IMG/VR virus record: IMGVR_UViG_3300023116_000009
Location: 122,088-186,087 of that record
Length of the DNA stretch: 64,000 nt
Strand: one strand, 5' to 3'
DNA from: a virus
The translations under genes were made by a program, and so were the position numbers. The notes under the pieces are model-generated. The model saw only the letters and a program-made list of their open reading frames with translations. It ran no database searches and had not been told where the DNA came from. Positions 1 through 64,000 of the stretch are shown one piece after another. Each line of letters begins with the position of its first letter. Within the stretch, counting starts at the first letter, position 1.

Positions 1-1
1 T

Positions 2-1423
2 GGAGCTGAGGTTTGCTGCAGCAGCAGGATCAGCATCAGCGAGGTGGGAATCATAACCCTTAGCGAATGGGTTCAGGACCATGCCATAGCGGGTCTTGAA
101 TCCGATACGTGGCTGGAAGTCATCCTGACCAACGCTACGTACCATCTGCAGAGGTACATATGGGCAGTAGAACATACCAGCGTCATAAGGTGAAGTACCC
201 TTATAACCGATGACGTAGTACTGGTTGCCTGACTGACCCGAAGCAGCAGAACCACCACGGGTGATGGTTGCATAAGGATCGATATAGACGCGATAGCGAC
301 CGTTCAGAACACCAGCGAAGGTGTTACCAGTTTCGTCAACTGCAAGGCGGTTGTTGCCTTCCAGAGCAGGGGTGTAATCAAGTACGCCTGCCATTGCCAG
401 TGCCGAAGCAACGTCAGCAGAGCACATGATCATGTTGCCCTTTCCTCTACGAGTTTCGCGTGCGATTGCGTTCGCATCACGCTCGATTTGGAACAGAAGA
501 CCCTTGAACTTCTCAACCGACCAACGACCATTGGAGTCAACGTCCAGGTCGAAAGTACCAGCGGTAGCGGTATCGTGCTGAGCACCACGCTTAGCGGACT
601 TATAAATGGTACGAACAACTTCGCGGTTGATTTCAGCAAGGATCTCAGAGGACAGAATGTTTGCCAGCTCTGACTCAGCATCAAGACCGTGGATAGCACG
701 CAGGTCTTGTGCGAGTTCGATGCTGTACTCTGCCTTCAGAGCACGTGACTTAGCGGTAACAGCAATCTTTTCGATGCTGAAACCCATCTCACGGAAGTCA
801 GGAGCGTTACCATCGCTATCCAGACCTTCCGAAACTTCAGTGCCCATAGCGCCAGGAGCACCATAGTAACCTTGAACGGTTGCTTCGTTAGAACCAGTGA
901 ATCCGTCGTTCAGAACTGCAGGGTTGTCTCCAGTCAGTGCATCAGCAGCACCAGAAACATCGTTAGCACCCTGAGCACCAGATTGGTTAGGATTAACTTC
1001 GTTGAAGAATGCTTCAGCGTTGGTGGTTGCCTGACCGTCATAACGGGCACGCATTGCGAAGATCAGTCCAGTAGGACCAGACATTGGTTGAACGCCAGCG
1101 AGGTCATATGCGACCAAGTTTGGCATTGAGCGGCGGATCAGTGAGATCAGAACTGGGTCGAAACCAGCAACAGGACCAGCAGCAGTTGCATCAGAACTGA
1201 AACCAGCAACGCCTACACCAGCGCCAGCAGCAGCATTAGAACCAGTGCTCATGGTGGGGATTGCTTCAGACAGGATCTGACGCTCCTCACGGATTACACG
1301 CTCTTGGTTTTCCAGCAGGATGGAAGTGACAGCTCTCTTGTAGTTATCTTCAATCTTAGGAAGATCACCGTGCTCAAGAACAGGTGCCCACTTCTCCTGG
1401 AGTTGTTGGGACATGCCTAACAT
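2..1423 (-). CDS. gp23: Major capsid protein (3' end runs off the window; missing from the ORF track)
   Basis: Hand translation from ATG at 1423 (RBS AGGAGA at 1431-1436): MLGMSQQLQEKWAPVLEHGDLPKIEDNYKRAVTSILLENQE ... FYCPYVPLQMVRSVGQDDFQPRIGFKTRYG, the T4-like capsid signature. It lies directly downstream of gp22. Confidence 0.98.
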   Translation of the reverse strand, partial: MLGMSQQLQEKWAPVLEHGDLPKIEDNYKRAVTSILLENQERVIREERQILSEAIPTMSTGSNAAAGAGVGVAGFSSDATAAGPVAGFDPVLISLIRRSMPNLVAYDLAGVQPMSGPTGLIFAMRARYDGQATTNAEAFFNEVNPNQSGAQGANDVSGAADALTGDNPAVLNDGFTGSNEATVQGYYGAPGAMGTEVSEGLDSDGNAPDFREMGFSIEKIAVTAKSRALKAEYSIELAQDLRAIHGLDAESELANILSSEILAEINREVVRTIYKSAKRGAQHDTATAGTFDLDVDSNGRWSVEKFKGLLFQIERDANAIARETRRGKGNMIMCSADVASALAMAGVLDYTPALEGNNRLAVDETGNTFAGVLNGRYRVYIDPYATITRGGSAASGQSGNQYYVIGYKGTSPYDAGMFYCPYVPLQMVRSVGQDDFQPRIGFKTRYGMVLNPFAKGYDSHLADADPAAAANLSS

Positions 1424-1460
1424 TTGTTTTTCTCCTAGTAAGTAAGTAGTAGTTTAATAA

Positions 1461-2498
1461 TTATTTCCAACGGGAAATTGCCTGTACATAGGCAGCCATT
1501 GGACCCTCTACGGGCGATGCAACTTCACCAGTTGCAATGTCTTCCTTCAGTTCAACTTTTGCCTTGGGGAAATAAGATTCCTTGATGGTTTCGAGTTTGG
1601 ACTTAAAGGACTCCTCGGTTTCGAATTCAACACCTTCTGCGAGTGAAGCGAACTTCTCTGCTTGGGTGTCAGCGAGACCTTTGGAAACTTCAGCAACAAT
1701 CGATTCCTTTACAAAGGTCTTGATTGTGCCATTGAGTGACATATTGGTTTCAATCTGCTCATTGAGCTTTGCTTCCATCTCATCAAGTTTGTCTGTCATC
1801 TCTTGCATAACATCATATTTTTCTTCAGGGAGTTGTACATAATTTTCTTCAAAAAGATTCTTCATGCCGTCCATGAAGGACTGCATCATCTCAAGTTTAA
1901 TGCCGTTGTGGAGTTCGATTTCATTCTCTTTCTTCCACTCTTCAGCAACATAGGTGAGGAACTTGTCCATCTTCTCAGCAAGTTCCGACTTAACGGTTTC
2001 GACTTGCTCAGTAAGACGTGCCTCGTAGGACTCTTCAATCTTCTTGGTCTCTTCAGCAAGTTTCGACTTGACTGCTGCCTCAAAGATTGTCTTGGTCTTT
2101 TCTTTAAATTCTTCGGAGAGTTCTTCGCCAGTCAGAAGTGCTTTAACATCCTCTTCAACACTGAACGCTTCAGTTTCAGTAGTTTCTGCAACTACTTCTT
2201 CTGTGGTCTCTTCTTCTTCCTTCAGTTTGCCAGGTGCTGCATCGCCTGGTTTAGCAGATTTGGTTACGTGACCATCGCTAACCTTTGATGTGCCCTTATT
2301 GGCAATCTTAGCAGAATCATTATCCTGCTTGTAATTCTGATTTGTAGGACCGCCGAGATTATCCTTAGCGGTGTCTTGAGGACCAGGAATAGATGCAGCA
2401 ACCATGCCGTCTGCCCCTTTGGCACCATCAGTTGGCGCTTTTTCCTCAAGAGTTTCTTCTACGAAGGTTTCAAATTTCTGGTCAACTGATGCTGACAT
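1461..2498 (-). CDS. gp22: Prohead core scaffolding protein
   Basis: Acidic coiled-coil with LTGEELSEEFKEKTKTIFEAAV and C-terminal MAAYVQAISRW; lies between gp21 and gp23. Confidence 0.95.
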   Translation of the reverse strand: MSASVDQKFETFVEETLEEKAPTDGAKGADGMVAASIPGPQDTAKDNLGGPTNQNYKQDNDSAKIANKGTSKVSDGHVTKSAKPGDAAPGKLKEEEETTEEVVAETTETEAFSVEEDVKALLTGEELSEEFKEKTKTIFEAAVKSKLAEETKKIEESYEARLTEQVETVKSELAEKMDKFLTYVAEEWKKENEIELHNGIKLEMMQSFMDGMKNLFEENYVQLPEEKYDVMQEMTDKLDEMEAKLNEQIETNMSLNGTIKTFVKESIVAEVSKGLADTQAEKFASLAEGVEFETEESFKSKLETIKESYFPKAKVELKEDIATGEVASPVEGPMAAYVQAISRWK

Positions 2499-2541
2499 GT
2501 GCTAGTTCTCCTTAATATAATCTGTTGTATTTGCTATAAGT

Positions 2542-2549
2542 TATTTATA
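2542..2549 (-). promoter_or_regulatory. T4-type late promoter TATAAATA (gp22/gp23)
   Basis: Perfect consensus about 45 nt upstream of the gp22 start. Confidence 0.85.
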
Positions 2550-2551
2550 AA

Positions 2552-3196
2552 TTATAATCCTTTTAAGAATTTTTCAAACGCGGAAACTTTGCGCTCCTGA
2601 AGGTTATGCCAAGTTGCTGCGTCTAATTCTTTCTTAATTGAACTGATATGGCGCTCTGTAAGAATGCCATTGTTCCATACCCATTCTTTTCCTTCCATAA
2701 TACCTTCAACAAAAGCATCAGGTGCAGAAGGATCTGCTACAATATCAGCAGCAGTTGCAAGCATGAAATCATCACGGACATAATTTACTCCGCTTTTTTC
2801 TTGAAGCGAACCAACTCCTCTGGACGAAACTCCTAACTTAACTCCTTCATCGATTAAAGATTTTGCAATCTTACCCATAGGGGTATCGAGAATTTTTGCT
2901 TTCCCAATAAAATTAGATCCTTCTTTTTGAAGAGAAACAATTTTATGAGATACGCGATCTAAGTTTACAGTCGGACCTTCAGGGTGACCAAGTTCACCGA
3001 GAGCACGATCTTTAGAAATGTAAGATTCAGTATATCTTTGAACTTCTTTTTCAAGAACGTTCATTGGATACACTCTTCCATTTCTATTTTTAATGTCAGA
3101 TTGCAAGAAGATACCCTCAATGAAGTGATTCTTTTTAGAACCATTTTCTTCAATGAGAAATTCTACTGCTTCAATCTGTTCCGTGATCAGTTTCAT
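2552..3196 (-). CDS. gp21: Prohead core protease
   Basis: MKLITE start, IEGIFLQ..KNRNGRVYP, ALGELGHP, GVSSRGVGSL, DIVADPSAPDAFV. Confidence 0.98.
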   Translation of the reverse strand: MKLITEQIEAVEFLIEENGSKKNHFIEGIFLQSDIKNRNGRVYPMNVLEKEVQRYTESYISKDRALGELGHPEGPTVNLDRVSHKIVSLQKEGSNFIGKAKILDTPMGKIAKSLIDEGVKLGVSSRGVGSLQEKSGVNYVRDDFMLATAADIVADPSAPDAFVEGIMEGKEWVWNNGILTERHISSIKKELDAATWHNLQERKVSAFEKFLKGL

Positions 3197-3368
3197 CTTC
3201 GGTCTGTTCGGGTTCGTTTTCTAAATGGTTGAACATGTTAGCGCCAACCTTTTCTTTTTCAAGAGTAAGGATTTGCGCTGCTTTGTTCATAATCATATCT
3301 TTCACAGCATCAGAAGCATCAGAAAGTTGATCCTTCATAATCATATCAACAATTTTGGTTGGTTCCAT
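3171..3368 (-). CDS. Small acidic protein between portal and protease (position of T4 gp67/gp68 core proteins)
   Basis: 65 aa with its own late promoter. Assignment rests on position only. Confidence 0.65.
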   Translation of the reverse strand: MEPTKIVDMIMKDQLSDASDAVKDMIMNKAAQILTLEKEKVGANMFNHLENEPEQTEDETDHGTD

Positions 3369-3381
3369 GATCTAACCTCTA

Positions 3382-4992
3382 TTATTTAGTGTTTGAATTT
3401 CCTGACGTTTTAGGTGCAGGAGGATTTTTCATTTGGTCAATCTGAACCTTCTTAGTTTCCATATCCAGTTCAGCGGATTGCTTTTCTTGAGCAACCGTAT
3501 CAAGAGGATCAATAACTTGACCCGCCTTAATCTCATTATTTATCTGCTCTCTCATTTCTTCAATTTCTTGCTCAGTAAACTGCAGCAGTTGACGCATTAC
3601 ATATTCTTGAGAGAAGTATTTACCAACATAGAGATCTAGTTTATCCAGAACATCCATTTTGGTTTGAAGCATCTCCAGTTGTGCCATTTCAGCAAACTGA
3701 TTATCATAAAGATAATCATACTGAATGTGCTCTTTCATTTCTTCCCAATCTTCAGGTGCAATGATACCTTTGAGGATCAGTTGAGTTTTGAGAAGATCAT
3801 GGAGTAAATCAGAGAACTTCTTACGGAGACGACCGACAAACTTTGTAAATTTAATCTCATCTCTATTGATCTCTTCTGATTTACCGAGATCAAATGACTT
3901 GTCGCTCTCCAATCTTGAAGGAGGAACGCCAAGTGCTTTGTAGAGTTGAGTTTGGAAATACTTAATGTCAGTCAGTTCTCCAAGATTCTGACCGCCAGGC
4001 AGAGTGGTAATTTCTGTACCACGACCACCTTCACGACGAGGTAACCAGAAATCTTCAAGCATACTCATATGCTTTTTGTCATCACGGATCTCTCCAGTAT
4101 TGGAGTCATATACCATCTTATTTCTATAGCGTGACATCACATCACGCAGGTATTGTTCCGCTTTAATCTTAGGAAGATTGCCAACGTCAATATAGAAAAT
4201 ACGACGCTCAGGTGCTCTTGACAAACGATAGATAACAATGCTGTCCTCAAGCATTCTCAACTGGTTGAGATATTTAATTGCTTTGTGAAGATAACTCAGG
4301 GTCATGTTTCTACCCTGGTCAGTTATTCCAGACGCTACATGTGAAATAGCATCCTTTGCAATTTTAATTCCTTGGTTAGTATTGTTTACTCCTTTGGCAT
4401 TATATACATAAAACTCTGTGACTTTTCCGTAGTCATACTTGTTAAATTGATCTGCATCAACTGGAGGTTTTTCTACCAGACGTACCTTCTTAATTTTAAG
4501 AGGATCAATATAACGGAGTTCTAGTAGACCCTTAGATGGATCTTCTAAATCAATAACTTTATGATAGAATAATCTGCCATCGACGTACCAACGTCTAAAG
4601 ATCTGATGAGCAGATTTATCAAAATCAAGAAGACGTTTGATATGATCAAACTCTTCTCTCATTCTATTTTTAATTGATTCTGATACTTCCAGATTAGACA
4701 GTTCTAATTCTACTGGACTATCATCTTGATCAGTAACAATTGCTTCGTTTGTAATATCTTCAATAGCACTATCAACTTCTGGTTGTAATGCCATTTCTCT
4801 ATAGCGTCTAATGAGATTGATCTCATCACGCTTCTTAGTATCATCAAGATCTACATAATGACCAAACCATCCACCATATGGAGTAATGGTGGATGATGCA
4901 TCATTGTCAGTAGGTGGAACAGGGGACGTGGCTGCCCTCGCCCCCTTCTTGAGATCTTCATCTTTAATTGAAAATCCAAATAGTTGCGCCAT
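3382..4992 (-). CDS. gp20: Portal vertex protein
   Basis: LFGFSI start, RRWYVDGR, YRLSRAPERRIFYIDVGNLPK.KAEQY, MLEDFWLPRREGGRGTEITTLPGGQNL. Confidence 0.99.
   Translation of the reverse strand: MAQLFGFSIKDEDLKKGARAATSPVPPTDNDASSTITPYGGWFGHYVDLDDTKKRDEINLIRRYREMALQPEVDSAIEDITNEAIVTDQDDSPVELELSNLEVSESIKNRMREEFDHIKRLLDFDKSAHQIFRRWYVDGRLFYHKVIDLEDPSKGLLELRYIDPLKIKKVRLVEKPPVDADQFNKYDYGKVTEFYVYNAKGVNNTNQGIKIAKDAISHVASGITDQGRNMTLSYLHKAIKYLNQLRMLEDSIVIYRLSRAPERRIFYIDVGNLPKIKAEQYLRDVMSRYRNKMVYDSNTGEIRDDKKHMSMLEDFWLPRREGGRGTEITTLPGGQNLGELTDIKYFQTQLYKALGVPPSRLESDKSFDLGKSEEINRDEIKFTKFVGRLRKKFSDLLHDLLKTQLILKGIIAPEDWEEMKEHIQYDYLYDNQFAEMAQLEMLQTKMDVLDKLDLYVGKYFSQEYVMRQLLQFTEQEIEEMREQINNEIKAGQVIDPLDTVAQEKQSAELDMETKKVQIDQMKNPPAPKTSGNSNTK
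3383..3389 (-). promoter_or_regulatory. Late promoter CTAAATA
   Basis: Overlaps the gp20 stop, 15 nt upstream of the 65-aa ORF. Confidence 0.7.
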
Positions 4993-5021
4993 TCCAAATA
5001 TAGAGTATTAACCGTTGCTAC

Positions 5022-5028
5022 TATTTAG
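5022..5028 (-). promoter_or_regulatory. Late promoter CTAAATA (gp20)
   Basis: Intergenic, 30 nt upstream of gp20. Confidence 0.75.
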
Positions 5029-5039
5029 ACGATTTAAAA

Positions 5040-5654
5040 TCAAGCACCTACGGACTGACTTGTAAGGTCGCCACTTCCAACAGAGAAGTTCTTACCGCCT
5101 ACATCCATATACTGATATTGGAACTCAACGTCAAACTCTTCAATCTGATCGTTGCTATCATAAGCAAGGTTAATTGCACCAACATTAGTTGGCCAAGCAC
5201 CAACTAATCTGTACTCTCTAAGTACATCTGTGGTTGCATCCTTTGCTTTTTGTTGAACAATCATGTCACAGAAATAGTTTCCGTTTCCACCGATTGCACC
5301 AAAATCTAATGTACCAATGTTTTCATCAGTTTTGTTACCAGCGTTAATCCACAACTCAAATGCTTTTCTGAGATTGAAATCTTTTGTGTTGTAGAATGTT
5401 GCTGTCCATGCTTCAAAGGTTCTATCACCAGGGATCTTCAGGAAGCGTCCTCTGAAAGGAACTTCAATTAATCCCTGAGTGCTAGCAGGAAGTTGTGCTG
5501 ATCTGCACAGGAACGAAGATTGATCCTGCAAAGTGTTACCGCCAACAGCAGTAACAATTTCACCAGGGAAATTGATAACTACGTTGAACAGGTTGGGGCG
5601 GACGCCGCCCCTTAAAGTATTTTTAAAATCTTCGATTTTGCGTGTTGCTGCCAT
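5040..5654 (-). CDS. gp19: Tail tube protein
   Basis: GGVRPNLF, IEVPFRGRFLKIPGDRTFEAWT, AWPTNVGAINL, IEEFDVEFQYQY. Confidence 0.97.
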   Translation of the reverse strand: MAATRKIEDFKNTLRGGVRPNLFNVVINFPGEIVTAVGGNTLQDQSSFLCRSAQLPASTQGLIEVPFRGRFLKIPGDRTFEAWTATFYNTKDFNLRKAFELWINAGNKTDENIGTLDFGAIGGNGNYFCDMIVQQKAKDATTDVLREYRLVGAWPTNVGAINLAYDSNDQIEEFDVEFQYQYMDVGGKNFSVGSGDLTSQSVGA

Positions 5655-5676
5655 TTTTTTAAGTTCTCCCGTTGTT

Positions 5677-5683
5677 TATTTAG
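5677..5683 (-). promoter_or_regulatory. Late promoter CTAAATA (gp19)
   Basis: Intergenic, followed by RBS GGGAG and the gp19 start. Confidence 0.75.
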
Positions 5684-5696
5684 TAACTACCAATGA

Positions 5697-8444
5697 TCAT
5701 CTAGCGATGACTTCAGAGAAGTCGATACCAGTTCTAGTAGCAGTAAATGTGAGAGTAATGAAGTTGATAGAACGGGCAGGTTGAATATAAATTTCTGCAA
5801 CAAATTCATTGTTGTCAATGACGTTTGCAGTGTTGTTTGTCTCGTCGCAAACAACTAAGAAGTCGGTGATGCCTCTTCTTGACTGTACATCGCGGAGGAA
5901 TGGTTCAACGATTGCTCTGAAAACACCTCTTGTGGTTTCGTCGTTGATTTCAAACAGTTGTGCTTTTGCTGCTTCCTCAATTGCTCTCTCAACAACAAGG
6001 AACAGTTTGCGAACGTTAATTCTATCAAACGCCGATGGAGTTGACAGTGCTGTCTTATCACCAAAGAGAACTGCACCTTGACCTGGGAAGGTTACGATAG
6101 GATTGATTCTATTCGCATAGAGTTCATCTCTATCTGCTTTGCCTGGATTCCAAGCAAGTTTTGCCAGATTGCGGATACCACCTCTAGAGAAACCAGCAGG
6201 TGAGAACCATGCTTCATTTCTAATAGTAGTATCTGCGACAAGACCAGCAACGTCGGTATTGCAAGGAATATACTTATAAACGTCGTTCCAACGATCATAA
6301 ACATACTTGTAATTTCCATCAATGACAAGATATGAATTGCTAGCAACATCTGAGAAGAAGTCCTTCAGGTTTCTAGTAATTTGAGAACTTGCGATTTGAG
6401 TTCCGTCAGCAGAAACAATATTTGAAATATGTGCAGAACCGAATGCAATACAGTCCTTTCTCTCAGCAGCAATAGATGCAATCTTATTCAGTTTTGATTT
6501 GGTGTCCTCTTCAGTCAAACCTGAAGGACCCATCAGAATATAATCAATAGTGATGTTTTCTACATCTCTAAAGATATCGTATCCAGCGTTCAGATCTCCA
6601 ACTGAAACCTCATATCCACTACCAGTGCTTGAGTAGTTTACGCCATTTGCAAGAGCGTATGATTTTGTACCTTTTGGTTTAAATCCTAATGGCGCTGTCT
6701 TTGTTTGATATTCATACAGAGTGTCTCCTGCATAAACATAAGCAGAACCTTCGGAAACAATTCTCTTATAGAAGTTTGCTCCGCCCTGTGCTCCTCTACC
6801 ATCAGTTGCTTTAGAAGCATATCTGAAAGTTTCGAGAACAGTATCTTTAGCACCACTTACAGTTCCATCTACGTCAACGATTGCAACGTGAACTGCATCA
6901 TAGACATTCATAGAACCATAGAACTCTTCTCCGTCTGCAGTTGCTTTTGGTCTTGCGGCAACAGAATTCCACTTAACAGATGAACCAGGATAGAGACGTG
7001 CCTCTAAGTACCACTCTTCACCATTGGATACACTTTCAACAACGCTAGTTCCTGAAGTACCAATGGTTACTGAATCTGCAGCAGCAAACAGTTGACCAGC
7101 AGATGGTGTGTTAACATAAGAGTCATCTGCTACATCTAAAATTACAATATGTACCAGAGTTTGACCAGCAGCATTTGCTCCTACTTCAAGAACCTCTCCT
7201 TTCTTTTGACCAACACTTACAAAATCTCCAGATGCAATATTTGAAGCAGTACCAGGAGAACCTGCAGTAAGGGTCAATGTTTGTTGAGGACCGTAGTCAA
7301 CGGTGCAAACTCTCAGTCCATTTGCCCAGGTTCCTGCTGTTCTACCTGCATACAACCAACCAGAAGTGTTTCCACTATAGGATGCTTCATAAACTTCGTT
7401 ATTAGCAATCTTGATTGGATCTGCAGAAATAGCTGAAGTTGCTGTTGCAACTACGCCAGGAGGTGGTTCAACTGGGTTTAAGTTTGAGAATCCAGTGTAA
7501 TCACCAAAGTTAGTAACAGTGACACCAGTTACAACACCTGCAGGACTTACATCCAGAGTGCCAGAGAATGGAGTGTTTGCAGTACCACCACTGACGTTCA
7601 ATGTATAAGTTGCTTCGTCATCATAATTTGTACCACCAGAAACAACAGAAACTTCGAGTCCAGTTGGAGCACTAAGTGTGATTGTTGGAGCAGAAGTATA
7701 ATTTTCTCCACCAGTGATTGAGATGGAAGTAACTACACCGTTAGTAATTACTGGAGTAGCAACAACAGTTGCTGGGTCTCCACCACCACCAGTTACGGTG
7801 ACAGTTGGTGCAGATGAATAACCAGAACCACCGTCAGTAACGGTTAAGTTTCCAGTCAATGCACCAGCAGCAACGTTTGCCCCAGACGCAGTTGCCGTTG
7901 CGGTGCTTCCTTGTGCAGCACTTAAAATGCAAGTATCGCCAACAGCAGCAATTGTTACAGCAGGAGCAGATTGATAACCGTTACCAGATTGGGTAACAAC
8001 AATAGCAGTAACTCTTCCTTCTGCATCAAGAACTGCAGTTCCCTGTGCTTGGGTTCCGCCAGCAGGAGGAGCAGCAAAAGTAACTGCAGGAGCAATTACA
8101 TACTTACCATTTGTTTGTGCATTGGTTACTGTTACTGAAGAAACAGAGTTGCCCTGTCTTGCTACAGCGTTTTTGAGGTCGGCATCATCAGCTCTTACAA
8201 CTGAAAGGGTGCCGCCATAGTTTAAATAGTTAACAGCAGAAAGAAAATAATCTGCATTGTACTGATTGGGTTCACCAAATGCAGAGATTAAACCTGCTTC
8301 TGAATCGATGGTAATTGGTGATCCAAGTTCGCCCTTTGCAAAAGGACCAACAAAAGCAGCGACGTTTGCGTTTGCAATACTTGCCCTTCCGTTTGTAAGA
8401 TCCTTTTCTCTAATAACAACGCCTGGTGAGCGTAAAGTTGCCAT
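5697..8444 (-). CDS. gp18: Tail sheath protein with a large inserted repeat region
   Basis: SPGVVIREKDLT, FVGPFAKG, WFSPAGFSRG, RDELYANRINP, SAFDRINVRKLF, PARSINFITLTF. 915 aa versus about 660 aa in T4. Confidence 0.98.
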   Translation of the reverse strand: MATLRSPGVVIREKDLTNGRASIANANVAAFVGPFAKGELGSPITIDSEAGLISAFGEPNQYNADYFLSAVNYLNYGGTLSVVRADDADLKNAVARQGNSVSSVTVTNAQTNGKYVIAPAVTFAAPPAGGTQAQGTAVLDAEGRVTAIVVTQSGNGYQSAPAVTIAAVGDTCILSAAQGSTATATASGANVAAGALTGNLTVTDGGSGYSSAPTVTVTGGGGDPATVVATPVITNGVVTSISITGGENYTSAPTITLSAPTGLEVSVVSGGTNYDDEATYTLNVSGGTANTPFSGTLDVSPAGVVTGVTVTNFGDYTGFSNLNPVEPPPGVVATATSAISADPIKIANNEVYEASYSGNTSGWLYAGRTAGTWANGLRVCTVDYGPQQTLTLTAGSPGTASNIASGDFVSVGQKKGEVLEVGANAAGQTLVHIVILDVADDSYVNTPSAGQLFAAADSVTIGTSGTSVVESVSNGEEWYLEARLYPGSSVKWNSVAARPKATADGEEFYGSMNVYDAVHVAIVDVDGTVSGAKDTVLETFRYASKATDGRGAQGGANFYKRIVSEGSAYVYAGDTLYEYQTKTAPLGFKPKGTKSYALANGVNYSSTGSGYEVSVGDLNAGYDIFRDVENITIDYILMGPSGLTEEDTKSKLNKIASIAAERKDCIAFGSAHISNIVSADGTQIASSQITRNLKDFFSDVASNSYLVIDGNYKYVYDRWNDVYKYIPCNTDVAGLVADTTIRNEAWFSPAGFSRGGIRNLAKLAWNPGKADRDELYANRINPIVTFPGQGAVLFGDKTALSTPSAFDRINVRKLFLVVERAIEEAAKAQLFEINDETTRGVFRAIVEPFLRDVQSRRGITDFLVVCDETNNTANVIDNNEFVAEIYIQPARSINFITLTFTATRTGIDFSEVIAR

Positions 8445-8481
8445 CTGTGTCTCCTAACAAATATGTCGAATTGTCTAAGAT

Positions 8482-8488
8482 TATTTAT
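8482..8488 (-). promoter_or_regulatory. Late promoter ATAAATA (gp18)
   Basis: Intergenic, upstream of RBS AGGAG and gp18. Confidence 0.78.
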
Positions 8489-8529
8489 TATTTCGGCACT
8501 TTCAAATGGGGAAACAATGCATGAACACA

Positions 8530-8757
8530 CTACCAGTCAGGGTATTCCCACCTACCACTGTCCGCTTTTCTAGCATTGAGTATTCGTTTTTTTGTGCATT
8601 GTTTGCACTCATATGAATATGCAGATGGGAATCCTTTTTTGTTTTTACGAACCAAATAAAAATCAGTAAGCAAATCTTTTTCTACACCACATGCTCTACA
8701 TTTTCTTTCATTGAAGAGTAAATGTCCCAGATCAAACTCTTCATCAAATTCCATCAT
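8530..8757 (-). CDS. Small CxxC...CxxC zinc-finger protein of the kind usually labelled putative endonuclease between gp17 and gp18 in cyanophages
   Basis: KCRACGVEKDL..DFY...AYSYECKQC and C-terminal WEYPDW. Likely start at 8757, an ATGA overlap with the gp17 stop. Confidence 0.75.
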   Translation of the reverse strand: MMEFDEEFDLGHLLFNERKCRACGVEKDLLTDFYLVRKNKKGFPSAYSYECKQCTKKRILNARKADSGRWEYPDW

Positions 8758-10448
8758 CTGTACTCCCACATATAATTTAAATCTCCATACTCACTAGTTT
8801 CACCTTGGAAATATCCATTACCATTTTCTGCCATATACCAAACATTACCATCACTATCAATTGATTCGTAGTCAGTTAGACCATCATCAATAAATCCAAA
8901 CGGTGCCATGTCTTGATCAATTTGATTCTTCTGCTCTTCATACAATCTTTTGCGAACGTCATTGTCCGTCATCTCTTTGAAATAATCTTGAGCAACCAAC
9001 CAAGCAAAGATAACCAGACACATTGCAAGGTCATCATTACATCCTTCCTCTGCTTCAAAGGACTGTTTCTTTTGAATAAATGTGGTTAGTTCTGATATGA
9101 TTTCATAATCATTGATAAGCAGTTTATCTGCTTCAATCAATTGTTTGAGGTTAGAGCAACCAATTTTCTTAACTGTTGTACTGGTCTTGACTCCAAGTTG
9201 TGTTTTAGATCCAGAGAATCCCTGACCAACCAATTGACCAGCACGACCCCTCATAGCACACATGAGAAGATTCTCGTTCTCAAGATCATACTGTAAGATT
9301 GATGCTACCTGATCTCCAATATCATTTACCTCAACCAAGATAAATGCTTTATTGTAATTAATAGCAACCTGATGAATAATGTTTGGGAACAACATTGGTT
9401 TAATATCATTGTTCCTATAGACACCTACCACTTTATATGGTACAGTGGTAATATCATATAAAATGAAAGCAGAGTAGTCATTATTAGTTCCACGAGACAC
9501 GTCAACCGTCATGAGATACTCATGCTCTGGAATAGGATTCTCGTATATTTTTAATCCTTTGCTGCTTGAGATTGGTTCATCATATGACATGGATCTCAAC
9601 TTTGCAGCAGAGATTAGTGTGTCAACAGATCCTAAGAACTCACACTCAAACTCTTGTGTGAACTGTCTTAGAGATGTGTTAGCAATCGTTTGTTCTTTCC
9701 ATGCATCATCACGACCTGGAACTTGTGACCAGTGAACTTCTGTCGTGACATATTCGTTTCTACCAAGTTCGGCATCATGCCATAACTTGTAGAACATGTT
9801 CATCCCGTTTGGTGTTGAGATGATGATGACTTTTGTGCTTTTACCAGAAGAAATAGTAGGATAAACAGAGGAAAAGAATTGCTCTGCAATATGGTTTGGA
9901 ATGAACGCAAACTCATCGAGGAAGATGATGTTAAACGACATACCTCGGACAGCACTTGCAGATGTAGAAGATGCCAATATCTTACTGCCATTTTCAAGCT
10001 CCATAGATCCTTTGTTCCATGCAATGATACCCTGCTGCAACCATGTTGGCAAGTTCTCGTATGCAAGTTGTAACCTTCCGAGAAGTTCTCTCGCAGTTGG
10101 TGCTTTGTTTGCTAGGATACCAATGTTAACGTTATCATTGAACAAAGCATAGTGCATAAGATATGCTACAACAGTGGTTGACTTACCTGTCTGTCGTGGC
10201 AACTTTGCAATATTAAATCTGTTGTTGTGGAAGCGGCGAACCATGTCTTCCTGGAAATCATATAATTTGAAGGGAACGAGACCTTCATCCAGGGAGACAA
10301 TTTTGCAATAGTTTCTAGCAAAGTAAACTGGATCCGCTTTACACTTTAAATACTCCTGAATCTGCTCTTGGGTAAAGTTGATAGGAACGCCAACTTTTTT
10401 TAGATTCGGGTTACCAAGATAAATTTCAGTTTGTTTTAATTTAGTCAT
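8754..10448 (-). CDS. gp17: Terminase large subunit
   Basis: YLGNPNLKK, Walker A PRQTGKST, Walker B IIFLDEFAF, IISTPNG, nuclease motifs VDVSRG and NDDLAM. Likely start at 10448 (TAATG overlap with the upstream ORF). Confidence 0.99.
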   Translation of the reverse strand: MTKLKQTEIYLGNPNLKKVGVPINFTQEQIQEYLKCKADPVYFARNYCKIVSLDEGLVPFKLYDFQEDMVRRFHNNRFNIAKLPRQTGKSTTVVAYLMHYALFNDNVNIGILANKAPTARELLGRLQLAYENLPTWLQQGIIAWNKGSMELENGSKILASSTSASAVRGMSFNIIFLDEFAFIPNHIAEQFFSSVYPTISSGKSTKVIIISTPNGMNMFYKLWHDAELGRNEYVTTEVHWSQVPGRDDAWKEQTIANTSLRQFTQEFECEFLGSVDTLISAAKLRSMSYDEPISSSKGLKIYENPIPEHEYLMTVDVSRGTNNDYSAFILYDITTVPYKVVGVYRNNDIKPMLFPNIIHQVAINYNKAFILVEVNDIGDQVASILQYDLENENLLMCAMRGRAGQLVGQGFSGSKTQLGVKTSTTVKKIGCSNLKQLIEADKLLINDYEIISELTTFIQKKQSFEAEEGCNDDLAMCLVIFAWLVAQDYFKEMTDNDVRKRLYEEQKNQIDQDMAPFGFIDDGLTDYESIDSDGNVWYMAENGNGYFQGETSEYGDLNYMWEYR

Positions 10449-10594
10449 TACCATTTAGGGGGTGTATCGGGGCACCTCATGCCAGGTAGAAGTGTTTTCA
10501 GTGGCATAAAACAACCACACAGTTTACATTGTTTTGTTTTTTCTTTAAAATGTTCACACTCTGTACAGAGTTTATATTTTTCATCAGAAGTCAT
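10448..10594 (-). CDS. 48-aa Cys-rich protein (below the ORF track cutoff)
   Basis: Hand translation: MTSDEKYKLCTECEHFKEKTKQCKLCGCFMPLKTLLPGMRCPDTPPKW*. It fills the gap exactly and its stop overlaps the gp17 start. Confidence 0.85.
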   Translation of the reverse strand: MTSDEKYKLCTECEHFKEKTKQCKLCGCFMPLKTLLPGMRCPDTPPKW

Positions 10595-10597
10595 AAA

Positions 10598-10879
10598 TTA
10601 ACAATCCCAAGCTCTCAATGATTTATTTATTCTTGAATTTGGATCACTAGCAGTTTTCTTACTTGTAAGTTTTTTCTTCATCCCACGCATTCGAGCACAG
10701 AAGGACTTTCTTCTCTTGTTTCCCTTCTCCTTGCTGGGTGCTTTCAAGTCGCTCCCAGGGTTCTCCCTCTCGTAGGACTTCCTGCCCTTCTCGTTGAGTC
10801 CACCTTCTTTGTTCTGACCAGATTTCTTTGTCCATGCTGCACCTTCTTCTAAGTTACAAAATTCTTTAAATGTTAACAT
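10598..10879 (-). CDS. Basic conserved phage protein (DUF6321-like, from recall) with a capsid-targeting-like N-terminus
   Basis: AAWTKKSGQNKEGGLNEKGRKSY...RRKSFCARM...SRINKSLRAWDC; N-terminus MLTFKEFCNLEE. Confidence 0.8.
   Translation of the reverse strand: MLTFKEFCNLEEGAAWTKKSGQNKEGGLNEKGRKSYERENPGSDLKAPSKEKGNKRRKSFCARMRGMKKKLTSKKTASDPNSRINKSLRAWDC
10624..10630 (-). promoter_or_regulatory. Possible late promoter ATAAATA (48-aa ORF and gp17)
   Basis: 30 nt upstream of the 48-aa ORF but inside the upstream coding sequence, so it may be chance. Confidence 0.45.
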
Positions 10880-10880
10880 A

Positions 10881-11603
10881 TTAGGACTCCTTTAGTAATA
10901 AAAGGTCAAATGCTGCTGTATAACGACCGTTGTTTGAACGAGTAGTCATACGAACATCAATATCAGATTTCTCTGGGATACGCTGTGGGAATGAGAAGTC
11001 GTAATCATACTGACCACCTACACCAGCAACCTCAAATGAATGAGCAATTCTGAAAGCGTCCTCGCCACCATAACGAATATACATATCACCACTACCATCT
11101 GCTGATGCTTGTGCTGTGCAAACACCTCTGTAGAGATATCCAGTTTTGCCAGCAGGAACAGTATAAACTGCCATTTGAGTTTGCTGACGGTTCTCTAAAA
11201 TTTTAGCGACAACTGTAGTACCAACTTTAATCTCAATGTTACCAACAAGAGGAGTTCCAGTGTATGCTCTAAAAACTCTAATAAATTGATTGGTTGTAGT
11301 TACTGTTCCAGGATTAGTTCCAGTATTAATTTCTTCAGTAAGTTCATTGTAGTCAGCATCTAATCCAATGATAGTGAGTGTTTTACCATCATCACCACCA
11401 TTGCTGTGTGCCACTACCAGATTAGCAGCGCCAGGATCAAAAGCACTCCATGGATACAGAGTATCATTTACATCCCAAATAGTTCCGTCCTGGTTCTGTG
11501 ACATCGCTGGCACAGCACCAAACTTATGAACAGTAGATGCTCCACGGACTTTACCCATGGCAACATTCTGTCTAAAGTTGTCGTCCCAATTAAAGTAACT
11601 CAT
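10881..11603 (-). CDS. Hypothetical protein, beta-rich, probably virion-associated
   Basis: Long ORF. Likely start MSYFNWDD at 11603 (ATGA overlap with the upstream ORF). Confidence 0.75.
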   Translation of the reverse strand: MSYFNWDDNFRQNVAMGKVRGASTVHKFGAVPAMSQNQDGTIWDVNDTLYPWSAFDPGAANLVVAHSNGGDDGKTLTIIGLDADYNELTEEINTGTNPGTVTTTNQFIRVFRAYTGTPLVGNIEIKVGTTVVAKILENRQQTQMAVYTVPAGKTGYLYRGVCTAQASADGSGDMYIRYGGEDAFRIAHSFEVAGVGGQYDYDFSFPQRIPEKSDIDVRMTTRSNNGRYTAAFDLLLLKES

Positions 11604-11848
11604 GCGAAATATCCTACTGGGGTTGCCCAAACTTCAGCAGTGGCACCTGTGGTTGCCTGAAGAGTTTCGTCATACTCTTTTTTGATGAGTACTCTTTCTC
11701 CAGCAGCAATCCACAGATTATTGCCGTTGCTGTTAACAATAAGAACAGGAACAGTATTAGTATTAATTACAGATACAATAGTTGCATCTCCAACTAAATT
11801 TGCTGCTGCTTGGATATCTACAGATACCCCTTTTGACTTGAGGATCAT
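11600..11848 (-). CDS. Hypothetical protein (82 aa)
   Basis: Fills the gap after gp16 and is preceded by a late promoter motif. Confidence 0.75.
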   Translation of the reverse strand: MILKSKGVSVDIQAAANLVGDATIVSVINTNTVPVLIVNSNGNNLWIAAGERVLIKKEYDETLQATTGATAEVWATPVGYFA

Positions 11849-11865
11849 CGTACTAAGTTTTATTA

Positions 11866-12294
11866 TTATTTATTATCTAAGAGACCTTGTTTAATGAGTT
11901 TGGACAACTCTGCAGTTGATCCAACAAACAAAGCATTGTTGTTGGTAACCTTCTGCTTGGACTTAGGACCTTCTTCAAGATCCTGCATCTTCTGCTGTAA
12001 GGCAATCAGTTTCTCAGTGGCGTCAGAAACGCTCTTAACTAACTGTCCAGCGACTTCATATGCTCTAGGGTGATCTGTGTTATTTGCCACGTCTAAGATG
12101 CCTGAGAGCGCCTCCTGACCCTTCTCAATGATGTCATAGAGTTGACCCCTAGAATAGTCGTAATCTTTTTTGATATCCTTATCGATATCAATAATACGCT
12201 CTGTTCTTTTCTTTGGTTTTAGGGTTTCTTCTGTAGGAACAATATCTGCTTCTACATTTAGTGCATCTTCAATCCCATCGTAGTTATCATTCAT
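11866..12294 (-). CDS. gp16: Terminase small subunit
   Basis: KDYDYSRGQLYDIIEKGQEA, HPRAYEVAGQLVKSV, VTNNNALFVGSTAELSKLIK. Confidence 0.95.
   Translation of the reverse strand: MNDNYDGIEDALNVEADIVPTEETLKPKKRTERIIDIDKDIKKDYDYSRGQLYDIIEKGQEALSGILDVANNTDHPRAYEVAGQLVKSVSDATEKLIALQQKMQDLEEGPKSKQKVTNNNALFVGSTAELSKLIKQGLLDNK
11867..11873 (-). promoter_or_regulatory. Late promoter ATAAATA
   Basis: At the gp16 stop, 19 nt upstream of the 82-aa ORF. Confidence 0.7.
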
Positions 12295-13097
12295 ACGTCT
12301 TCAAAATAAGATGTAGTTTCATTGAATCCAAAGTCATCGCCAGATACCAGAAGAGCATCATCAAGTGCATCAACAACGTTGTCGCTGTTCTTATCTTCTT
12401 TTGCTTTAGGAGTGACTTCATATTGTCTATATCTACTTGCAATATTCAGATCAGTTGTAGTATAATCTTTTGTAATTGCTTTTTTGATAAGTCCAGTATC
12501 AGATGTAGGACCGTAAATATAAGTTTTAATTGTAAATCTTAAAGTGTATACCAGAGATCTTCTGGTTGAGAAATCTCCTTCATATGAATCATCAAAGAAA
12601 ATACTATTCAATACAATGGGAACATCTTTTCTAATGTTTGCTTCATCGACTAATCTCATTGAAAGATTAAAGGATGGTTGAAAGTATGGAACAATTTGTT
12701 CTACAATTTGCAAACAATCATCTTGAGTTTTGCTAAGAATATTAAGTTCAAATTCAAGATTGTATGGAACAGGAACATAAGTTTTCTTTACACCCTCATT
12801 GTCCTCATTGGTCAAACAATACTGAACAGGACTCTGCTTTCTGGTTGGATCATAATTCATCCCAGTCATTTCAAATGCAAGACGAGGAAGAGTAATAGCA
12901 TTTGGTCTTCCAAGTTCAGGTTGCTCCGTTAAACGAGCAAGAAATTTCTGACGAGGACCATATGCCAAAGGAACTTTCATTCTTTGATATACTGTTCCAT
13001 CATCATGAAACTTACGAATTTCAATATTATTGAAAAGCGTACCAAACCCGATAACTGCTTTTCTTATAATTTGATTGTAACTAAATTCTCCTAACAT
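12291..13097 (-). CDS. gp15: Tail sheath stabilizer / tail terminator
   Basis: IIRKAVIGFGTLFNNI, KVPLAYGPRQKFLARL, LPRLAFEM, PVPYNLEFEL, QIVEQIVPYFQP. Confidence 0.97.
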   Translation of the reverse strand: MLGEFSYNQIIRKAVIGFGTLFNNIEIRKFHDDGTVYQRMKVPLAYGPRQKFLARLTEQPELGRPNAITLPRLAFEMTGMNYDPTRKQSPVQYCLTNEDNEGVKKTYVPVPYNLEFELNILSKTQDDCLQIVEQIVPYFQPSFNLSMRLVDEANIRKDVPIVLNSIFFDDSYEGDFSTRRSLVYTLRFTIKTYIYGPTSDTGLIKKAITKDYTTTDLNIASRYRQYEVTPKAKEDKNSDNVVDALDDALLVSGDDFGFNETTSYFEDV

Positions 13098-13099
13098 AA

Positions 13100-13984
13100 T
13101 TAACTCCTATTTCCAAATTCTCCAAATGGGTTTACTTCAGTGAAATCTAAAATTCCATCGCCTAGATTTTCAAACTCAATGTTATCTGCATATGCATCCT
13201 TCATATCAAGTTCATCAAAGCTAGTAATATTTATAGAGAAACCAGTAACCTCTCCAGTTAAAGTTTCTCCAACTAGATATGTCGAAGATGCAGAAGATGA
13301 TGTAAATGCTCTCAGTTCTACAAATGCTTCATCAGGATCCCATTGGTTAACCATTGCTTTGATCCCATTAACAGATCCTTCAACCATTTCACCAAGTTGT
13401 GGTTCACCACTAATGGTCTCCCTATCATAATAGAATTTAACAATAAATCCATCATCTTCTTGAGTTTCAAAGATATCACTACCAGCGGTTTCGTTGGCAT
13501 ACTCATAAAGTTCACATTTTAATTGATAAGTAAATAACTTACCAAATTGATAAAAAGGTACTTCATGTTCTACAAACTTAACTTCAAATAAATTTGAGGT
13601 CAGTGGGAAGTATATTAGATCACCTTCTTGTGGTCTAGAACCAACCATGATGTTATCTGCTCCTGTCATTTGCACAGCAATAAAATCATCAAACATCTGC
13701 TTAGATAATGTAAGAGTGATTTCATCTGTTGATCTAATGCCAAATTTTGTTAGGATATCACCAGCACCTTGGAATCCTTCATTATTTTCCAAGTAGGCAT
13801 ATGTTAAAAATGAATCATCAAATTCTGAAATAATTTCTTCATTTAAGATATTATCTTTAGCAATAAGTTTTCTAGGAATATAAAGAATATCTAAACTAAA
13901 CATTTTGATAAACTCATCCACCAGCGATTGCTGAAGGATTTGTTCATTCCTAGTACCGTGTGTAAAGTAAGTAGTTTTTGCCAT
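13100..13984 (-). CDS. gp14: Neck protein / head closure
   Basis: EQILQQSLVDEFIKMF..DILYIPRK, RPQEGDLIYFPL, LFEVKFVEHEVPFYQ, NPFGE. Confidence 0.96.
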   Translation of the reverse strand: MAKTTYFTHGTRNEQILQQSLVDEFIKMFSLDILYIPRKLIAKDNILNEEIISEFDDSFLTYAYLENNEGFQGAGDILTKFGIRSTDEITLTLSKQMFDDFIAVQMTGADNIMVGSRPQEGDLIYFPLTSNLFEVKFVEHEVPFYQFGKLFTYQLKCELYEYANETAGSDIFETQEDDGFIVKFYYDRETISGEPQLGEMVEGSVNGIKAMVNQWDPDEAFVELRAFTSSSASSTYLVGETLTGEVTGFSINITSFDELDMKDAYADNIEFENLGDGILDFTEVNPFGEFGNRS

Positions 13985-13985
13985 C

Positions 13986-14789
13986 TTATCCGATCATATC
14001 CATTGGTGGAAGTTCGTATGTTGATGCCATTTCCGATTCAATCTTTTCAAGTTCTGCAACAGCATCGTCATAAAGTTGTCTACCGTTCATTGTAATTCCA
14101 CCAGGAAGTTGTGCCCCCTGGAATTTGATTAAGTTTTGACCCCACTGCTTTTTAATGAGTGAGGTGCAGTATCTTTTTAAGAATTGGTCATTATAAATTT
14201 GAGTATATGAAGTTGGGTCAAGCAATCGATAACAATCAATAATTACAAAAGCACCTTCATCTACAAAATCTGTAGCAGTGTCAATAAACAAACGATCTTG
14301 TCTTTGATTGAATCTAAACGGAATAAAACTACCATTGTTTAAAACCATATCTAAGGTCTCTAGATATGACTTAACCATGTAGTAACTTAAAATATCAACA
14401 GATCCAAATTGATAAAGATCATTTAAAAATAATTGATACTCTAATCCAAAGAGGTTGCTTCTAATATTGCTACCTTTGATTCCAAAAACTTGATTAACAC
14501 CCAGTACTTGAGGTGGAATATCTAAGTAATTATTTCGTGCCAACCAATCTGTAGATCCTACAGTAGTGGTTTCGTTGCTTTCAGTAAACCGTGTTACATC
14601 ATCAGCAGTAAACTGATGCTTCAAGAACATCCTTTCGACACCATTGAAATGACGTTCTTGGAACATTTGAATTGCATCATCAATTAGATCATCAATCTGG
14701 TCATCATCGACGTTGATTTCCAGAATTGGTTTGCCTAATCTTCTAAGACAATATTCTTTTAATTCTGCTCTACTTGTTGGTTGCGCCAT
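13986..14789 (-). CDS. gp13: Neck protein / head-tail adaptor
   Basis: PTSRAELKEYCLRRLGKP..EINVDDDQIDD, KKQWGQNLIKF, QLPGGITMNG. Confidence 0.97.
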   Translation of the reverse strand: MAQPTSRAELKEYCLRRLGKPILEINVDDDQIDDLIDDAIQMFQERHFNGVERMFLKHQFTADDVTRFTESNETTTVGSTDWLARNNYLDIPPQVLGVNQVFGIKGSNIRSNLFGLEYQLFLNDLYQFGSVDILSYYMVKSYLETLDMVLNNGSFIPFRFNQRQDRLFIDTATDFVDEGAFVIIDCYRLLDPTSYTQIYNDQFLKRYCTSLIKKQWGQNLIKFQGAQLPGGITMNGRQLYDDAVAELEKIESEMASTYELPPMDMIG

Positions 14790-14806
14790 TTATACGCATA
14801 AAAAAA

Positions 14807-14832
14807 GTCCTCTACTTTATTTAGTAGAGGAC
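14807..14832 (-). terminator. Rho-independent terminator
   Basis: Minus strand GTCCTCTACT-AAATAA-AGTAGAGGAC, a perfect 10-bp stem followed by T7, immediately after the stop of the 72-aa ORF. Confidence 0.88.
14818..14824 (-). promoter_or_regulatory. Late promoter CTAAATA (gp13), embedded in the terminator loop
   Basis: 29 nt upstream of the gp13 start. Confidence 0.75.
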
Positions 14833-14839
14833 CATTTTA

Positions 14840-15058
14840 TCAACCTTCGACGTGTTGCGAGATCAGTTCTTCTTGCCCTGAATTCAGAGGTTGATCTCCA
14901 CCGTTATCGGTCTTTGCCATACGCAAACCTTCAATAGCACCTTGCAATCTAAAGAATTCTTCCTTCTTAGATACAAGTCCTGCATCCAGTTCACGAATCT
15001 CATCTACGAGTTCTTTGAGATTCTTTTCAAAACGTTGAATCATTTCGTCAATTGTCAT
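14840..15058 (-). CDS. Small coiled-coil protein downstream of the fibre gene
   Basis: 72 aa with a heptad pattern, strong RBS AGGAGG and a perfect late promoter upstream. Confidence 0.8.
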   Translation of the reverse strand: MTIDEMIQRFEKNLKELVDEIRELDAGLVSKKEEFFRLQGAIEGLRMAKTDNGGDQPLNSGQEELISQHVEG

Positions 15059-15098
15059 TGGATCCTCCTATAAAATTGTATATTGGTCATGACTCTAT

Positions 15099-15106
15099 TA
15101 TTTATA
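15099..15106 (-). promoter_or_regulatory. Late promoter TATAAATA
   Basis: Perfect consensus immediately after the 1173-aa gene, upstream of the 72-aa ORF. Confidence 0.8.
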
Positions 15107-15108
15107 CA

Positions 15109-18100
15109 TCAATGATCTGGTTCATCAATCTCCTCTGATGGTGCTGCTTGACCATCAAACATGCTGGACTTGTTCTCAGGTTCTTCAGCAAGGAACGCTT
15201 CATATGTTGGATAATCATCTCCAGGACGGCGATGTCTATCTGGTTCAAGAATTGTTCTACCTTCATCATCAGTCCAGTTTGCTTCTCTAATCTTAGCATC
15301 CTGACGCTCTGCAACAACCATCCAATCGATGGTGTCAGTACATGCAGGATCTTGTGCTTCGATAGTAACAATACCTGCTGCAGTGACTGTAGCACGAACT
15401 GATGTCCATCCTTGGTTATTGACAACAAATACTTGAGGATCTCTACAGAGATGTTGCCATGTGCCTGGGGTCATTCCAACTGCAACGTCAATGTCAACAG
15501 TAGCAGTTCCACCAACAAGTGCAACCTTATCTCTATAAATCAGATCAGGACGTGGACCCTCAACAAATGAGTGAACCAGATCTTTGGTTTCTGTTAGTTC
15601 AGGCAGTGGGTGTGGAATACGGAATGTACCAGATCCTTTGGTTAGAGTTCCAGAGTGGAATGCATCACCATTTGATCTGAAGTAGTGATAAAGATTACCT
15701 GACCACTCACCACAACTGTATCCAGAACAGGAGTAACCATAGATAGCAAATTCTTCATTACTATCATCATTCAGATGAAGTTCTAATCTTGATACGTTAT
15801 AAGATGGAGTTACAAATCTGAAACCGTATGGGTCAGAGTTTGTACCATAACCTGTCTGGCGGAATCTAATAGTGTTAGTGGTAATTGTTGGGCAACGCAT
15901 CTCACCCGTGACATCCAAGTTAATACCAGATGCTGGGTTTGTACCGATACCAACACGACCAGAGAAGTAGTTCTGATCTTCATTTCTACAGTAAATGCCA
16001 TAACGATAAGACAAGTTAGTTGGATTATTACCAGCACTGTCTAAGGATCCTACTGAGAAAGTAAGTCCTCTAATGTCAAAGTTAACATAGAGACCTCTCA
16101 TATTATAGCAGTTACCACCATCCATTCTGGTATAGAGGTAAGCACCATAAGAGTTGTTTACTGTAGTTCCATTTACTCTTTCTTCAGCATTAACACCAAT
16201 TCTATTATAAGTGTAAATACCAAACTTAGAGTTTGTTCTAGAACCATATCTGGTGTCCAAATAGTTGTAGATACCTCTAGCATCTGCAACATATCCTGGA
16301 CCAGAACTATTAGCATTCAATCCATTGTAGAAATCACTGGAGAAGTTATATGCATAATCCATTCTACCATTACGGTAGTTTCTGCAGTATGCCTGAACAC
16401 CACGGGCACTTACCCATCTACCACCAGCAATATTAAATGCAAGACCTCTGTTACCTTCTCCATATCCAACATAAGCATTTGCATAGTTTCTCTTATCAAG
16501 ATAACCTTGTCTGCAATATGCGTAGTTGAGTGAAGCGTAGATACTATCTAAGAATGCATCTTGTTGATATCCGTTTGCAACATAAAGTTCACCAGGGCGA
16601 TTCTGCCAACTCATTGAGAAGTCAGAATAAACACCAATTTGACCAACGTTAGTAATATTATAAGAAGAAGATCTTGTAGTATCTACATAGAGTGCTTTAC
16701 CACGCTCACCTGAACCTGCACCATTAGCAGGAACGGTTGTCGAATAAGGCAGTGCAGTTCCTTGTGGTGGCAAATAGTATGCAGTAAATCTATCGTTCCA
16801 ACCAACATCAAGAGCGGTGTTTGCACCAGTGCCAGTGTTAAACAGTCCAAGTCGATTCCAACGACCCTTTACTCTTGCATTTGTTGGGCAATTGTGAACG
16901 TAAGTTGTATCTGGTGTTCCTCCTGCTTCTGTTGCAAAGTTATAAGTTCCTGCAGAAGTTGGAGTTTGAGTTGCGGCAAGTTGTTCCCAACCAGGATTAT
17001 TGATTCGCATCAAAATCGTATTTGGGTAGGGATTGGTATCACTGCTATTTGGTCTATAGCAGTTTAAGTTTCTATTGAATGTACCAGATTGAGACCAATT
17101 AGTGTCACCCTCTCCACCATTGGTTCCGCCTGCTGCTGTACCAAGACCAGTGTTCACCATAGTGAGACCCTGGTTATACATGAATTTGTGACCTTCTGCA
17201 TTTCCACTCATGGAGTTTGCAGTAGTTTCCTCAATAGTAAAGGTACAGTTAACGCCTACATTATTAAAAGTAAATACTCCAGTTCCAACACCATTTTCAT
17301 CAAGAACTTCCGTTGCAGTTCTATTGTAATTTGGAATGCTAATAGAAATAATTCTATATCCATCATCGTCATAGTTTGCCCCAATAGGACCATACTGCTT
17401 TAATACATCTTGAGAAACAATCTTAGAGTCACTAGTGTTTACACCCTCACCTGTTGTAACAGAAGCAATGTTTGTATAGTAAATTGGTCTACCACCTTGA
17501 GTAGAACCTGAGGTTGCCTCAAAGTATCTACTCCAGTTTCTGTAGTATGCAAGGTTTCTAGTTACATACTGAGTACGCCAAGAGTGCATCTGGCGGTTAT
17601 TATAGTAACCTAACAGATACATCAGGGACCAACCAGAGTTTCTGTAGTCCAACTGCCAATAACCACGAATCATGTGGGAAGTTGCAGGACCCCAGTACAT
17701 GATACCAACATTGCTGCGGAATCTGGTAGGACCATTTACATCAAGTTTTGCATAACCATCAAAACCACTAGTAAGATTGATGGCAGCTCTGTAACTATCA
17801 AGATAGAAAATATCTCTTAATTGTTCTGTAGAACTATCATAGTTCCTACCATATGCTCTAAATCTCCACTGTTCAGGACCAATCTTATCAGATCTTGAAC
17901 GCATCCAAAGAGCATCTTGAGTACCACCTGATTGATTACCTGGAACTTTCCATTTAAAATACCAATAGTTGGAATCTGTTTGAGTTGTAAATCTCCAGCG
18001 ATATTCACCATTGCTGGATCTTAATTCTGGACCCTGCTCTGGTTGGTTTGCATCTACTCCACTGTCAAGGGTTACAATATCGAGAGGTGAATTTGGTGAT

Positions 18101-18630
18101 GTTGTTTTAATGCCAACTCTCTTATCAGAGCGAACTGACATTACAACTGCGTCGGATCCTAAATTAGTATTATTATCTGTAGAATCTCCAGCAAAAATAT
18201 CTAATCTTTGACCAATACCATTAATGTATTGAGATCCAAATCCAGCAGAGTATCTTGGATTTGCAGCATTTGGAAATGCAAGGGTTGGTGAATTTGGATT
18301 AAATGTGTCTTGATGAATATGCAATCTTGCAATTGCGGTAGATCCACCAACAGCAGTTTTACCACCAAAGGGGTTTAATTTAGCAGTTCCATCAAGTCCT
18401 GCTGCAATAACTGGAATACCAGAAATATCATTTCCTACTAAAGAATCTCCAGAAGTAGTGTTGGTATCTAATGTGAGAATTTGTCCCAAAGATGCACTAA
18501 AGGATATTGCATTATCATCCGCAACCTTAAGTGTGATTGGATTATTATCAAATCCCACAAAATCAATTTTGGGTTCGTCTGCTTCTCCTACATTAGGAGT
18601 TATTAAAATATCCTTATCAGTATTTGCCAT
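15109..18630 (-). CDS. Tail fibre-like protein (1173 aa)
   Basis: Fibre repeats RVGIKTTSPNSPLDI and RVGIGTNPASGINLDVTG; Tyr/Asn-rich core; C-terminal GTFRIPHP...HSFVEGP..DLIYR domain. Confidence 0.8.
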   Translation of the reverse strand: MANTDKDILITPNVGEADEPKIDFVGFDNNPITLKVADDNAISFSASLGQILTLDTNTTSGDSLVGNDISGIPVIAAGLDGTAKLNPFGGKTAVGGSTAIARLHIHQDTFNPNSPTLAFPNAANPRYSAGFGSQYINGIGQRLDIFAGDSTDNNTNLGSDAVVMSVRSDKRVGIKTTSPNSPLDIVTLDSGVDANQPEQGPELRSSNGEYRWRFTTQTDSNYWYFKWKVPGNQSGGTQDALWMRSRSDKIGPEQWRFRAYGRNYDSSTEQLRDIFYLDSYRAAINLTSGFDGYAKLDVNGPTRFRSNVGIMYWGPATSHMIRGYWQLDYRNSGWSLMYLLGYYNNRQMHSWRTQYVTRNLAYYRNWSRYFEATSGSTQGGRPIYYTNIASVTTGEGVNTSDSKIVSQDVLKQYGPIGANYDDDGYRIISISIPNYNRTATEVLDENGVGTGVFTFNNVGVNCTFTIEETTANSMSGNAEGHKFMYNQGLTMVNTGLGTAAGGTNGGEGDTNWSQSGTFNRNLNCYRPNSSDTNPYPNTILMRINNPGWEQLAATQTPTSAGTYNFATEAGGTPDTTYVHNCPTNARVKGRWNRLGLFNTGTGANTALDVGWNDRFTAYYLPPQGTALPYSTTVPANGAGSGERGKALYVDTTRSSSYNITNVGQIGVYSDFSMSWQNRPGELYVANGYQQDAFLDSIYASLNYAYCRQGYLDKRNYANAYVGYGEGNRGLAFNIAGGRWVSARGVQAYCRNYRNGRMDYAYNFSSDFYNGLNANSSGPGYVADARGIYNYLDTRYGSRTNSKFGIYTYNRIGVNAEERVNGTTVNNSYGAYLYTRMDGGNCYNMRGLYVNFDIRGLTFSVGSLDSAGNNPTNLSYRYGIYCRNEDQNYFSGRVGIGTNPASGINLDVTGEMRCPTITTNTIRFRQTGYGTNSDPYGFRFVTPSYNVSRLELHLNDDSNEEFAIYGYSCSGYSCGEWSGNLYHYFRSNGDAFHSGTLTKGSGTFRIPHPLPELTETKDLVHSFVEGPRPDLIYRDKVALVGGTATVDIDVAVGMTPGTWQHLCRDPQVFVVNNQGWTSVRATVTAAGIVTIEAQDPACTDTIDWMVVAERQDAKIREANWTDDEGRTILEPDRHRRPGDDYPTYEAFLAEEPENKSSMFDGQAAPSEEIDEPDH

Positions 18631-18657
18631 TAGAGTTGGAGACCTTTTCCTAAAGAG

Positions 18658-18665
18658 TATTTATA
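18658..18665 (-). promoter_or_regulatory. Late promoter TATAAATA (1173-aa fibre)
   Basis: Perfect consensus, intergenic. Confidence 0.85.
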
Positions 18666-19403
18666 TTATGTAAAGCGAGGAGCATATGCATCATACAGCA
18701 ACTTACACTCTCTAGCATTTAGTGCAGTATCATGCCAAAAGAAAGAATTTAATTTTCCATCAAAACGAAGACAGCATGGGTTTCTACAAATATTTGGTGG
18801 AGATGCTTGCATTTGTACTTGTGCCCCAAATGCACCAACATCACCTAATAATTCGCCATCATGATAAATGTATAATGTTGGACCATTACCATATTCATTG
18901 CCACGATCAAACACTCCAGTTGCTAAATGCCAGTTTCCATCACCAGTTCCAGCATTACTAAATGCAACTCCTTCCCGATAATCAAGACCCATCAACCAAT
19001 AGTAACCTCCACTAGAAGGTCCAAATCTAAATCCATCTGCACTACCAGCATTAGCAACTAAACTAATTTGACCGCCAGCACCATCATGAGTATACCAAAA
19101 AGAAATCGAAAAACTTCCAGTTCTAGTAAGACCCATTGAGTCCATATTTGTTGGTGACTGAAATCCTAACGGAGCATTATACGATCTTGGTGTAGCATCT
19201 CCATTGTCATTACCACCAAAGTCCCAATACAAATAATTTGATTGTGTGATTCTTGGAACAGTTCCAACAATAGTATAGTTATTTTGATTACCACTTAAAT
19301 CAAATACTGTAGATCCAGTCCCAGGAAAACTAGAATTATTGTTTGCGTCAAGAAGAATTTTTAATTCTCTTAACGGAATATGGGGTCCATGATATGCGGT
19401 CAT
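18666..19403 (-). CDS. LamG / concanavalin-A-like lectin domain protein
   Basis: LLDANNNSSFPGTGSTVFDLSGNQN, FSISFWY, NWHLATGVFD, LYIYHDGEL, ALNAREC. Confidence 0.82.
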   Translation of the reverse strand: MTAYHGPHIPLRELKILLDANNNSSFPGTGSTVFDLSGNQNNYTIVGTVPRITQSNYLYWDFGGNDNGDATPRSYNAPLGFQSPTNMDSMGLTRTGSFSISFWYTHDGAGGQISLVANAGSADGFRFGPSSGGYYWLMGLDYREGVAFSNAGTGDGNWHLATGVFDRGNEYGNGPTLYIYHDGELLGDVGAFGAQVQMQASPPNICRNPCCLRFDGKLNSFFWHDTALNARECKLLYDAYAPRFT

Positions 19404-20185
19404 AATCCATACCTTCCTTTTAAGTTATTGAACATCAGAGTATTTTCATCACCAGAAAGTGCCCTATTATAAATGTAAACACTTCCTAAAAATCCAGGGC
19501 ATGGACCATTGCCACCTAATGATCCATCGTTTTGAGTGCCCCCAAATACTCTGAATCCACTAGTGCTATAATTTCCATAAGATAGTCCTAATCCTGGTGT
19601 TGTTGGATTAGCGCCACCACCTTCTGTTTGTGGTCCAGTAATAATCTGAGTTTCATTTCTGTAGGCAGTTGCAATTCCAGTTGCTTGATCATAAGTATAT
19701 GTGTACATATTCCATCCATCTGCTGGAACACCTACAGGAGCAAAGTTTCCATTGATATATCTTCTATATCTATCTGTGTGAGTTGTAGAATAATTTAATA
19801 CATTACTCTGTTCTAATACACATGTAAGGGGAGATCCTGCAGTTCCACCCCCAGCGGTGCAAATAAGTCCTCTCCAATTATTATTAGCATTAACACTTAA
19901 TGGAAGATTATTTATATTCATCCATAATAGAAAAGTAATAGAACCAGTATATAATCTATCGTTAATCGGGGAAATTAGATGAGATGTTCCTTGCCCAGTA
20001 GAATTGGTATCACTTTGTACATAGTTAAATCCTACGGGTCCAGTTGCCGCAGTAAAATTATTAACTTGCCAATTTCCTACAGAACCCCTACTTGGGGCAA
20101 GTGAATTAATACCCACCCCATCATTTGATTCATATACATCTACGATCCCATCGTAGATGATATTGGGACCGTATTTAGTTGTCAT
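19400..20185 (-). CDS. LamG / concanavalin-A-like lectin domain protein
   Basis: YGPNIIYDG, SITFLLWMN, GWNMYTYTYD, GFLGSVYIYNRALSGDEN. Confidence 0.82.
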   Translation of the reverse strand: MTTKYGPNIIYDGIVDVYESNDGVGINSLAPSRGSVGNWQVNNFTAATGPVGFNYVQSDTNSTGQGTSHLISPINDRLYTGSITFLLWMNINNLPLSVNANNNWRGLICTAGGGTAGSPLTCVLEQSNVLNYSTTHTDRYRRYINGNFAPVGVPADGWNMYTYTYDQATGIATAYRNETQIITGPQTEGGGANPTTPGLGLSYGNYSTSGFRVFGGTQNDGSLGGNGPCPGFLGSVYIYNRALSGDENTLMFNNLKGRYGL

Positions 20186-23100
20186 TCCTGAACCTCCTTG
20201 ATTTCCATTTCTACTTCCATCTTAGGAACATCCTTACGTTCTGCCTGTACAAAGTAGAACGCCGCCCCGCCACCAGTCGTGATTGTATTATCAGCGACAT
20301 CAATTACCCAGCGATTGCCAGAGTCACCAATTGCAGTCAGCTGAACTGTAATGGTGTCTTCATCAACAAGTTGTAACCAGTAATCTGGTAATGTAATTAC
20401 ACCATCTGTGACACGTCCTCTGACGTATACACCATGCTCAGGACCCTCAAGTGAACCATGCTGAAGTTTGTAATTTTCCTTAGTTGGGTGATCGATAAGG
20501 AAGGACTTGCTCTTAGCAGAGAAAGTACCATTGATTGTCAGAGTATGTGTTGGAACATTAAGTCCAGTGTACATACCAACTCTTGATGTTGTTACATCAG
20601 CAGCATCAGATCTTTGATACATGCTGAATACATTATCACCAGCATGATTGGTGATTCTGAGAATATCGTTTGGAGTGATATTAGCATCATTCCAAATGGT
20701 CCACTTAACTTGACCTTGACGTGCAAGACCCATACCAATGTCTCTGTCAAACGCATTATCAATAGTCAAGAGTGATGGATAACCAGCATCAGTATCAAAG
20801 TTCTTAAAGAGAATACCTGCTGCTGAGGCAGCAGTAGCATAACCTCCACCACCAGTTGCGTTAACAGTCAGTTTAGAACCAATGTTTGCAGCAGTGACGC
20901 CGATACCGACATTACCGTTATAGCGGATTCTAACTCTCTCATAGAAATCACTATTGCGTACACCAAATACTAAGTCAGTTTGATAATCACCTGCCTTAAC
21001 TGCAGCAATTCGTGCAGAGGAGATTCTTGCGCCATCAGCCGCTCTACCTGCTTGTAACCACAGACCAGCAAACGTTGAAGAGTTTCCTGCCTCAGTATTG
21101 TATACTGCAAGTTCTTGTGGATATGGTTCATATGCATATTGACCACTAATACTTGCAGACCATGCGGTTGAATCAGTAACTTGCTGCTTCAACTGACCAG
21201 TTAGAGTACCACCAGAGAGTGGTAAGTTCTCAGATGCAGAACCAATCAGATCACCATATGCATTTCTAAATCCAATGTCACCATTTGAATCTCTAATTAC
21301 ACCCTTACTATTTGCTGCTGTATCATATGCAGCGTTGACTGTATCAATACCAACACCAAAGGTAATGTTACCTGCGTGCCAGATGTTATTACCATTAACT
21401 TGAGCGGCATTTGCTTGGAAGTTAATAGTACCAGTTCCAACAGTAGATGTACCGCCAGATGCAAGAATTCTTACATCGTAACCATTAAGATTAGGATCAC
21501 CATTTGGAAGTGTGAATGCATTACCGCTGGTTAAGAATCTAATCTGACCACTAGTTGCCTCTGCTTCATTACCTAAAGTAATTACTGGATTACCAGAACC
21601 ATCTGCATAGAGTTTGTGCTTATCAATAGAATAATCATCTACAGAAGTAATACCAAAGTCAGCAATTGGGAAGTAAGTTGCTGGTTCTACTGCAGTACCA
21701 AACTTGGTAACAGTTTCATTAAGAACACCAGAGATAAGTTCTGCTTGTACTTTTGTATGTGACAGTTGAGATGCTCTTGACCAAAATACTCCATTTTGAG
21801 TTCCTTCATCTGGACCATGAATTGGAATAATGTTTGGTCTTGGACTTACATATGTAAACCCAACGCTACCATCAGTTGCAGCACCAGTTGTATGTGATGG
21901 ACCATTGCCAGATGCTGAAGTCGTACCAGCAGTGGTTACCTCATAAAGATTTTGGTTAGCAAGTACTAAAGTACCAACACCCAGAACTAAGTTATTGTCA
22001 TATACAGTTGGAGTTCTGATGAAATCAACTGTAGTATAAATGTTGTTATTATACTGAACTTCTCTGCTAGGTGGAATACCTCTAGATACAAATCTGAAGT
22101 CAGCAGTACCATTAGTTACTGTACCACTTGTGTGATTCAGAGAAACGGTTCCAGATTCACCAGCAGTAGTTACCTCATAGAGGTATACATCTTCACCCAG
22201 AGTACCAGCAATGATAGTATATACTAATTGACCTTGTGAGTATAATGTTTCTGGATCAAAGTCAACTGCAGTTACATTGCTATAACCAAACTCCCAAACA
22301 TAATCTGCTTCGTATTCTGGAGTAACTTTTAGGACATTGACTGTACCTTGGTTGACGTTATTGTCAGTGTAGAGGTTTACTGTGAAGAATGTATCACCAT
22401 TTAAGTTTGCACTTGATCCACCAGTATCAAGCATTTGGAAGTCATCATATGTAAACAGGAGATTATCTACAGTGAATTCATAGATAACACCAGTATTGAT
22501 TTGAACTTGAGGATCAAATCTAGTAATTCTCAGAGAATCAGTAATTGATTTTGGTGAAAGATTGCCTGGCATCCTTCTGTTGCTCAGGTAACCATAATTC
22601 ATATTTGTGCCAGATCTTAAGAATGTATCTGACTTACCTCTTAAGAATGCAGCATCGAGAGTTGATCCAACACCATCATTACCACTGGACCATAACTTAT
22701 ACCAAGAACTCCACTGGTTTGCGTTAACCGATGCGAGAGTTGCAGTCAGTTCAGCAGAAAGAGATCCTGCATAATCAAATACTGCAGTACCACTAGTTGC
22801 TTGTGCAGAACCACTAGTATGAGTTGGTTCTTGAGTTCCTGCAGTACCAGCGGTAACTACATCATACAATCTACCAAATCCAATGGTTTCAGCAACAAAT
22901 ACCTTATCACCAATATTATAATTAGCACCTGAAGACCAGCGAATGTAACCAGAGTCATATTGACGACCATTATCAACACCAAAGATGTTTTGTGGAAGTA
23001 CACATGTAAATGTTCCTGGTGCATTACCAGTTTCATTATATCCATAACCAGTATCAACAATGGTTACATTAGTAATTTGCCCATTGCTTCCAACGGTAAT

Positions 23101-26100
23101 ATCTGCCTTAAGACCATGACCTTCACCACCACCAAGTTCTACTGATTTGTATTGACCAGGAGTGTAACCGTTACCTGCTTTAGAAATTGCAATGGATCCA
23201 ACAAAGTTTCCACCATGACCACGAATCCATTGGTTGTTATTATCGGTAAATGCAAACTGAGTAATTGCATAACCATCAAATGTAGTTCCAGTACCAATAC
23301 CTCTTCTAGTTGTGTACTTGGTATGGTCAGTTCCGCCGTCTAACAAACCATCATCGGCATTCTTCTTCCATGCTGCTGATGTTCCAAGTGGTGCGTTAGA
23401 TGGTGCAAGAGTTTGCTGTCTAACGTCAGAAATTGTAAGATTCAGTGCAGTACCTGATTGACCCGTAATGTCAATGATATATTCGCCAGAAAGGTAGTCA
23501 GGACCAAGAGTACCAGCATCAATGTTAGATGCGTCTGTATAGAACTCTTTATCTTCACCATCGAGTTGGTCAGCATCCAGACCAGACCCTGCACCCTCTT
23601 TGAGTGTCAATGCACCATCAGGTCCGAAATTCCATTGCTCTTTATAGAATCTCCAAACACCAAGGTTACTAAAGTCATCACCAGCAATGGTTAAGTTGTC
23701 ACCACGTTTGATGTCAATTGTAATATCATTAAAGATCTTAGATGTCTCTGCAACCTTTGCTTCCAGATCTGCATCATCATCTCCATTTGGATTTGTGATT
23801 GATGCAGGTAGTGTTGAAATAGAGAAGTCAGCGTTATAATTTAGACCTCCTTCTACAACAGCAACTCTTGAAATTACACCATCTGCAATAGTTGCTGTAG
23901 CAGCAGCACTGTTACCAACACCAGTGAATTCGATGTTAGGTGCAGAAGTGAATCCACTACCACCATCAAGAATTCTAATCTCGGTAACTGAACCATTAGT
24001 CGTAACTGCTTTTGCAACAACGTTAACCAGAACAGCACCATTATTATCTTTAAAAATGACCGTTGGTGGTTCTTCAGCAAATACAACTGGAGTAACGTTT
24101 TCGTCAACAACAAGGCGATAACCAGTACCACCGTTGGTGACTGCAATACTCTTAACAGCACCATCACTAACTGTGAAGTCGGCAAGGAATCCTTCTCCTG
24201 CTCCACCAACTACTTGTTGAGATTGTAAAGTTCCAGTTCCTCCACCCAAAGTAGAAATACCATAATTTTCACCACCGTCGATAATTTCAACAGATCCAAT
24301 ATATGTACTTCTTTGGTTTGAAGAACTGATAACAAGTGGTGTCTCTGCAGAATTCTTTCTGATAGAAGAAACAACAGGAACGAACTTAGAATCACCTCTC
24401 AGGTAAGTATTAGAACTTGCTGGATAATTAGAAGTAATGTTTGCTAATCTTGCTGGATTAATGACACCAGTGGTAATAGAACCAGCGTCAATATTAGTAG
24501 AAGTCAACTGAACCCAGTTTGAATCAAGTTGACCAGAAGTATTAACTACATTAGTAATTGCTACAGTTTGAGGTGTACCACTAAAATCTTGGATATCATC
24601 TGCAACTGCAAATTTAATATTACCAATGAGAATGAGTTCTAATCTACTTCTAATGACTAAAGATGCGTTTGCGCCAGCACCGCCAGTTCCAGTATTATCA
24701 AATATAATTGAAGGTGCAGTTGTATAACCAGAACCTCTATTCGTTACCGTGATAACAGAAACACGATTATTATCAATTTGTGCTGTGGCAGTTGCCGCAG
24801 TTCCAGCATACTCAAAGGTTACTGTTCCATCAGTAGCAGTGCCTGATGTATGAATTGGACCACCACCAGAAGAACTTGAAGTGCCAGCAACTGTTACTGT
24901 ATACAGATTTCCGTTGGCAGCAATTTGAGCACCAGCACTATAACCAGTGCTATTTGCATACTGAATACCAATTGTAACTGTTGGTGCTGTGGTATAACCA
25001 GATCCACCACTAATAACACTTACATTTGGTGATACTTCGCCATGAATATAGTAATTAACTGTACCTTGTCCATTAGAGGGAGTACCACTTACAACATCTC
25101 CATTTGAGAATGTATAAGTTGGGTCTGGAGTAAACTCAAGAATTTGAGCATAGGTATCATTGTTCAGAATGTAGGAGATATTGTTTGGTGCCAACTGAAT
25201 TGCAATGTCACCTGCAAGTGCTCCTTCCAGTGCAAGACGTGCTGCCAGATCTGCAACAGTAAAGACATTAAATGGTCTCAGTGCTGGAATCTGGTCAATA
25301 TTAATTCTACCAGTAGAATCTAACTGTACAAGGTTACCAGGAGATGGTGTTGTGCCATATGGTTTGTTCTTGTAGTTACCATAGTTATTGGTAATATATT
25401 CTCTAATTGATGCTTGAGTTGCCAGAATTCTATCACTATTCAGTTCGGTAGAACCAAGGGTAATATCACCAAGTTTCTCATCTCCAGAGAAACCAACAAT
25501 TTCAATATCACCACCCTTAATCTTCAGGAACGCAACTTCTTCAATTTCAACAGTACCACCAAAGGTGATGTTACCAGTTCTGTTTTCGATGTTAGCAAAG
25601 TAACCAACTTTAAAGTTACCGAGTTCGTCAGTACCTGATGCATAAACACGACCGTTAAGTTGAGATACCTGTTCGTAATCAGCGGTATCTTCAGATCCTC
25701 TCTTACCACCATTTTGTGGCAGAGCGTTATAGTCAACACCAGAACCAGAGAATTCCCACGTGTGAGAAGACGAGTTACAAATAGATGGTCTGTGGAGATT
25801 AATTGGGTGATTAATCAGTTTATAACGAGTTGAGTTATCAAGGATAAACTCACCATCATCTCTTTCTGCACCAGATGGAAGTGGAGTTGTAACTGTTGGG
25901 TTATCAAGAATTTCATCAATCAGAGTATTCAGGGTATCGATTGCTGCCTGAACGTTAGCACAATCAGAAGTGCTATACAGATCAGAAGCAGTTCCTACTT
26001 CACCCGCAGGTGAGGATACATCATGAATTACTGCAAGATCTACGTATGGTTTTACAGTTGTATACTGTGCAACATAGTATCCAGCAGTTGTTTCTGCTCC

Positions 26101-29100
26101 AGTTAGAGTAGTTCCAAACTCTTTAAGTTGGTTATTAATTGCTAACTTACAGAGAACCGTTGCCTGATCAAATACTGCTTTTGTTCCTGCAGCATAACCA
26201 GTAATGTGTGCAATGACACTATTTTCAATATATGATTTACCAGCATCCCAAGTAAATGCATTACCGTCATCTCTGATGTCATCAGCAATTGCCTGAACAA
26301 TCAGTTCAGTATCTCTGATGCACTTAGCATAATTTGCTTGGAATGAATATACATTGCTATACAGAACAGTATAGAATGCTTCTTCTGCAATGTACTTCTT
26401 ATTATTCTCAATAAGAACCGCAGCATCAGTGTATCTGTTTTCATTACCAATCAAACGCATTTGAGCATCTGCTTGTACTAATGCATCAGTATTGGTTGCT
26501 TGAATAACAGAATCAATAAAGTATTCTGGATTATTATTGCCTGATCTCAGAACGGGTTTGATGCCATCAACTTTAATAATATAGTGCTCTCTTGGTTCTG
26601 AATTCAATTGACTAATATCAAATGTTGGAGTACCAATGAGGTCAAAAGTAACATCATCAACTTTACCAACATCAAAGTTGTAAGGGTCTACTCTAAATCC
26701 AGTTGCTCTCAGTGAGTAAATACCAAAGTTAGATGCTGAGTTGGTCAGGGATGCATATCCACCACTTTCAACAACACAACCATCATAAGTAAAGATACAG
26801 AAGACCGAAACCAACTGAGTGTATCCATCGTTGATGACTCGATAACCAGTGCCGCCAAATGAGATGATCGTGAACGCAGCAGCAACCATCGACTTACCTT
26901 GTGGTGGCAGTCCAGGTCTGATAACGTTAGGATCAGCAACCTTAGCACCGTCAATCTCACATCCAGATCCACCAAGGAACGAGATTACTGAAGAGTTAAA
27001 GATGTATGGAGACGCTTCAATAATAGGAAGATCTAAGAAGTTTCTTGCAAAAGTAACAAACTTAGTTCCATTATCCTCAAAAGATTTTTCTGGTAAAGTT
27101 CTATCTGGTGCAGTTCCTCCAGAAATTACAGTATCAATAATACCGAAGTAAGTATAAATTGCAGAGGTTACATTTGCACAAACATAATCTCTATTTGCTT
27201 CATAAGTATTAGAGATTGTTGTATCTCTAAATGTAGTTTGTGTTGAAGTTCCTGCATTTACTAAGTTTGTAGAATAGTAGAACTTGGATGATGCTGTTGC
27301 AAACGAAACGAATGCATCATAACTAGAACCAAGAACCGTGAAGTTAATACCAGCACTATTTGCAACTTCAAACCATCTACGTCCATCGTAAGAGTTTAAA
27401 ATGCCATCATCAGTACTGATCCAGAACTGGTAACCATCATGATAAACTCTATTATTATTCTTACCTGCAGCAGTTCTTGTAATTCCAGTAAGGTTTCCAG
27501 GAGTTGCTGTAGTACCAATTGCTTGGTCTAAAATTGCAAACAGGTTTTGAATTGCAGTTGCTACGTTAGCACAATATGGACTGTTACTATCAATAGTGAC
27601 ATTGTTATCAAATGACTGAAGAAGACCTGAAGCATAATTCTGAACGTCAGATACTGCAAATGCTTCATTACGCATTGCTGCAATAGCAAAGGATTCTGCA
27701 TATCCGAATACTTCTGCAGATTCATCTTCTTCGCCAGAGACATGTGCTCCAGTTACATAAAGATTAGCAGCATCATATACTCTATCATTTCCACCATACT
27801 GTAAGTTAAGGACCATTGCTTCCAAGAAGTCCATAACATCATCTTTACATGCCTGATTGCCTGTAGGGATGCTAAATCCTTGATTGTTATCAAGCATCTT
27901 ATTTACAGACATCTCAGCAATTATTTGCTTGTTTGCTAAGATGAGGTCTGCAGCATCTCCGTATCTATCTGCTACAAACTCTGCGGCAATTCCAAGTTTC
28001 CAAGTTTGACCGTCTGTTGATGTATAAATTAAATCTCCTGAAGCAGCAATGAGAATATCCTCGTTTGCTGTAATTGAAGAGAATGTAGTTGCGGATGTAG
28101 TTCTTTCTGTCCATACAACGCCATCAGGTGAAGTGTATGCACTACCACCACTACCTACAGCAACAAACTGACTATTCTTATAATCCCAAATTACATCTTT
28201 TACAAGGTGTTGACCAGATCCATTAACAGGTACAAAAGAACCTCTTGCAGTCCATTCCTGACCGTTATCAGAAGAGAACCACTGAGGACCACCAAATCCT
28301 ACCCATTGCTCATCATCATCCCAAGCAATAGTACTAATTGATTGGGAACTGAGGTTGCCGCCTTGTGCAATTGCCCAATTTACGCCATTGCTGGAGGTAA
28401 TAATATATGCACCATCAGCACCACCACGACCACCAACAACAACAATTGTTTGTCCATTCCAAATAATATCATTCCATTGAGTTCCTGCGGTAATAGGACT
28501 TGTTTGTTGAGTCCAGGTAATACCGTCAGGAGAAGTTGCGATTAAACCAGCAGAACCAACGGCAATAAATTGTGTATTTACCCACTGTACTGCGTAGATA
28601 GTTGCGCCAATGGAATTTGCAATTGCAGTTAAGTTTGAACCATTCAGATATTGAATTCTATTTCTAATTGCAAGAACTGCTAGTTCTCTTGCTTGTTCAA
28701 ATGCATATCTGGTTTCTTCTAACTGACCATTAATATGAATTAAAGCATTGCCTTGGTAATAGTTATTTGCTGCTTCTAAGGTTGCAGCATTACCACCGTG
28801 AGACAAGTCATATTGAACAGCATTCAGAACGTGCTTAATATCTGTTTTGCACTGATCTTCATTTGGGATGATTAATGAAGAATATTTTGCCTTGGTTCTG
28901 ATTACTGCTTCATCTGCAATAAACTCTTTGTTCCTTCTAATAAGATCAGCACCATCTAAGAATCTGTGACCTTGCTTTTCGGACTCTTCAAATTTAAATG
29001 GTGAGTTCAGCAAACTGAACTTAACGTAGTTATCAGAGGAAGTTACAACAGCACCATATACAGTCAGAGAGAATGGTACTGCTTCCGATCCTAACTGTGA

Positions 29101-30708
29101 TGGAGTATCTTTGAATACTGCAAATACTTTACTAAATCCGTCTGATGACTCTACACGCTTAGTAACATATTGACGACCATTAAATCTATTGAGATCTCCA
29201 CCTGCACCAGAAGAGGGAAGATCTGAAAATTCTACCCATTGACCTTCTTCAAACGTATGATACTGCTGAGTTCTAAAGAATAACCAATCTGGATATGCAC
29301 TATCAAAATAGCAATTCTCAATCAAGTAATTAGGATGCTCAGTTACGTGCTCAGTAACTTCACCCTCTGGTCTTAATGATTTAATATTTGTTGCAACAAA
29401 TTGATACTGAGGAATGCTAGTATTAAAAGTAAATTCTGCTGTTCCATTTAAAGCAGCACCACTAGAGTGTGATGGTTCATTGGTTCCAGAAGTACCTGCA
29501 ACAGTAATGTCATATAACGTATTATCGATGAATACTTGATCACCTAAGTCATATGCAGTTTCTGGAGTCCATCTAATTGCACCTACTGCTGGTACAGGAG
29601 TATATTTAAAAGTATCACCTTGTTCTAATGCACCTCTTACAGTACCAACAGTGATGAATCCTTTGTCAACACTAGTTTGATCAGCAACATTTAAACTATC
29701 TGGTAATCCAAAACTTACCTCAGTAATGATTGCTCTACCGCCAGTTGCAACACCAACGATCTCATCACCAACTACAAAGACAGGATCACTAGTGCTTGCA
29801 CGGTCAAACTGAACCTGGAAAATACCTTCACCAAAAATTTGATAACCAATTGGGAATTCTCTACCAAATTGACCACCAAGAGTTTTATCATAATACATTC
29901 TTTGCTTATCGTCAAAGACGTAAGCATAATCCCAAGTACCAACAGGTTTTTCAAAACCATCAACTACTTCGATCTTGTCACGGAATGTGACACCGATCAT
30001 GTAGTTTTCATTCTGGTTTTTGAACATGTGCTTGTTCGGATTCTGCGGGCGAATAATGCAGAGACGAATGTTATCGCCCACAACCGAACATTTATCAGGA
30101 ATGGAGATTGGGTTATCTTCTAAGTAATCTCCACCTGCAACAATAAGGGTTTCCTTATCAGGAGTAGTACCAGCAATCTGTGCTGCCTTTTTAATCGTTC
30201 TTACTGGTTTCGTAGCAGAGCGACCATCAAAGTCATCGTTACCAATCTGCTCAGAAACATAAACACGACCACCAACGTCGTTAGTTGCAATGTTATAAAC
30301 AAAGTTTGTTGTTGCAACTTTGTTCGTATCATCATCAAAAGCAGGAGTTTCAGAAGTTGGGAAGAAGGTATCTCCAGTTTCTGGATCAACAAATGACTGA
30401 AGGTTAGGTGCTTTTAAATTAAGTTTTGGATTGACGATTGTGTCAATATCCAAGTTGTTAATTTTTGCAGTATCAGAAATGATAGAAGTGGTCGTTCTAA
30501 TCTGACCTTCAACATCAAGTTCATATTGTGGCGTTAAAGTATTAATACCAACACGAACCAGTTTGTCAACATCATCTGACAATTGAGAAAATAATGCCGA
30601 TTTTTCATCAGCACCACCACCCAATCTCAAATTCAAACTTGTATCGTTTTTGATCTTCAGAGAATTCGACTTAAGAATCTCCTTATCAGCATTAAATTCT
30701 AACGCCAT
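20182..30708 (-). CDS. Giant multidomain tail fibre / virion appendage protein (3508 aa)
   Basis: RVGINTLTPQYELDVEG fibre repeat; pectin-lyase-like beta-helix (VYVSEQIGNDDFDG...KPVRTIKKA, VVGDNIR, SPYIFNSSV); Asp-box propeller; three globin-like helical repeats; five His-containing repeats; C-terminal KSFLIDHP...HGSLEGPEHGVYVRG domain. Confidence 0.88.
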   Translation of the reverse strand: MALEFNADKEILKSNSLKIKNDTSLNLRLGGGADEKSALFSQLSDDVDKLVRVGINTLTPQYELDVEGQIRTTTSIISDTAKINNLDIDTIVNPKLNLKAPNLQSFVDPETGDTFFPTSETPAFDDDTNKVATTNFVYNIATNDVGGRVYVSEQIGNDDFDGRSATKPVRTIKKAAQIAGTTPDKETLIVAGGDYLEDNPISIPDKCSVVGDNIRLCIIRPQNPNKHMFKNQNENYMIGVTFRDKIEVVDGFEKPVGTWDYAYVFDDKQRMYYDKTLGGQFGREFPIGYQIFGEGIFQVQFDRASTSDPVFVVGDEIVGVATGGRAIITEVSFGLPDSLNVADQTSVDKGFITVGTVRGALEQGDTFKYTPVPAVGAIRWTPETAYDLGDQVFIDNTLYDITVAGTSGTNEPSHSSGAALNGTAEFTFNTSIPQYQFVATNIKSLRPEGEVTEHVTEHPNYLIENCYFDSAYPDWLFFRTQQYHTFEEGQWVEFSDLPSSGAGGDLNRFNGRQYVTKRVESSDGFSKVFAVFKDTPSQLGSEAVPFSLTVYGAVVTSSDNYVKFSLLNSPFKFEESEKQGHRFLDGADLIRRNKEFIADEAVIRTKAKYSSLIIPNEDQCKTDIKHVLNAVQYDLSHGGNAATLEAANNYYQGNALIHINGQLEETRYAFEQARELAVLAIRNRIQYLNGSNLTAIANSIGATIYAVQWVNTQFIAVGSAGLIATSPDGITWTQQTSPITAGTQWNDIIWNGQTIVVVGGRGGADGAYIITSSNGVNWAIAQGGNLSSQSISTIAWDDDEQWVGFGGPQWFSSDNGQEWTARGSFVPVNGSGQHLVKDVIWDYKNSQFVAVGSGGSAYTSPDGVVWTERTTSATTFSSITANEDILIAASGDLIYTSTDGQTWKLGIAAEFVADRYGDAADLILANKQIIAEMSVNKMLDNNQGFSIPTGNQACKDDVMDFLEAMVLNLQYGGNDRVYDAANLYVTGAHVSGEEDESAEVFGYAESFAIAAMRNEAFAVSDVQNYASGLLQSFDNNVTIDSNSPYCANVATAIQNLFAILDQAIGTTATPGNLTGITRTAAGKNNNRVYHDGYQFWISTDDGILNSYDGRRWFEVANSAGINFTVLGSSYDAFVSFATASSKFYYSTNLVNAGTSTQTTFRDTTISNTYEANRDYVCANVTSAIYTYFGIIDTVISGGTAPDRTLPEKSFEDNGTKFVTFARNFLDLPIIEASPYIFNSSVISFLGGSGCEIDGAKVADPNVIRPGLPPQGKSMVAAAFTIISFGGTGYRVINDGYTQLVSVFCIFTYDGCVVESGGYASLTNSASNFGIYSLRATGFRVDPYNFDVGKVDDVTFDLIGTPTFDISQLNSEPREHYIIKVDGIKPVLRSGNNNPEYFIDSVIQATNTDALVQADAQMRLIGNENRYTDAAVLIENNKKYIAEEAFYTVLYSNVYSFQANYAKCIRDTELIVQAIADDIRDDGNAFTWDAGKSYIENSVIAHITGYAAGTKAVFDQATVLCKLAINNQLKEFGTTLTGAETTAGYYVAQYTTVKPYVDLAVIHDVSSPAGEVGTASDLYSTSDCANVQAAIDTLNTLIDEILDNPTVTTPLPSGAERDDGEFILDNSTRYKLINHPINLHRPSICNSSSHTWEFSGSGVDYNALPQNGGKRGSEDTADYEQVSQLNGRVYASGTDELGNFKVGYFANIENRTGNITFGGTVEIEEVAFLKIKGGDIEIVGFSGDEKLGDITLGSTELNSDRILATQASIREYITNNYGNYKNKPYGTTPSPGNLVQLDSTGRINIDQIPALRPFNVFTVADLAARLALEGALAGDIAIQLAPNNISYILNNDTYAQILEFTPDPTYTFSNGDVVSGTPSNGQGTVNYYIHGEVSPNVSVISGGSGYTTAPTVTIGIQYANSTGYSAGAQIAANGNLYTVTVAGTSSSSGGGPIHTSGTATDGTVTFEYAGTAATATAQIDNNRVSVITVTNRGSGYTTAPSIIFDNTGTGGAGANASLVIRSRLELILIGNIKFAVADDIQDFSGTPQTVAITNVVNTSGQLDSNWVQLTSTNIDAGSITTGVINPARLANITSNYPASSNTYLRGDSKFVPVVSSIRKNSAETPLVISSSNQRSTYIGSVEIIDGGENYGISTLGGGTGTLQSQQVVGGAGEGFLADFTVSDGAVKSIAVTNGGTGYRLVVDENVTPVVFAEEPPTVIFKDNNGAVLVNVVAKAVTTNGSVTEIRILDGGSGFTSAPNIEFTGVGNSAAATATIADGVISRVAVVEGGLNYNADFSISTLPASITNPNGDDDADLEAKVAETSKIFNDITIDIKRGDNLTIAGDDFSNLGVWRFYKEQWNFGPDGALTLKEGAGSGLDADQLDGEDKEFYTDASNIDAGTLGPDYLSGEYIIDITGQSGTALNLTISDVRQQTLAPSNAPLGTSAAWKKNADDGLLDGGTDHTKYTTRRGIGTGTTFDGYAITQFAFTDNNNQWIRGHGGNFVGSIAISKAGNGYTPGQYKSVELGGGEGHGLKADITVGSNGQITNVTIVDTGYGYNETGNAPGTFTCVLPQNIFGVDNGRQYDSGYIRWSSGANYNIGDKVFVAETIGFGRLYDVVTAGTAGTQEPTHTSGSAQATSGTAVFDYAGSLSAELTATLASVNANQWSSWYKLWSSGNDGVGSTLDAAFLRGKSDTFLRSGTNMNYGYLSNRRMPGNLSPKSITDSLRITRFDPQVQINTGVIYEFTVDNLLFTYDDFQMLDTGGSSANLNGDTFFTVNLYTDNNVNQGTVNVLKVTPEYEADYVWEFGYSNVTAVDFDPETLYSQGQLVYTIIAGTLGEDVYLYEVTTAGESGTVSLNHTSGTVTNGTADFRFVSRGIPPSREVQYNNNIYTTVDFIRTPTVYDNNLVLGVGTLVLANQNLYEVTTAGTTSASGNGPSHTTGAATDGSVGFTYVSPRPNIIPIHGPDEGTQNGVFWSRASQLSHTKVQAELISGVLNETVTKFGTAVEPATYFPIADFGITSVDDYSIDKHKLYADGSGNPVITLGNEAEATSGQIRFLTSGNAFTLPNGDPNLNGYDVRILASGGTSTVGTGTINFQANAAQVNGNNIWHAGNITFGVGIDTVNAAYDTAANSKGVIRDSNGDIGFRNAYGDLIGSASENLPLSGGTLTGQLKQQVTDSTAWSASISGQYAYEPYPQELAVYNTEAGNSSTFAGLWLQAGRAADGARISSARIAAVKAGDYQTDLVFGVRNSDFYERVRIRYNGNVGIGVTAANIGSKLTVNATGGGGYATAASAAGILFKNFDTDAGYPSLLTIDNAFDRDIGMGLARQGQVKWTIWNDANITPNDILRITNHAGDNVFSMYQRSDAADVTTSRVGMYTGLNVPTHTLTINGTFSAKSKSFLIDHPTKENYKLQHGSLEGPEHGVYVRGRVTDGVITLPDYWLQLVDEDTITVQLTAIGDSGNRWVIDVADNTITTGGGAAFYFVQAERKDVPKMEVEMEIKEVQE
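25880..28965 (-). repeat. Three protein-level helical repeats (phycobiliprotein/globin-like) in the 3508-aa protein; boundaries approximate
   Basis: Shared pattern R(F/Y)xD(G/A)AxLIxxNKxxIA, CxxD..GGN/DGN, LA(I/M)xN and CANVxxAI. Cys codons at 28849 and 27178 (repeat 1), 27847 and 27571 (repeat 2), 26320 and 25960 (repeat 3). Confidence 0.85.
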
Positions 30709-30731
30709 GTTCTTCTAAATTCCTTCTTTGT

Positions 30732-30738
30732 TATTTAG
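30732..30738 (-). promoter_or_regulatory. Late promoter CTAAATA (3508-aa fibre)
   Basis: Intergenic, followed by RBS AGAAGGA. Confidence 0.78.
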
Positions 30739-30746
30739 TACTATTA

Positions 30747-31121
30747 TTATGGGAGGGTTCTATAACCTTCGTATTTTGACAGATCCTCAGATTCTTCATC
30801 ATATCTGTCTCTATCCTCTTTATCATGAGCAGCTCTATAGTCATGCATATGCAAAAACTTTAATTTGCAATCAGGATAATTCGCTTCCATAAAATCAATA
30901 AATTCACTCATAACTGTAGTTGCAACATCATCTAAATATGCATTGAATTCTAAACGCCTCCTATCCTCGTCATAACGACGCTCAATAATATATACTTCCT
31001 CAGGCAAATCATAAAGGAGTGCTTGAGCGTCTTCTTTACTAATATTTCTTCTTACGTATTCAAATTCAATATCGTGCAAATCTGGCATTTGCACATTGCT
31101 TGTGCCTTGAGTTGGTTCCAT
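30747..31121 (-). CDS. Hypothetical acidic protein (124 aa)
   Basis: Fills an intergenic gap and is preceded by a late promoter motif. Confidence 0.75.
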   Translation of the reverse strand: MEPTQGTSNVQMPDLHDIEFEYVRRNISKEDAQALLYDLPEEVYIIERRYDEDRRRLEFNAYLDDVATTVMSEFIDFMEANYPDCKLKFLHMHDYRAAHDKEDRDRYDEESEDLSKYEGYRTLP

Positions 31122-31142
31122 AAAACTTTAAAAATATATGAT

Positions 31143-31149
31143 TATTTAT
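31143..31149 (-). promoter_or_regulatory. Late promoter ATAAATA
   Basis: Intergenic, 22 nt upstream of the 124-aa ORF. Confidence 0.7.
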
Positions 31150-31919
31150 CAATCTCTCTCAGTTACTACTGCGACTACATTTCCAACCCAACGTACACCA
31201 GTGCCTACACTCTCCAATGTTCCATTAGAAGATACAGTTGCTTGGAATGAAAATTCTTTTGTGGTTTGGTTCACACTTGGAACCAAAGTCCATGTATGTC
31301 CTGGTGGAACATTATCTCTTACGATTGTAGATGAAATTGCTGCAATGGATAAGGTTTGATCTGCAACATCATCAGTAAGAACAGCAGATTCAATTTTGAT
31401 TGCATATTCCCACTTATTGCCATAACTAGTAAATTCTACATCACCCAATGTTGGATTTGCCGCATCTACTGGAGTGCCAACATCAAAGGTAAAATTATCA
31501 GCATCAACTACAACAACTTGATAAGAACCATTAGCAGCAGATCCTGCAGTATCAAAACTTGCAGTAATTGAATCTCCTGTGGTCAATCCATGGTCAGCAA
31601 GAGACACTGTTACAATTGATTCATTTGCATTGATAACATAAAGACCAATTGGATATCCTTCCCAGGTTCCAATTGCAAATGTGGTAATAAACGCTACTTT
31701 ATTTCTATCAATTACGTGAGCAGGATTAAATGATGTAGATCCAACGGTGTCGTTCAAAGTTGCAAATGCAACATACTCCTTTTTAAATGCTGTAGTATTT
31801 AAAACGTTAGTAACCTTAACAGAGTTAGCATCGATGATGTCTCTGTTTGCATCAATGATGGTGGCTTCTTTTACTGAGAAACCACCCTCAGATTGTAATG
31901 ACTTTAGAACTCTTGCCAT
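31149..31919 (-). CDS. Probable virion structural protein
   Basis: Contains a VTVSLADHGLTTGDSI...NGSYQVVVVDADNFTF module, also seen in the 3083-aa protein and gp7. Directly follows the giant fibre gene. Confidence 0.75.
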   Translation of the reverse strand: MARVLKSLQSEGGFSVKEATIIDANRDIIDANSVKVTNVLNTTAFKKEYVAFATLNDTVGSTSFNPAHVIDRNKVAFITTFAIGTWEGYPIGLYVINANESIVTVSLADHGLTTGDSITASFDTAGSAANGSYQVVVVDADNFTFDVGTPVDAANPTLGDVEFTSYGNKWEYAIKIESAVLTDDVADQTLSIAAISSTIVRDNVPPGHTWTLVPSVNQTTKEFSFQATVSSNGTLESVGTGVRWVGNVVAVVTERD

Positions 31920-31921
31920 TT

Positions 31922-34900
31922 TTATCTCTTAACAGTGTGGGAAACGATCTTAATATTGTATGTAGTTCTGTTCTCAATAGCAGAGGCAAAACTTACAGTT
32001 TCATCTGCAGATGCAGAAATGTTACTGGTTGTAGAAGCACTGGTAACAAAGATATCATGTAAATCACCATTGCCATCTGCTCTAGTTCCAATAAAGATTA
32101 CATCCAAATCACCAGCATTGAGTAGATTGCCATCATAATTAACTGGTTGATCTAATGCTGCATAAGTTCTGGATCTGGAGGTATAACTTAAAGTATCACC
32201 ATCAGCAATGATAACACCTTGAATATTTTGCTCTCCATCATTAGTCGAGGAGTAATCCAACGCTACGTTGAACAAGAATTGCCCATCTGCAGGATTGCTT
32301 GCTACACTGAAGATTTCAGAATCAATACCAGTAGAAACTACTAATCCAACTTCTGACAGATCACTCAGATCATAATATCTTGCTTGAATTTGAGAAGTTG
32401 AAGTATCATAGTACATCTTCAATACTCTGGTCGTTCCAACTACTGCCCACTGAACACCATTACCAGAACCGATACCAACAGTGGTTACTGCAGTTAATGT
32501 TGAACCATTAACAGAATACTTTCTAACTACTCCTGAAGTAAAGTTTACATATAAGTAAGTGCCGTCAGTAAATGCATCTTGCAGTCCAGTACCACCAAGT
32601 AATAGAGATGGGGTTGACCAAGATACGCTATTAGTAGAACCGCCAGTGACAGTTCCGTTTACTTGATATACTCCAGAAGTAGTATGATAAACAATAATCA
32701 TTCTTCCATTAACACTCAAGATTCTGCATGTTCTTGCATCTCTACCACCATTTAAGCTATAAATCAGAATACTATCAGAGGTAAATGTGCCAAGCGATCC
32801 AAATGTGATATTACTATTATTAGGGTCTACGTCCCCAACAATATAATCTCCACTGTTTGACGCCCATACGATTCTATTTGTTGCAGAATCAAATGCCATA
32901 GAAGCATGATCAGAATTGCCAGTAGCAGTTAACGGAATTTGTGTGCCAAAAACAACACCATTATCACTTACTGTACCAACTCTAAATCCACCAGTAGCGA
33001 AATTGGCATTGTCATTGGCATAAATTACAACTCTATCTGCATCGGTATCAATAACTGATGCAATATTTTTAGTAAAGAATGTTGAAGACGTAATATCTGC
33101 AGATCTTTCTGCTGCAACAGGAATGTAAGTATCTGTTGCACTTCCAAGTTCGGTAACTCTTACTTGAACATTTGAACCTGACAGATCTGCTTCAATGTCA
33201 GCAAGAACTACATCAGTATACAATTTATTACTTTCAGTATAAATGATATCTTCACCATTACCTCTGATTAAGTAAGAAACTTCAGAGTATTGCTTTCTTG
33301 GATATGCATCTGGAATTGGGAACTGCTCTTCAACCTCAACCATAAATTTACCTGACCATGCTTCTGCCCATGGGAACATAGTTGCAGAAACAATGTTACC
33401 AGCAGCAGCATCTAAAGTAGATGTTTGAGTAAAGATCTTAGTGTTTGCAAGTTCCAGTTTTTGAAGACCTGCATCAAGAACAGTTAAGTAATTGTCTGCA
33501 GTAGAAGAGAATCCTCTATTGATTTGCAGAGCACCACCATTGGTTAACTTAAGAAGTTGATAAGAATCTGAAGATGCTGGTTCAAATCCAAATGTCAATG
33601 CGTCTCTATCAGTTTTAATGATTTCGTCAGTTGCACTAGAAGTAATCTCTAATTGATTAGTGCTAATAGTGAACTTGCCATTAACATTTAAGTTGACATT
33701 ATCAACATTGGCGTTCAAATTATCATATCTGTAAGACCAATATTCAAGATTATCAACAGTTCCTGATGTGTGGGTTGGAGCAACAGTTCCTGTAGTGTGA
33801 TCAGCAGTAATCCTATAAAGATTATCACCTGAGTAAATATATTGCTGAACAGTCAGAACATCATCAAGATCTGCTGTAAACTGAGTTACATCAGTTTCTG
33901 GAGTCCATTCAATACTGTTTCCTTCAGCGTTAGAATTAATAGTGTTGAGAGTATCAAGATTTAACTCAGTTTGACTTACTCTTAATGTTTGAGTTCCGTC
34001 ATTAAAGAACCAAACATTATTATCATCATTACCAGGAGATCTCTCACCGATTACAAAAGTATTTCCATCAACGTCTCTTACACCACCGAGAGAAACAAAG
34101 TAATTTCCATTGTATCCTTCAAATTGATTTCTGTCAGTATTATATCTTACAGAACCTTGAAGAGGACCACCAGGGCGATTTGCATCAGTACCGACAGGAA
34201 GTGCAAGTGCTCCAGTTCCACTAATTACAACTTGAGAATTTGCCTCAGCACTTAATGTTAAATCGCCAGCAGTTGTTGAAATTGTATTATTGTTGAGTAA
34301 CAGTGTAGTTGCAATTTCAACGCCATCAGGAGATGCAACGAGTTTCTTAGCAGTGACTACACCATCTACAGCATCAAACTGAATATTATTAAATTCAGCA
34401 AGAGAATTGACTGTCAGGGAGAATCCTGCAGGGAAGTATCCATTATGAGCAATAGTTGCAGTTCCATTTGTTACAGAACTTGCAATGGATGATACTGTAA
34501 AGTTAGCGCCAGAACCATTAGTCAATGATTGGACAACAATTGTAACCGTGGTTGGATCATCTACAGGATCTCCACCCTCTTCTGGATCGCCACCGCCACC
34601 GCCACCAAACAGAGAACCATCAAATTCAATCAGTTCACCAACTTGATAACCAATACCATTGGAAAGAATTACTGCAGATGAAATATTTCCAGTAGCATCT
34701 GATGTGAATCTAATTAAAATATTTGCACCTGTTCCACTAGTTCCAGTTTGATTCAAATCGTAAGTTTGTGTGTCACCATATGCACCATTATCACCACCGC
34801 TTGCAATAGCAATTGTTGCAGCACCCGTATTGATATAGTCATTATCCAGAGTAAATGCATCCCCGACTTGGAATAAATCACCAGAGAGATTGCCACTTGG

Positions 34901-37900
34901 ACTAATAGAAGTTACTGTACCCGCACCATTGGTGGTAATGTCTACAAGAAGACCAGTTCCTTCACCAGTGGTTGCTTCACATTGAACGCCTTCAATTGTT
35001 GCACCTGAAGGATAACCAGAACCACCACTAACAGTGTTGATACCAGAAACGCCATCTTGTCCAAATGATGGAACTACAGTTCCAGTGGTTCCAGCGCCAG
35101 TTACTTCATATGCGTACTCACCAGCATAAAATTCTTGTCCAACACTTACTGCTGCTTCTGTTGGGAATAGTGTAAACCCAAGTGCTGCAGCGTCATAGTA
35201 ACTTGATGGAAGATCAAGAACGTCATCTACAGAATAACCAGCACCGAGGTCAACAACATTTACATATGAGACCGAATTCAATCTCTTTACAGTATATTCT
35301 ACTGGAACTGCTGGAGCAGAAATTGTTGTTAACAGACCTGAAGTTGGATCAGTATACTGCATGTCTGTGTAGTTAACTGTGAGAACATCTCCAATTAAAT
35401 ACCCAGAACCTGGAGAAGTAATGTTAAATTCAGTAACAACTCCACCTTCAACCAAAATCCTTGCTTGTGCATTAGAACCTGTTCCTGTAGCACCGATATT
35501 ATTAACTCTAATAGCGAACCCAGATCCAGTAGACACAGTTTGTGCTGAGAATGCTGCACCTGAACCATATGTTACTGATGCAATATTAATCTGTCCAACC
35601 ATACTTGCATGGTTACCACAAATATAATAATAAGTTCCAGGAACTGTTAAAGAAGTATCAAAACTTACAGTGCCACTTTCTGCACCATTATTAGTTGCTG
35701 GGAGAACATATGCAGCGTTAAATCCATTAGTTTGTGCATCTAATTGAGATACCAAATAGAATGGGTGACCAGCAGCACTTACTGAGAATGAAATAGTATC
35801 TCCAAGGTTTACATTGATACTTGGATTGCTTGCACTGGTGTATGTGGTGTTTCTATCATCACCACTAATTACATAGTTAGTGCTACCATTGTTTGTAACT
35901 GTATATGTGAATGTCAGGTTTTCATACAGGTCTGAATCTGCAACAGTAAAGGTATCAGAGGTTGTATATCCACCACCACCTTGATTAACAGTTGCAGACG
36001 TTACAACTCCACCAGACACTACAACGTTAGCAGTAGCACCAGATCCAGAACCTAACGTGTTTACTAACGCAACATCACTATAAGTACCATCTGGATAACC
36101 AGTTCCTGCTAAAGAAACTCCAAGAGTTCCAGAAAGTTTACTTCCTCCAACATTAGCAGTATCAACACCAAGAAGATCCGATACTGCATATCCAGAACCT
36201 CTAGAGTTAATAACAACAGAAGTTACTTGACCATTTTCAATAGTAAAGTCGCCTGTTGCTGAACTTCCAGTTCCTGCAGTAAGAGCAACGTTGAAATAAG
36301 TTCCATCAACATACCCACTACCTGGGGTGAGTGTTCCAAATACAGTGATTGCACCAGATGCAACACTTACATACTGAACTGGAACGTTTAAATATTCCTC
36401 ATTATAATAACCAGATCCTGGTTGTGTAATATTACCAGTAAACGCAACTGTTACATTTGCAGTAAAGTCAGCGCCAGTACCACCTCTGAAAAGAACATTA
36501 TTAGTAGTGCCAATTGTATATCCTCTACCTGGAGTAATTGTATATTCATCAATTGCTTTATTGATTAAATCTACTGGTTTGAAGAAACTAATCTGCTGAG
36601 TAGTTTGCTTCATGATAGGACCATTATATCCTACCGTAGTAATTTCATTAAGATTGCTCTTATAGAAACCAAGTTTTTCGTCGCTATCAAAAGTAATTGA
36701 TGGAGCAATCTCTGTGCCATCATTAACTAAAATTCTACCATCAAATCTACTATCACCAGTTACAGTAAATTTCTCATCAAATGTAGATGAGATGTCATCA
36801 GGTCCTGGATCAGTTCCGATGCTTACAACCGATCCAGCATCAGTTGCTAAGAATACGTGATTATAAATTTTAGCGGTGCTATTAACTTCAAATGTATAAT
36901 CTTCAATGACTACTGGGTCTGTGGGTCCTAAGATACTAACTTTATTATTAGTAGCATCAATTTGGAGCAGATCGGTGTCAAATGCTACACTTGCACCAAT
37001 CTGTGATGGATTATTTGGATCTCCAACTACGGTCAATCTACCGTTTGTACCAAGGTCTCCTTGGACAGTAAGGTTGCCAGAAGTTCCAATGCCACCAGAA
37101 GCAGTTAATGTACCACTAACTGTAAGATTCTGAGCACTAACTGTTGATAAAGTTGTTGTTCCAAGTGCTGAGAAATTTTCATTGACAGTAACGTTGGTAT
37201 TGAATGTACCACCTTCTGCGGTAATATTACCTGTTTTTGTCAGCGAAAGGAAGTTTTCTAATAATGCTGTACCAATAGCAATGGATCCATTTTGACCATA
37301 CTCGGTATCTGCAGTAGTGTCAATGGAGTTGCCCATTCCAGAGTGAATGGTGCAATAGTAGTATAGAGTTCCTGGAGTATCACCAGTTACAATAATATAA
37401 GCACCGTTGTTACCATTTAATGGTCCAGATAACGTAGTATATGCTGTTCCACCATTATGAATACCATCATTAGTTTCTGAGATTGTAAATGGATGATCAG
37501 CGTATGTTGCCGTATATGTTGCGTCTGGAGTGACTGTAAATCTGTAAAGTGTATCCTTATTTAAAGTTAAAGCAGGCGCTTCTACATATCCACTACCAGT
37601 GTTAATCCAGTAGGCATTACCACCACCGCCAGATTTGGGGCGAATCTGAACATTGTATGTTACGGTTGTACCAATACCAACCAGGGTATCATTGGAAGCA
37701 AGTTCAAAGTAAGGTTGAACTAATTCACCTGATAAATATCCTTCACCTGCAAGTGCATCATCTGTTCCTTCATCAACAATATTGGCACTGCTCAGGAATT
37801 GAATATTGCTAAATTCAAATACAAATCCATTTCCACCACCAGGAACAGTTGCAGTAATTGCATCTCCAATAGTATATCCAGTTCCACTCCAAGTTCCAGA

Positions 37901-40900
37901 TGGAGTAACAGAAGTTACAGTATATGAATTTGACGGTACAGTATATGCAAATCCAGCACCACCACTAGTAAATTGATTTCCTTCTTCATCGAAGTAAATC
38001 AAATTCGAATTGTTTATTGTCAGAGTATCACCAGCAGTATACCCACTATCGCCATCATCACTAATATTGATCTCAGTAACTACTCCACCGCTAACAGTAA
38101 CAGTTGCTACTGCTCCTGTTCCTGTACCTCCATTTAAAGGTACTGTTGCATAAATGTTATCAGTGTATCCAGAACCACCAGTAATTGTACCACCTGAAAT
38201 ACCTTTTACCGTTACTGTACCAGTTCCTCCAGTACCAGTTCCTGTTTGTTGGTTTTGACCTTGAACATTTGTAAATGAAAGGTTATTATAAACTCCTGCA
38301 ATATAACCAGAACCTGCTTGAGTTACTTGACCAGCGAATGCAGTTACTGTTACATCAACTCTAAGACCAGTACCCGATCCTCCAGTAACTGGAATATTGG
38401 TATATGTTCCAGGAAGGTATCCAATACCTGGAGTACCAACAGAAACTGTTTCTGGAATTGAAGATGAGATATTAATATCAGTAAGAGATCTTACTTCACC
38501 AGGAGCAATTCTTAATACAGATCCACCATTAGAAACTAAATCATAGTATCCATCTCCAAGATCAATTGGTTTTCTAATACCAGTATCTTGATCACCATCA
38601 AATGCCAAAGAAAGGCGAGTGCTTCCAGAAGTAAAGGTTTCCAGATTAACTCTTTGATTCAGATTAATCTCATTACCAGTAAATGGTGTCAGGTTAATAT
38701 TACCTGAAGTTGTAGAAATCGTATTACCGAAGAAGGTAAACGCACCGACCTCAATGGACGTTGGAAGGATCGTGGTGGTGTCTGAACCAGCAGATACGAG
38801 CAATTGGTCAAAACTAGTTCCAGCGCCTGCTCCAGCGCCTCCAGACCCAGCAAAGGAAAGGGTTCCCTTCTCTTGGTCAACCAGGAAAAGATCGCCTACA
38901 CGGAAGTCGCCACTCTGGTCAACAGAGGTAAAGAATACACGACCATTATTTTGTTCAATGACTTCGTTTGACTGTACAACCAAACTAACGTCGTTATTAT
39001 CATCCTTACCGACGCCAATGTATCCAAAGTTATGACTGATAAGACGTAAACTTACACCCTGACCATTTGCACTAGCACCACGCTCACCATAAACGTTTGC
39101 AGATGCAATTGAGCGAAGTTCTGCACCAAACTTGGTATAATCTGCAAGGGTTACAAATGTTGCAGTTCCGCCAGCAGTGGTTCTAACATCTTGAGCAACA
39201 ATACTATCATCAACAAATACAGCAGCACCATTTGTGCCCTCCATATGGAGCAGCAGAGCAGTATCATTATCTGCTAAAAACTGAACTGTGGTTGGTGTAA
39301 ATGCTGCGTTATATCTTGAAGAACCCTTAGTTACTCTAACTTCATCAATATAACCATTCAATCCAGCACTTCCATCATATGCTGCACCAATTGTTAAACC
39401 TCTTGTTGGGAAGTCATTACCGTCAGTGTAACTAGAACCAACTTGAGTGCCGTCTACGAATAACTTACTTACGCCAGAAGTTCTTGAGAGTGCAATATGG
39501 TGCCAAGTAGATGCAGTTAATGCAGCAGAACCTGTGATTACAGCAGCGCCATTAACATAATATACAAGATCTGATCCAGAAATATTAACTACTGGTGAAA
39601 TTTCTGTTGGTGATGCTGATCTAAAGTCAAAGATAGTTTTAGCACCAGAAGTATTGTTGAGGTAGATAAATGCTTCTAATGTAAATTCGCCAGTACTAAA
39701 GTTGAAATCTGGATCTGATGGTACTGTTAATCGATCATCAGTTCCATCAAATGCTGCAGAAGTTGAACCAAGTTTAACTTGAGTTGTGCTGGTTACTACA
39801 TTGTCAACTGCAGAAACATTCTTACCTGTTGTTTCGTCAGTTGCAATGATACGACCTTCACCTTTTCCATCCAAATATACATAAGTACCATCATTTTCAT
39901 CAATGGTTCCATAACCACTGGTCTTTAAATAGTTTAAGTTACCAGCACTTGCAGTGCCAGCAAAGATACCATCAATGACAAAACTATTGCCTGTCGTTAC
40001 TGATGTAATTTTATGGAATTCTGTTACACCACTCTGAGCGCCAGAAGTAGTATTGATGTAGACAAGATCCCCTTGTGCCAGTCCATGACTGGATGAGGTG
40101 ATCGTCATTGTTAAATTATCATCTGCACCACTAGTTGTATATGCAGCAGTTACTTGAGATACGCCTGCTTCAATTAAACCAACTTGGTTACCAGATCCAG
40201 CAGTAAAGTCGCCAGATTCCCCTTGGAGATTCAGTCGAGTTCTCGCTACTCCACCAAGACCAGTACCACCGTCTGGACTTTCTCCTAAAATACCATCTTG
40301 TGCATAATATGTGAATGAGTTTAACCATTCACAACGAGCACCATTTTTAAGATATAAACCAACTGAATTAGGTACAACAAATGTACACTCATTGAAAAGA
40401 ATGGATGCTTCAATAGTGCTTGAATTGGCAACAGAACCATCAATTAAGGCACCTCTACCAGCATCACCTTGATTATAACCTCTAGGATCGGATGCAGAAG
40501 TTACAGAACCTTTTGTGAGGACACTGACTCTCTCAATATAAGGTCTTCTTTCAGTAAGAGTAAAGTTTGATGCTAATCTGAAACCATATCCAGTATCATT
40601 AGAAGCATTATAGTAGAAGTTTCTAATGGTAATGTCTTCAATATTAGCATTACCGAGAAGAAGGAAGCAGTCAAGATCTTGAGTGGCAACGGTTGGTTGA
40701 ATAAAAACAGATTTAATTCCACGTCCCTTAATAGAAACATCAACTGGTACGGTTAATGGAAACTCCTCAGTGTAAGTACCACCTTCAACTACAATAGTAT
40801 CACCCGCTTGAGCAAAGTTCTCAAGGGCATACTTGAGTGAAGCAAATGCGGTGAACTCTGTTGCACCCCATGCGTTTGCCCCTGTCGTTGACCCATGGCG

Positions 40901-41173
40901 GGGATTGGCAGAACCAATTGTTGCTTTGTCAGTACCATTTGCTGATACAAACCAAGTATTTCCAACTCCATCTGTGATGGAACTGGAAAGCATTGATGGA
41001 ACGATGGTTTCATCGTTCGGGTCAGCATTCAAAACCTCCCTGATAGTACCGCCGTCATTGATAAACAGCGATCTATCATTAATATTAAGAGCTACCTCTC
41101 TATCTGAAAGGTCACTTATCTGGGGTACTGAATTCGGAGTCGTTGAACTCTTGAGTTTGATTCTGCTTGCCAT
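31922..41173 (-). CDS. Giant multidomain tail fibre / virion appendage protein (3083 aa)
   Basis: N-terminal RIKLKSS..LSDREVALN; pectin-lyase-like beta-helix; LamG domain (about 39235-39760); many xxGxGY beta repeats; two cupredoxin-like modules; LPVGT..RP...GSVRYNT module; C-terminal propeller-like region. Confidence 0.88.
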   Translation of the reverse strand: MASRIKLKSSTTPNSVPQISDLSDREVALNINDRSLFINDGGTIREVLNADPNDETIVPSMLSSSITDGVGNTWFVSANGTDKATIGSANPRHGSTTGANAWGATEFTAFASLKYALENFAQAGDTIVVEGGTYTEEFPLTVPVDVSIKGRGIKSVFIQPTVATQDLDCFLLLGNANIEDITIRNFYYNASNDTGYGFRLASNFTLTERRPYIERVSVLTKGSVTSASDPRGYNQGDAGRGALIDGSVANSSTIEASILFNECTFVVPNSVGLYLKNGARCEWLNSFTYYAQDGILGESPDGGTGLGGVARTRLNLQGESGDFTAGSGNQVGLIEAGVSQVTAAYTTSGADDNLTMTITSSSHGLAQGDLVYINTTSGAQSGVTEFHKITSVTTGNSFVIDGIFAGTASAGNLNYLKTSGYGTIDENDGTYVYLDGKGEGRIIATDETTGKNVSAVDNVVTSTTQVKLGSTSAAFDGTDDRLTVPSDPDFNFSTGEFTLEAFIYLNNTSGAKTIFDFRSASPTEISPVVNISGSDLVYYVNGAAVITGSAALTASTWHHIALSRTSGVSKLFVDGTQVGSSYTDGNDFPTRGLTIGAAYDGSAGLNGYIDEVRVTKGSSRYNAAFTPTTVQFLADNDTALLLHMEGTNGAAVFVDDSIVAQDVRTTAGGTATFVTLADYTKFGAELRSIASANVYGERGASANGQGVSLRLISHNFGYIGVGKDDNNDVSLVVQSNEVIEQNNGRVFFTSVDQSGDFRVGDLFLVDQEKGTLSFAGSGGAGAGAGTSFDQLLVSAGSDTTTILPTSIEVGAFTFFGNTISTTSGNINLTPFTGNEINLNQRVNLETFTSGSTRLSLAFDGDQDTGIRKPIDLGDGYYDLVSNGGSVLRIAPGEVRSLTDINISSSIPETVSVGTPGIGYLPGTYTNIPVTGGSGTGLRVDVTVTAFAGQVTQAGSGYIAGVYNNLSFTNVQGQNQQTGTGTGGTGTVTVKGISGGTITGGSGYTDNIYATVPLNGGTGTGAVATVTVSGGVVTEINISDDGDSGYTAGDTLTINNSNLIYFDEEGNQFTSGGAGFAYTVPSNSYTVTSVTPSGTWSGTGYTIGDAITATVPGGGNGFVFEFSNIQFLSSANIVDEGTDDALAGEGYLSGELVQPYFELASNDTLVGIGTTVTYNVQIRPKSGGGGNAYWINTGSGYVEAPALTLNKDTLYRFTVTPDATYTATYADHPFTISETNDGIHNGGTAYTTLSGPLNGNNGAYIIVTGDTPGTLYYYCTIHSGMGNSIDTTADTEYGQNGSIAIGTALLENFLSLTKTGNITAEGGTFNTNVTVNENFSALGTTTLSTVSAQNLTVSGTLTASGGIGTSGNLTVQGDLGTNGRLTVVGDPNNPSQIGASVAFDTDLLQIDATNNKVSILGPTDPVVIEDYTFEVNSTAKIYNHVFLATDAGSVVSIGTDPGPDDISSTFDEKFTVTGDSRFDGRILVNDGTEIAPSITFDSDEKLGFYKSNLNEITTVGYNGPIMKQTTQQISFFKPVDLINKAIDEYTITPGRGYTIGTTNNVLFRGGTGADFTANVTVAFTGNITQPGSGYYNEEYLNVPVQYVSVASGAITVFGTLTPGSGYVDGTYFNVALTAGTGSSATGDFTIENGQVTSVVINSRGSGYAVSDLLGVDTANVGGSKLSGTLGVSLAGTGYPDGTYSDVALVNTLGSGSGATANVVVSGGVVTSATVNQGGGGYTTSDTFTVADSDLYENLTFTYTVTNNGSTNYVISGDDRNTTYTSASNPSINVNLGDTISFSVSAAGHPFYLVSQLDAQTNGFNAAYVLPATNNGAESGTVSFDTSLTVPGTYYYICGNHASMVGQINIASVTYGSGAAFSAQTVSTGSGFAIRVNNIGATGTGSNAQARILVEGGVVTEFNITSPGSGYLIGDVLTVNYTDMQYTDPTSGLLTTISAPAVPVEYTVKRLNSVSYVNVVDLGAGYSVDDVLDLPSSYYDAAALGFTLFPTEAAVSVGQEFYAGEYAYEVTGAGTTGTVVPSFGQDGVSGINTVSGGSGYPSGATIEGVQCEATTGEGTGLLVDITTNGAGTVTSISPSGNLSGDLFQVGDAFTLDNDYINTGAATIAIASGGDNGAYGDTQTYDLNQTGTSGTGANILIRFTSDATGNISSAVILSNGIGYQVGELIEFDGSLFGGGGGGDPEEGGDPVDDPTTVTIVVQSLTNGSGANFTVSSIASSVTNGTATIAHNGYFPAGFSLTVNSLAEFNNIQFDAVDGVVTAKKLVASPDGVEIATTLLLNNNTISTTAGDLTLSAEANSQVVISGTGALALPVGTDANRPGGPLQGSVRYNTDRNQFEGYNGNYFVSLGGVRDVDGNTFVIGERSPGNDDNNVWFFNDGTQTLRVSQTELNLDTLNTINSNAEGNSIEWTPETDVTQFTADLDDVLTVQQYIYSGDNLYRITADHTTGTVAPTHTSGTVDNLEYWSYRYDNLNANVDNVNLNVNGKFTISTNQLEITSSATDEIIKTDRDALTFGFEPASSDSYQLLKLTNGGALQINRGFSSTADNYLTVLDAGLQKLELANTKIFTQTSTLDAAAGNIVSATMFPWAEAWSGKFMVEVEEQFPIPDAYPRKQYSEVSYLIRGNGEDIIYTESNKLYTDVVLADIEADLSGSNVQVRVTELGSATDTYIPVAAERSADITSSTFFTKNIASVIDTDADRVVIYANDNANFATGGFRVGTVSDNGVVFGTQIPLTATGNSDHASMAFDSATNRIVWASNSGDYIVGDVDPNNSNITFGSLGTFTSDSILIYSLNGGRDARTCRILSVNGRMIIVYHTTSGVYQVNGTVTGGSTNSVSWSTPSLLLGGTGLQDAFTDGTYLYVNFTSGVVRKYSVNGSTLTAVTTVGIGSGNGVQWAVVGTTRVLKMYYDTSTSQIQARYYDLSDLSEVGLVVSTGIDSEIFSVASNPADGQFLFNVALDYSSTNDGEQNIQGVIIADGDTLSYTSRSRTYAALDQPVNYDGNLLNAGDLDVIFIGTRADGNGDLHDIFVTSASTTSNISASADETVSFASAIENRTTYNIKIVSHTVKR

Positions 41174-41321
41174 TTATAGCATTCTCTGTTTCTATAATAC
41201 TATTTAACCGTTTAGATAAATCCTGTATTCGTGCCTCTAGGACAACATTAGTAAGTGTCAAATCAGTAATCTTCTTTTGAAGAGTAGCGACCAAGACATT
41301 AACATCTATTTCATTGTTCAT
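41112..41321 (-). CDS. Small coiled-coil hypothetical protein
   Basis: 69 aa directly after the 739-aa gene. Its 3' end overlaps the next gene by 62 nt. Confidence 0.65.
   Translation of the reverse strand: MNNEIDVNVLVATLQKKITDLTLTNVVLEARIQDLSKRLNSIIETENAINGKQNQTQEFNDSEFSTPDK
41201..41207 (-). promoter_or_regulatory. Possible late promoter TTAAATA (3083-aa fibre)
   Basis: 28 nt upstream of the start. Weaker match, and it lies inside the overlapping 69-aa ORF. Confidence 0.5.
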
Positions 41322-41330
41322 TGTTTAACC

Positions 41331-43550
41331 TCAGGTGAATGTTCCCCCATCAATAGTATCAGTCCAGACGGGGACCCCAGCAGCAGTAACTGTCAGGATC
41401 TGGAATGATGTAGCAACATCAGGACCAACTCCTGGTTGCAACATGTTTGCAGCAGCGGTTTCTAAAAGTTCACCAGTGCCGTTTCCATAAAGAATTCCAT
41501 TAGTATTAAATTCAGATCTTCCAGTACCACCATAAGTGACTTGAAGATCAACATCTAATTCCAGTTTACCAACAACTACAGTACCTCTATTTGAGGATAC
41601 TGAAAGAACGCGAATCTGTACATTATCTGCAGGTGTATTACCACCAATGCTAGCACCAGGAAGAGTGAGCAAATCACCTTCTTGGTAGTAACCACCATCA
41701 TTTGCAACAAATGCATTAACAGGAGCACCATTAGCATCTCTAACTAATGTAATGGCGGCACCAGATCCACTACCACCAGTAGCAGATACTGCAGTGTATG
41801 TTTGGTTTGCTTGTGATGGGATGGTAGTTCCACTATTATTATTTAAATCATCTTTTTCAATTTGAACATCACCAAGAACACCTACTTGATGGGTAAAGAT
41901 GTTGTTAGTGTTGACTGCATCCTCAATAAAAGTGAAGGCACCAGTTCCGTTGGCAGCACCAGTTCTATCATATCCAAAGAAACCAATCTTAGTAGTAGAA
42001 CCGTTAAGATAAGTATATGAAATACCACGGTCCATGCCATCATCAGCACCTTGGGTGATTGTAATTGCATCACCCTCAGCAATTTCTCCAATAATACCAC
42101 CGCCAGAAATACCAATCAAGGTAGTTGCAAATACCTGAGCAGCAGCAATGCTTGGATCAATATTTACTGTTTGTGGAGTTCCGCTATTACCATCTGCAAG
42201 TTCAAGGTTCTCATAGAAAGCACTTTCTCTTAACGATTTGGAACTAAGTTGAACTGCAACCGTTGATCCAGATTGTGAAATGAAAGTACCAATCAACTCA
42301 TATACTGAACCATCTTTTACGTAGATGTTAGCACCTACAGAAGGAGCAGATGCAAATCCAGAAGCAGTACTAAAGGTTACTGCAATACTAGCAATGGTTC
42401 TTCCAGATCCAACATTTGCTCCACTAATAGAAGAACCAACAATAATACCAGAAGGATTATCAATTGAAAGTGAGGTTGAACCAACAACTGCAGTTGTTTT
42501 TACAACTTTCTCACTTACATTATCACCCAGATTGAAGACGGGATCATTGACCGTCATCTGGGTCGAGTTCACAGTTGTGGTTGTACCAGCAACTTGAAGG
42601 TTACCACGAACGATTAAATCACCAGCAGCATCTCCATTTCTAGGATCTGGGTCCAGGATTAACTGATTACCAGCGTTTGTTGAAATGGTATTACCATCCA
42701 AACGAATGTTGTCAAGATTGAACTGACCAGTTTGGTTAATAGTACCAGCAATGGTTTGAGTTCCATTGAAGGTTACGTTCGCATTAAAAGTTGTTTCTGA
42801 ATTAACAGTTAATGTATCAGTGTTAGCAGTACCTAAGATTACATTATCATCAACTCTAAGTTCATCAATCCATGCAGTACCAGCAACACCAAGACCACCA
42901 TCAATAACTACAGCACCAGTTGAAACGCTAGTTGATGTTGTAGTATCGGCAACTTTAATAGCAACACCATTATCAAATTGCCAATCTGCTCCATCAACTC
43001 TAACTTTATCTAAAGAGGTTTCATCGTAGCGAATACCGCCATCTCCATCAGTACCAAACTGAAGTTTGAGATCATCATCCAGACGGAATTCTGGAGTATT
43101 AGAACCAACCCTATCTAAACGAAGAACGTTTGCTACTTCATCAAATCTAAACTCAATGTCTCCTGTAGTACCGAACTCAAGTTCTTGACTATCTTCAATT
43201 ACAAGTTTACCGAGTCCGTTTGCTCTAAAGATGAGATCTGTATCTGTAGTATCAGTTTCTACTACGTTAGAGTCGATGTTGACATCATCAACTCTAAATC
43301 TGTCTACTTTAGAATTGTTGTCTACAATAATTGCAGAATCTGCTGTTAACGTACCATGTACGTGATCCAGCATATCGGTAAAATACTTACCACCAATTAC
43401 TTGAACTGTGGTATTATTGTCACCAATAAAAACTCTATCGCCACGATTAACCTGAGTACCAGCACCAACCGTTACTGCAAGTTCACCGAACTCTAGCGAA
43501 GCAGGTACTGTAGTACCCGTACTTCTTTTAATTAGGATGGTTGATGCCAT
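41331..43550 (-). CDS. Fibre-like virion structural protein (739 aa)
   Basis: N-terminal ILIKRSTG...LEFGELA, STSVSTGAVVIDGGLGV, GNLQVAGTTTTVNST, C-terminal GVPVWTDTIDGGTF. These motifs are typical of cyanophage fibre and baseplate appendages. Confidence 0.8.
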   Translation of the reverse strand: MASTILIKRSTGTTVPASLEFGELAVTVGAGTQVNRGDRVFIGDNNTTVQVIGGKYFTDMLDHVHGTLTADSAIIVDNNSKVDRFRVDDVNIDSNVVETDTTDTDLIFRANGLGKLVIEDSQELEFGTTGDIEFRFDEVANVLRLDRVGSNTPEFRLDDDLKLQFGTDGDGGIRYDETSLDKVRVDGADWQFDNGVAIKVADTTTSTSVSTGAVVIDGGLGVAGTAWIDELRVDDNVILGTANTDTLTVNSETTFNANVTFNGTQTIAGTINQTGQFNLDNIRLDGNTISTNAGNQLILDPDPRNGDAAGDLIVRGNLQVAGTTTTVNSTQMTVNDPVFNLGDNVSEKVVKTTAVVGSTSLSIDNPSGIIVGSSISGANVGSGRTIASIAVTFSTASGFASAPSVGANIYVKDGSVYELIGTFISQSGSTVAVQLSSKSLRESAFYENLELADGNSGTPQTVNIDPSIAAAQVFATTLIGISGGGIIGEIAEGDAITITQGADDGMDRGISYTYLNGSTTKIGFFGYDRTGAANGTGAFTFIEDAVNTNNIFTHQVGVLGDVQIEKDDLNNNSGTTIPSQANQTYTAVSATGGSGSGAAITLVRDANGAPVNAFVANDGGYYQEGDLLTLPGASIGGNTPADNVQIRVLSVSSNRGTVVVGKLELDVDLQVTYGGTGRSEFNTNGILYGNGTGELLETAAANMLQPGVGPDVATSFQILTVTAAGVPVWTDTIDGGTFT

Positions 43551-43759
43551 CAGAATGATCCTCCGTTAACTGTTACGTTATTTAATACGTTTGTTGTTTG
43601 AAATTTTTGCGTAGTTGCATTATAAACCATAACGTATCCTTCACCTAAACCTTCAGTTACAGTATCAACATCTGCGAGATTTTGAAGTGTCGCAGCACCG
43701 CCTACAGCAACTCTAGAAACCTGTGGAAAACTTTGGTCTCCAAATCTTACTCTGGCCAT
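43550..43759 (-). CDS. Small structural-type protein
   Basis: LQNLADVD...EGYVMVYNATTQKF repeat module and C-terminal NGGSF. Confidence 0.75.
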   Translation of the reverse strand: MARVRFGDQSFPQVSRVAVGGAATLQNLADVDTVTEGLGEGYVMVYNATTQKFQTTNVLNNVTVNGGSF

Positions 43760-43760
43760 T

Positions 43761-44099
43761 TTAGATTGTTACTCCTTCTACTACCGTTAACACACCTTCC
43801 AGCACTCTGGATTTAATCCCGTCTGGAGCGGTAAGAACTACATCATAAACATACTTACCAGGAGTCATTGCAGAGGTAACTGCATTTGAAAGTGAAAGTT
43901 TCACTGCTCCAACTGACGCTGGAGGTGTAATCTCAACTACAATTGAAGTTGAAGTCGAGCTTTCATAATGCTTCTTAATTAAAGAAGCACCAGAATAACC
44001 AGTCAAATCAAAGTTCTGACCATTATCTTTACTCACATAAAATGTGGTTTCAAAATCAGCACCTTGATATACAATTAAGTTAGTTACCGCAGATAACAT
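43761..44099 (-). CDS. Conserved Ig-like virion protein (QGADF family)
   Basis: NLIVYQGADF, FDLTGYS, GKYVYDVVLT, RVLEGVLTVVEGVT. Confidence 0.8.
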   Translation of the reverse strand: MLSAVTNLIVYQGADFETTFYVSKDNGQNFDLTGYSGASLIKKHYESSTSTSIVVEITPPASVGAVKLSLSNAVTSAMTPGKYVYDVVLTAPDGIKSRVLEGVLTVVEGVTI

Positions 44100-44117
44100 T
44101 ACCTTGTTCCTACTTCA

Positions 44118-44357
44118 TCAAGTATTTATACCACTCATTAATTTAAGTAAAAGGTTTTTGATTTCATCAATCTCACCTTTTAGTTCTTCCACTTGATGAA
44201 TAGCATACTCTAATTTTTCCTCTTTATTTTTATTAGAGTTTCTATTATGAATATACTGTTCGTATTCTGATTTATTTGTATTAATAATTGCACCAGTTTG
44301 AGGGTCTCTGGCAAGATTGCCATGACCCTCTACTGGGATCAAGCTAGGGCGATGCAT
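44118..44357 (-). CDS. Hypothetical coiled-coil protein typical of T4-like cyanophages
   Basis: IPVEGHGNLARDPQTGAIIN...LKGEIDEIKNLL. Confidence 0.8.
   Translation of the reverse strand: MHRPSLIPVEGHGNLARDPQTGAIINTNKSEYEQYIHNRNSNKNKEEKLEYAIHQVEELKGEIDEIKNLLLKLMSGINT
44123..44130 (-). promoter_or_regulatory. Late promoter TATAAATA
   Basis: Perfect consensus 24 nt upstream of the 112-aa ORF. Confidence 0.8.
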
Positions 44358-47300
44358 CTTAAATCCTTAATTAATGGAATATCACAAGTATTTACAGAAC
44401 GCATTCTAATTTTGATTGCGTATTGAGTGAATGTGTCATCTCCCGTTAAATCGATTTGATAATCATAATCGGAGAAGTCATCAGTCCTCTTGAGAGTTGC
44501 ATAATTTGCTGAAGTTACTTCTTGCCAAGGAATCTTATTTGGATCTTCCTCATCACCAACAAGTAGTTTAACATAAAGATCAATATCAGTATTTTGATTA
44601 TTGAATGCAGCAAACAGTACTTTCAGCGAAGTACATTCTTGTGCAAGAGTTACAAGTTTAGTAATGTATTGAGCACCATTATAATCCTCTTCTGCACTAG
44701 AACCAATATCATAAGTTCCAGTAGCATCATCAAAGAAGAATGCTTTATTCGTAGTACCATCAAAGTTTGCAATTCTGTTTTGGGTGGTAACAACGCTGAT
44801 TCTGTCCGTGTCAATAACTGGACTTAGATTATCAATATTACTAGAAAGTGTTAATTGCAATTCGAAAGATTTTGCATTAGACATCTGTCTTTCTTGATTG
44901 ATCAACGAAGCAACCAATCTTGGGGAATTGAAATAGTTAGTATCATTCAATGCCACAGGAGTAAATGCACCATCTTTTCTGTAAGAATCGGTATACCATG
45001 TTTCCTTAACAGGTGATGGTAATGAATATTTACCATCACCAAGGGAAGTTCCAGAAGTTCCTTTATATGCACTTGATACTGTAGTTCCTGGAAGTTCTTT
45101 GTAAGAAATCATTGGCATCATTGAAGTATATGCAATGTTAGTGCTTGCAGTAACATCAGGTCCGCCAAAAGTTGTATTTGCGTCGTCAATGTTTCTTCTG
45201 TACGCATTAAGATCTAATTGATAAGAATCAGTGGTGATATATTTCAAATTCTGATGTACAGTATTAATAAGTGTTAGTGGAATACCATTCTTAACATACA
45301 ATTCAACTTCCCAACCATCAGCGCCTCTAAAACCACCAGAAGGAACATTAGATTCTGTAATTTTACTTATTAAAGTTATAGCAAACTTGCCATCGGTTAC
45401 AGTGCCAACTGCAGTTGGATCATAAGTGTATATAAATTCACCAATACGAAGATAACCAGGATTAGTCGCACTTGGTGTTGCTCCAAGAATACCATTTCTA
45501 GTGGGAGATGATCCTGTATTGTAAATCATATCTTGCGATCCTACAGATCCACTAGCATAGAAAAGATTTCTAACAGAATCTGTACCACTAGTATCAACTA
45601 GTTCTAATGGTGAACCTGATCCAGTTTGACCTGTCCAATCAGAAGCAAGTTTAGCACTGACTTCACTACTTACCCCTTTAATCTCTACAAATGATGATTC
45701 ATCAAACATGCCGTGATTTGCATGATAAACTTTTACATATCCACGATCAGCACCATTTTCATTAACAGTAAGTTCAATAGGATCATTTCTAAGTGGTTTA
45801 AACAACAGTTCTCCACTATTGTCATCAGTAAATTCAATTACAGGAGTTTCGTTAATATTAAACTTACATCTGTAAATTCTAAACTTCATGTCTTGGTATT
45901 CTGCCGTAGTCCAAGTAGATGCGTTTTGAGATTTAAATAGGACACCAGCATATGGTTGCTTAGAAATTCTTTCACCATTTAAATCATCTTTGCCCATTTC
46001 AGACAACCAAACATTATACTCAACTGATGAAGTTAAAAGAACAAAACAGTATTCTTTTAATTCTGCCAAGTATACTGGACTATCAAACACAAATGTAGTT
46101 ACAGCAGTAGCATCATCAGAAACACTCACATCGGATGGATCCTTATTGATAGTTGCAAGAACTACAGAAGATGGATATCCATTTACCATCTCACGAATCT
46201 GCATTGTTACTGGTAGAGAGGTGTCTTTAGTTCTAAAATAAACATCAATCTTAGAAATAAAACATCCTCCAACTTCTTGAACCAAGAATGACTGTGCAAG
46301 AGGGTCATACCATGCACCTCTACTTGTACCTGAAGAACTTGACCTTAAAGTTCTTGACTGACTTACTACATCTCTAGTAAGTTCAGCATTTCTAACAAGC
46401 AGAGTGTCTAACTGTTTTGACAGAATTGTTCCTCTGGCACTATAAGTGCCTTCTGCAGAACTATCTACAACCCCAGGAATTTGAGAGTTTGTTGGACTAT
46501 CCGTTAATCTAACTAAAGATTCCCCAACTTTAAATCTTAATGCAGCTTTACCATTTGGATCTGGAATATAAACACTTGCACGAAGATTGCCCTTTTCATC
46601 TGCAATTAAATGTTTTTTGGTAACCTTTGCAATAGCACCACTAGTGACACCGATAATAGTATCACCTTCCACCAAATAACCACCATAAACTTGACCATCA
46701 AGTTGCTGCATAGAAGAAATATTCAAATTCAAGAATGTTGAAGATAAGTTATATGATGTAATTGTAATTTCATCTCCACTGTAAGGGTCAATTAAATAAT
46801 TTTTACCTGACTTAGCAATTGCTCCAAAAGGAGCTGCTAATTTACATCTAAATTTTCTTCCTCTAAATGGACCAAATCTAATTCTAGGAGCATCAGATGA
46901 ACCACCTGCACCGATGAGTACAATATCCTCACCAGTTTGGAAAACTCTGTTTCCACGCATTTCGATTCCAATAATTTTTGGAGTAGTGTAAGCAGCAATT
47001 GCTTTACCCTCCATAAATGGATATACTCTTACATTTGGTTTTAATCTAAATGCAGTAATTGAGAAGTTTCTTGATCTCTTGAATCGTGCATACTTGGTAT
47101 CAACAACTCTATCACCAAGAACTTTTCTATCAAGTCGTGGAGTTACCCTGGTCCTAATACCAGTTCTTGTTTGCCTTGTAATGCTCCAAGAACTCCAAGA
47201 TGTAACGTCTCTTACAAATGGATGCTGATCTCTTCTTTCTGCTCTTCTATTTGTCGTGGATGAAAAACCCCTAGATGACCATTGAGTTTGCCATGCATTC

Positions 47301-50300
47301 CATTCAGTTGGTGCAAATCCAGTATTTGGATCCACATTCATTGAGAATCGCGTTGCAGTATAATCACCTTCAACTTCAGTGACAGTTTCGGGCAATCTTC
47401 TTTCATCTACCCAGTCGTCTGATGCTGGGAATACTTGCATCAAACCAACCCAAGAAACAACAGCAAATGGATTTACATTTTCAGAAACTGCTGCATATGG
47501 TTGCTCAATTAGCAATTGATCAGTGTAATCTAACATGATCAAATCGCCTTTGATGTAATTTGTTGGCGTTGTTTTGTATTTGAGTTGAACGTTTGTGGTG
47601 TAATTTTGAGGTCTCAGTTCTCCCTCTTCAAAATCAATACCGCAACTATAATTTGGGTGAGCAGCATTACCGATATTATGACTTGTAAAATTATCAACTA
47701 AGAATCCATTCTTAAGTCGATTTAGATTACTTCCATCTGGAATGAATAAATTCTGAGTATCTGATTCAAGTAAACTCAATTGAGTGTAGTATTCTACATT
47801 TTCAATTCTTCTCTCAAGTTTGCCAATATCTCTCATGGTGTATCTTCTATTTGTACTTCTTTCGAAATACACCTTATCAAGATTTCTAATATATGCAGGC
47901 ATGGTAATAGTACCAACCTTCATCGCATTTGCCAGAGAATCATCTGGTTTTTTGGGTGTTAGTGCAGGAATCCCTTTCTTATTAATAAAGTTTCCATTCT
48001 TATCCAAATACAAATCATCAATTCTTCCAAGATAATACTCAATATCTCCATCAAGAGTTCCAATTGGACCAATGTATGCTGCAAAATTATAATTTCTTTC
48101 ATTAAAATCAGCAAGAGTTGCACCACCACTAATTTGAGTTAGATCAATAGTGTATGGAGTTGTATAATCGCCATTTCCAGAAAGAATAGGAGTTTGATTA
48201 GTTCTCCAGTCAATTACGTTACTGAGATAAATTTTATTATCAGAATCAATCTCATAATAAGGAATATCTGCATAATCCGCATCATAGTATGAATTTACAG
48301 TATAGAACTTACCAGGAACTTCATCTTTAAACCAATCAAATACAATCCAAAGCTTTCCTTCAGTTCTATTAGATACTGATGCCTTTCTCAAGGAAGACCA
48401 ATTAAATGATTGTGGAGTTTGTCCATCGTTTAGTTTATATCTAGCACTAATGTCAATAGCGCCATTACTATCAACAGTGTCAATTACTCTCTTTACTGCA
48501 GTGTCCTTGCCGAACAATTCTTCATTAGCAACAAATCTGAGATCACCAACATATGTAAAATAAACAGTAGTCCCACTTTGACTCAGAATACGCCCCTTTG
48601 CTCCACTAGTTCTTCCTTCTACAACTTCACCAATATCAAAACTACCAGAACCATTTTCTAATGTTAATTTTGGAATAGCATCTGCTTTACTATCAACGTT
48701 ATAAATTGCATGAATTTGGGATGCTCTAGTTAATCCCAAATAAAGAGTTTCGTCATTAATATCATACTTATTAGTAGCACTATCAGTTTCCAATTGCAAA
48801 ATTCTCATTTTTTGATGAGAAGTTAAAGTTACATTAGGTTCACTAATTTTTTGACGACCAAACAATACAAATGCAGCGTTAACACCAGAATTAGATCTTC
48901 CAGTAACTGTAGCAGTTAAAGTTCCACCAACAACACTACTGATTGTAAGTCCAAGAGTTTGAGCATCTTCATTTTCCATTCTAATTGTATAATTAGAAGC
49001 GGTTGTGTCGTAGTATTCACCAGTAATAGTGATGGTATCTCCTGCAGAAGTACCGTTATAATATGTTAAAACATCTTGTGCTTTAAGATCTGTAATTGCT
49101 TTAATATCATTTTGACCATATACTTCATAGAAAAATGGTACTTGGGTTCCAGTAACTTTACCGCTACCAGTAACTAAAATATAATCAGAAGTTCCAACAT
49201 TAATTCTATCGGCATCTCTAGCAACATATGCACTATTAGTAATTACTAAGTTTGCTAAGCGCACATAGTTTTCTGTAGCACTTTGCGTATATGAAATTAA
49301 ACTTGCTCTACCAATTTCGGTAGAACCTGTTTTTAAAATTACTTGTCTATTTGTCGAACCGATTACAGAAATAAGATCAGATTCTGTAATCTTATTCGAT
49401 GCATTCAAATTAAATCTAGATCCTCTAAAGTCAGCATAAATTGTTTGATTATTTCTTGACTCTGTAGTTCTTGGTTTTTCAATATCTACATAAGTATTTG
49501 CAATAGTTTCGATTTCATATCCACGAACGTATGCCTTTCCTGGAGATACTACAATTTCAAACAAATCATCAGATGCAGTATTCTCTTGATCAGTTTCAGT
49601 TTCAATCTCAAATATACCACCATTAACACCATCGTCAAGACACTCGTCAGTGGTAAAATCATACTGTGTTACTTCATAATCACCAGATTCATCATATGTT
49701 CTTCTTGCAAGAGTATCTTCTAAAGTTCTTGCAATTTGCGCTCTAGAACTAGCAACAATCTCTTCACACTTACCTTCATTAAGCTTTAATAATTCAATAA
49801 AGTTAATTACTGTGGTATCGTCTAGTGCTTTTTTAACTAATACCGCTCTAAACTTTAATCTGTGTGCTCCAGGAGCAGAATAGTTTGAATATCCTTGAGA
49901 AGGATCATTTAAAGTTTCGTCATCTTCTGGTGTAATGATCTCTTCTAAAACTTGCAGACCAACTCTATATGATGGAGTTACTCCAAATTGATCAAGAACA
50001 ATTTCTTGTTCAGGAACAGATACAAAATTACCTTTGATGAAATAAATGCCTGCTGTAATTTTTGCAGAAGATCCAACAGCAGTTGCTTGAGAAGTTATAC
50101 ATTTTGCAAAATCAGTATTCTCTTGAATTACTGTAGTTCCTAAGGAGAACGTTTGTTCAGTAATAATAATTTCATCATCGATAAATTCAGTATACTGATT
50201 TCCATTAGCATCAGTATTACCAGCATTAATATATTTGAGATAAAGAGTTGTTTTACCTTTCTCAGATTGGTCTGAGGTCAAAGCATTAACAATTTTTGCT

Positions 50301-50647
50301 TTAACACCAGAAGTGTTACCTCTGATTGTTTTACCAACAATGATGGAATTTCCATTACCATCTTTATTAGTAACTAAAGAGTTTGATTGAATTCCAAAAT
50401 ACTCATCTTCAATTAAGATAGCATTATATTTTAAGTCATAAGCAATCTGACCAGGGATGACCATAGCGCCATCTCTGTAAATACTAGAACCAAACTTTTC
50501 AATCTGATCCTGAAGGATAGATTGTAAAGTCGTCAGTTCCCTTGCCTGAAGAGGAAACCCAGGACGAAACAGAACTTTATGAAAATTGTCGTTTGGGTCA
50601 AAATCCTCAAAGTATGGAGGAGTGTTCAGATTAGTGGACTGCGGCAT
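44339..50647 (-). CDS. VrlC-like / DUF4815-type large baseplate-associated structural protein
   Basis: PYFEDFD...KVLFRPGFPLQARELTTLQSILQ, ARRTYDESGDY, RYTMRDIGKLERRI, KNGFLVDNF, DPLAQSF, GVLFKSQNASTWT. Confidence 0.88.
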   Translation of the reverse strand: MPQSTNLNTPPYFEDFDPNDNFHKVLFRPGFPLQARELTTLQSILQDQIEKFGSSIYRDGAMVIPGQIAYDLKYNAILIEDEYFGIQSNSLVTNKDGNGNSIIVGKTIRGNTSGVKAKIVNALTSDQSEKGKTTLYLKYINAGNTDANGNQYTEFIDDEIIITEQTFSLGTTVIQENTDFAKCITSQATAVGSSAKITAGIYFIKGNFVSVPEQEIVLDQFGVTPSYRVGLQVLEEIITPEDDETLNDPSQGYSNYSAPGAHRLKFRAVLVKKALDDTTVINFIELLKLNEGKCEEIVASSRAQIARTLEDTLARRTYDESGDYEVTQYDFTTDECLDDGVNGGIFEIETETDQENTASDDLFEIVVSPGKAYVRGYEIETIANTYVDIEKPRTTESRNNQTIYADFRGSRFNLNASNKITESDLISVIGSTNRQVILKTGSTEIGRASLISYTQSATENYVRLANLVITNSAYVARDADRINVGTSDYILVTGSGKVTGTQVPFFYEVYGQNDIKAITDLKAQDVLTYYNGTSAGDTITITGEYYDTTASNYTIRMENEDAQTLGLTISSVVGGTLTATVTGRSNSGVNAAFVLFGRQKISEPNVTLTSHQKMRILQLETDSATNKYDINDETLYLGLTRASQIHAIYNVDSKADAIPKLTLENGSGSFDIGEVVEGRTSGAKGRILSQSGTTVYFTYVGDLRFVANEELFGKDTAVKRVIDTVDSNGAIDISARYKLNDGQTPQSFNWSSLRKASVSNRTEGKLWIVFDWFKDEVPGKFYTVNSYYDADYADIPYYEIDSDNKIYLSNVIDWRTNQTPILSGNGDYTTPYTIDLTQISGGATLADFNERNYNFAAYIGPIGTLDGDIEYYLGRIDDLYLDKNGNFINKKGIPALTPKKPDDSLANAMKVGTITMPAYIRNLDKVYFERSTNRRYTMRDIGKLERRIENVEYYTQLSLLESDTQNLFIPDGSNLNRLKNGFLVDNFTSHNIGNAAHPNYSCGIDFEEGELRPQNYTTNVQLKYKTTPTNYIKGDLIMLDYTDQLLIEQPYAAVSENVNPFAVVSWVGLMQVFPASDDWVDERRLPETVTEVEGDYTATRFSMNVDPNTGFAPTEWNAWQTQWSSRGFSSTTNRRAERRDQHPFVRDVTSWSSWSITRQTRTGIRTRVTPRLDRKVLGDRVVDTKYARFKRSRNFSITAFRLKPNVRVYPFMEGKAIAAYTTPKIIGIEMRGNRVFQTGEDIVLIGAGGSSDAPRIRFGPFRGRKFRCKLAAPFGAIAKSGKNYLIDPYSGDEITITSYNLSSTFLNLNISSMQQLDGQVYGGYLVEGDTIIGVTSGAIAKVTKKHLIADEKGNLRASVYIPDPNGKAALRFKVGESLVRLTDSPTNSQIPGVVDSSAEGTYSARGTILSKQLDTLLVRNAELTRDVVSQSRTLRSSSSGTSRGAWYDPLAQSFLVQEVGGCFISKIDVYFRTKDTSLPVTMQIREMVNGYPSSVVLATINKDPSDVSVSDDATAVTTFVFDSPVYLAELKEYCFVLLTSSVEYNVWLSEMGKDDLNGERISKQPYAGVLFKSQNASTWTTAEYQDMKFRIYRCKFNINETPVIEFTDDNSGELLFKPLRNDPIELTVNENGADRGYVKVYHANHGMFDESSFVEIKGVSSEVSAKLASDWTGQTGSGSPLELVDTSGTDSVRNLFYASGSVGSQDMIYNTGSSPTRNGILGATPSATNPGYLRIGEFIYTYDPTAVGTVTDGKFAITLISKITESNVPSGGFRGADGWEVELYVKNGIPLTLINTVHQNLKYITTDSYQLDLNAYRRNIDDANTTFGGPDVTASTNIAYTSMMPMISYKELPGTTVSSAYKGTSGTSLGDGKYSLPSPVKETWYTDSYRKDGAFTPVALNDTNYFNSPRLVASLINQERQMSNAKSFELQLTLSSNIDNLSPVIDTDRISVVTTQNRIANFDGTTNKAFFFDDATGTYDIGSSAEEDYNGAQYITKLVTLAQECTSLKVLFAAFNNQNTDIDLYVKLLVGDEEDPNKIPWQEVTSANYATLKRTDDFSDYDYQIDLTGDDTFTQYAIKIRMRSVNTCDIPLIKDLRCIALA

Positions 50648-50648
50648 C

Positions 50649-52142
50649 TTAGAACTCTAAAATAATTTTGAAATCTTCGGTCTGATCTTGTGCTCTGGAA
50701 ATTTTATTCCTATTATCTATGTAGACGATATTTCCAGACCCTCTAATAAGTTGAGGTGAAGAAACTGCATCTGCAGAATCTAGGATTGAACCACTAGTAC
50801 CAGATTGACCAATGGCAATATCGTCATTCCTTTCAAATGAGGTTCTTCTACCTCTAGAATCTAAACCATAATTAAAAATATTTTCCTGATGGAAATAGAT
50901 CTTGCTGGTTACGCCATCATCTTCATAATGAACAATAGTTCCAGTTGCTAATGGTAAAGTAGCATCTCCATCTCCACGAGTTGTCACACGAACCTGCAAA
51001 TCCTCCAATAAGGTTGGATCTGTAATTCCACTCAATGCAGCATCGAGAGTCATAACATGAGTTCCAATTGCAGTACTGGAAGGATTTCCAGTAAACGATG
51101 GATTAAGAATCAAACCAACAACCGTAAAATCATTCTTAAATACGAAATCATTTGGTTCTAATCTTGCATGAAGAACAATTCTATTTGCTCCAAGTTCTCT
51201 TGCAAAATCAACCGCAATCCCTTCTTTTGGCGAAATAATAGGAATTAATGAGGCATTAGATCCAGTTCCAGTAACTTCTTCACCTTGAGTATTTACAATT
51301 AAAGTATCTTCAATTTGACCATAAGTGTAAGAACTTCCTGGATTAATAACTTTAACTCCAGTGATACCACCTGAAGAGTTAACCGTAGTAACTCTTACTT
51401 GTGCATTAACGCCATCTCCAACAATGTTAAATGTATCATTTGTGCTGTATCCAGTTCCTGGTGCTTTAATATCTACTTTATAAATTGCACCACCATAGTT
51501 ACTGCTTGTTGGAATTTGATTACCAACATCAGAAGTTGCTGGAACAGGAATATATTCATCACTCTTAAACTTCTCAAAATCGTTAGCATTAACAGTAAAC
51601 ATGTATTTCCAGATGTAACCATCTGAAAGAATAAATGGCGATTGTGAAGTAGAAGAAGGTTCTACAGTAGATGCAGAGTTGCCTGCATTATCTAAACACT
51701 TATATACTTTATATTCAGAAGTAACAACATAAAAGTTAGTTTCATACAACTTGGGTTCATTACTCAATCCAAGTTCATAAATGATAGTGTTTCCATTGTT
51801 TTGAGTATTATCAATGACGCTACCATAGTCATGTCTATAATAATCATACTTAGTTCCACTCACCCACTTGTTATTTCTAATAACTTGTCTAATTTCTGAA
51901 GATGGAACTTTTTTGAGACCCACGATGTAATCGTAGATCTCAAATTCAGTGCTCTGATTATCAATTGGATTATCTGGTTGATTGACAACATTACCTTGAT
52001 AATCTTTCCACTCTTTTGGTCTAGCAAAAAATAACCAAAGACCTGTTTTAGTGCCCGTTGTATCGTTCTCATCGGACTCAACACGTTCCTTAAACCTTTC
52101 GGCAAGTAGAACTCTAAATTTGTCAGTAAGTAACGCTGCCAT
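50649..52142 (-). CDS. gp8: Baseplate wedge subunit
   Basis: AALLTDKFR, KYDYYRHDY, FYVVTSEYKVYKCLDN, DGYIWKYMFTV, SGNIVYIDNR..ISRAQDQTEDFKIILEF. Confidence 0.93.
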   Translation of the reverse strand: MAALLTDKFRVLLAERFKERVESDENDTTGTKTGLWLFFARPKEWKDYQGNVVNQPDNPIDNQSTEFEIYDYIVGLKKVPSSEIRQVIRNNKWVSGTKYDYYRHDYGSVIDNTQNNGNTIIYELGLSNEPKLYETNFYVVTSEYKVYKCLDNAGNSASTVEPSSTSQSPFILSDGYIWKYMFTVNANDFEKFKSDEYIPVPATSDVGNQIPTSSNYGGAIYKVDIKAPGTGYSTNDTFNIVGDGVNAQVRVTTVNSSGGITGVKVINPGSSYTYGQIEDTLIVNTQGEEVTGTGSNASLIPIISPKEGIAVDFARELGANRIVLHARLEPNDFVFKNDFTVVGLILNPSFTGNPSSTAIGTHVMTLDAALSGITDPTLLEDLQVRVTTRGDGDATLPLATGTIVHYEDDGVTSKIYFHQENIFNYGLDSRGRRTSFERNDDIAIGQSGTSGSILDSADAVSSPQLIRGSGNIVYIDNRNKISRAQDQTEDFKIILEF

Positions 52143-52161
52143 CGCTTGAAGGGTTTCTTTT

Positions 52162-52169
52162 TATTTATA
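52162..52169 (-). promoter_or_regulatory. Late promoter TATAAATA (gp8)
   Basis: Perfect consensus, intergenic, 20 nt upstream of gp8. Confidence 0.85.
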
Positions 52170-52174
52170 TGGGG

Positions 52175-55100
52175 TTAGAAATCGTATGTAATCAAATCAT
52201 TATAAGAAATTGTTTGGAAATCAATCATCAAATCATCATCAAGAACTTGATGTGAAATATTTCTACAGGTAACAATAGTTCCAGCATTCGGATCTGCTGC
52301 ATATGTAGTAATTGGATTTAATGGATCATCCAATTTCACATAAAGATATCTTGTTGTAGTGCTGGATCCCTCAAGAGTTTCTCCAGCAGTGTATCCGACT
52401 ACAGTGGCGGTTTTAGTGCCATTGTCATAGAAAATTTTAGAATCAATAGAAGATACTTTTAACTTGACATTATTAAATCCATTCAATCTAAGTTCTTGAC
52501 CATCAATATAGTCAGAACCTCTATTCACAACTTCAACCGAAGTAACTACACCAAATTCAACAGTAACATTAACAGTACCATTTTGACCAGGATCTCCAGG
52601 TTCTAATGGAAGTAATTCTACACCGTTTGTAATACCATTGGCAAATCCACTTCCAGAATCTAAAATGAACAAAGTACCAATTTCTCCAGCACTTGCAGTG
52701 GTCAATGTTCCAAATGTATCATTATCTGCTGTAGATGCCAATCTTACAATCTGATCGAATTTCAAATCGAATCCAAAGGTTAAATTACTAATAGTATCCA
52801 TATCTGGGGCAACAATTTGATGTGTCCCCGTAGCATTTGCTGAGATATTTACATATACCTCATTATCTAAGTTGTATTTATTAGATGCTAGTTTAATAGT
52901 ATGCTGATCAATTACTTTAACATAATATTGCTCACCAGAGGTTAATCCGCCAAAATCAGGGTTACTTTGATTATTATATGTAATTATAGTACCAGTGGTC
53001 ATTCCATGACTTTCAAAGATTCCAGTTCCACTAGTAACTTGAATTGTATCATTTGCTAGATCAACCTCACTAGAGGTAAAAGTATAATCTGTAGTATTCA
53101 GTTCATTGCGAACTGCAAAGTCAGAGTAAATGCAATTTACTCTACGTTGTGGGAAACTAGAATTTTCTGCAAGAGTGATACTAATAAATGCATTAATATC
53201 TGTACTTGTTGGAAAATCTGAGGAAATATTACTAATTTTTAAAGTTGGAATTGGTGTTGTTAGCAGAGTTGGCGATGTCAGTGGATATGGAGTATTTGTA
53301 AATCTAAGAATATTTGATGTTAATGTTCTTCTTACTCTTAAAGTTTCTCTAATATCTGCAGTTTGTACTAAATCTGTAAGCCAATATCCATTAGATCCAT
53401 CAAGCAATTGGGGTTTACTTGCATTAGAAACATTATTAATTTGACCAAATGAAGACCCAACAGAAAGTTTATCAGAACTTACGATAAGGTTTACCGCTCT
53501 TTCTCTTCTTTCATTACTTTGAATGATAGTGTCTCCTCTTTCTACAGGAGGATCTACGTCAATCTCTTCAAAGTCATCGTTAGAACCAACGAAAATGTAA
53601 CCCTCAAAAGTAGCGCCATTTTTGGGTGGAGCACTATATTCGACAATACTACCAAATAGTTTATACGCCGCCAAGGTAGATGGGTAAGCAGCAACACGTC
53701 CAACTTCTTCAGTTGATGGAATCTGTAAGGAACCATCAATAAACAGGAGTAAGTTTGCAGAAATATTTGCTTCTGGTCGTGATTTGGATACTAACGAGAA
53801 TACCTCATCATTAGTAGGGTTGATAAGGTTGAATGCCCTATCAGTGCCGTTAAATAGAGGTGACATGTCTTTGAGTGCCTTTACCTCTCCAAGGTAAAAT
53901 ACGTTGAATGGAGCGCCTTCTGGAGGTGCTTCAGTGAACGTTAGGACAGAATATTCATTTGGAGATGTTCCTAGAATATTAATCACATACGAATCATTAG
54001 CACCCTTCTTCTGAAGAATGCCATTTACAATAACAAAGATATCTTTATCAGTTTCAATATTAACTCTTGCACCCTTTTCTTTAAGTTCAAAAACAGTTTT
54101 ATCTCCATCAAACCCTCTTTGGAAAGAAGATACAGTTATTGTGTATGGGATAATTTTTTCAACAACTTTATTATCTGCATGATTGACTGCTTCAGTTCTT
54201 AACTGCCCACGATCAATAGTTAAAGTATTTGACGAGACATTTGTAACCTTAACGATTTCTACTTCGTTGATTACTAAGTAATCATTTAAAGCAAATCCAC
54301 TAGCATTGTCAACATCAATTGTAGTATCATCTTCGAGTACTCCGTAAGGTTCATTCAACAAACTGCTAGTTCCAGTTCTAAGTGAAGAAATAAGACCGCT
54401 TTCAAGTGTATCCCCTTGGGTAAATGCATCATCTCTGTCTGGCGCTGTAGTTTCAATTTGAATTACTACAAACTCACGATGAATAAATTTCAAATTTCCA
54501 TTTGATGGTAGATTTAAAGTTAATGTAGTTGAACCAATATTAGTGAGAGTCACTACATTACCAACAATTGCAGTAATTTCAAGTTCATCACTAGCATTAG
54601 AAACCAATCCTAAAGCAGGATTAAACTGAACCCTATCTCCAACTGCAATTCTAAGTTGTGAAGTCAATGTAATATCTACAGTAGCACCAACAGTAAGAGA
54701 ATAGTTAGTAACCCCAATCGAAATTGATTTGGTTATAATCTCTTCTGATTTATTTTTAATCAATGCAGAAGATGTAGAAGTATTAATATAATCACCAGTT
54801 ACAAAATTTTCAAATCCCTCTTTAACGTGCAATCTGCTAATACTTACATCATCAAATTGATAGTTTGGAGTTGTAGTAATGCCTTCTGGATCTTGCCTTT
54901 CATAAAGAAGACCAATAAATTGTCTACCAATTTCACTTCTATCTGATGCAGCATCTGGTAAAATGTACCTAGTTGGTGCCTCAAAGAATCTAATCTTTCT
55001 AACACCACTACTTCTAGTGTTGTAAACAACATAAGGGGTCTGTACAATACCTGCGATATCAACTACGTATTGCTCTGGATTGATTGTAAATCCAAGAGGA

Positions 55101-58100
55101 ATCTCCAATTGACCATCTTCAATTTTATATGTGTAATTATTATCTGTGATATCATGATACGATTCAATCAAAGAAACACCATTAATATCAATAATAATTT
55201 GTAAAGTGTCATAATTAAATCCATAGTCAAATACAGGATACTTATTACTATCTAATTCATAGTCATCTGGAGAAATAATAACACCATCAACAAACACGAA
55301 GTAATCTTGTTTTGAAGATGGATTTGTAGAAACATTAGATAACGTAACAGGTGTACCTGCATTAACTACCCCATTTGTAAGTTCATTCTTAATAAATGCG
55401 CTAGAATATCTAACTGAAATTTGAGTTCCAATTGGAAGGGTTTCTCCAGGGAATTCAATAGTTGGAGAACCTCCACCAGCAGAAATGGTAAAGTTTGCAT
55501 TTTCTTGTAAAGCACCATCAACAAATACCATATAGTTATTATTATCAATGGCACTAAAAATGCCTGCTGGCCAAACAGATCCATCTTGTTGATTTAATGC
55601 AAAAGTATCTCCCTCAACAGTACTATTCTGATTCATAGTATAGATGGAGTTTGCTTCATTAAATTGACGATATGATAAACGCTCTCCACCTGGCATTTGC
55701 TCCCCAGAATTTTCTTGAGCAGTAAATAGAATTACTTTATCTGCATCAATGACTTCCCATGAAGTTCCATATGTCTGAACGATATTATCAAGAAGAACGA
55801 CCATTTGATCGACTTCATAATCGACAATGTAGTTTGTAAATCCATTAAGTGTTGGTGTTACTGGATCGACAACTTTTAATTCAAATAAAGTTTTAACTCC
55901 ATCGAATTGATCTGAGATATCATCAAAAACTCCAACAATAGCAGTTTTGATGTTCAATACGTCAGTCAAAAGTTTATTTTCTACTAATACAGAATCAAAC
56001 TTATTTGGTTCATTTTTAGCAACTAAGAAATTGTATTTTCTTCTCAATTGAACTAATTCTGCAGCAGTTGTTCCTACTGTAGTGATAGAATTAGATCCTT
56101 TAATTAAATTACGCTCATCATAATTAGTTGATGGATCATCAACTGGTCTAAAGTTTTCAGAAAGAATACTTATATCTGGTGAACTAATTACTTCTGTTTT
56201 AGAGAACACTTTATACCCTGCTGGATGCAGAGCATTCAAATAGTTTTCCTTCCACTCAACAAATGGAGTTTGTACTCCAATTTGGTATGCAAATTTTTGA
56301 TATCTATTGCTATCTTGAATTTTTAATGCATTTGATCCAAGGAAAGACGATTCACCTAAGAATCTCTTTGGAGTTTGTACAATTGCATCTAATTTTGCAG
56401 AAGTTTCTACAACAAATACCCTGTCAACAATTCCCAATGCAAGAGTATTTAAACCAACAATCTCATCGTTCTCTAAAATTTTAGTTGTCAAATTAACGAT
56501 ACGAAGAATTGAATTATTTTCTTGCCAACCATTAATTGTTGATACTTCACCCTTCCCAACAACTACAGAAGAATTACCAATATTTCTAATAACATTGATT
56601 TTTTCTGATTCTGAGAATGGTGATTTTATAACAATAGCAGTTAATAAAGCATTTCTTTCTAAATTAATTACCTCAAAATATAATCCAGTAGCAGGCGTTG
56701 TAATGATGTTAGTAATATCATCAGACCAGTTAGATTGGTCTAATGGTTGTAAATTGACAGATCCACCTTGTGATCTTACCTTCAGAGATACATTGCCAAG
56801 GTAAGCATACATGAGGTTACTATCTACGTATGAATACGTATTTGTTGCTTCATCGCCAGCGTTTGCAAAGTAATATGCTCTAATTTTTACTGCATCATTT
56901 TCTTGGAAATACTCTTTAAAGTTAATGTTGAATGAAATATCTTCACCAGAAATAAAACTGACATAGTAATATTTTTCTGCAGTTAAAGTTGGTGACGATG
57001 CATATTTTGTTCCTGGACGAATAACATTAATACTTTCAATTGCCTGTCCAACAACATTTGCTGAAAACTCTGCATGATTCAAACTTTCATCAATGAGACC
57101 CCCACCAGTAACAATAATTCTGGGTTGGAATAGATATCCAGAACCACCATCACTTACCTCAACCCTATCAACAGTAAAGTTATTTTTTAACTGTACGATT
57201 GTTGGGAATACTAATGTTGGTTTTTGTGTGGGATCTGGACTATATCCATAACCAGAATTAATCGCTTTAACAGAAGAAATAGTACCAATATTTGAAGAAA
57301 CTGCTTCTAAAATAGCACCACTTCCATTTTCTGTAGTAATACTGGAGATTCTAGGAACTTGTTCATAGTTAACCCCTCCATTAGTCAGTGTTACTGAGTT
57401 AATTGGTCCAGTTGCAGTTTCTGAAGTTGTAGTATACTTAATTGTATTTTGGTTATATTGAGATAATAAATCTCCATTAGGATCTGGATCTGTACCAGTA
57501 TATACTTCAAAGAATCCTGATCCAGAGTTTACAACACTGTATGTGCCATTAATTGGTTCTGCTAAAATATTAAGAGCAATAATAGTGACATTACTATTAT
57601 CCAAGTTAATAACTTCCATGGCAAGATTTGTCAAATCAGAATCTTTTGGAGAAAGTGTAAATTTCTCCAATCTTCCAGAGGTGTCATATACTTTGATAAT
57701 TTCTATATCAAAGTATTCTTTCTTAGTATTTGCATCTGTAGAAGTATAAAACTTTACATCAATTGGTTTATATGAATTATTTGTATATGAAACATTAAAC
57801 TCATACTTTGATCCTTCATACAGCACTAAACCATTTGGATATGCAGCATTAAATAACTGACCAGTGGATAATTGCAGATTGCTTAAATTTGTTTGATAGA
57901 TATCAAACGATTCTGTAATCTTGGTTGCTGCCGAAATTGTAACTTCATCTCTAATCACAAGTCCATTATCATTAGCATTCAATTTACTTAAAATTCTATT
58001 TTCATCATAGTAAGTAACTGTCGCAGTGCTAAAGAATAATCTATCTACTTCGGATCTTGCAACATGATCTGCAAGAGAAGTATCTAATACCTCTCTTTCT

Positions 58101-61100
58101 ACAACTAATGTGTGATTATAAGTTGTTGCTAACAATTCAACATTAGCAACAATATTTTGAACATTACCAGCAGCATCTAACGCAGAGTTTGTAGAAACAG
58201 AAACTATAGGATTGGATGTATATGCTGTTGCTGTTGGAGTATATACAACATCAACAATATTTCCCTCGGCACTAATGGTGAGAGTTGTTTGAGTATTTCC
58301 ACCATTATTCTGCAACTCATTATTAAAATACAGATAGTATTGAATTCCACCCTGAGTTCCTTCAGTATTTTCAATTTTTACAGCAGATACTTGGTTGTTT
58401 GGGTTCTTAGCAACCAAAATATCAACAACCCTCATCTTCTCAGTTCCAATCTGAATATAGTCACCAACATTATACTTGGAACTATCATATACAGGTACAT
58501 TATCTAAAATTTTAATTGAAGCATTGTTTGCATGAGTAGATTCTGTGCTAGCGATGCCTCTAGCAACAAGCAATCTGTTTGCACCCTGTACAGCAATGAC
58601 TTTCATAATCTCATTACCAATCTTAATATAAACTGGATTGCCCTGAGATGGGGTAAAATCGCTAATTGTTGCGTTCAGTAAATTATCAATTAAGAAAGTT
58701 GTTGTAGTGGTACTAATACCAGAAGATTCATTCAATTGGGCAGTTTTTTGTTGCTGACTTACAACAATTGTACCAACATCTGCACCAATAAGTTCAGAAA
58801 TAGATGTAGAGTCAATTGTTAAGTTTGTATTATAAAAAGATTCTTTATTTTGAGGATTTGGAGGAGTTCCAGTAACATTTTCCAAATATATTCTCTCATT
58901 TACAGTATCAATAGAATAAATGTCTGCTTGATATCCATTTGTGGTTTTAATAGTTGATCCAGCATCAAAATTGCCAATATCATCAGTATATTCTAAGTAA
59001 TCATATGTACTTTTACTTACGGCACTAACAGATCTACCCTGAAGGACACTAATGTATGCTGCAGCGTCAAATCCCTTAGTACCATCATTATTAAAATTGA
59101 CAACATCTCCAAGTTTGTAATTACTTCCAGGAGAACTAACTTCAACAAAATCTAAAGATGCTTCAGTTGATGTTGGAATTGAACTTACCTCAAAAAATCC
59201 AGCATCAATTGGTCTTGGTGCAATATTCGCATTAAACCTTAAATATCTTCTCAAATTTGGAATATTCTCAATAGAAGCAAATGATTTATTGTTGAACTCC
59301 ATATCAACAGTTCCCGCAAACTTAGATCCAACAAAATATGGGAATCCTTGTGTTGGAGAGTTTAGTTCCGCAGTTAAAAAGTACGCATAGACGCCATTTG
59401 GATATTCTGGTGTTTTTCCAAATCTACCATTATTAACATCTAAATCTGCATTCTTTGCGGTCCAAATATAATCCTGCTCAAACTCACCAATACTATATTC
59501 TGTAAGAAGACCTCCATCAGATTGACTATTTCTTCTTTCTGCTGGTAAGTTTGCTACATTAATCTTCTTATATCCAGATCGCATCTTTCTGATGCCAGAA
59601 TCTGGATCTTGAGGATTTAAATATCCATATGGTCCATAAATTGGCGCACCATCAAGTGCCCATCCAATAATTGGAGAATGATTTTGAGAATCGCTAAGAT
59701 TTACTTGAATTCTATCTCCAGTCCCTGGATCGAAAATATTCAACTTCTGAGGAGCACCCAAAATTGAATAACTTCTTAAAAATGTTTGATTTCCTTCATC
59801 ATCAGTCAAAATACCTGTAGGATCTGTATAAAATGCACCAGTATCATTTCTAATAAGATTAATAAGATCTGGATTGGTGTTATTTACTTGAGTCCAATAT
59901 TTTACGTTAGAATTCAACAATAAACCAGATCCTGGTTCAAAAATATCAATAACTGTTGAGGTTTCATTGTAATTAATTCCACCATTCAATATTTCAATTC
60001 CTTCGACCTGCTTACTTACACTATTCCAATTTGCAATGGCAACAGCACCAAATCCACCATTTACAGCAGAATCCGTAATTCTCACCAAAGGTCTGCAGTT
60101 GTAATCGGATCCACCAGAAACAATAGATGCTCCTATAATTTTTCCATTCTCAATAGATAAGATACCTGAAGCACCAGAACCTTTTTTCAGTTCAATAGAA
60201 GGATTTGATCGATAGTTTGTACCTGTATTAGAAATAGAAACAGAAGTTACTGGTCCACCAACTTGCAATTCAATATCTGCTCTATTATCAATGTTGACAA
60301 CAGGAGTAATGCTGACTGTGGGGGATTTTGTATATCCCTCTCCTGGATCAATAATTCTAACCTTTGTAATTTTACCATCAACGACAACAGGAGTTAATAC
60401 AGCATCCCTAAAAAACTTACCAGTAAAAGTAGTATCAGTTGGATCCTTAATAACGCTAATAGTGGTAGTTTTTGAAGGATATCCACTACCAGAAGATTTG
60501 ATATAAACTTCTTTAACTTGACCCTTAACAATTAGAGATGCTTCTGCTGGAACTCCACTCCAAACACTATCAACATTTAAAATAATATCATCATCACTAT
60601 CAACACCACCAACTAAACTCCCCAACAGTTTAACTTCCGCATTTGCGGCATAATCATTTCCTGGAAGTTCATCAACAACAGTTACATTATCAACACTTCC
60701 ACCAGCATTTCTGGTGACAACAAATCTAGCACCATATCCAAACTCACTAATTCCATTTACTGTGTATACTTCATTTGCTTCTGAGACAATTGTCGTAGAT
60801 TGGGTGACCGAAAGTGAACCAATTGCATTTAAAAATGGTCTTTCTACCAACAACTCTGGAGGTTGGTCAATACTAAAATTATCACCAGATTCTACAACAT
60901 CAATAGAAGTAAGACCTCCCCTAATAATTCTAAATTCACTTTTCCAGTTATGAACATATGAACCATCTCTTAAGATTCCAACTACATTATTTGGAGGTGT
61001 AGATATTTGCTGAGATTCAACAGATTTTTTAAATTGTTTAGGAAACTTCTTAAAAATTCTAGCATCTTTAATATCAATGGAATTTGTTTCCAAATAAGTT

Positions 61101-62524
61101 CCATTGGGGTCAATACTGTAATATGGAAGTCCAGAAGTGTACACATAAACTGATTCAGAGTCAGTGTATACTTGAGTAATTCCCGCAATAATGTCTTGGT
61201 TTAAACTAATTGGAGTTATATCATTAAATGTCCAATTAGTAACTAACAGGTTGGTCTCATCTATCAGATTGGTAACAAATCCTAAGTCACCTCTTTGATA
61301 ATACGTAGTGTTGTTGATAATTTCAAAATCACTGACACCAGCATAAATGACAAAATAAGATCCTTCCAAAATAGGACCATTTAATTCTTTAACTCTTGCT
61401 AATGTACTTACATCATAAACAACATCATCTACAGAAATTTTTAACGTAGGATTTCCTTCAAGTGGTAAGACAAAATAATTAAGTTCTCTATCAATATATG
61501 AATAAATCTTATCACCAATTCTTAATTCACCTTCATCTGGAAAATTATAAGTAGAGTCAACATAAACATAATAGTTTCCTTGAATTTCACGAACAGTGGT
61601 TACTACTTTAGTGAAATTTGTGGGAATGATATTCTTTCCATTTGCAATCTCTAATTCAAAAATTTGACTTGCGTATGAAAATACGTTTTCTACCGTTTGT
61701 ACTGGGAATTCTTTCACTCCCTGTACAAGAATTGCACCATTATCTGCTAAAGTTCCAAGATTGTAGTTATCTAGAGTTTCAATTCTAATGATTTCTTTAT
61801 TTTGATAAATTGCATCAGATGATGCCATCAAGAGGTCTCTGTAGTTGGTAATGCTTGCAACTTCTTGATATAAAAATTTAAAGTAGAATGAGATTGATTT
61901 TGGTGTACCTTTTGAAAGGTAAAAATCTTTAATATGCTTTAATACCGTATCAATATTAATTGTTTCAATATTGTCTTGAAGGACATTTTTAGGAAAATCA
62001 ATAAGATAGTTTCCTCTAATCCTTTCAAGAATAAAAAGGAAGAATGCAAACGTTTGATTAACTGCTCTGCTATTTGCAGCGTGTGGTGCAGCAACAGTTG
62101 GAACGTTTGATGTTAATTTACCATCAAGATCAAGATCATTGTAAGTATATCCTCTAGTACACCCAATAAACTTGGTACGAGCAGTTTCACCACTGCCTAC
62201 TAATGTACATCTCTTGTAAAGAATAACCTCATCATCAATTTTCAGCAATCCATCTGTTGGTGGATATACACCATGCTCATATACTTCAATTTCGGTTGAA
62301 GTTGATGTTATATCATCAGACAAGATTCCATATGTAGATACTCCTGTATAAGTATCAATATTAATTAAATCACCAACATTTCCAATGATATCCAATGGAT
62401 TACCATTGGTTTCCAAGAAGGCATAGTATTCTTTTAAGAATGCTATGAACGTTGGGTACTGTTGAGCAAAGTATTGAGATACTTGCCCTTCAATAGAAGT
62501 CGATACTTTTAAATCGTTAAACAT
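52175..62524 (-). CDS. gp7: Greatly expanded baseplate wedge initiator protein (3449 aa)
   Basis: FIAFLKEYYAFLE, LKHIKDFYLSKGTPKSISFYFKFLY, KIQDSNRYQKFAYQI, HPAGYKVF; lies between gp6 and gp8. Confidence 0.88.
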   Translation of the reverse strand: MFNDLKVSTSIEGQVSQYFAQQYPTFIAFLKEYYAFLETNGNPLDIIGNVGDLINIDTYTGVSTYGILSDDITSTSTEIEVYEHGVYPPTDGLLKIDDEVILYKRCTLVGSGETARTKFIGCTRGYTYNDLDLDGKLTSNVPTVAAPHAANSRAVNQTFAFFLFILERIRGNYLIDFPKNVLQDNIETINIDTVLKHIKDFYLSKGTPKSISFYFKFLYQEVASITNYRDLLMASSDAIYQNKEIIRIETLDNYNLGTLADNGAILVQGVKEFPVQTVENVFSYASQIFELEIANGKNIIPTNFTKVVTTVREIQGNYYVYVDSTYNFPDEGELRIGDKIYSYIDRELNYFVLPLEGNPTLKISVDDVVYDVSTLARVKELNGPILEGSYFVIYAGVSDFEIINNTTYYQRGDLGFVTNLIDETNLLVTNWTFNDITPISLNQDIIAGITQVYTDSESVYVYTSGLPYYSIDPNGTYLETNSIDIKDARIFKKFPKQFKKSVESQQISTPPNNVVGILRDGSYVHNWKSEFRIIRGGLTSIDVVESGDNFSIDQPPELLVERPFLNAIGSLSVTQSTTIVSEANEVYTVNGISEFGYGARFVVTRNAGGSVDNVTVVDELPGNDYAANAEVKLLGSLVGGVDSDDDIILNVDSVWSGVPAEASLIVKGQVKEVYIKSSGSGYPSKTTTISVIKDPTDTTFTGKFFRDAVLTPVVVDGKITKVRIIDPGEGYTKSPTVSITPVVNIDNRADIELQVGGPVTSVSISNTGTNYRSNPSIELKKGSGASGILSIENGKIIGASIVSGGSDYNCRPLVRITDSAVNGGFGAVAIANWNSVSKQVEGIEILNGGINYNETSTVIDIFEPGSGLLLNSNVKYWTQVNNTNPDLINLIRNDTGAFYTDPTGILTDDEGNQTFLRSYSILGAPQKLNIFDPGTGDRIQVNLSDSQNHSPIIGWALDGAPIYGPYGYLNPQDPDSGIRKMRSGYKKINVANLPAERRNSQSDGGLLTEYSIGEFEQDYIWTAKNADLDVNNGRFGKTPEYPNGVYAYFLTAELNSPTQGFPYFVGSKFAGTVDMEFNNKSFASIENIPNLRRYLRFNANIAPRPIDAGFFEVSSIPTSTEASLDFVEVSSPGSNYKLGDVVNFNNDGTKGFDAAAYISVLQGRSVSAVSKSTYDYLEYTDDIGNFDAGSTIKTTNGYQADIYSIDTVNERIYLENVTGTPPNPQNKESFYNTNLTIDSTSISELIGADVGTIVVSQQQKTAQLNESSGISTTTTTFLIDNLLNATISDFTPSQGNPVYIKIGNEIMKVIAVQGANRLLVARGIASTESTHANNASIKILDNVPVYDSSKYNVGDYIQIGTEKMRVVDILVAKNPNNQVSAVKIENTEGTQGGIQYYLYFNNELQNNGGNTQTTLTISAEGNIVDVVYTPTATAYTSNPIVSVSTNSALDAAGNVQNIVANVELLATTYNHTLVVEREVLDTSLADHVARSEVDRLFFSTATVTYYDENRILSKLNANDNGLVIRDEVTISAATKITESFDIYQTNLSNLQLSTGQLFNAAYPNGLVLYEGSKYEFNVSYTNNSYKPIDVKFYTSTDANTKKEYFDIEIIKVYDTSGRLEKFTLSPKDSDLTNLAMEVINLDNSNVTIIALNILAEPINGTYSVVNSGSGFFEVYTGTDPDPNGDLLSQYNQNTIKYTTTSETATGPINSVTLTNGGVNYEQVPRISSITTENGSGAILEAVSSNIGTISSVKAINSGYGYSPDPTQKPTLVFPTIVQLKNNFTVDRVEVSDGGSGYLFQPRIIVTGGGLIDESLNHAEFSANVVGQAIESINVIRPGTKYASSPTLTAEKYYYVSFISGEDISFNINFKEYFQENDAVKIRAYYFANAGDEATNTYSYVDSNLMYAYLGNVSLKVRSQGGSVNLQPLDQSNWSDDITNIITTPATGLYFEVINLERNALLTAIVIKSPFSESEKINVIRNIGNSSVVVGKGEVSTINGWQENNSILRIVNLTTKILENDEIVGLNTLALGIVDRVFVVETSAKLDAIVQTPKRFLGESSFLGSNALKIQDSNRYQKFAYQIGVQTPFVEWKENYLNALHPAGYKVFSKTEVISSPDISILSENFRPVDDPSTNYDERNLIKGSNSITTVGTTAAELVQLRRKYNFLVAKNEPNKFDSVLVENKLLTDVLNIKTAIVGVFDDISDQFDGVKTLFELKVVDPVTPTLNGFTNYIVDYEVDQMVVLLDNIVQTYGTSWEVIDADKVILFTAQENSGEQMPGGERLSYRQFNEANSIYTMNQNSTVEGDTFALNQQDGSVWPAGIFSAIDNNNYMVFVDGALQENANFTISAGGGSPTIEFPGETLPIGTQISVRYSSAFIKNELTNGVVNAGTPVTLSNVSTNPSSKQDYFVFVDGVIISPDDYELDSNKYPVFDYGFNYDTLQIIIDINGVSLIESYHDITDNNYTYKIEDGQLEIPLGFTINPEQYVVDIAGIVQTPYVVYNTRSSGVRKIRFFEAPTRYILPDAASDRSEIGRQFIGLLYERQDPEGITTTPNYQFDDVSISRLHVKEGFENFVTGDYINTSTSSALIKNKSEEIITKSISIGVTNYSLTVGATVDITLTSQLRIAVGDRVQFNPALGLVSNASDELEITAIVGNVVTLTNIGSTTLTLNLPSNGNLKFIHREFVVIQIETTAPDRDDAFTQGDTLESGLISSLRTGTSSLLNEPYGVLEDDTTIDVDNASGFALNDYLVINEVEIVKVTNVSSNTLTIDRGQLRTEAVNHADNKVVEKIIPYTITVSSFQRGFDGDKTVFELKEKGARVNIETDKDIFVIVNGILQKKGANDSYVINILGTSPNEYSVLTFTEAPPEGAPFNVFYLGEVKALKDMSPLFNGTDRAFNLINPTNDEVFSLVSKSRPEANISANLLLFIDGSLQIPSTEEVGRVAAYPSTLAAYKLFGSIVEYSAPPKNGATFEGYIFVGSNDDFEEIDVDPPVERGDTIIQSNERRERAVNLIVSSDKLSVGSSFGQINNVSNASKPQLLDGSNGYWLTDLVQTADIRETLRVRRTLTSNILRFTNTPYPLTSPTLLTTPIPTLKISNISSDFPTSTDINAFISITLAENSSFPQRRVNCIYSDFAVRNELNTTDYTFTSSEVDLANDTIQVTSGTGIFESHGMTTGTIITYNNQSNPDFGGLTSGEQYYVKVIDQHTIKLASNKYNLDNEVYVNISANATGTHQIVAPDMDTISNLTFGFDLKFDQIVRLASTADNDTFGTLTTASAGEIGTLFILDSGSGFANGITNGVELLPLEPGDPGQNGTVNVTVEFGVVTSVEVVNRGSDYIDGQELRLNGFNNVKLKVSSIDSKIFYDNGTKTATVVGYTAGETLEGSSTTTRYLYVKLDDPLNPITTYAADPNAGTIVTCRNISHQVLDDDLMIDFQTISYNDLITYDF

Positions 62525-62526
62525 AG

Positions 62527-63999
62527 TTAACTAGATACGGGGATTTGTCCTACGCCTGATGTTCTGTTAGCAGATGAAATAGTGTCTAAAATTGAAGTAA
62601 CCTTAATATCTTCAGGTTTAATTGAAATATAAAGATCACGCAATGCTACAATATCATTTGACTTTGGAATCACTGAGAAAGTAATATACTCAAGGTCTCC
62701 TACAACAGAATTAATATTAATTGCATTAATATTTATTTCGCCCTTCTCATAGTCAATTGTACCTGCGTTCTTAGAGTAATAAAGTTTTTCTCCACCACTA
62801 ATTTTATAAATTGCTAATCCAGATTCACCATACTTTTCAAAATAGTAAGTATTGACCACATCCTCTCCAGTAATCTTAAATCCACTAGACATAAGATCAG
62901 TGTCGTTTGAAATTCTATTGCCGTAGCAAATTTCATACGAAGCAAAGACATTTGACAGCACTGGCATATTCTTCTTCATCCTAACTCGTGTAATGTTAGA
63001 AGTGATACCAGGATCAGTATCATCAATTTCTCCTACGAGTTTACTATACTTGAATTTTCCGTTAAATCTGTCAAGATCGTTAGTATCGCCAAAATTAGCA
63101 ATAACTTTTCTGATAACTTCTGCAATTTGCTGTGAAGTTCTTCTTGTTTTGTTATTATTGTAATAAACAAAAGATTCAATTTCCAAATACAGATATGAGG
63201 GGTCAATAATTTCAGGAATAACCGAAAGAATGGTATATTCTCTAATTGACTTCTGTAAATTCTGTTTTCCTGTTGTGGTTAGTGTTTCTGCACCGTATGG
63301 TTTTGCTGCAATGAAAACTTTACCATATTGAGGTGGACTTGCGTCTTCACCACCAAAAACTGACAGTGCTTGAAGGTTTGGATACAATTGAGAAACTAAA
63401 GTTTCATAATCCCTAACAGTGACTGCTCTCTGCTGTGCAGAATAATACCTTGGAGCAAAATATTTAATAGATGTAATGTTTTGAGGTTCTGCTCCACCCG
63501 CTGAAGGAGAGTTTATTGTGATAGTTGGAGTTACACTGTCAAAATTTTGACCATTGAAATTGAATACTCCTGTAAATTCAAAATTAGCACATCCATTAGC
63601 ATCAGATTTGTTATTGACAATATATTCAATGTCTACTTGATCATTATTTTTAAGTTTGCGACCAAATACGTCATCTCCAAAGATGAGTTCAAATTGTTCA
63701 TTCTTATTCTCTTGAATAAAGTAAATTTTATCATCTGCAGTTATCGTTGTAAATTGTCCTGCCTTTTTATAAGTAAGAGGAACATTAAAATTGTCCTCTC
63801 TTACGATAACTGTCAAAAGATCAACATCAGCATCTGCACTTGGGATGATAATTTTTTGTCTTGTTGAAGAATCAATTGGATATACAACTCTCAGAAGGTT
63901 TCCTTGGTAAATATCAATCTCAGAAAACCTTACTTTGCGTCTTCCGTCAGTATCAACAAACGCTTCTCTGGTAACATCATCCAAAACAGAAAATACATA
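62527..63999 (-). CDS. gp6: Baseplate wedge subunit (5' end outside the window)
   Basis: FELIFGDDVFGRKL, SIKYFAPRYYSAQQRAVTVRDYE, PPQYGKVFIA, KFKYSKL, GTIDYEKGEI. The frame stays open to the window edge, so the track's TTG start is internal. Confidence 0.95.
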   Translation of the reverse strand, partial: YVFSVLDDVTREAFVDTDGRRKVRFSEIDIYQGNLLRVVYPIDSSTRQKIIIPSADADVDLLTVIVREDNFNVPLTYKKAGQFTTITADDKIYFIQENKNEQFELIFGDDVFGRKLKNNDQVDIEYIVNNKSDANGCANFEFTGVFNFNGQNFDSVTPTITINSPSAGGAEPQNITSIKYFAPRYYSAQQRAVTVRDYETLVSQLYPNLQALSVFGGEDASPPQYGKVFIAAKPYGAETLTTTGKQNLQKSIREYTILSVIPEIIDPSYLYLEIESFVYYNNNKTRRTSQQIAEVIRKVIANFGDTNDLDRFNGKFKYSKLVGEIDDTDPGITSNITRVRMKKNMPVLSNVFASYEICYGNRISNDTDLMSSGFKITGEDVVNTYYFEKYGESGLAIYKISGGEKLYYSKNAGTIDYEKGEININAININSVVGDLEYITFSVIPKSNDIVALRDLYISIKPEDIKVTSILDTISSANRTSGVGQIPVSS

Positions 64000-64000
64000 A

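Follow-up and report, generated by a model that had tools for sequence, protein, structure and literature searches.

Divergent phycobiliprotein homologues with conserved putative bilin sites nested in a giant tail-fibre-type phage protein

Phycobiliproteins are known from the antennae of cyanobacteria and algae and, more recently, as small bacterial globins that bind bilin. ApcE, the core-membrane linker, carries one phycobiliprotein domain, whose bilin sits on a Cys at another position. A bilin globin with a non-antenna role is not without precedent: BBAG-1 and BBAG-3 keep a C-x-R-D motif and bind bilins without a lyase (PMC10151467). A literature search found no paper describing a phycobiliprotein-like domain in phage fibres. 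Here we analyze three such domains in a 64,000-nucleotide stretch of viral DNA (the window), which the initial annotation had read as phycobiliprotein-like repeats inside a giant phage fibre.

The three domains are held by a giant tail-fibre-type ORF of 3508 aa (20182..30708, minus strand), identified by its phrog matches and its neighbours. The protein matches phrog_5342 'tail fiber protein' at 1860 bits and also phrog_4527 'short tail fiber protein', and its homologues are annotated as gp7, short tail fibre or virion structural protein. Baseplate wedge families adjoin the ORF, and genes for gp23, scaffold, protease and portal are found at the left end of the window. Family match and gene position support, at the level of sequence, the assignment of this protein as a virion fibre or baseplate component of a T4-like cyanomyovirus, and the description as a giant phage fibre holds. 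Carbohydrate-binding-like repeats are also found in the fibre. A fourth copy of the domain is found in this genome beyond the window, within a different giant ORF.

The domain is helical and 155-185 aa long, and its three copies (R1 to R3) are all encoded on the minus strand. Copy R2 (27505..27978, aa 911-1068) is complete, with Cys954-x-x-Asp957, Cys1046 and Asp918, and matches positions 3-159 of the family HMM (E 2e-50). Copy R3 (25894..26448, aa 1421-1605; HMM positions 2-160, E 1.3e-40) is also complete and has the full C-x-R-D motif (Cys1463-Ile-Arg-Asp1466), Cys1583 and Asp1428. Copy R1 is in two parts: an N-part comprising helices A to G with Cys620-x-x-Asp623 and Asp585 (28594..28974, aa 579-705; HMM positions 2-130, E 1.5e-38), and a C-part comprising the end of the G-H loop and helix H with Cys1177 (27112..27276, aa 1145-1199; HMM positions 109-160, E 9e-8). 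Between the HMM matches lie the two halves of an insert in the R1 G-H loop, at 27979..28593 (aa 706-910) and 27277..27504 (aa 1069-1144). The first half is beta-rich, with beta strands in a low-confidence model, and no Pfam family was found on it in the Pfam search of the protein. The HMM coordinates show that copy R2 and the beta-rich insert are nested inside the G-H loop of R1. The fourth-block motif of R1 (27186-27124) is met about 440 aa beyond the third block, a gap on which the initial annotation was silent. Every motif that it had quoted for its three helical repeats was found in place, and the copies are significantly alike by BLASTP (R1 N-part versus R3, E 4e-17; R2 versus R3, E 2e-8), with about 30% identity.

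The proposed comparison with the Pfam profile PF00502 gave weak matches. PF00502 was the sole Pfam family matched by R1 and R3 (E 0.016 each), but the scores of the whole protein (17.5 bits, E 0.004), R1 (15.6 bits) and R3 (15.7 bits) are all below the gathering cut-off of 22.2 bits, and R2 had no PF00502 match in the Pfam search. Amongst 36 diverse family members, 13 match PF00502 at E<=1, the best at 1.9e-6. Judged by these profile scores, the domain is a remote homologue of PF00502 that remains below Pfam-level membership. When the family profile was run against the PDB, phycobiliproteins made up 59 of the 60 best matches; the best was CpcA (E 3.6e-4), with the K-C-x-R-D motif aligned on Cys84. 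Comparison of the family with 24 real phycobiliproteins from five cyanobacterial genomes by hhalign gave a probability of 94.5% (E 8.4e-8), and the global hhalign alignment spanned 130 columns with helices A to H in order (E 3.3e-8). Identity to phycobiliproteins is 14-20%. The domain, which the initial annotation inferred to be captured and which may have been taken from the host, is approximately equidistant from all phycobiliprotein classes.

A template-free AlphaFold model of R2 (pLDDT 89, pTM 0.88) was used for a Foldseek search, whose best matches were without exception beta chains of phycoerythrin or phycocyanin (TM 0.66-0.77). With VIA-align the model matched Phormidium phycoerythrin beta at Z 17.0 and rmsd 2.1 A over 146 of its 158 residues, versus Z 11.3 for the best non-phycobiliprotein globin, with the caveat that structural scores are inflated for helical folds. 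The fold is therefore predicted to be of the phycobiliprotein-type globin kind, with phycoerythrin beta as the best match, in line with the outcome that the initial annotation had anticipated. The alignments begin at phycobiliprotein residue 28-38 and nothing precedes helix A in the domain, which confirms that the N-terminal X/Y helices are missing. In all, the weak sub-threshold PF00502 signal, the PDB profile search, hhalign and the template-free model all place phycobiliproteins nearest. We conclude that the three modules are divergent phycobiliprotein subunit homologues with a beta-type globin fold lacking the X/Y helices.

Each copy carries two cysteines of interest. The beta-Cys82 equivalents (Cys1) are C620 in R1 (codon 28849..28851), C954 in R2 (27847..27849) and C1463 in R3 (26320..26322), with the Asp at +3 being D623, D957 and D1466; the beta-Cys153 equivalents (Cys2) are C1177 in R1 (27178..27180), C1046 in R2 (27571..27573) and C1583 in R3 (25960..25962), all on the minus strand, and the R-x-x-D Asp is D585, D918 and D1428, respectively. 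These Cys1 and Cys2 residues make up six of the 15 cysteines in the 3508-aa protein. Cys1 was aligned with Cys84 of CpcA in the PDB profile search and with Cys82 of CpcB by hhalign, and in the global hhalign alignment Cys2 falls opposite beta-Cys153, with the R-x-x-D Asp opposite beta-Asp39. The claim that equivalents of Cys82/Asp85 and Cys153/Asp39 are kept in all three copies thus stands, as far as profile alignments alone can tell.

Conservation of these residues was analyzed across the window and viral contigs, which together gave 225 distinct copies. Cys1 is present in 162/171 (95%), the Asp at +3 in 166/171 (97%), an Arg at +2 in 110/171 (64%) and Cys2 in 78/119. Cys1 and the Asp at +3 rank among the best-kept residues of copies that are only 15-25% identical, and cysteine accounts for 0.23% of residues elsewhere in the domain. 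Every copy bearing Cys2 also has Cys1, which is the sole cysteine in 23 of the 90 full copies. The R-x-x-D Asp was found in all 45 copies with Cys2 versus 9 of the 33 without it, an association that rests on only about four changes on the tree and thus has no statistical power. Within the window the Arg at +2 is found only in R3 (R1 reads C-K-T-D and R2 C-K-D-D), and Asp replaces Arg84 in 29% of copies. In both hhalign alignments the B-E loop is 7 residues shorter than in phycobiliproteins, and the stretch with Asn72 and Arg77/78 is missing. A haem-type proximal His was also looked for, and no conserved His was found across the 36-member family alignment.

The suggested survey of phages was performed on 50,697 GenBank phage records. 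The named matches were all cyanophages (328, 80 and 221 records for three queries, with one record named only 'Marine' in each of the 80- and 221-record sets), and a BFVD fold search agrees with this restriction. The domain is present in 14 of 17 reference cyanomyoviruses and, among giant metagenomic proteins, in 1708 clusters. Tandem arrays of as many as 36 copies are seen in giants that reach about 7000 aa, and divergent members were found in jumbo phages of roughly 300-380 kb whose hosts are unknown. Across the 17 reference genomes, all 12 cpeT-positive cyanomyoviruses have the domain and the 3 domain-less ones are without cpeT; S-ShM2 and P-SSM7 have the domain without cpeT. The distribution of bilin reductase and haem oxygenase does not follow that of the domain: both are present in P-SSM2 and S-SSM7, from which it is absent. 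In several genera, as seen in S-PM2, S-RSM4, S-CAM3 and Syn1, cpeT is on the same strand as the domain-bearing fibre gene and 1-1.5 kb upstream of it. The same arrangement was found in 18 metagenomic contigs, with a bilin reductase gene just upstream of cpeT in 7 of them; one closely examined contig has a second cpeT, and in one lineage CpeT, reductase and CpeT genes directly precede a homologous fibre gene on its upstream side. This adjacency may reflect shared ancestry and not function. The genome under study has bilin reductase and CpeT genes 30-70 kb from the fibre gene. Phycobilisome-directed genes carried by cyanophages include nblA, cpeT and pebS. The cpeT-fibre adjacency falls within a variable island that also has tRNAs and denV, HNH and 2OG oxygenase genes.

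We infer, tentatively and with slightly less than even confidence, that the modules are still biliproteins carrying bound bilin. Late in infection, bilin would be supplied by the host pool or by a phage PebA/PebS-like reductase and would be thioether-linked to Cys1 (C-x-x-D / C-x-R-D, helix E), either through self-attachment, as in BBAGs, or with the help of a host lyase. Cys2, just before helix H and paired with the R-x-x-D Asp, would bind a second bilin; the phage CpeT-type lyase could possibly load this site because beta-Cys153 is where lyases of the CpeT class act. Virions released from the cell would then have a small number of pigments on their fibres. What they would be used for, light sensing that gates adsorption or stabilisation of the domain, is the weakest step of the proposal. 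In favour of the proposal are the homology and fold, the conservation of the sites, the restriction of named matches to cyanophages and the co-occurrence with cpeT, and BBAGs indicate that C-x-R-D globins outside antennae can bind bilin without a lyase (PMC10151467). Counting against bilin binding, no pigment has been shown, the alignments indicate loss of the Asn72/Arg77/78 stretch, and Arg84 is often replaced; a bilin role is also disfavoured by bilin synthesis genes that are not tied to the domain, by the distance of cpeT and reductase in the genome under study, by the sub-threshold Pfam scores of the window copies, by the two domain-bearing phages without cpeT and by the divergent members in jumbo phages of unknown host. 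A more specific proposal, which we consider unlikely, is that the fibre domains are a virus-borne photoreceptor whose Cys1 and Cys2 bilins would alter the fibre or baseplate such that adsorption occurs only in light. S-PM2, P-HM1 and P-HM2 show an unexplained light-dependent adsorption that is independent of host photosynthesis (PMC6628666). The domain is present in these three phages and absent from the dark-adsorbing P-SSM2 and P-SSP7, an agreement that represents only about two independent cases per side.

It is quite possible, without being probable, that the phycobiliprotein fold serves instead as an apo structural module, a rigid helical bead or spacer without any bilin, in which the Cys and Asp residues contribute to folding, to bonds between chains or domains, or to metal binding. 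The tandem arrays of up to 36 copies in giants as long as about 7000 aa resemble shaft building, the domain tolerates huge insertions and nesting, the deleted B-E loop residues are those that hold the bilin propionates in phycobiliproteins, Arg84 is frequently lost, and the literature search found no account of pigmented virions. However, an intradomain disulfide is not possible in the copies where Cys1 stands alone, Cys1 and the Asp at +3 are better kept than most core positions despite the divergence of the copies, both kept sites coincide with the two beta-subunit bilin sites, aspartates included, and cpeT co-occurs with the domain in 12 of 12 genomes. The pocket-lining loop, which differs from that of phycobiliproteins, would also suit a cleft for some other ligand, be it another tetrapyrrole, a lipid or a molecule of the host surface. 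Cys1 would then be reactive or take part in binding, and the modules would serve host recognition and not light biology. Globin-like folds bind diverse ligands; haem sensors, RsbR and photocobilin globins rank next among the structural matches; and the fibre has carbohydrate-binding-like repeats. We nevertheless find this improbable: phycobiliproteins are clearly nearest (Z 17 versus 11), what has been kept is C-x-R-D, the motif of bilin binding (PMC10151467), the proximal His of haem proteins is not conserved in the family, and all named hosts make bilins.

An intracellular role before assembly has even less in its favour and appears very improbable. The domain would then draw off host bilins or lyases, whether as sink or as decoy, and alter phycobilisome turnover, its presence in the virion being incidental, as might befit phages whose nblA, cpeT and pebS also target phycobilisomes and a domain confined, among named phages, to cyanophages. 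However, it is found in giant late structural baseplate or fibre proteins and not in early or metabolic genes, and its copy numbers and nesting suit architecture and not stoichiometric titration. Finally, the phycobiliprotein likeness could have arisen by convergence or chance, in a helical bundle of other origin with a fortuitous C-x-x-D. The identity of only 14-20%, window copies below the Pfam cut-off and the inflation of structural scores by helical folds leave some room for this, but it is largely refuted and scarcely tenable given the specific profile tests (59/60 PDB matches, hhalign E 8e-8, 13/36 members matching PF00502), an alignment spanning helices A to H in order over 130 columns, and a Z of 17.0 far above the helical background.

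A phycobiliprotein fold with both pigment sites under strong selection is, as inferred from sequence, a structural component of virus particles. Loading of the sites would give pigmented virions; we know of no description of these for any phage. Two old puzzles, the purpose of phage cpeT and the light need of some cyanophages for adsorption, become directly testable. The photoreceptor reading, if true, would account for the light-dependent adsorption of S-PM2, P-HM1 and P-HM2 and for the presence of a CpeT-type lyase in cyanomyoviruses, even those of Prochlorococcus. Even if no pigment is bound, a fold related to photosynthesis has clearly been put to new use here as fibre architecture, with one domain nested in another.

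Compared with known systems, the phage domain shares with phycobiliprotein beta subunits (CpeB, CpcB) the globin-type fold with helices A to H and a long G-H loop, a helix E Cys followed by Asp at +3 and often Arg at +2, and a second Cys before helix H paired with a helix A Asp (beta-Cys153/Asp39). Unlike them it has no X/Y helices and therefore no antenna-type alpha-beta heterodimer, and it is repeated and nested in a 3508-aa protein whereas the beta subunit is a free subunit of 17-20 kDa. ApcE resembles the phage protein in having a phycobiliprotein-type domain with a loop insertion within a large multidomain protein (Z 14.1, 4xxi_A), but ApcE is a cellular antenna component, and the phage fibre has several copies whose Cys residues are canonically placed. 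BBAGs (Rockwell et al. 2023, PMC10151467) are likewise phycobiliprotein relatives outside light harvesting, but they are small bacterial proteins whose genes adjoin those for haem oxygenase and reductase; the match of the phage profile to a single sequence, a BBAG-like protein from Synechocystis salina, was weak (E 0.0011, probability 20%). Globin-coupled sensors, the RsbR N-domain and photocobilin globins share the general globin-like fold (Z 8.5-11.3) and are set apart by this lower Z, by the lack of any sequence signal and by a haem-binding His that is not conserved in the phage family.

Every motif that the initial annotation had quoted was located at its reported place in the giant open reading frame of 3508 aa (20182-30708, minus strand), and the presence in it of three copies of a phycobiliprotein (PBP)-like helical domain was confirmed by these motifs, by a family HMM and by BLASTP. 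The copies, R1 to R3, are similar to one another (E values of 4e-17 and 2e-8, about 30% identity). R2 (aa 911-1068, 27978-27505, minus strand) and R3 (aa 1421-1605, 26448-25894, minus strand) are complete. R1 is in two parts: aa 579-705 (28974-28594, minus strand) comprise helices A to G, and aa 1145-1199 (27276-27112, minus strand) the last helix with the second cysteine. The family HMM matches the protein, in order, with positions 2-130, a full copy (3-159) and positions 109-160, and we therefore place R2, together with a beta-rich stretch of about 280 residues, inside the R1 G-H loop. The fold predicted for the nested segment (aa 575-1205) from a two-sequence alignment was unusable (mean pLDDT 38); this low-confidence model runs helices, strands, helices, strands and last helix, and agrees with the nesting in this order only.

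The beta-rich insert (27979-28593 and 27277-27504, minus strand) matches no Pfam family. Segments with S-P-D-G-x-x-W-T-like ends recur in it and, judging by sequence, may be propeller blades; a pattern search for S-x-D/N-x-G-x-x-W gave one match in it. Elsewhere in the protein a motif of about 45 aa (…L-Y-x-V-T-x-A-G-T-S/A-G…P-x-H-T/S-x-G…) occurs in at least four copies, at aa 404, 1941, 2620 and 2927, and CBM_5_12 matches aa 380-410 weakly (E 0.11); these motifs may be carbohydrate-binding repeats. The C-terminal 150 aa (aa 3358-3506; 20182-20640, minus strand) match phrog_28536 and phrog_17490, both of unknown function, and are a conserved fibre-end domain.

The source virus record (186 kb, 99% complete according to CheckV) carries psbA, and the window encodes a T4-type gp23, scaffold, prohead protease and portal. 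Sequences of psbA 96-97% identical to that of the phage were also found in two 'cyanobacterial' MAGs (Synechococcus sp. ChBW.bin.23 and Cyanobacteriota casp40-mb.195), on contigs that may belong to phages and have been binned with the host. Among PHROG families, 'tail fiber protein' (1860 bits) and 'short tail fiber protein' match the 3508-aa protein, whose neighbours have matches to baseplate wedge families. In isolates, homologues of this protein carry the annotations gp7 baseplate wedge initiator, short tail fibre or virion structural protein; its placement in the virion is thus inferred from family name and synteny. Three further giant ORFs lie on the same minus strand of the window, at 31922-41173 (3083 aa, with baseplate wedge family matches), 44339-50647 (2102 aa, matching only PHROGs of unknown function) and 52175-62524 (3449 aa), and none of the three contains the PBP-like domain. 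A fourth copy of the domain is found in the same phage genome outside the window, at 43529-43915 (minus strand) in a separate ORF of 1875 aa (E 2.6e-27).

PF00502, the Pfam PBP family, was the sole family matched by R1 and R3, with scores too low for the Pfam cut-off (E 0.016 for each copy, 0.004 for the whole protein), and searching the PDB with the single sequence of R3 returned nothing meaningful. A family was built from 68 related viral loci, over which the HMM was iterated, and 36 diverse full copies were aligned (alignment A2). Thirteen of the A2 members matched PF00502 individually (best E 1.9e-6) and no other family was recurrent. When the A2 profile was run against all PDB sequences, 59 of the 60 top-ranking rows were PBPs; the leading match was CpcA (E 3.6e-4), with the K-C-x-R-D of the family aligned on K-C-A-R-D. 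Comparison of A2 by hhalign with 24 PBPs encoded in the genomes of five cyanobacteria gave a probability of 94.5% and an E value of 8.4e-8 over helices A to G. Together with the structure prediction described below, these comparisons bear out the proposed relationship, and we take homology to PBPs as established.

The claim that both bilin-attachment sites have equivalents was likewise upheld by alignment. Cys1, the equivalent of beta-Cys82, is the cysteine of K-C-x-R-D. When the members bearing the second cysteine (Cys2) were compared with beta subunits by global-mode hhalign (130 columns, E 3.3e-8), beta-Cys153 was matched by Cys2 and beta-Asp39 by the Asp of the R-x-x-D motif. No single PBP class emerged as closest in class-by-class hhalign comparisons, which leaves open whether the domain was captured from a host beta subunit.

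The PBP-type fold was borne out by structure prediction. For the AlphaFold2 model of R2, obtained without templates and from phage sequences only (pLDDT 89, pTM 0.88), the best Foldseek matches (TM 0.66-0.77) were without exception beta chains of phycoerythrin or phycocyanin. With an exhaustive aligner the model superposed on phycoerythrin beta residues 28-184 with a Z of 17.0 (rmsd 2.1 A, 146 of 158 residues), followed by allophycocyanin (Z 14.6) and the ApcE bilin domain (Z 14.1); non-PBP globins reached at most 11.3.

We searched 50,697 GenBank phage records by tblastn with R2 and two of the most divergent family members, which matched 328, 80 and 221 records respectively. All were Synechococcus or Prochlorococcus phages or were named 'Cyanophage', except for one 'Marine'-only name in each of the two divergent-member searches, and significant named matches in a BFVD fold search agreed (Synechococcus phages or uncultured Caudovirales). 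The region had no megablast match among GenBank phages. The profile matched 1708 clusters among 1.84 billion representative proteins, 735 of them at E<=1e-30; among the best 150 clusters nearly all proteins were giants, of up to about 7000 aa and 36 copies. Ten giant relatives that we looked up were only 'hypothetical protein' from metagenomes. A divergent clade comes from jumbo phages of about 300-380 kb (CheckV completeness estimates) whose hosts are unknown. Scanning 185,579 prokaryote genomes for the A1 motifs, a search whose sensitivity is limited to two peptide patterns, detected no relative. We found no description in the literature of a PBP-like domain or PF00502 in phages, nor of bilin together with virion and baseplate.

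The source phage genome carries a PebA/PebS-like reductase and CpeT; a haem oxygenase was not found in it. The Cys153 position is served by T-type lyases (PMC10452541). Downstream sequence was sufficient at 31 phage cpeT loci, and at 19 of these a domain-bearing giant gene immediately follows cpeT. In one metagenomic relative CpeT, reductase, a small ORF and CpeT lie directly upstream of such a gene, on the same strand and downstream of a gp5-like gene. S-PM2, S-RSM4, S-CAM3 and Syn1, which represent four genera, have cpeT 1-1.5 kb upstream of a domain-bearing 'short tail fiber' gene, in an island that also includes tRNAs and unrelated genes, so that inherited position is a reasonable alternative account of this adjacency. 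The RefSeq record of S-PM2 (NC_006820.1, 165928-177267) annotates 16 tRNA features within the ORF of the 3792-aa 'short tail fiber protein'. This ORF is uninterrupted, and the record appears to have a coordinate problem. Across 17 reference cyanomyoviruses the domain is present in 14 and absent from P-SSM2, S-SM2 and S-SSM7, and all 12 that have cpeT bear it (Fisher p = 0.015, calculated by hand and uncorrected for relatedness). Reductase and haem oxygenase do not track the domain, both being carried by P-SSM2 and S-SSM7. Fifty viral contigs searched for psbA, bilin reductase and haem oxygenase were fragments 8-48% complete and hence uninformative. Adsorption of P-HM1, P-HM2 and S-PM2 requires light, not host photosynthesis, and adsorption in the dark is described for P-SSM2 and P-SSP7 (PMC6628666). 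The domain is present in the former three and absent from the latter two; this match is a lead from very few cases.

Pigment binding has not been demonstrated, and that the fibre domains are bilin-carrying modules remains a tentative reading, to which we give somewhat less than an even chance. An apo structural module is possible, if doubtful. Among 225 distinct copies, Cys1 is kept in 162/171 and the Asp at +3 in 166/171; Arg at +2 is kept in 110/171, with Asp there in 49. Cys2 occurs in 78/119 and never without Cys1. Cys1 is the sole cysteine in 23 of 90 full copies, which rules out an intradomain disulfide as its general role. Cysteine outside the sites makes up 0.23% of domain residues, and six of the 15 cysteines of the 3508-aa protein are Cys1 or Cys2 sites. 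The column most tied to Cys2 is the Asp39 equivalent, present in 45/45 copies with Cys2 and 9/33 without (raw Fisher 5e-13). We rejected this association as an independent statistic, since a phylogeny-aware test found about four changes on the tree and had no power; the pair is a subfamily marker.

The domains might instead bind another ligand, which we regard as unlikely. An intracellular role seems less likely still. Convergent likeness to PBPs is scarcely credible beside the profile and fold comparisons. For bilin-carrying modules there is a precedent outside antennae in the bilin biosynthesis-associated globins (BBAGs), small bacterial PBP relatives with C-x-R-D that bind bilins by themselves (PMC10151467). 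Synechocystis salina encodes a 157-aa PBP-like protein (265-738, minus strand, of its locus) with C-R-R-D and a weak PF00502 match (E 1e-14), a probable slr0149-type BBAG of cyanobacteria.

Compared with PBPs, the phage domain lacks the X/Y helices, as the initial annotation had proposed. Its B-E loop is seven residues shorter, at the place where PBPs carry Asn72 and Arg77/78, and the Arg of the motif is missing from the R1 (C-K-T-D) and R2 (C-K-D-D) of the window.
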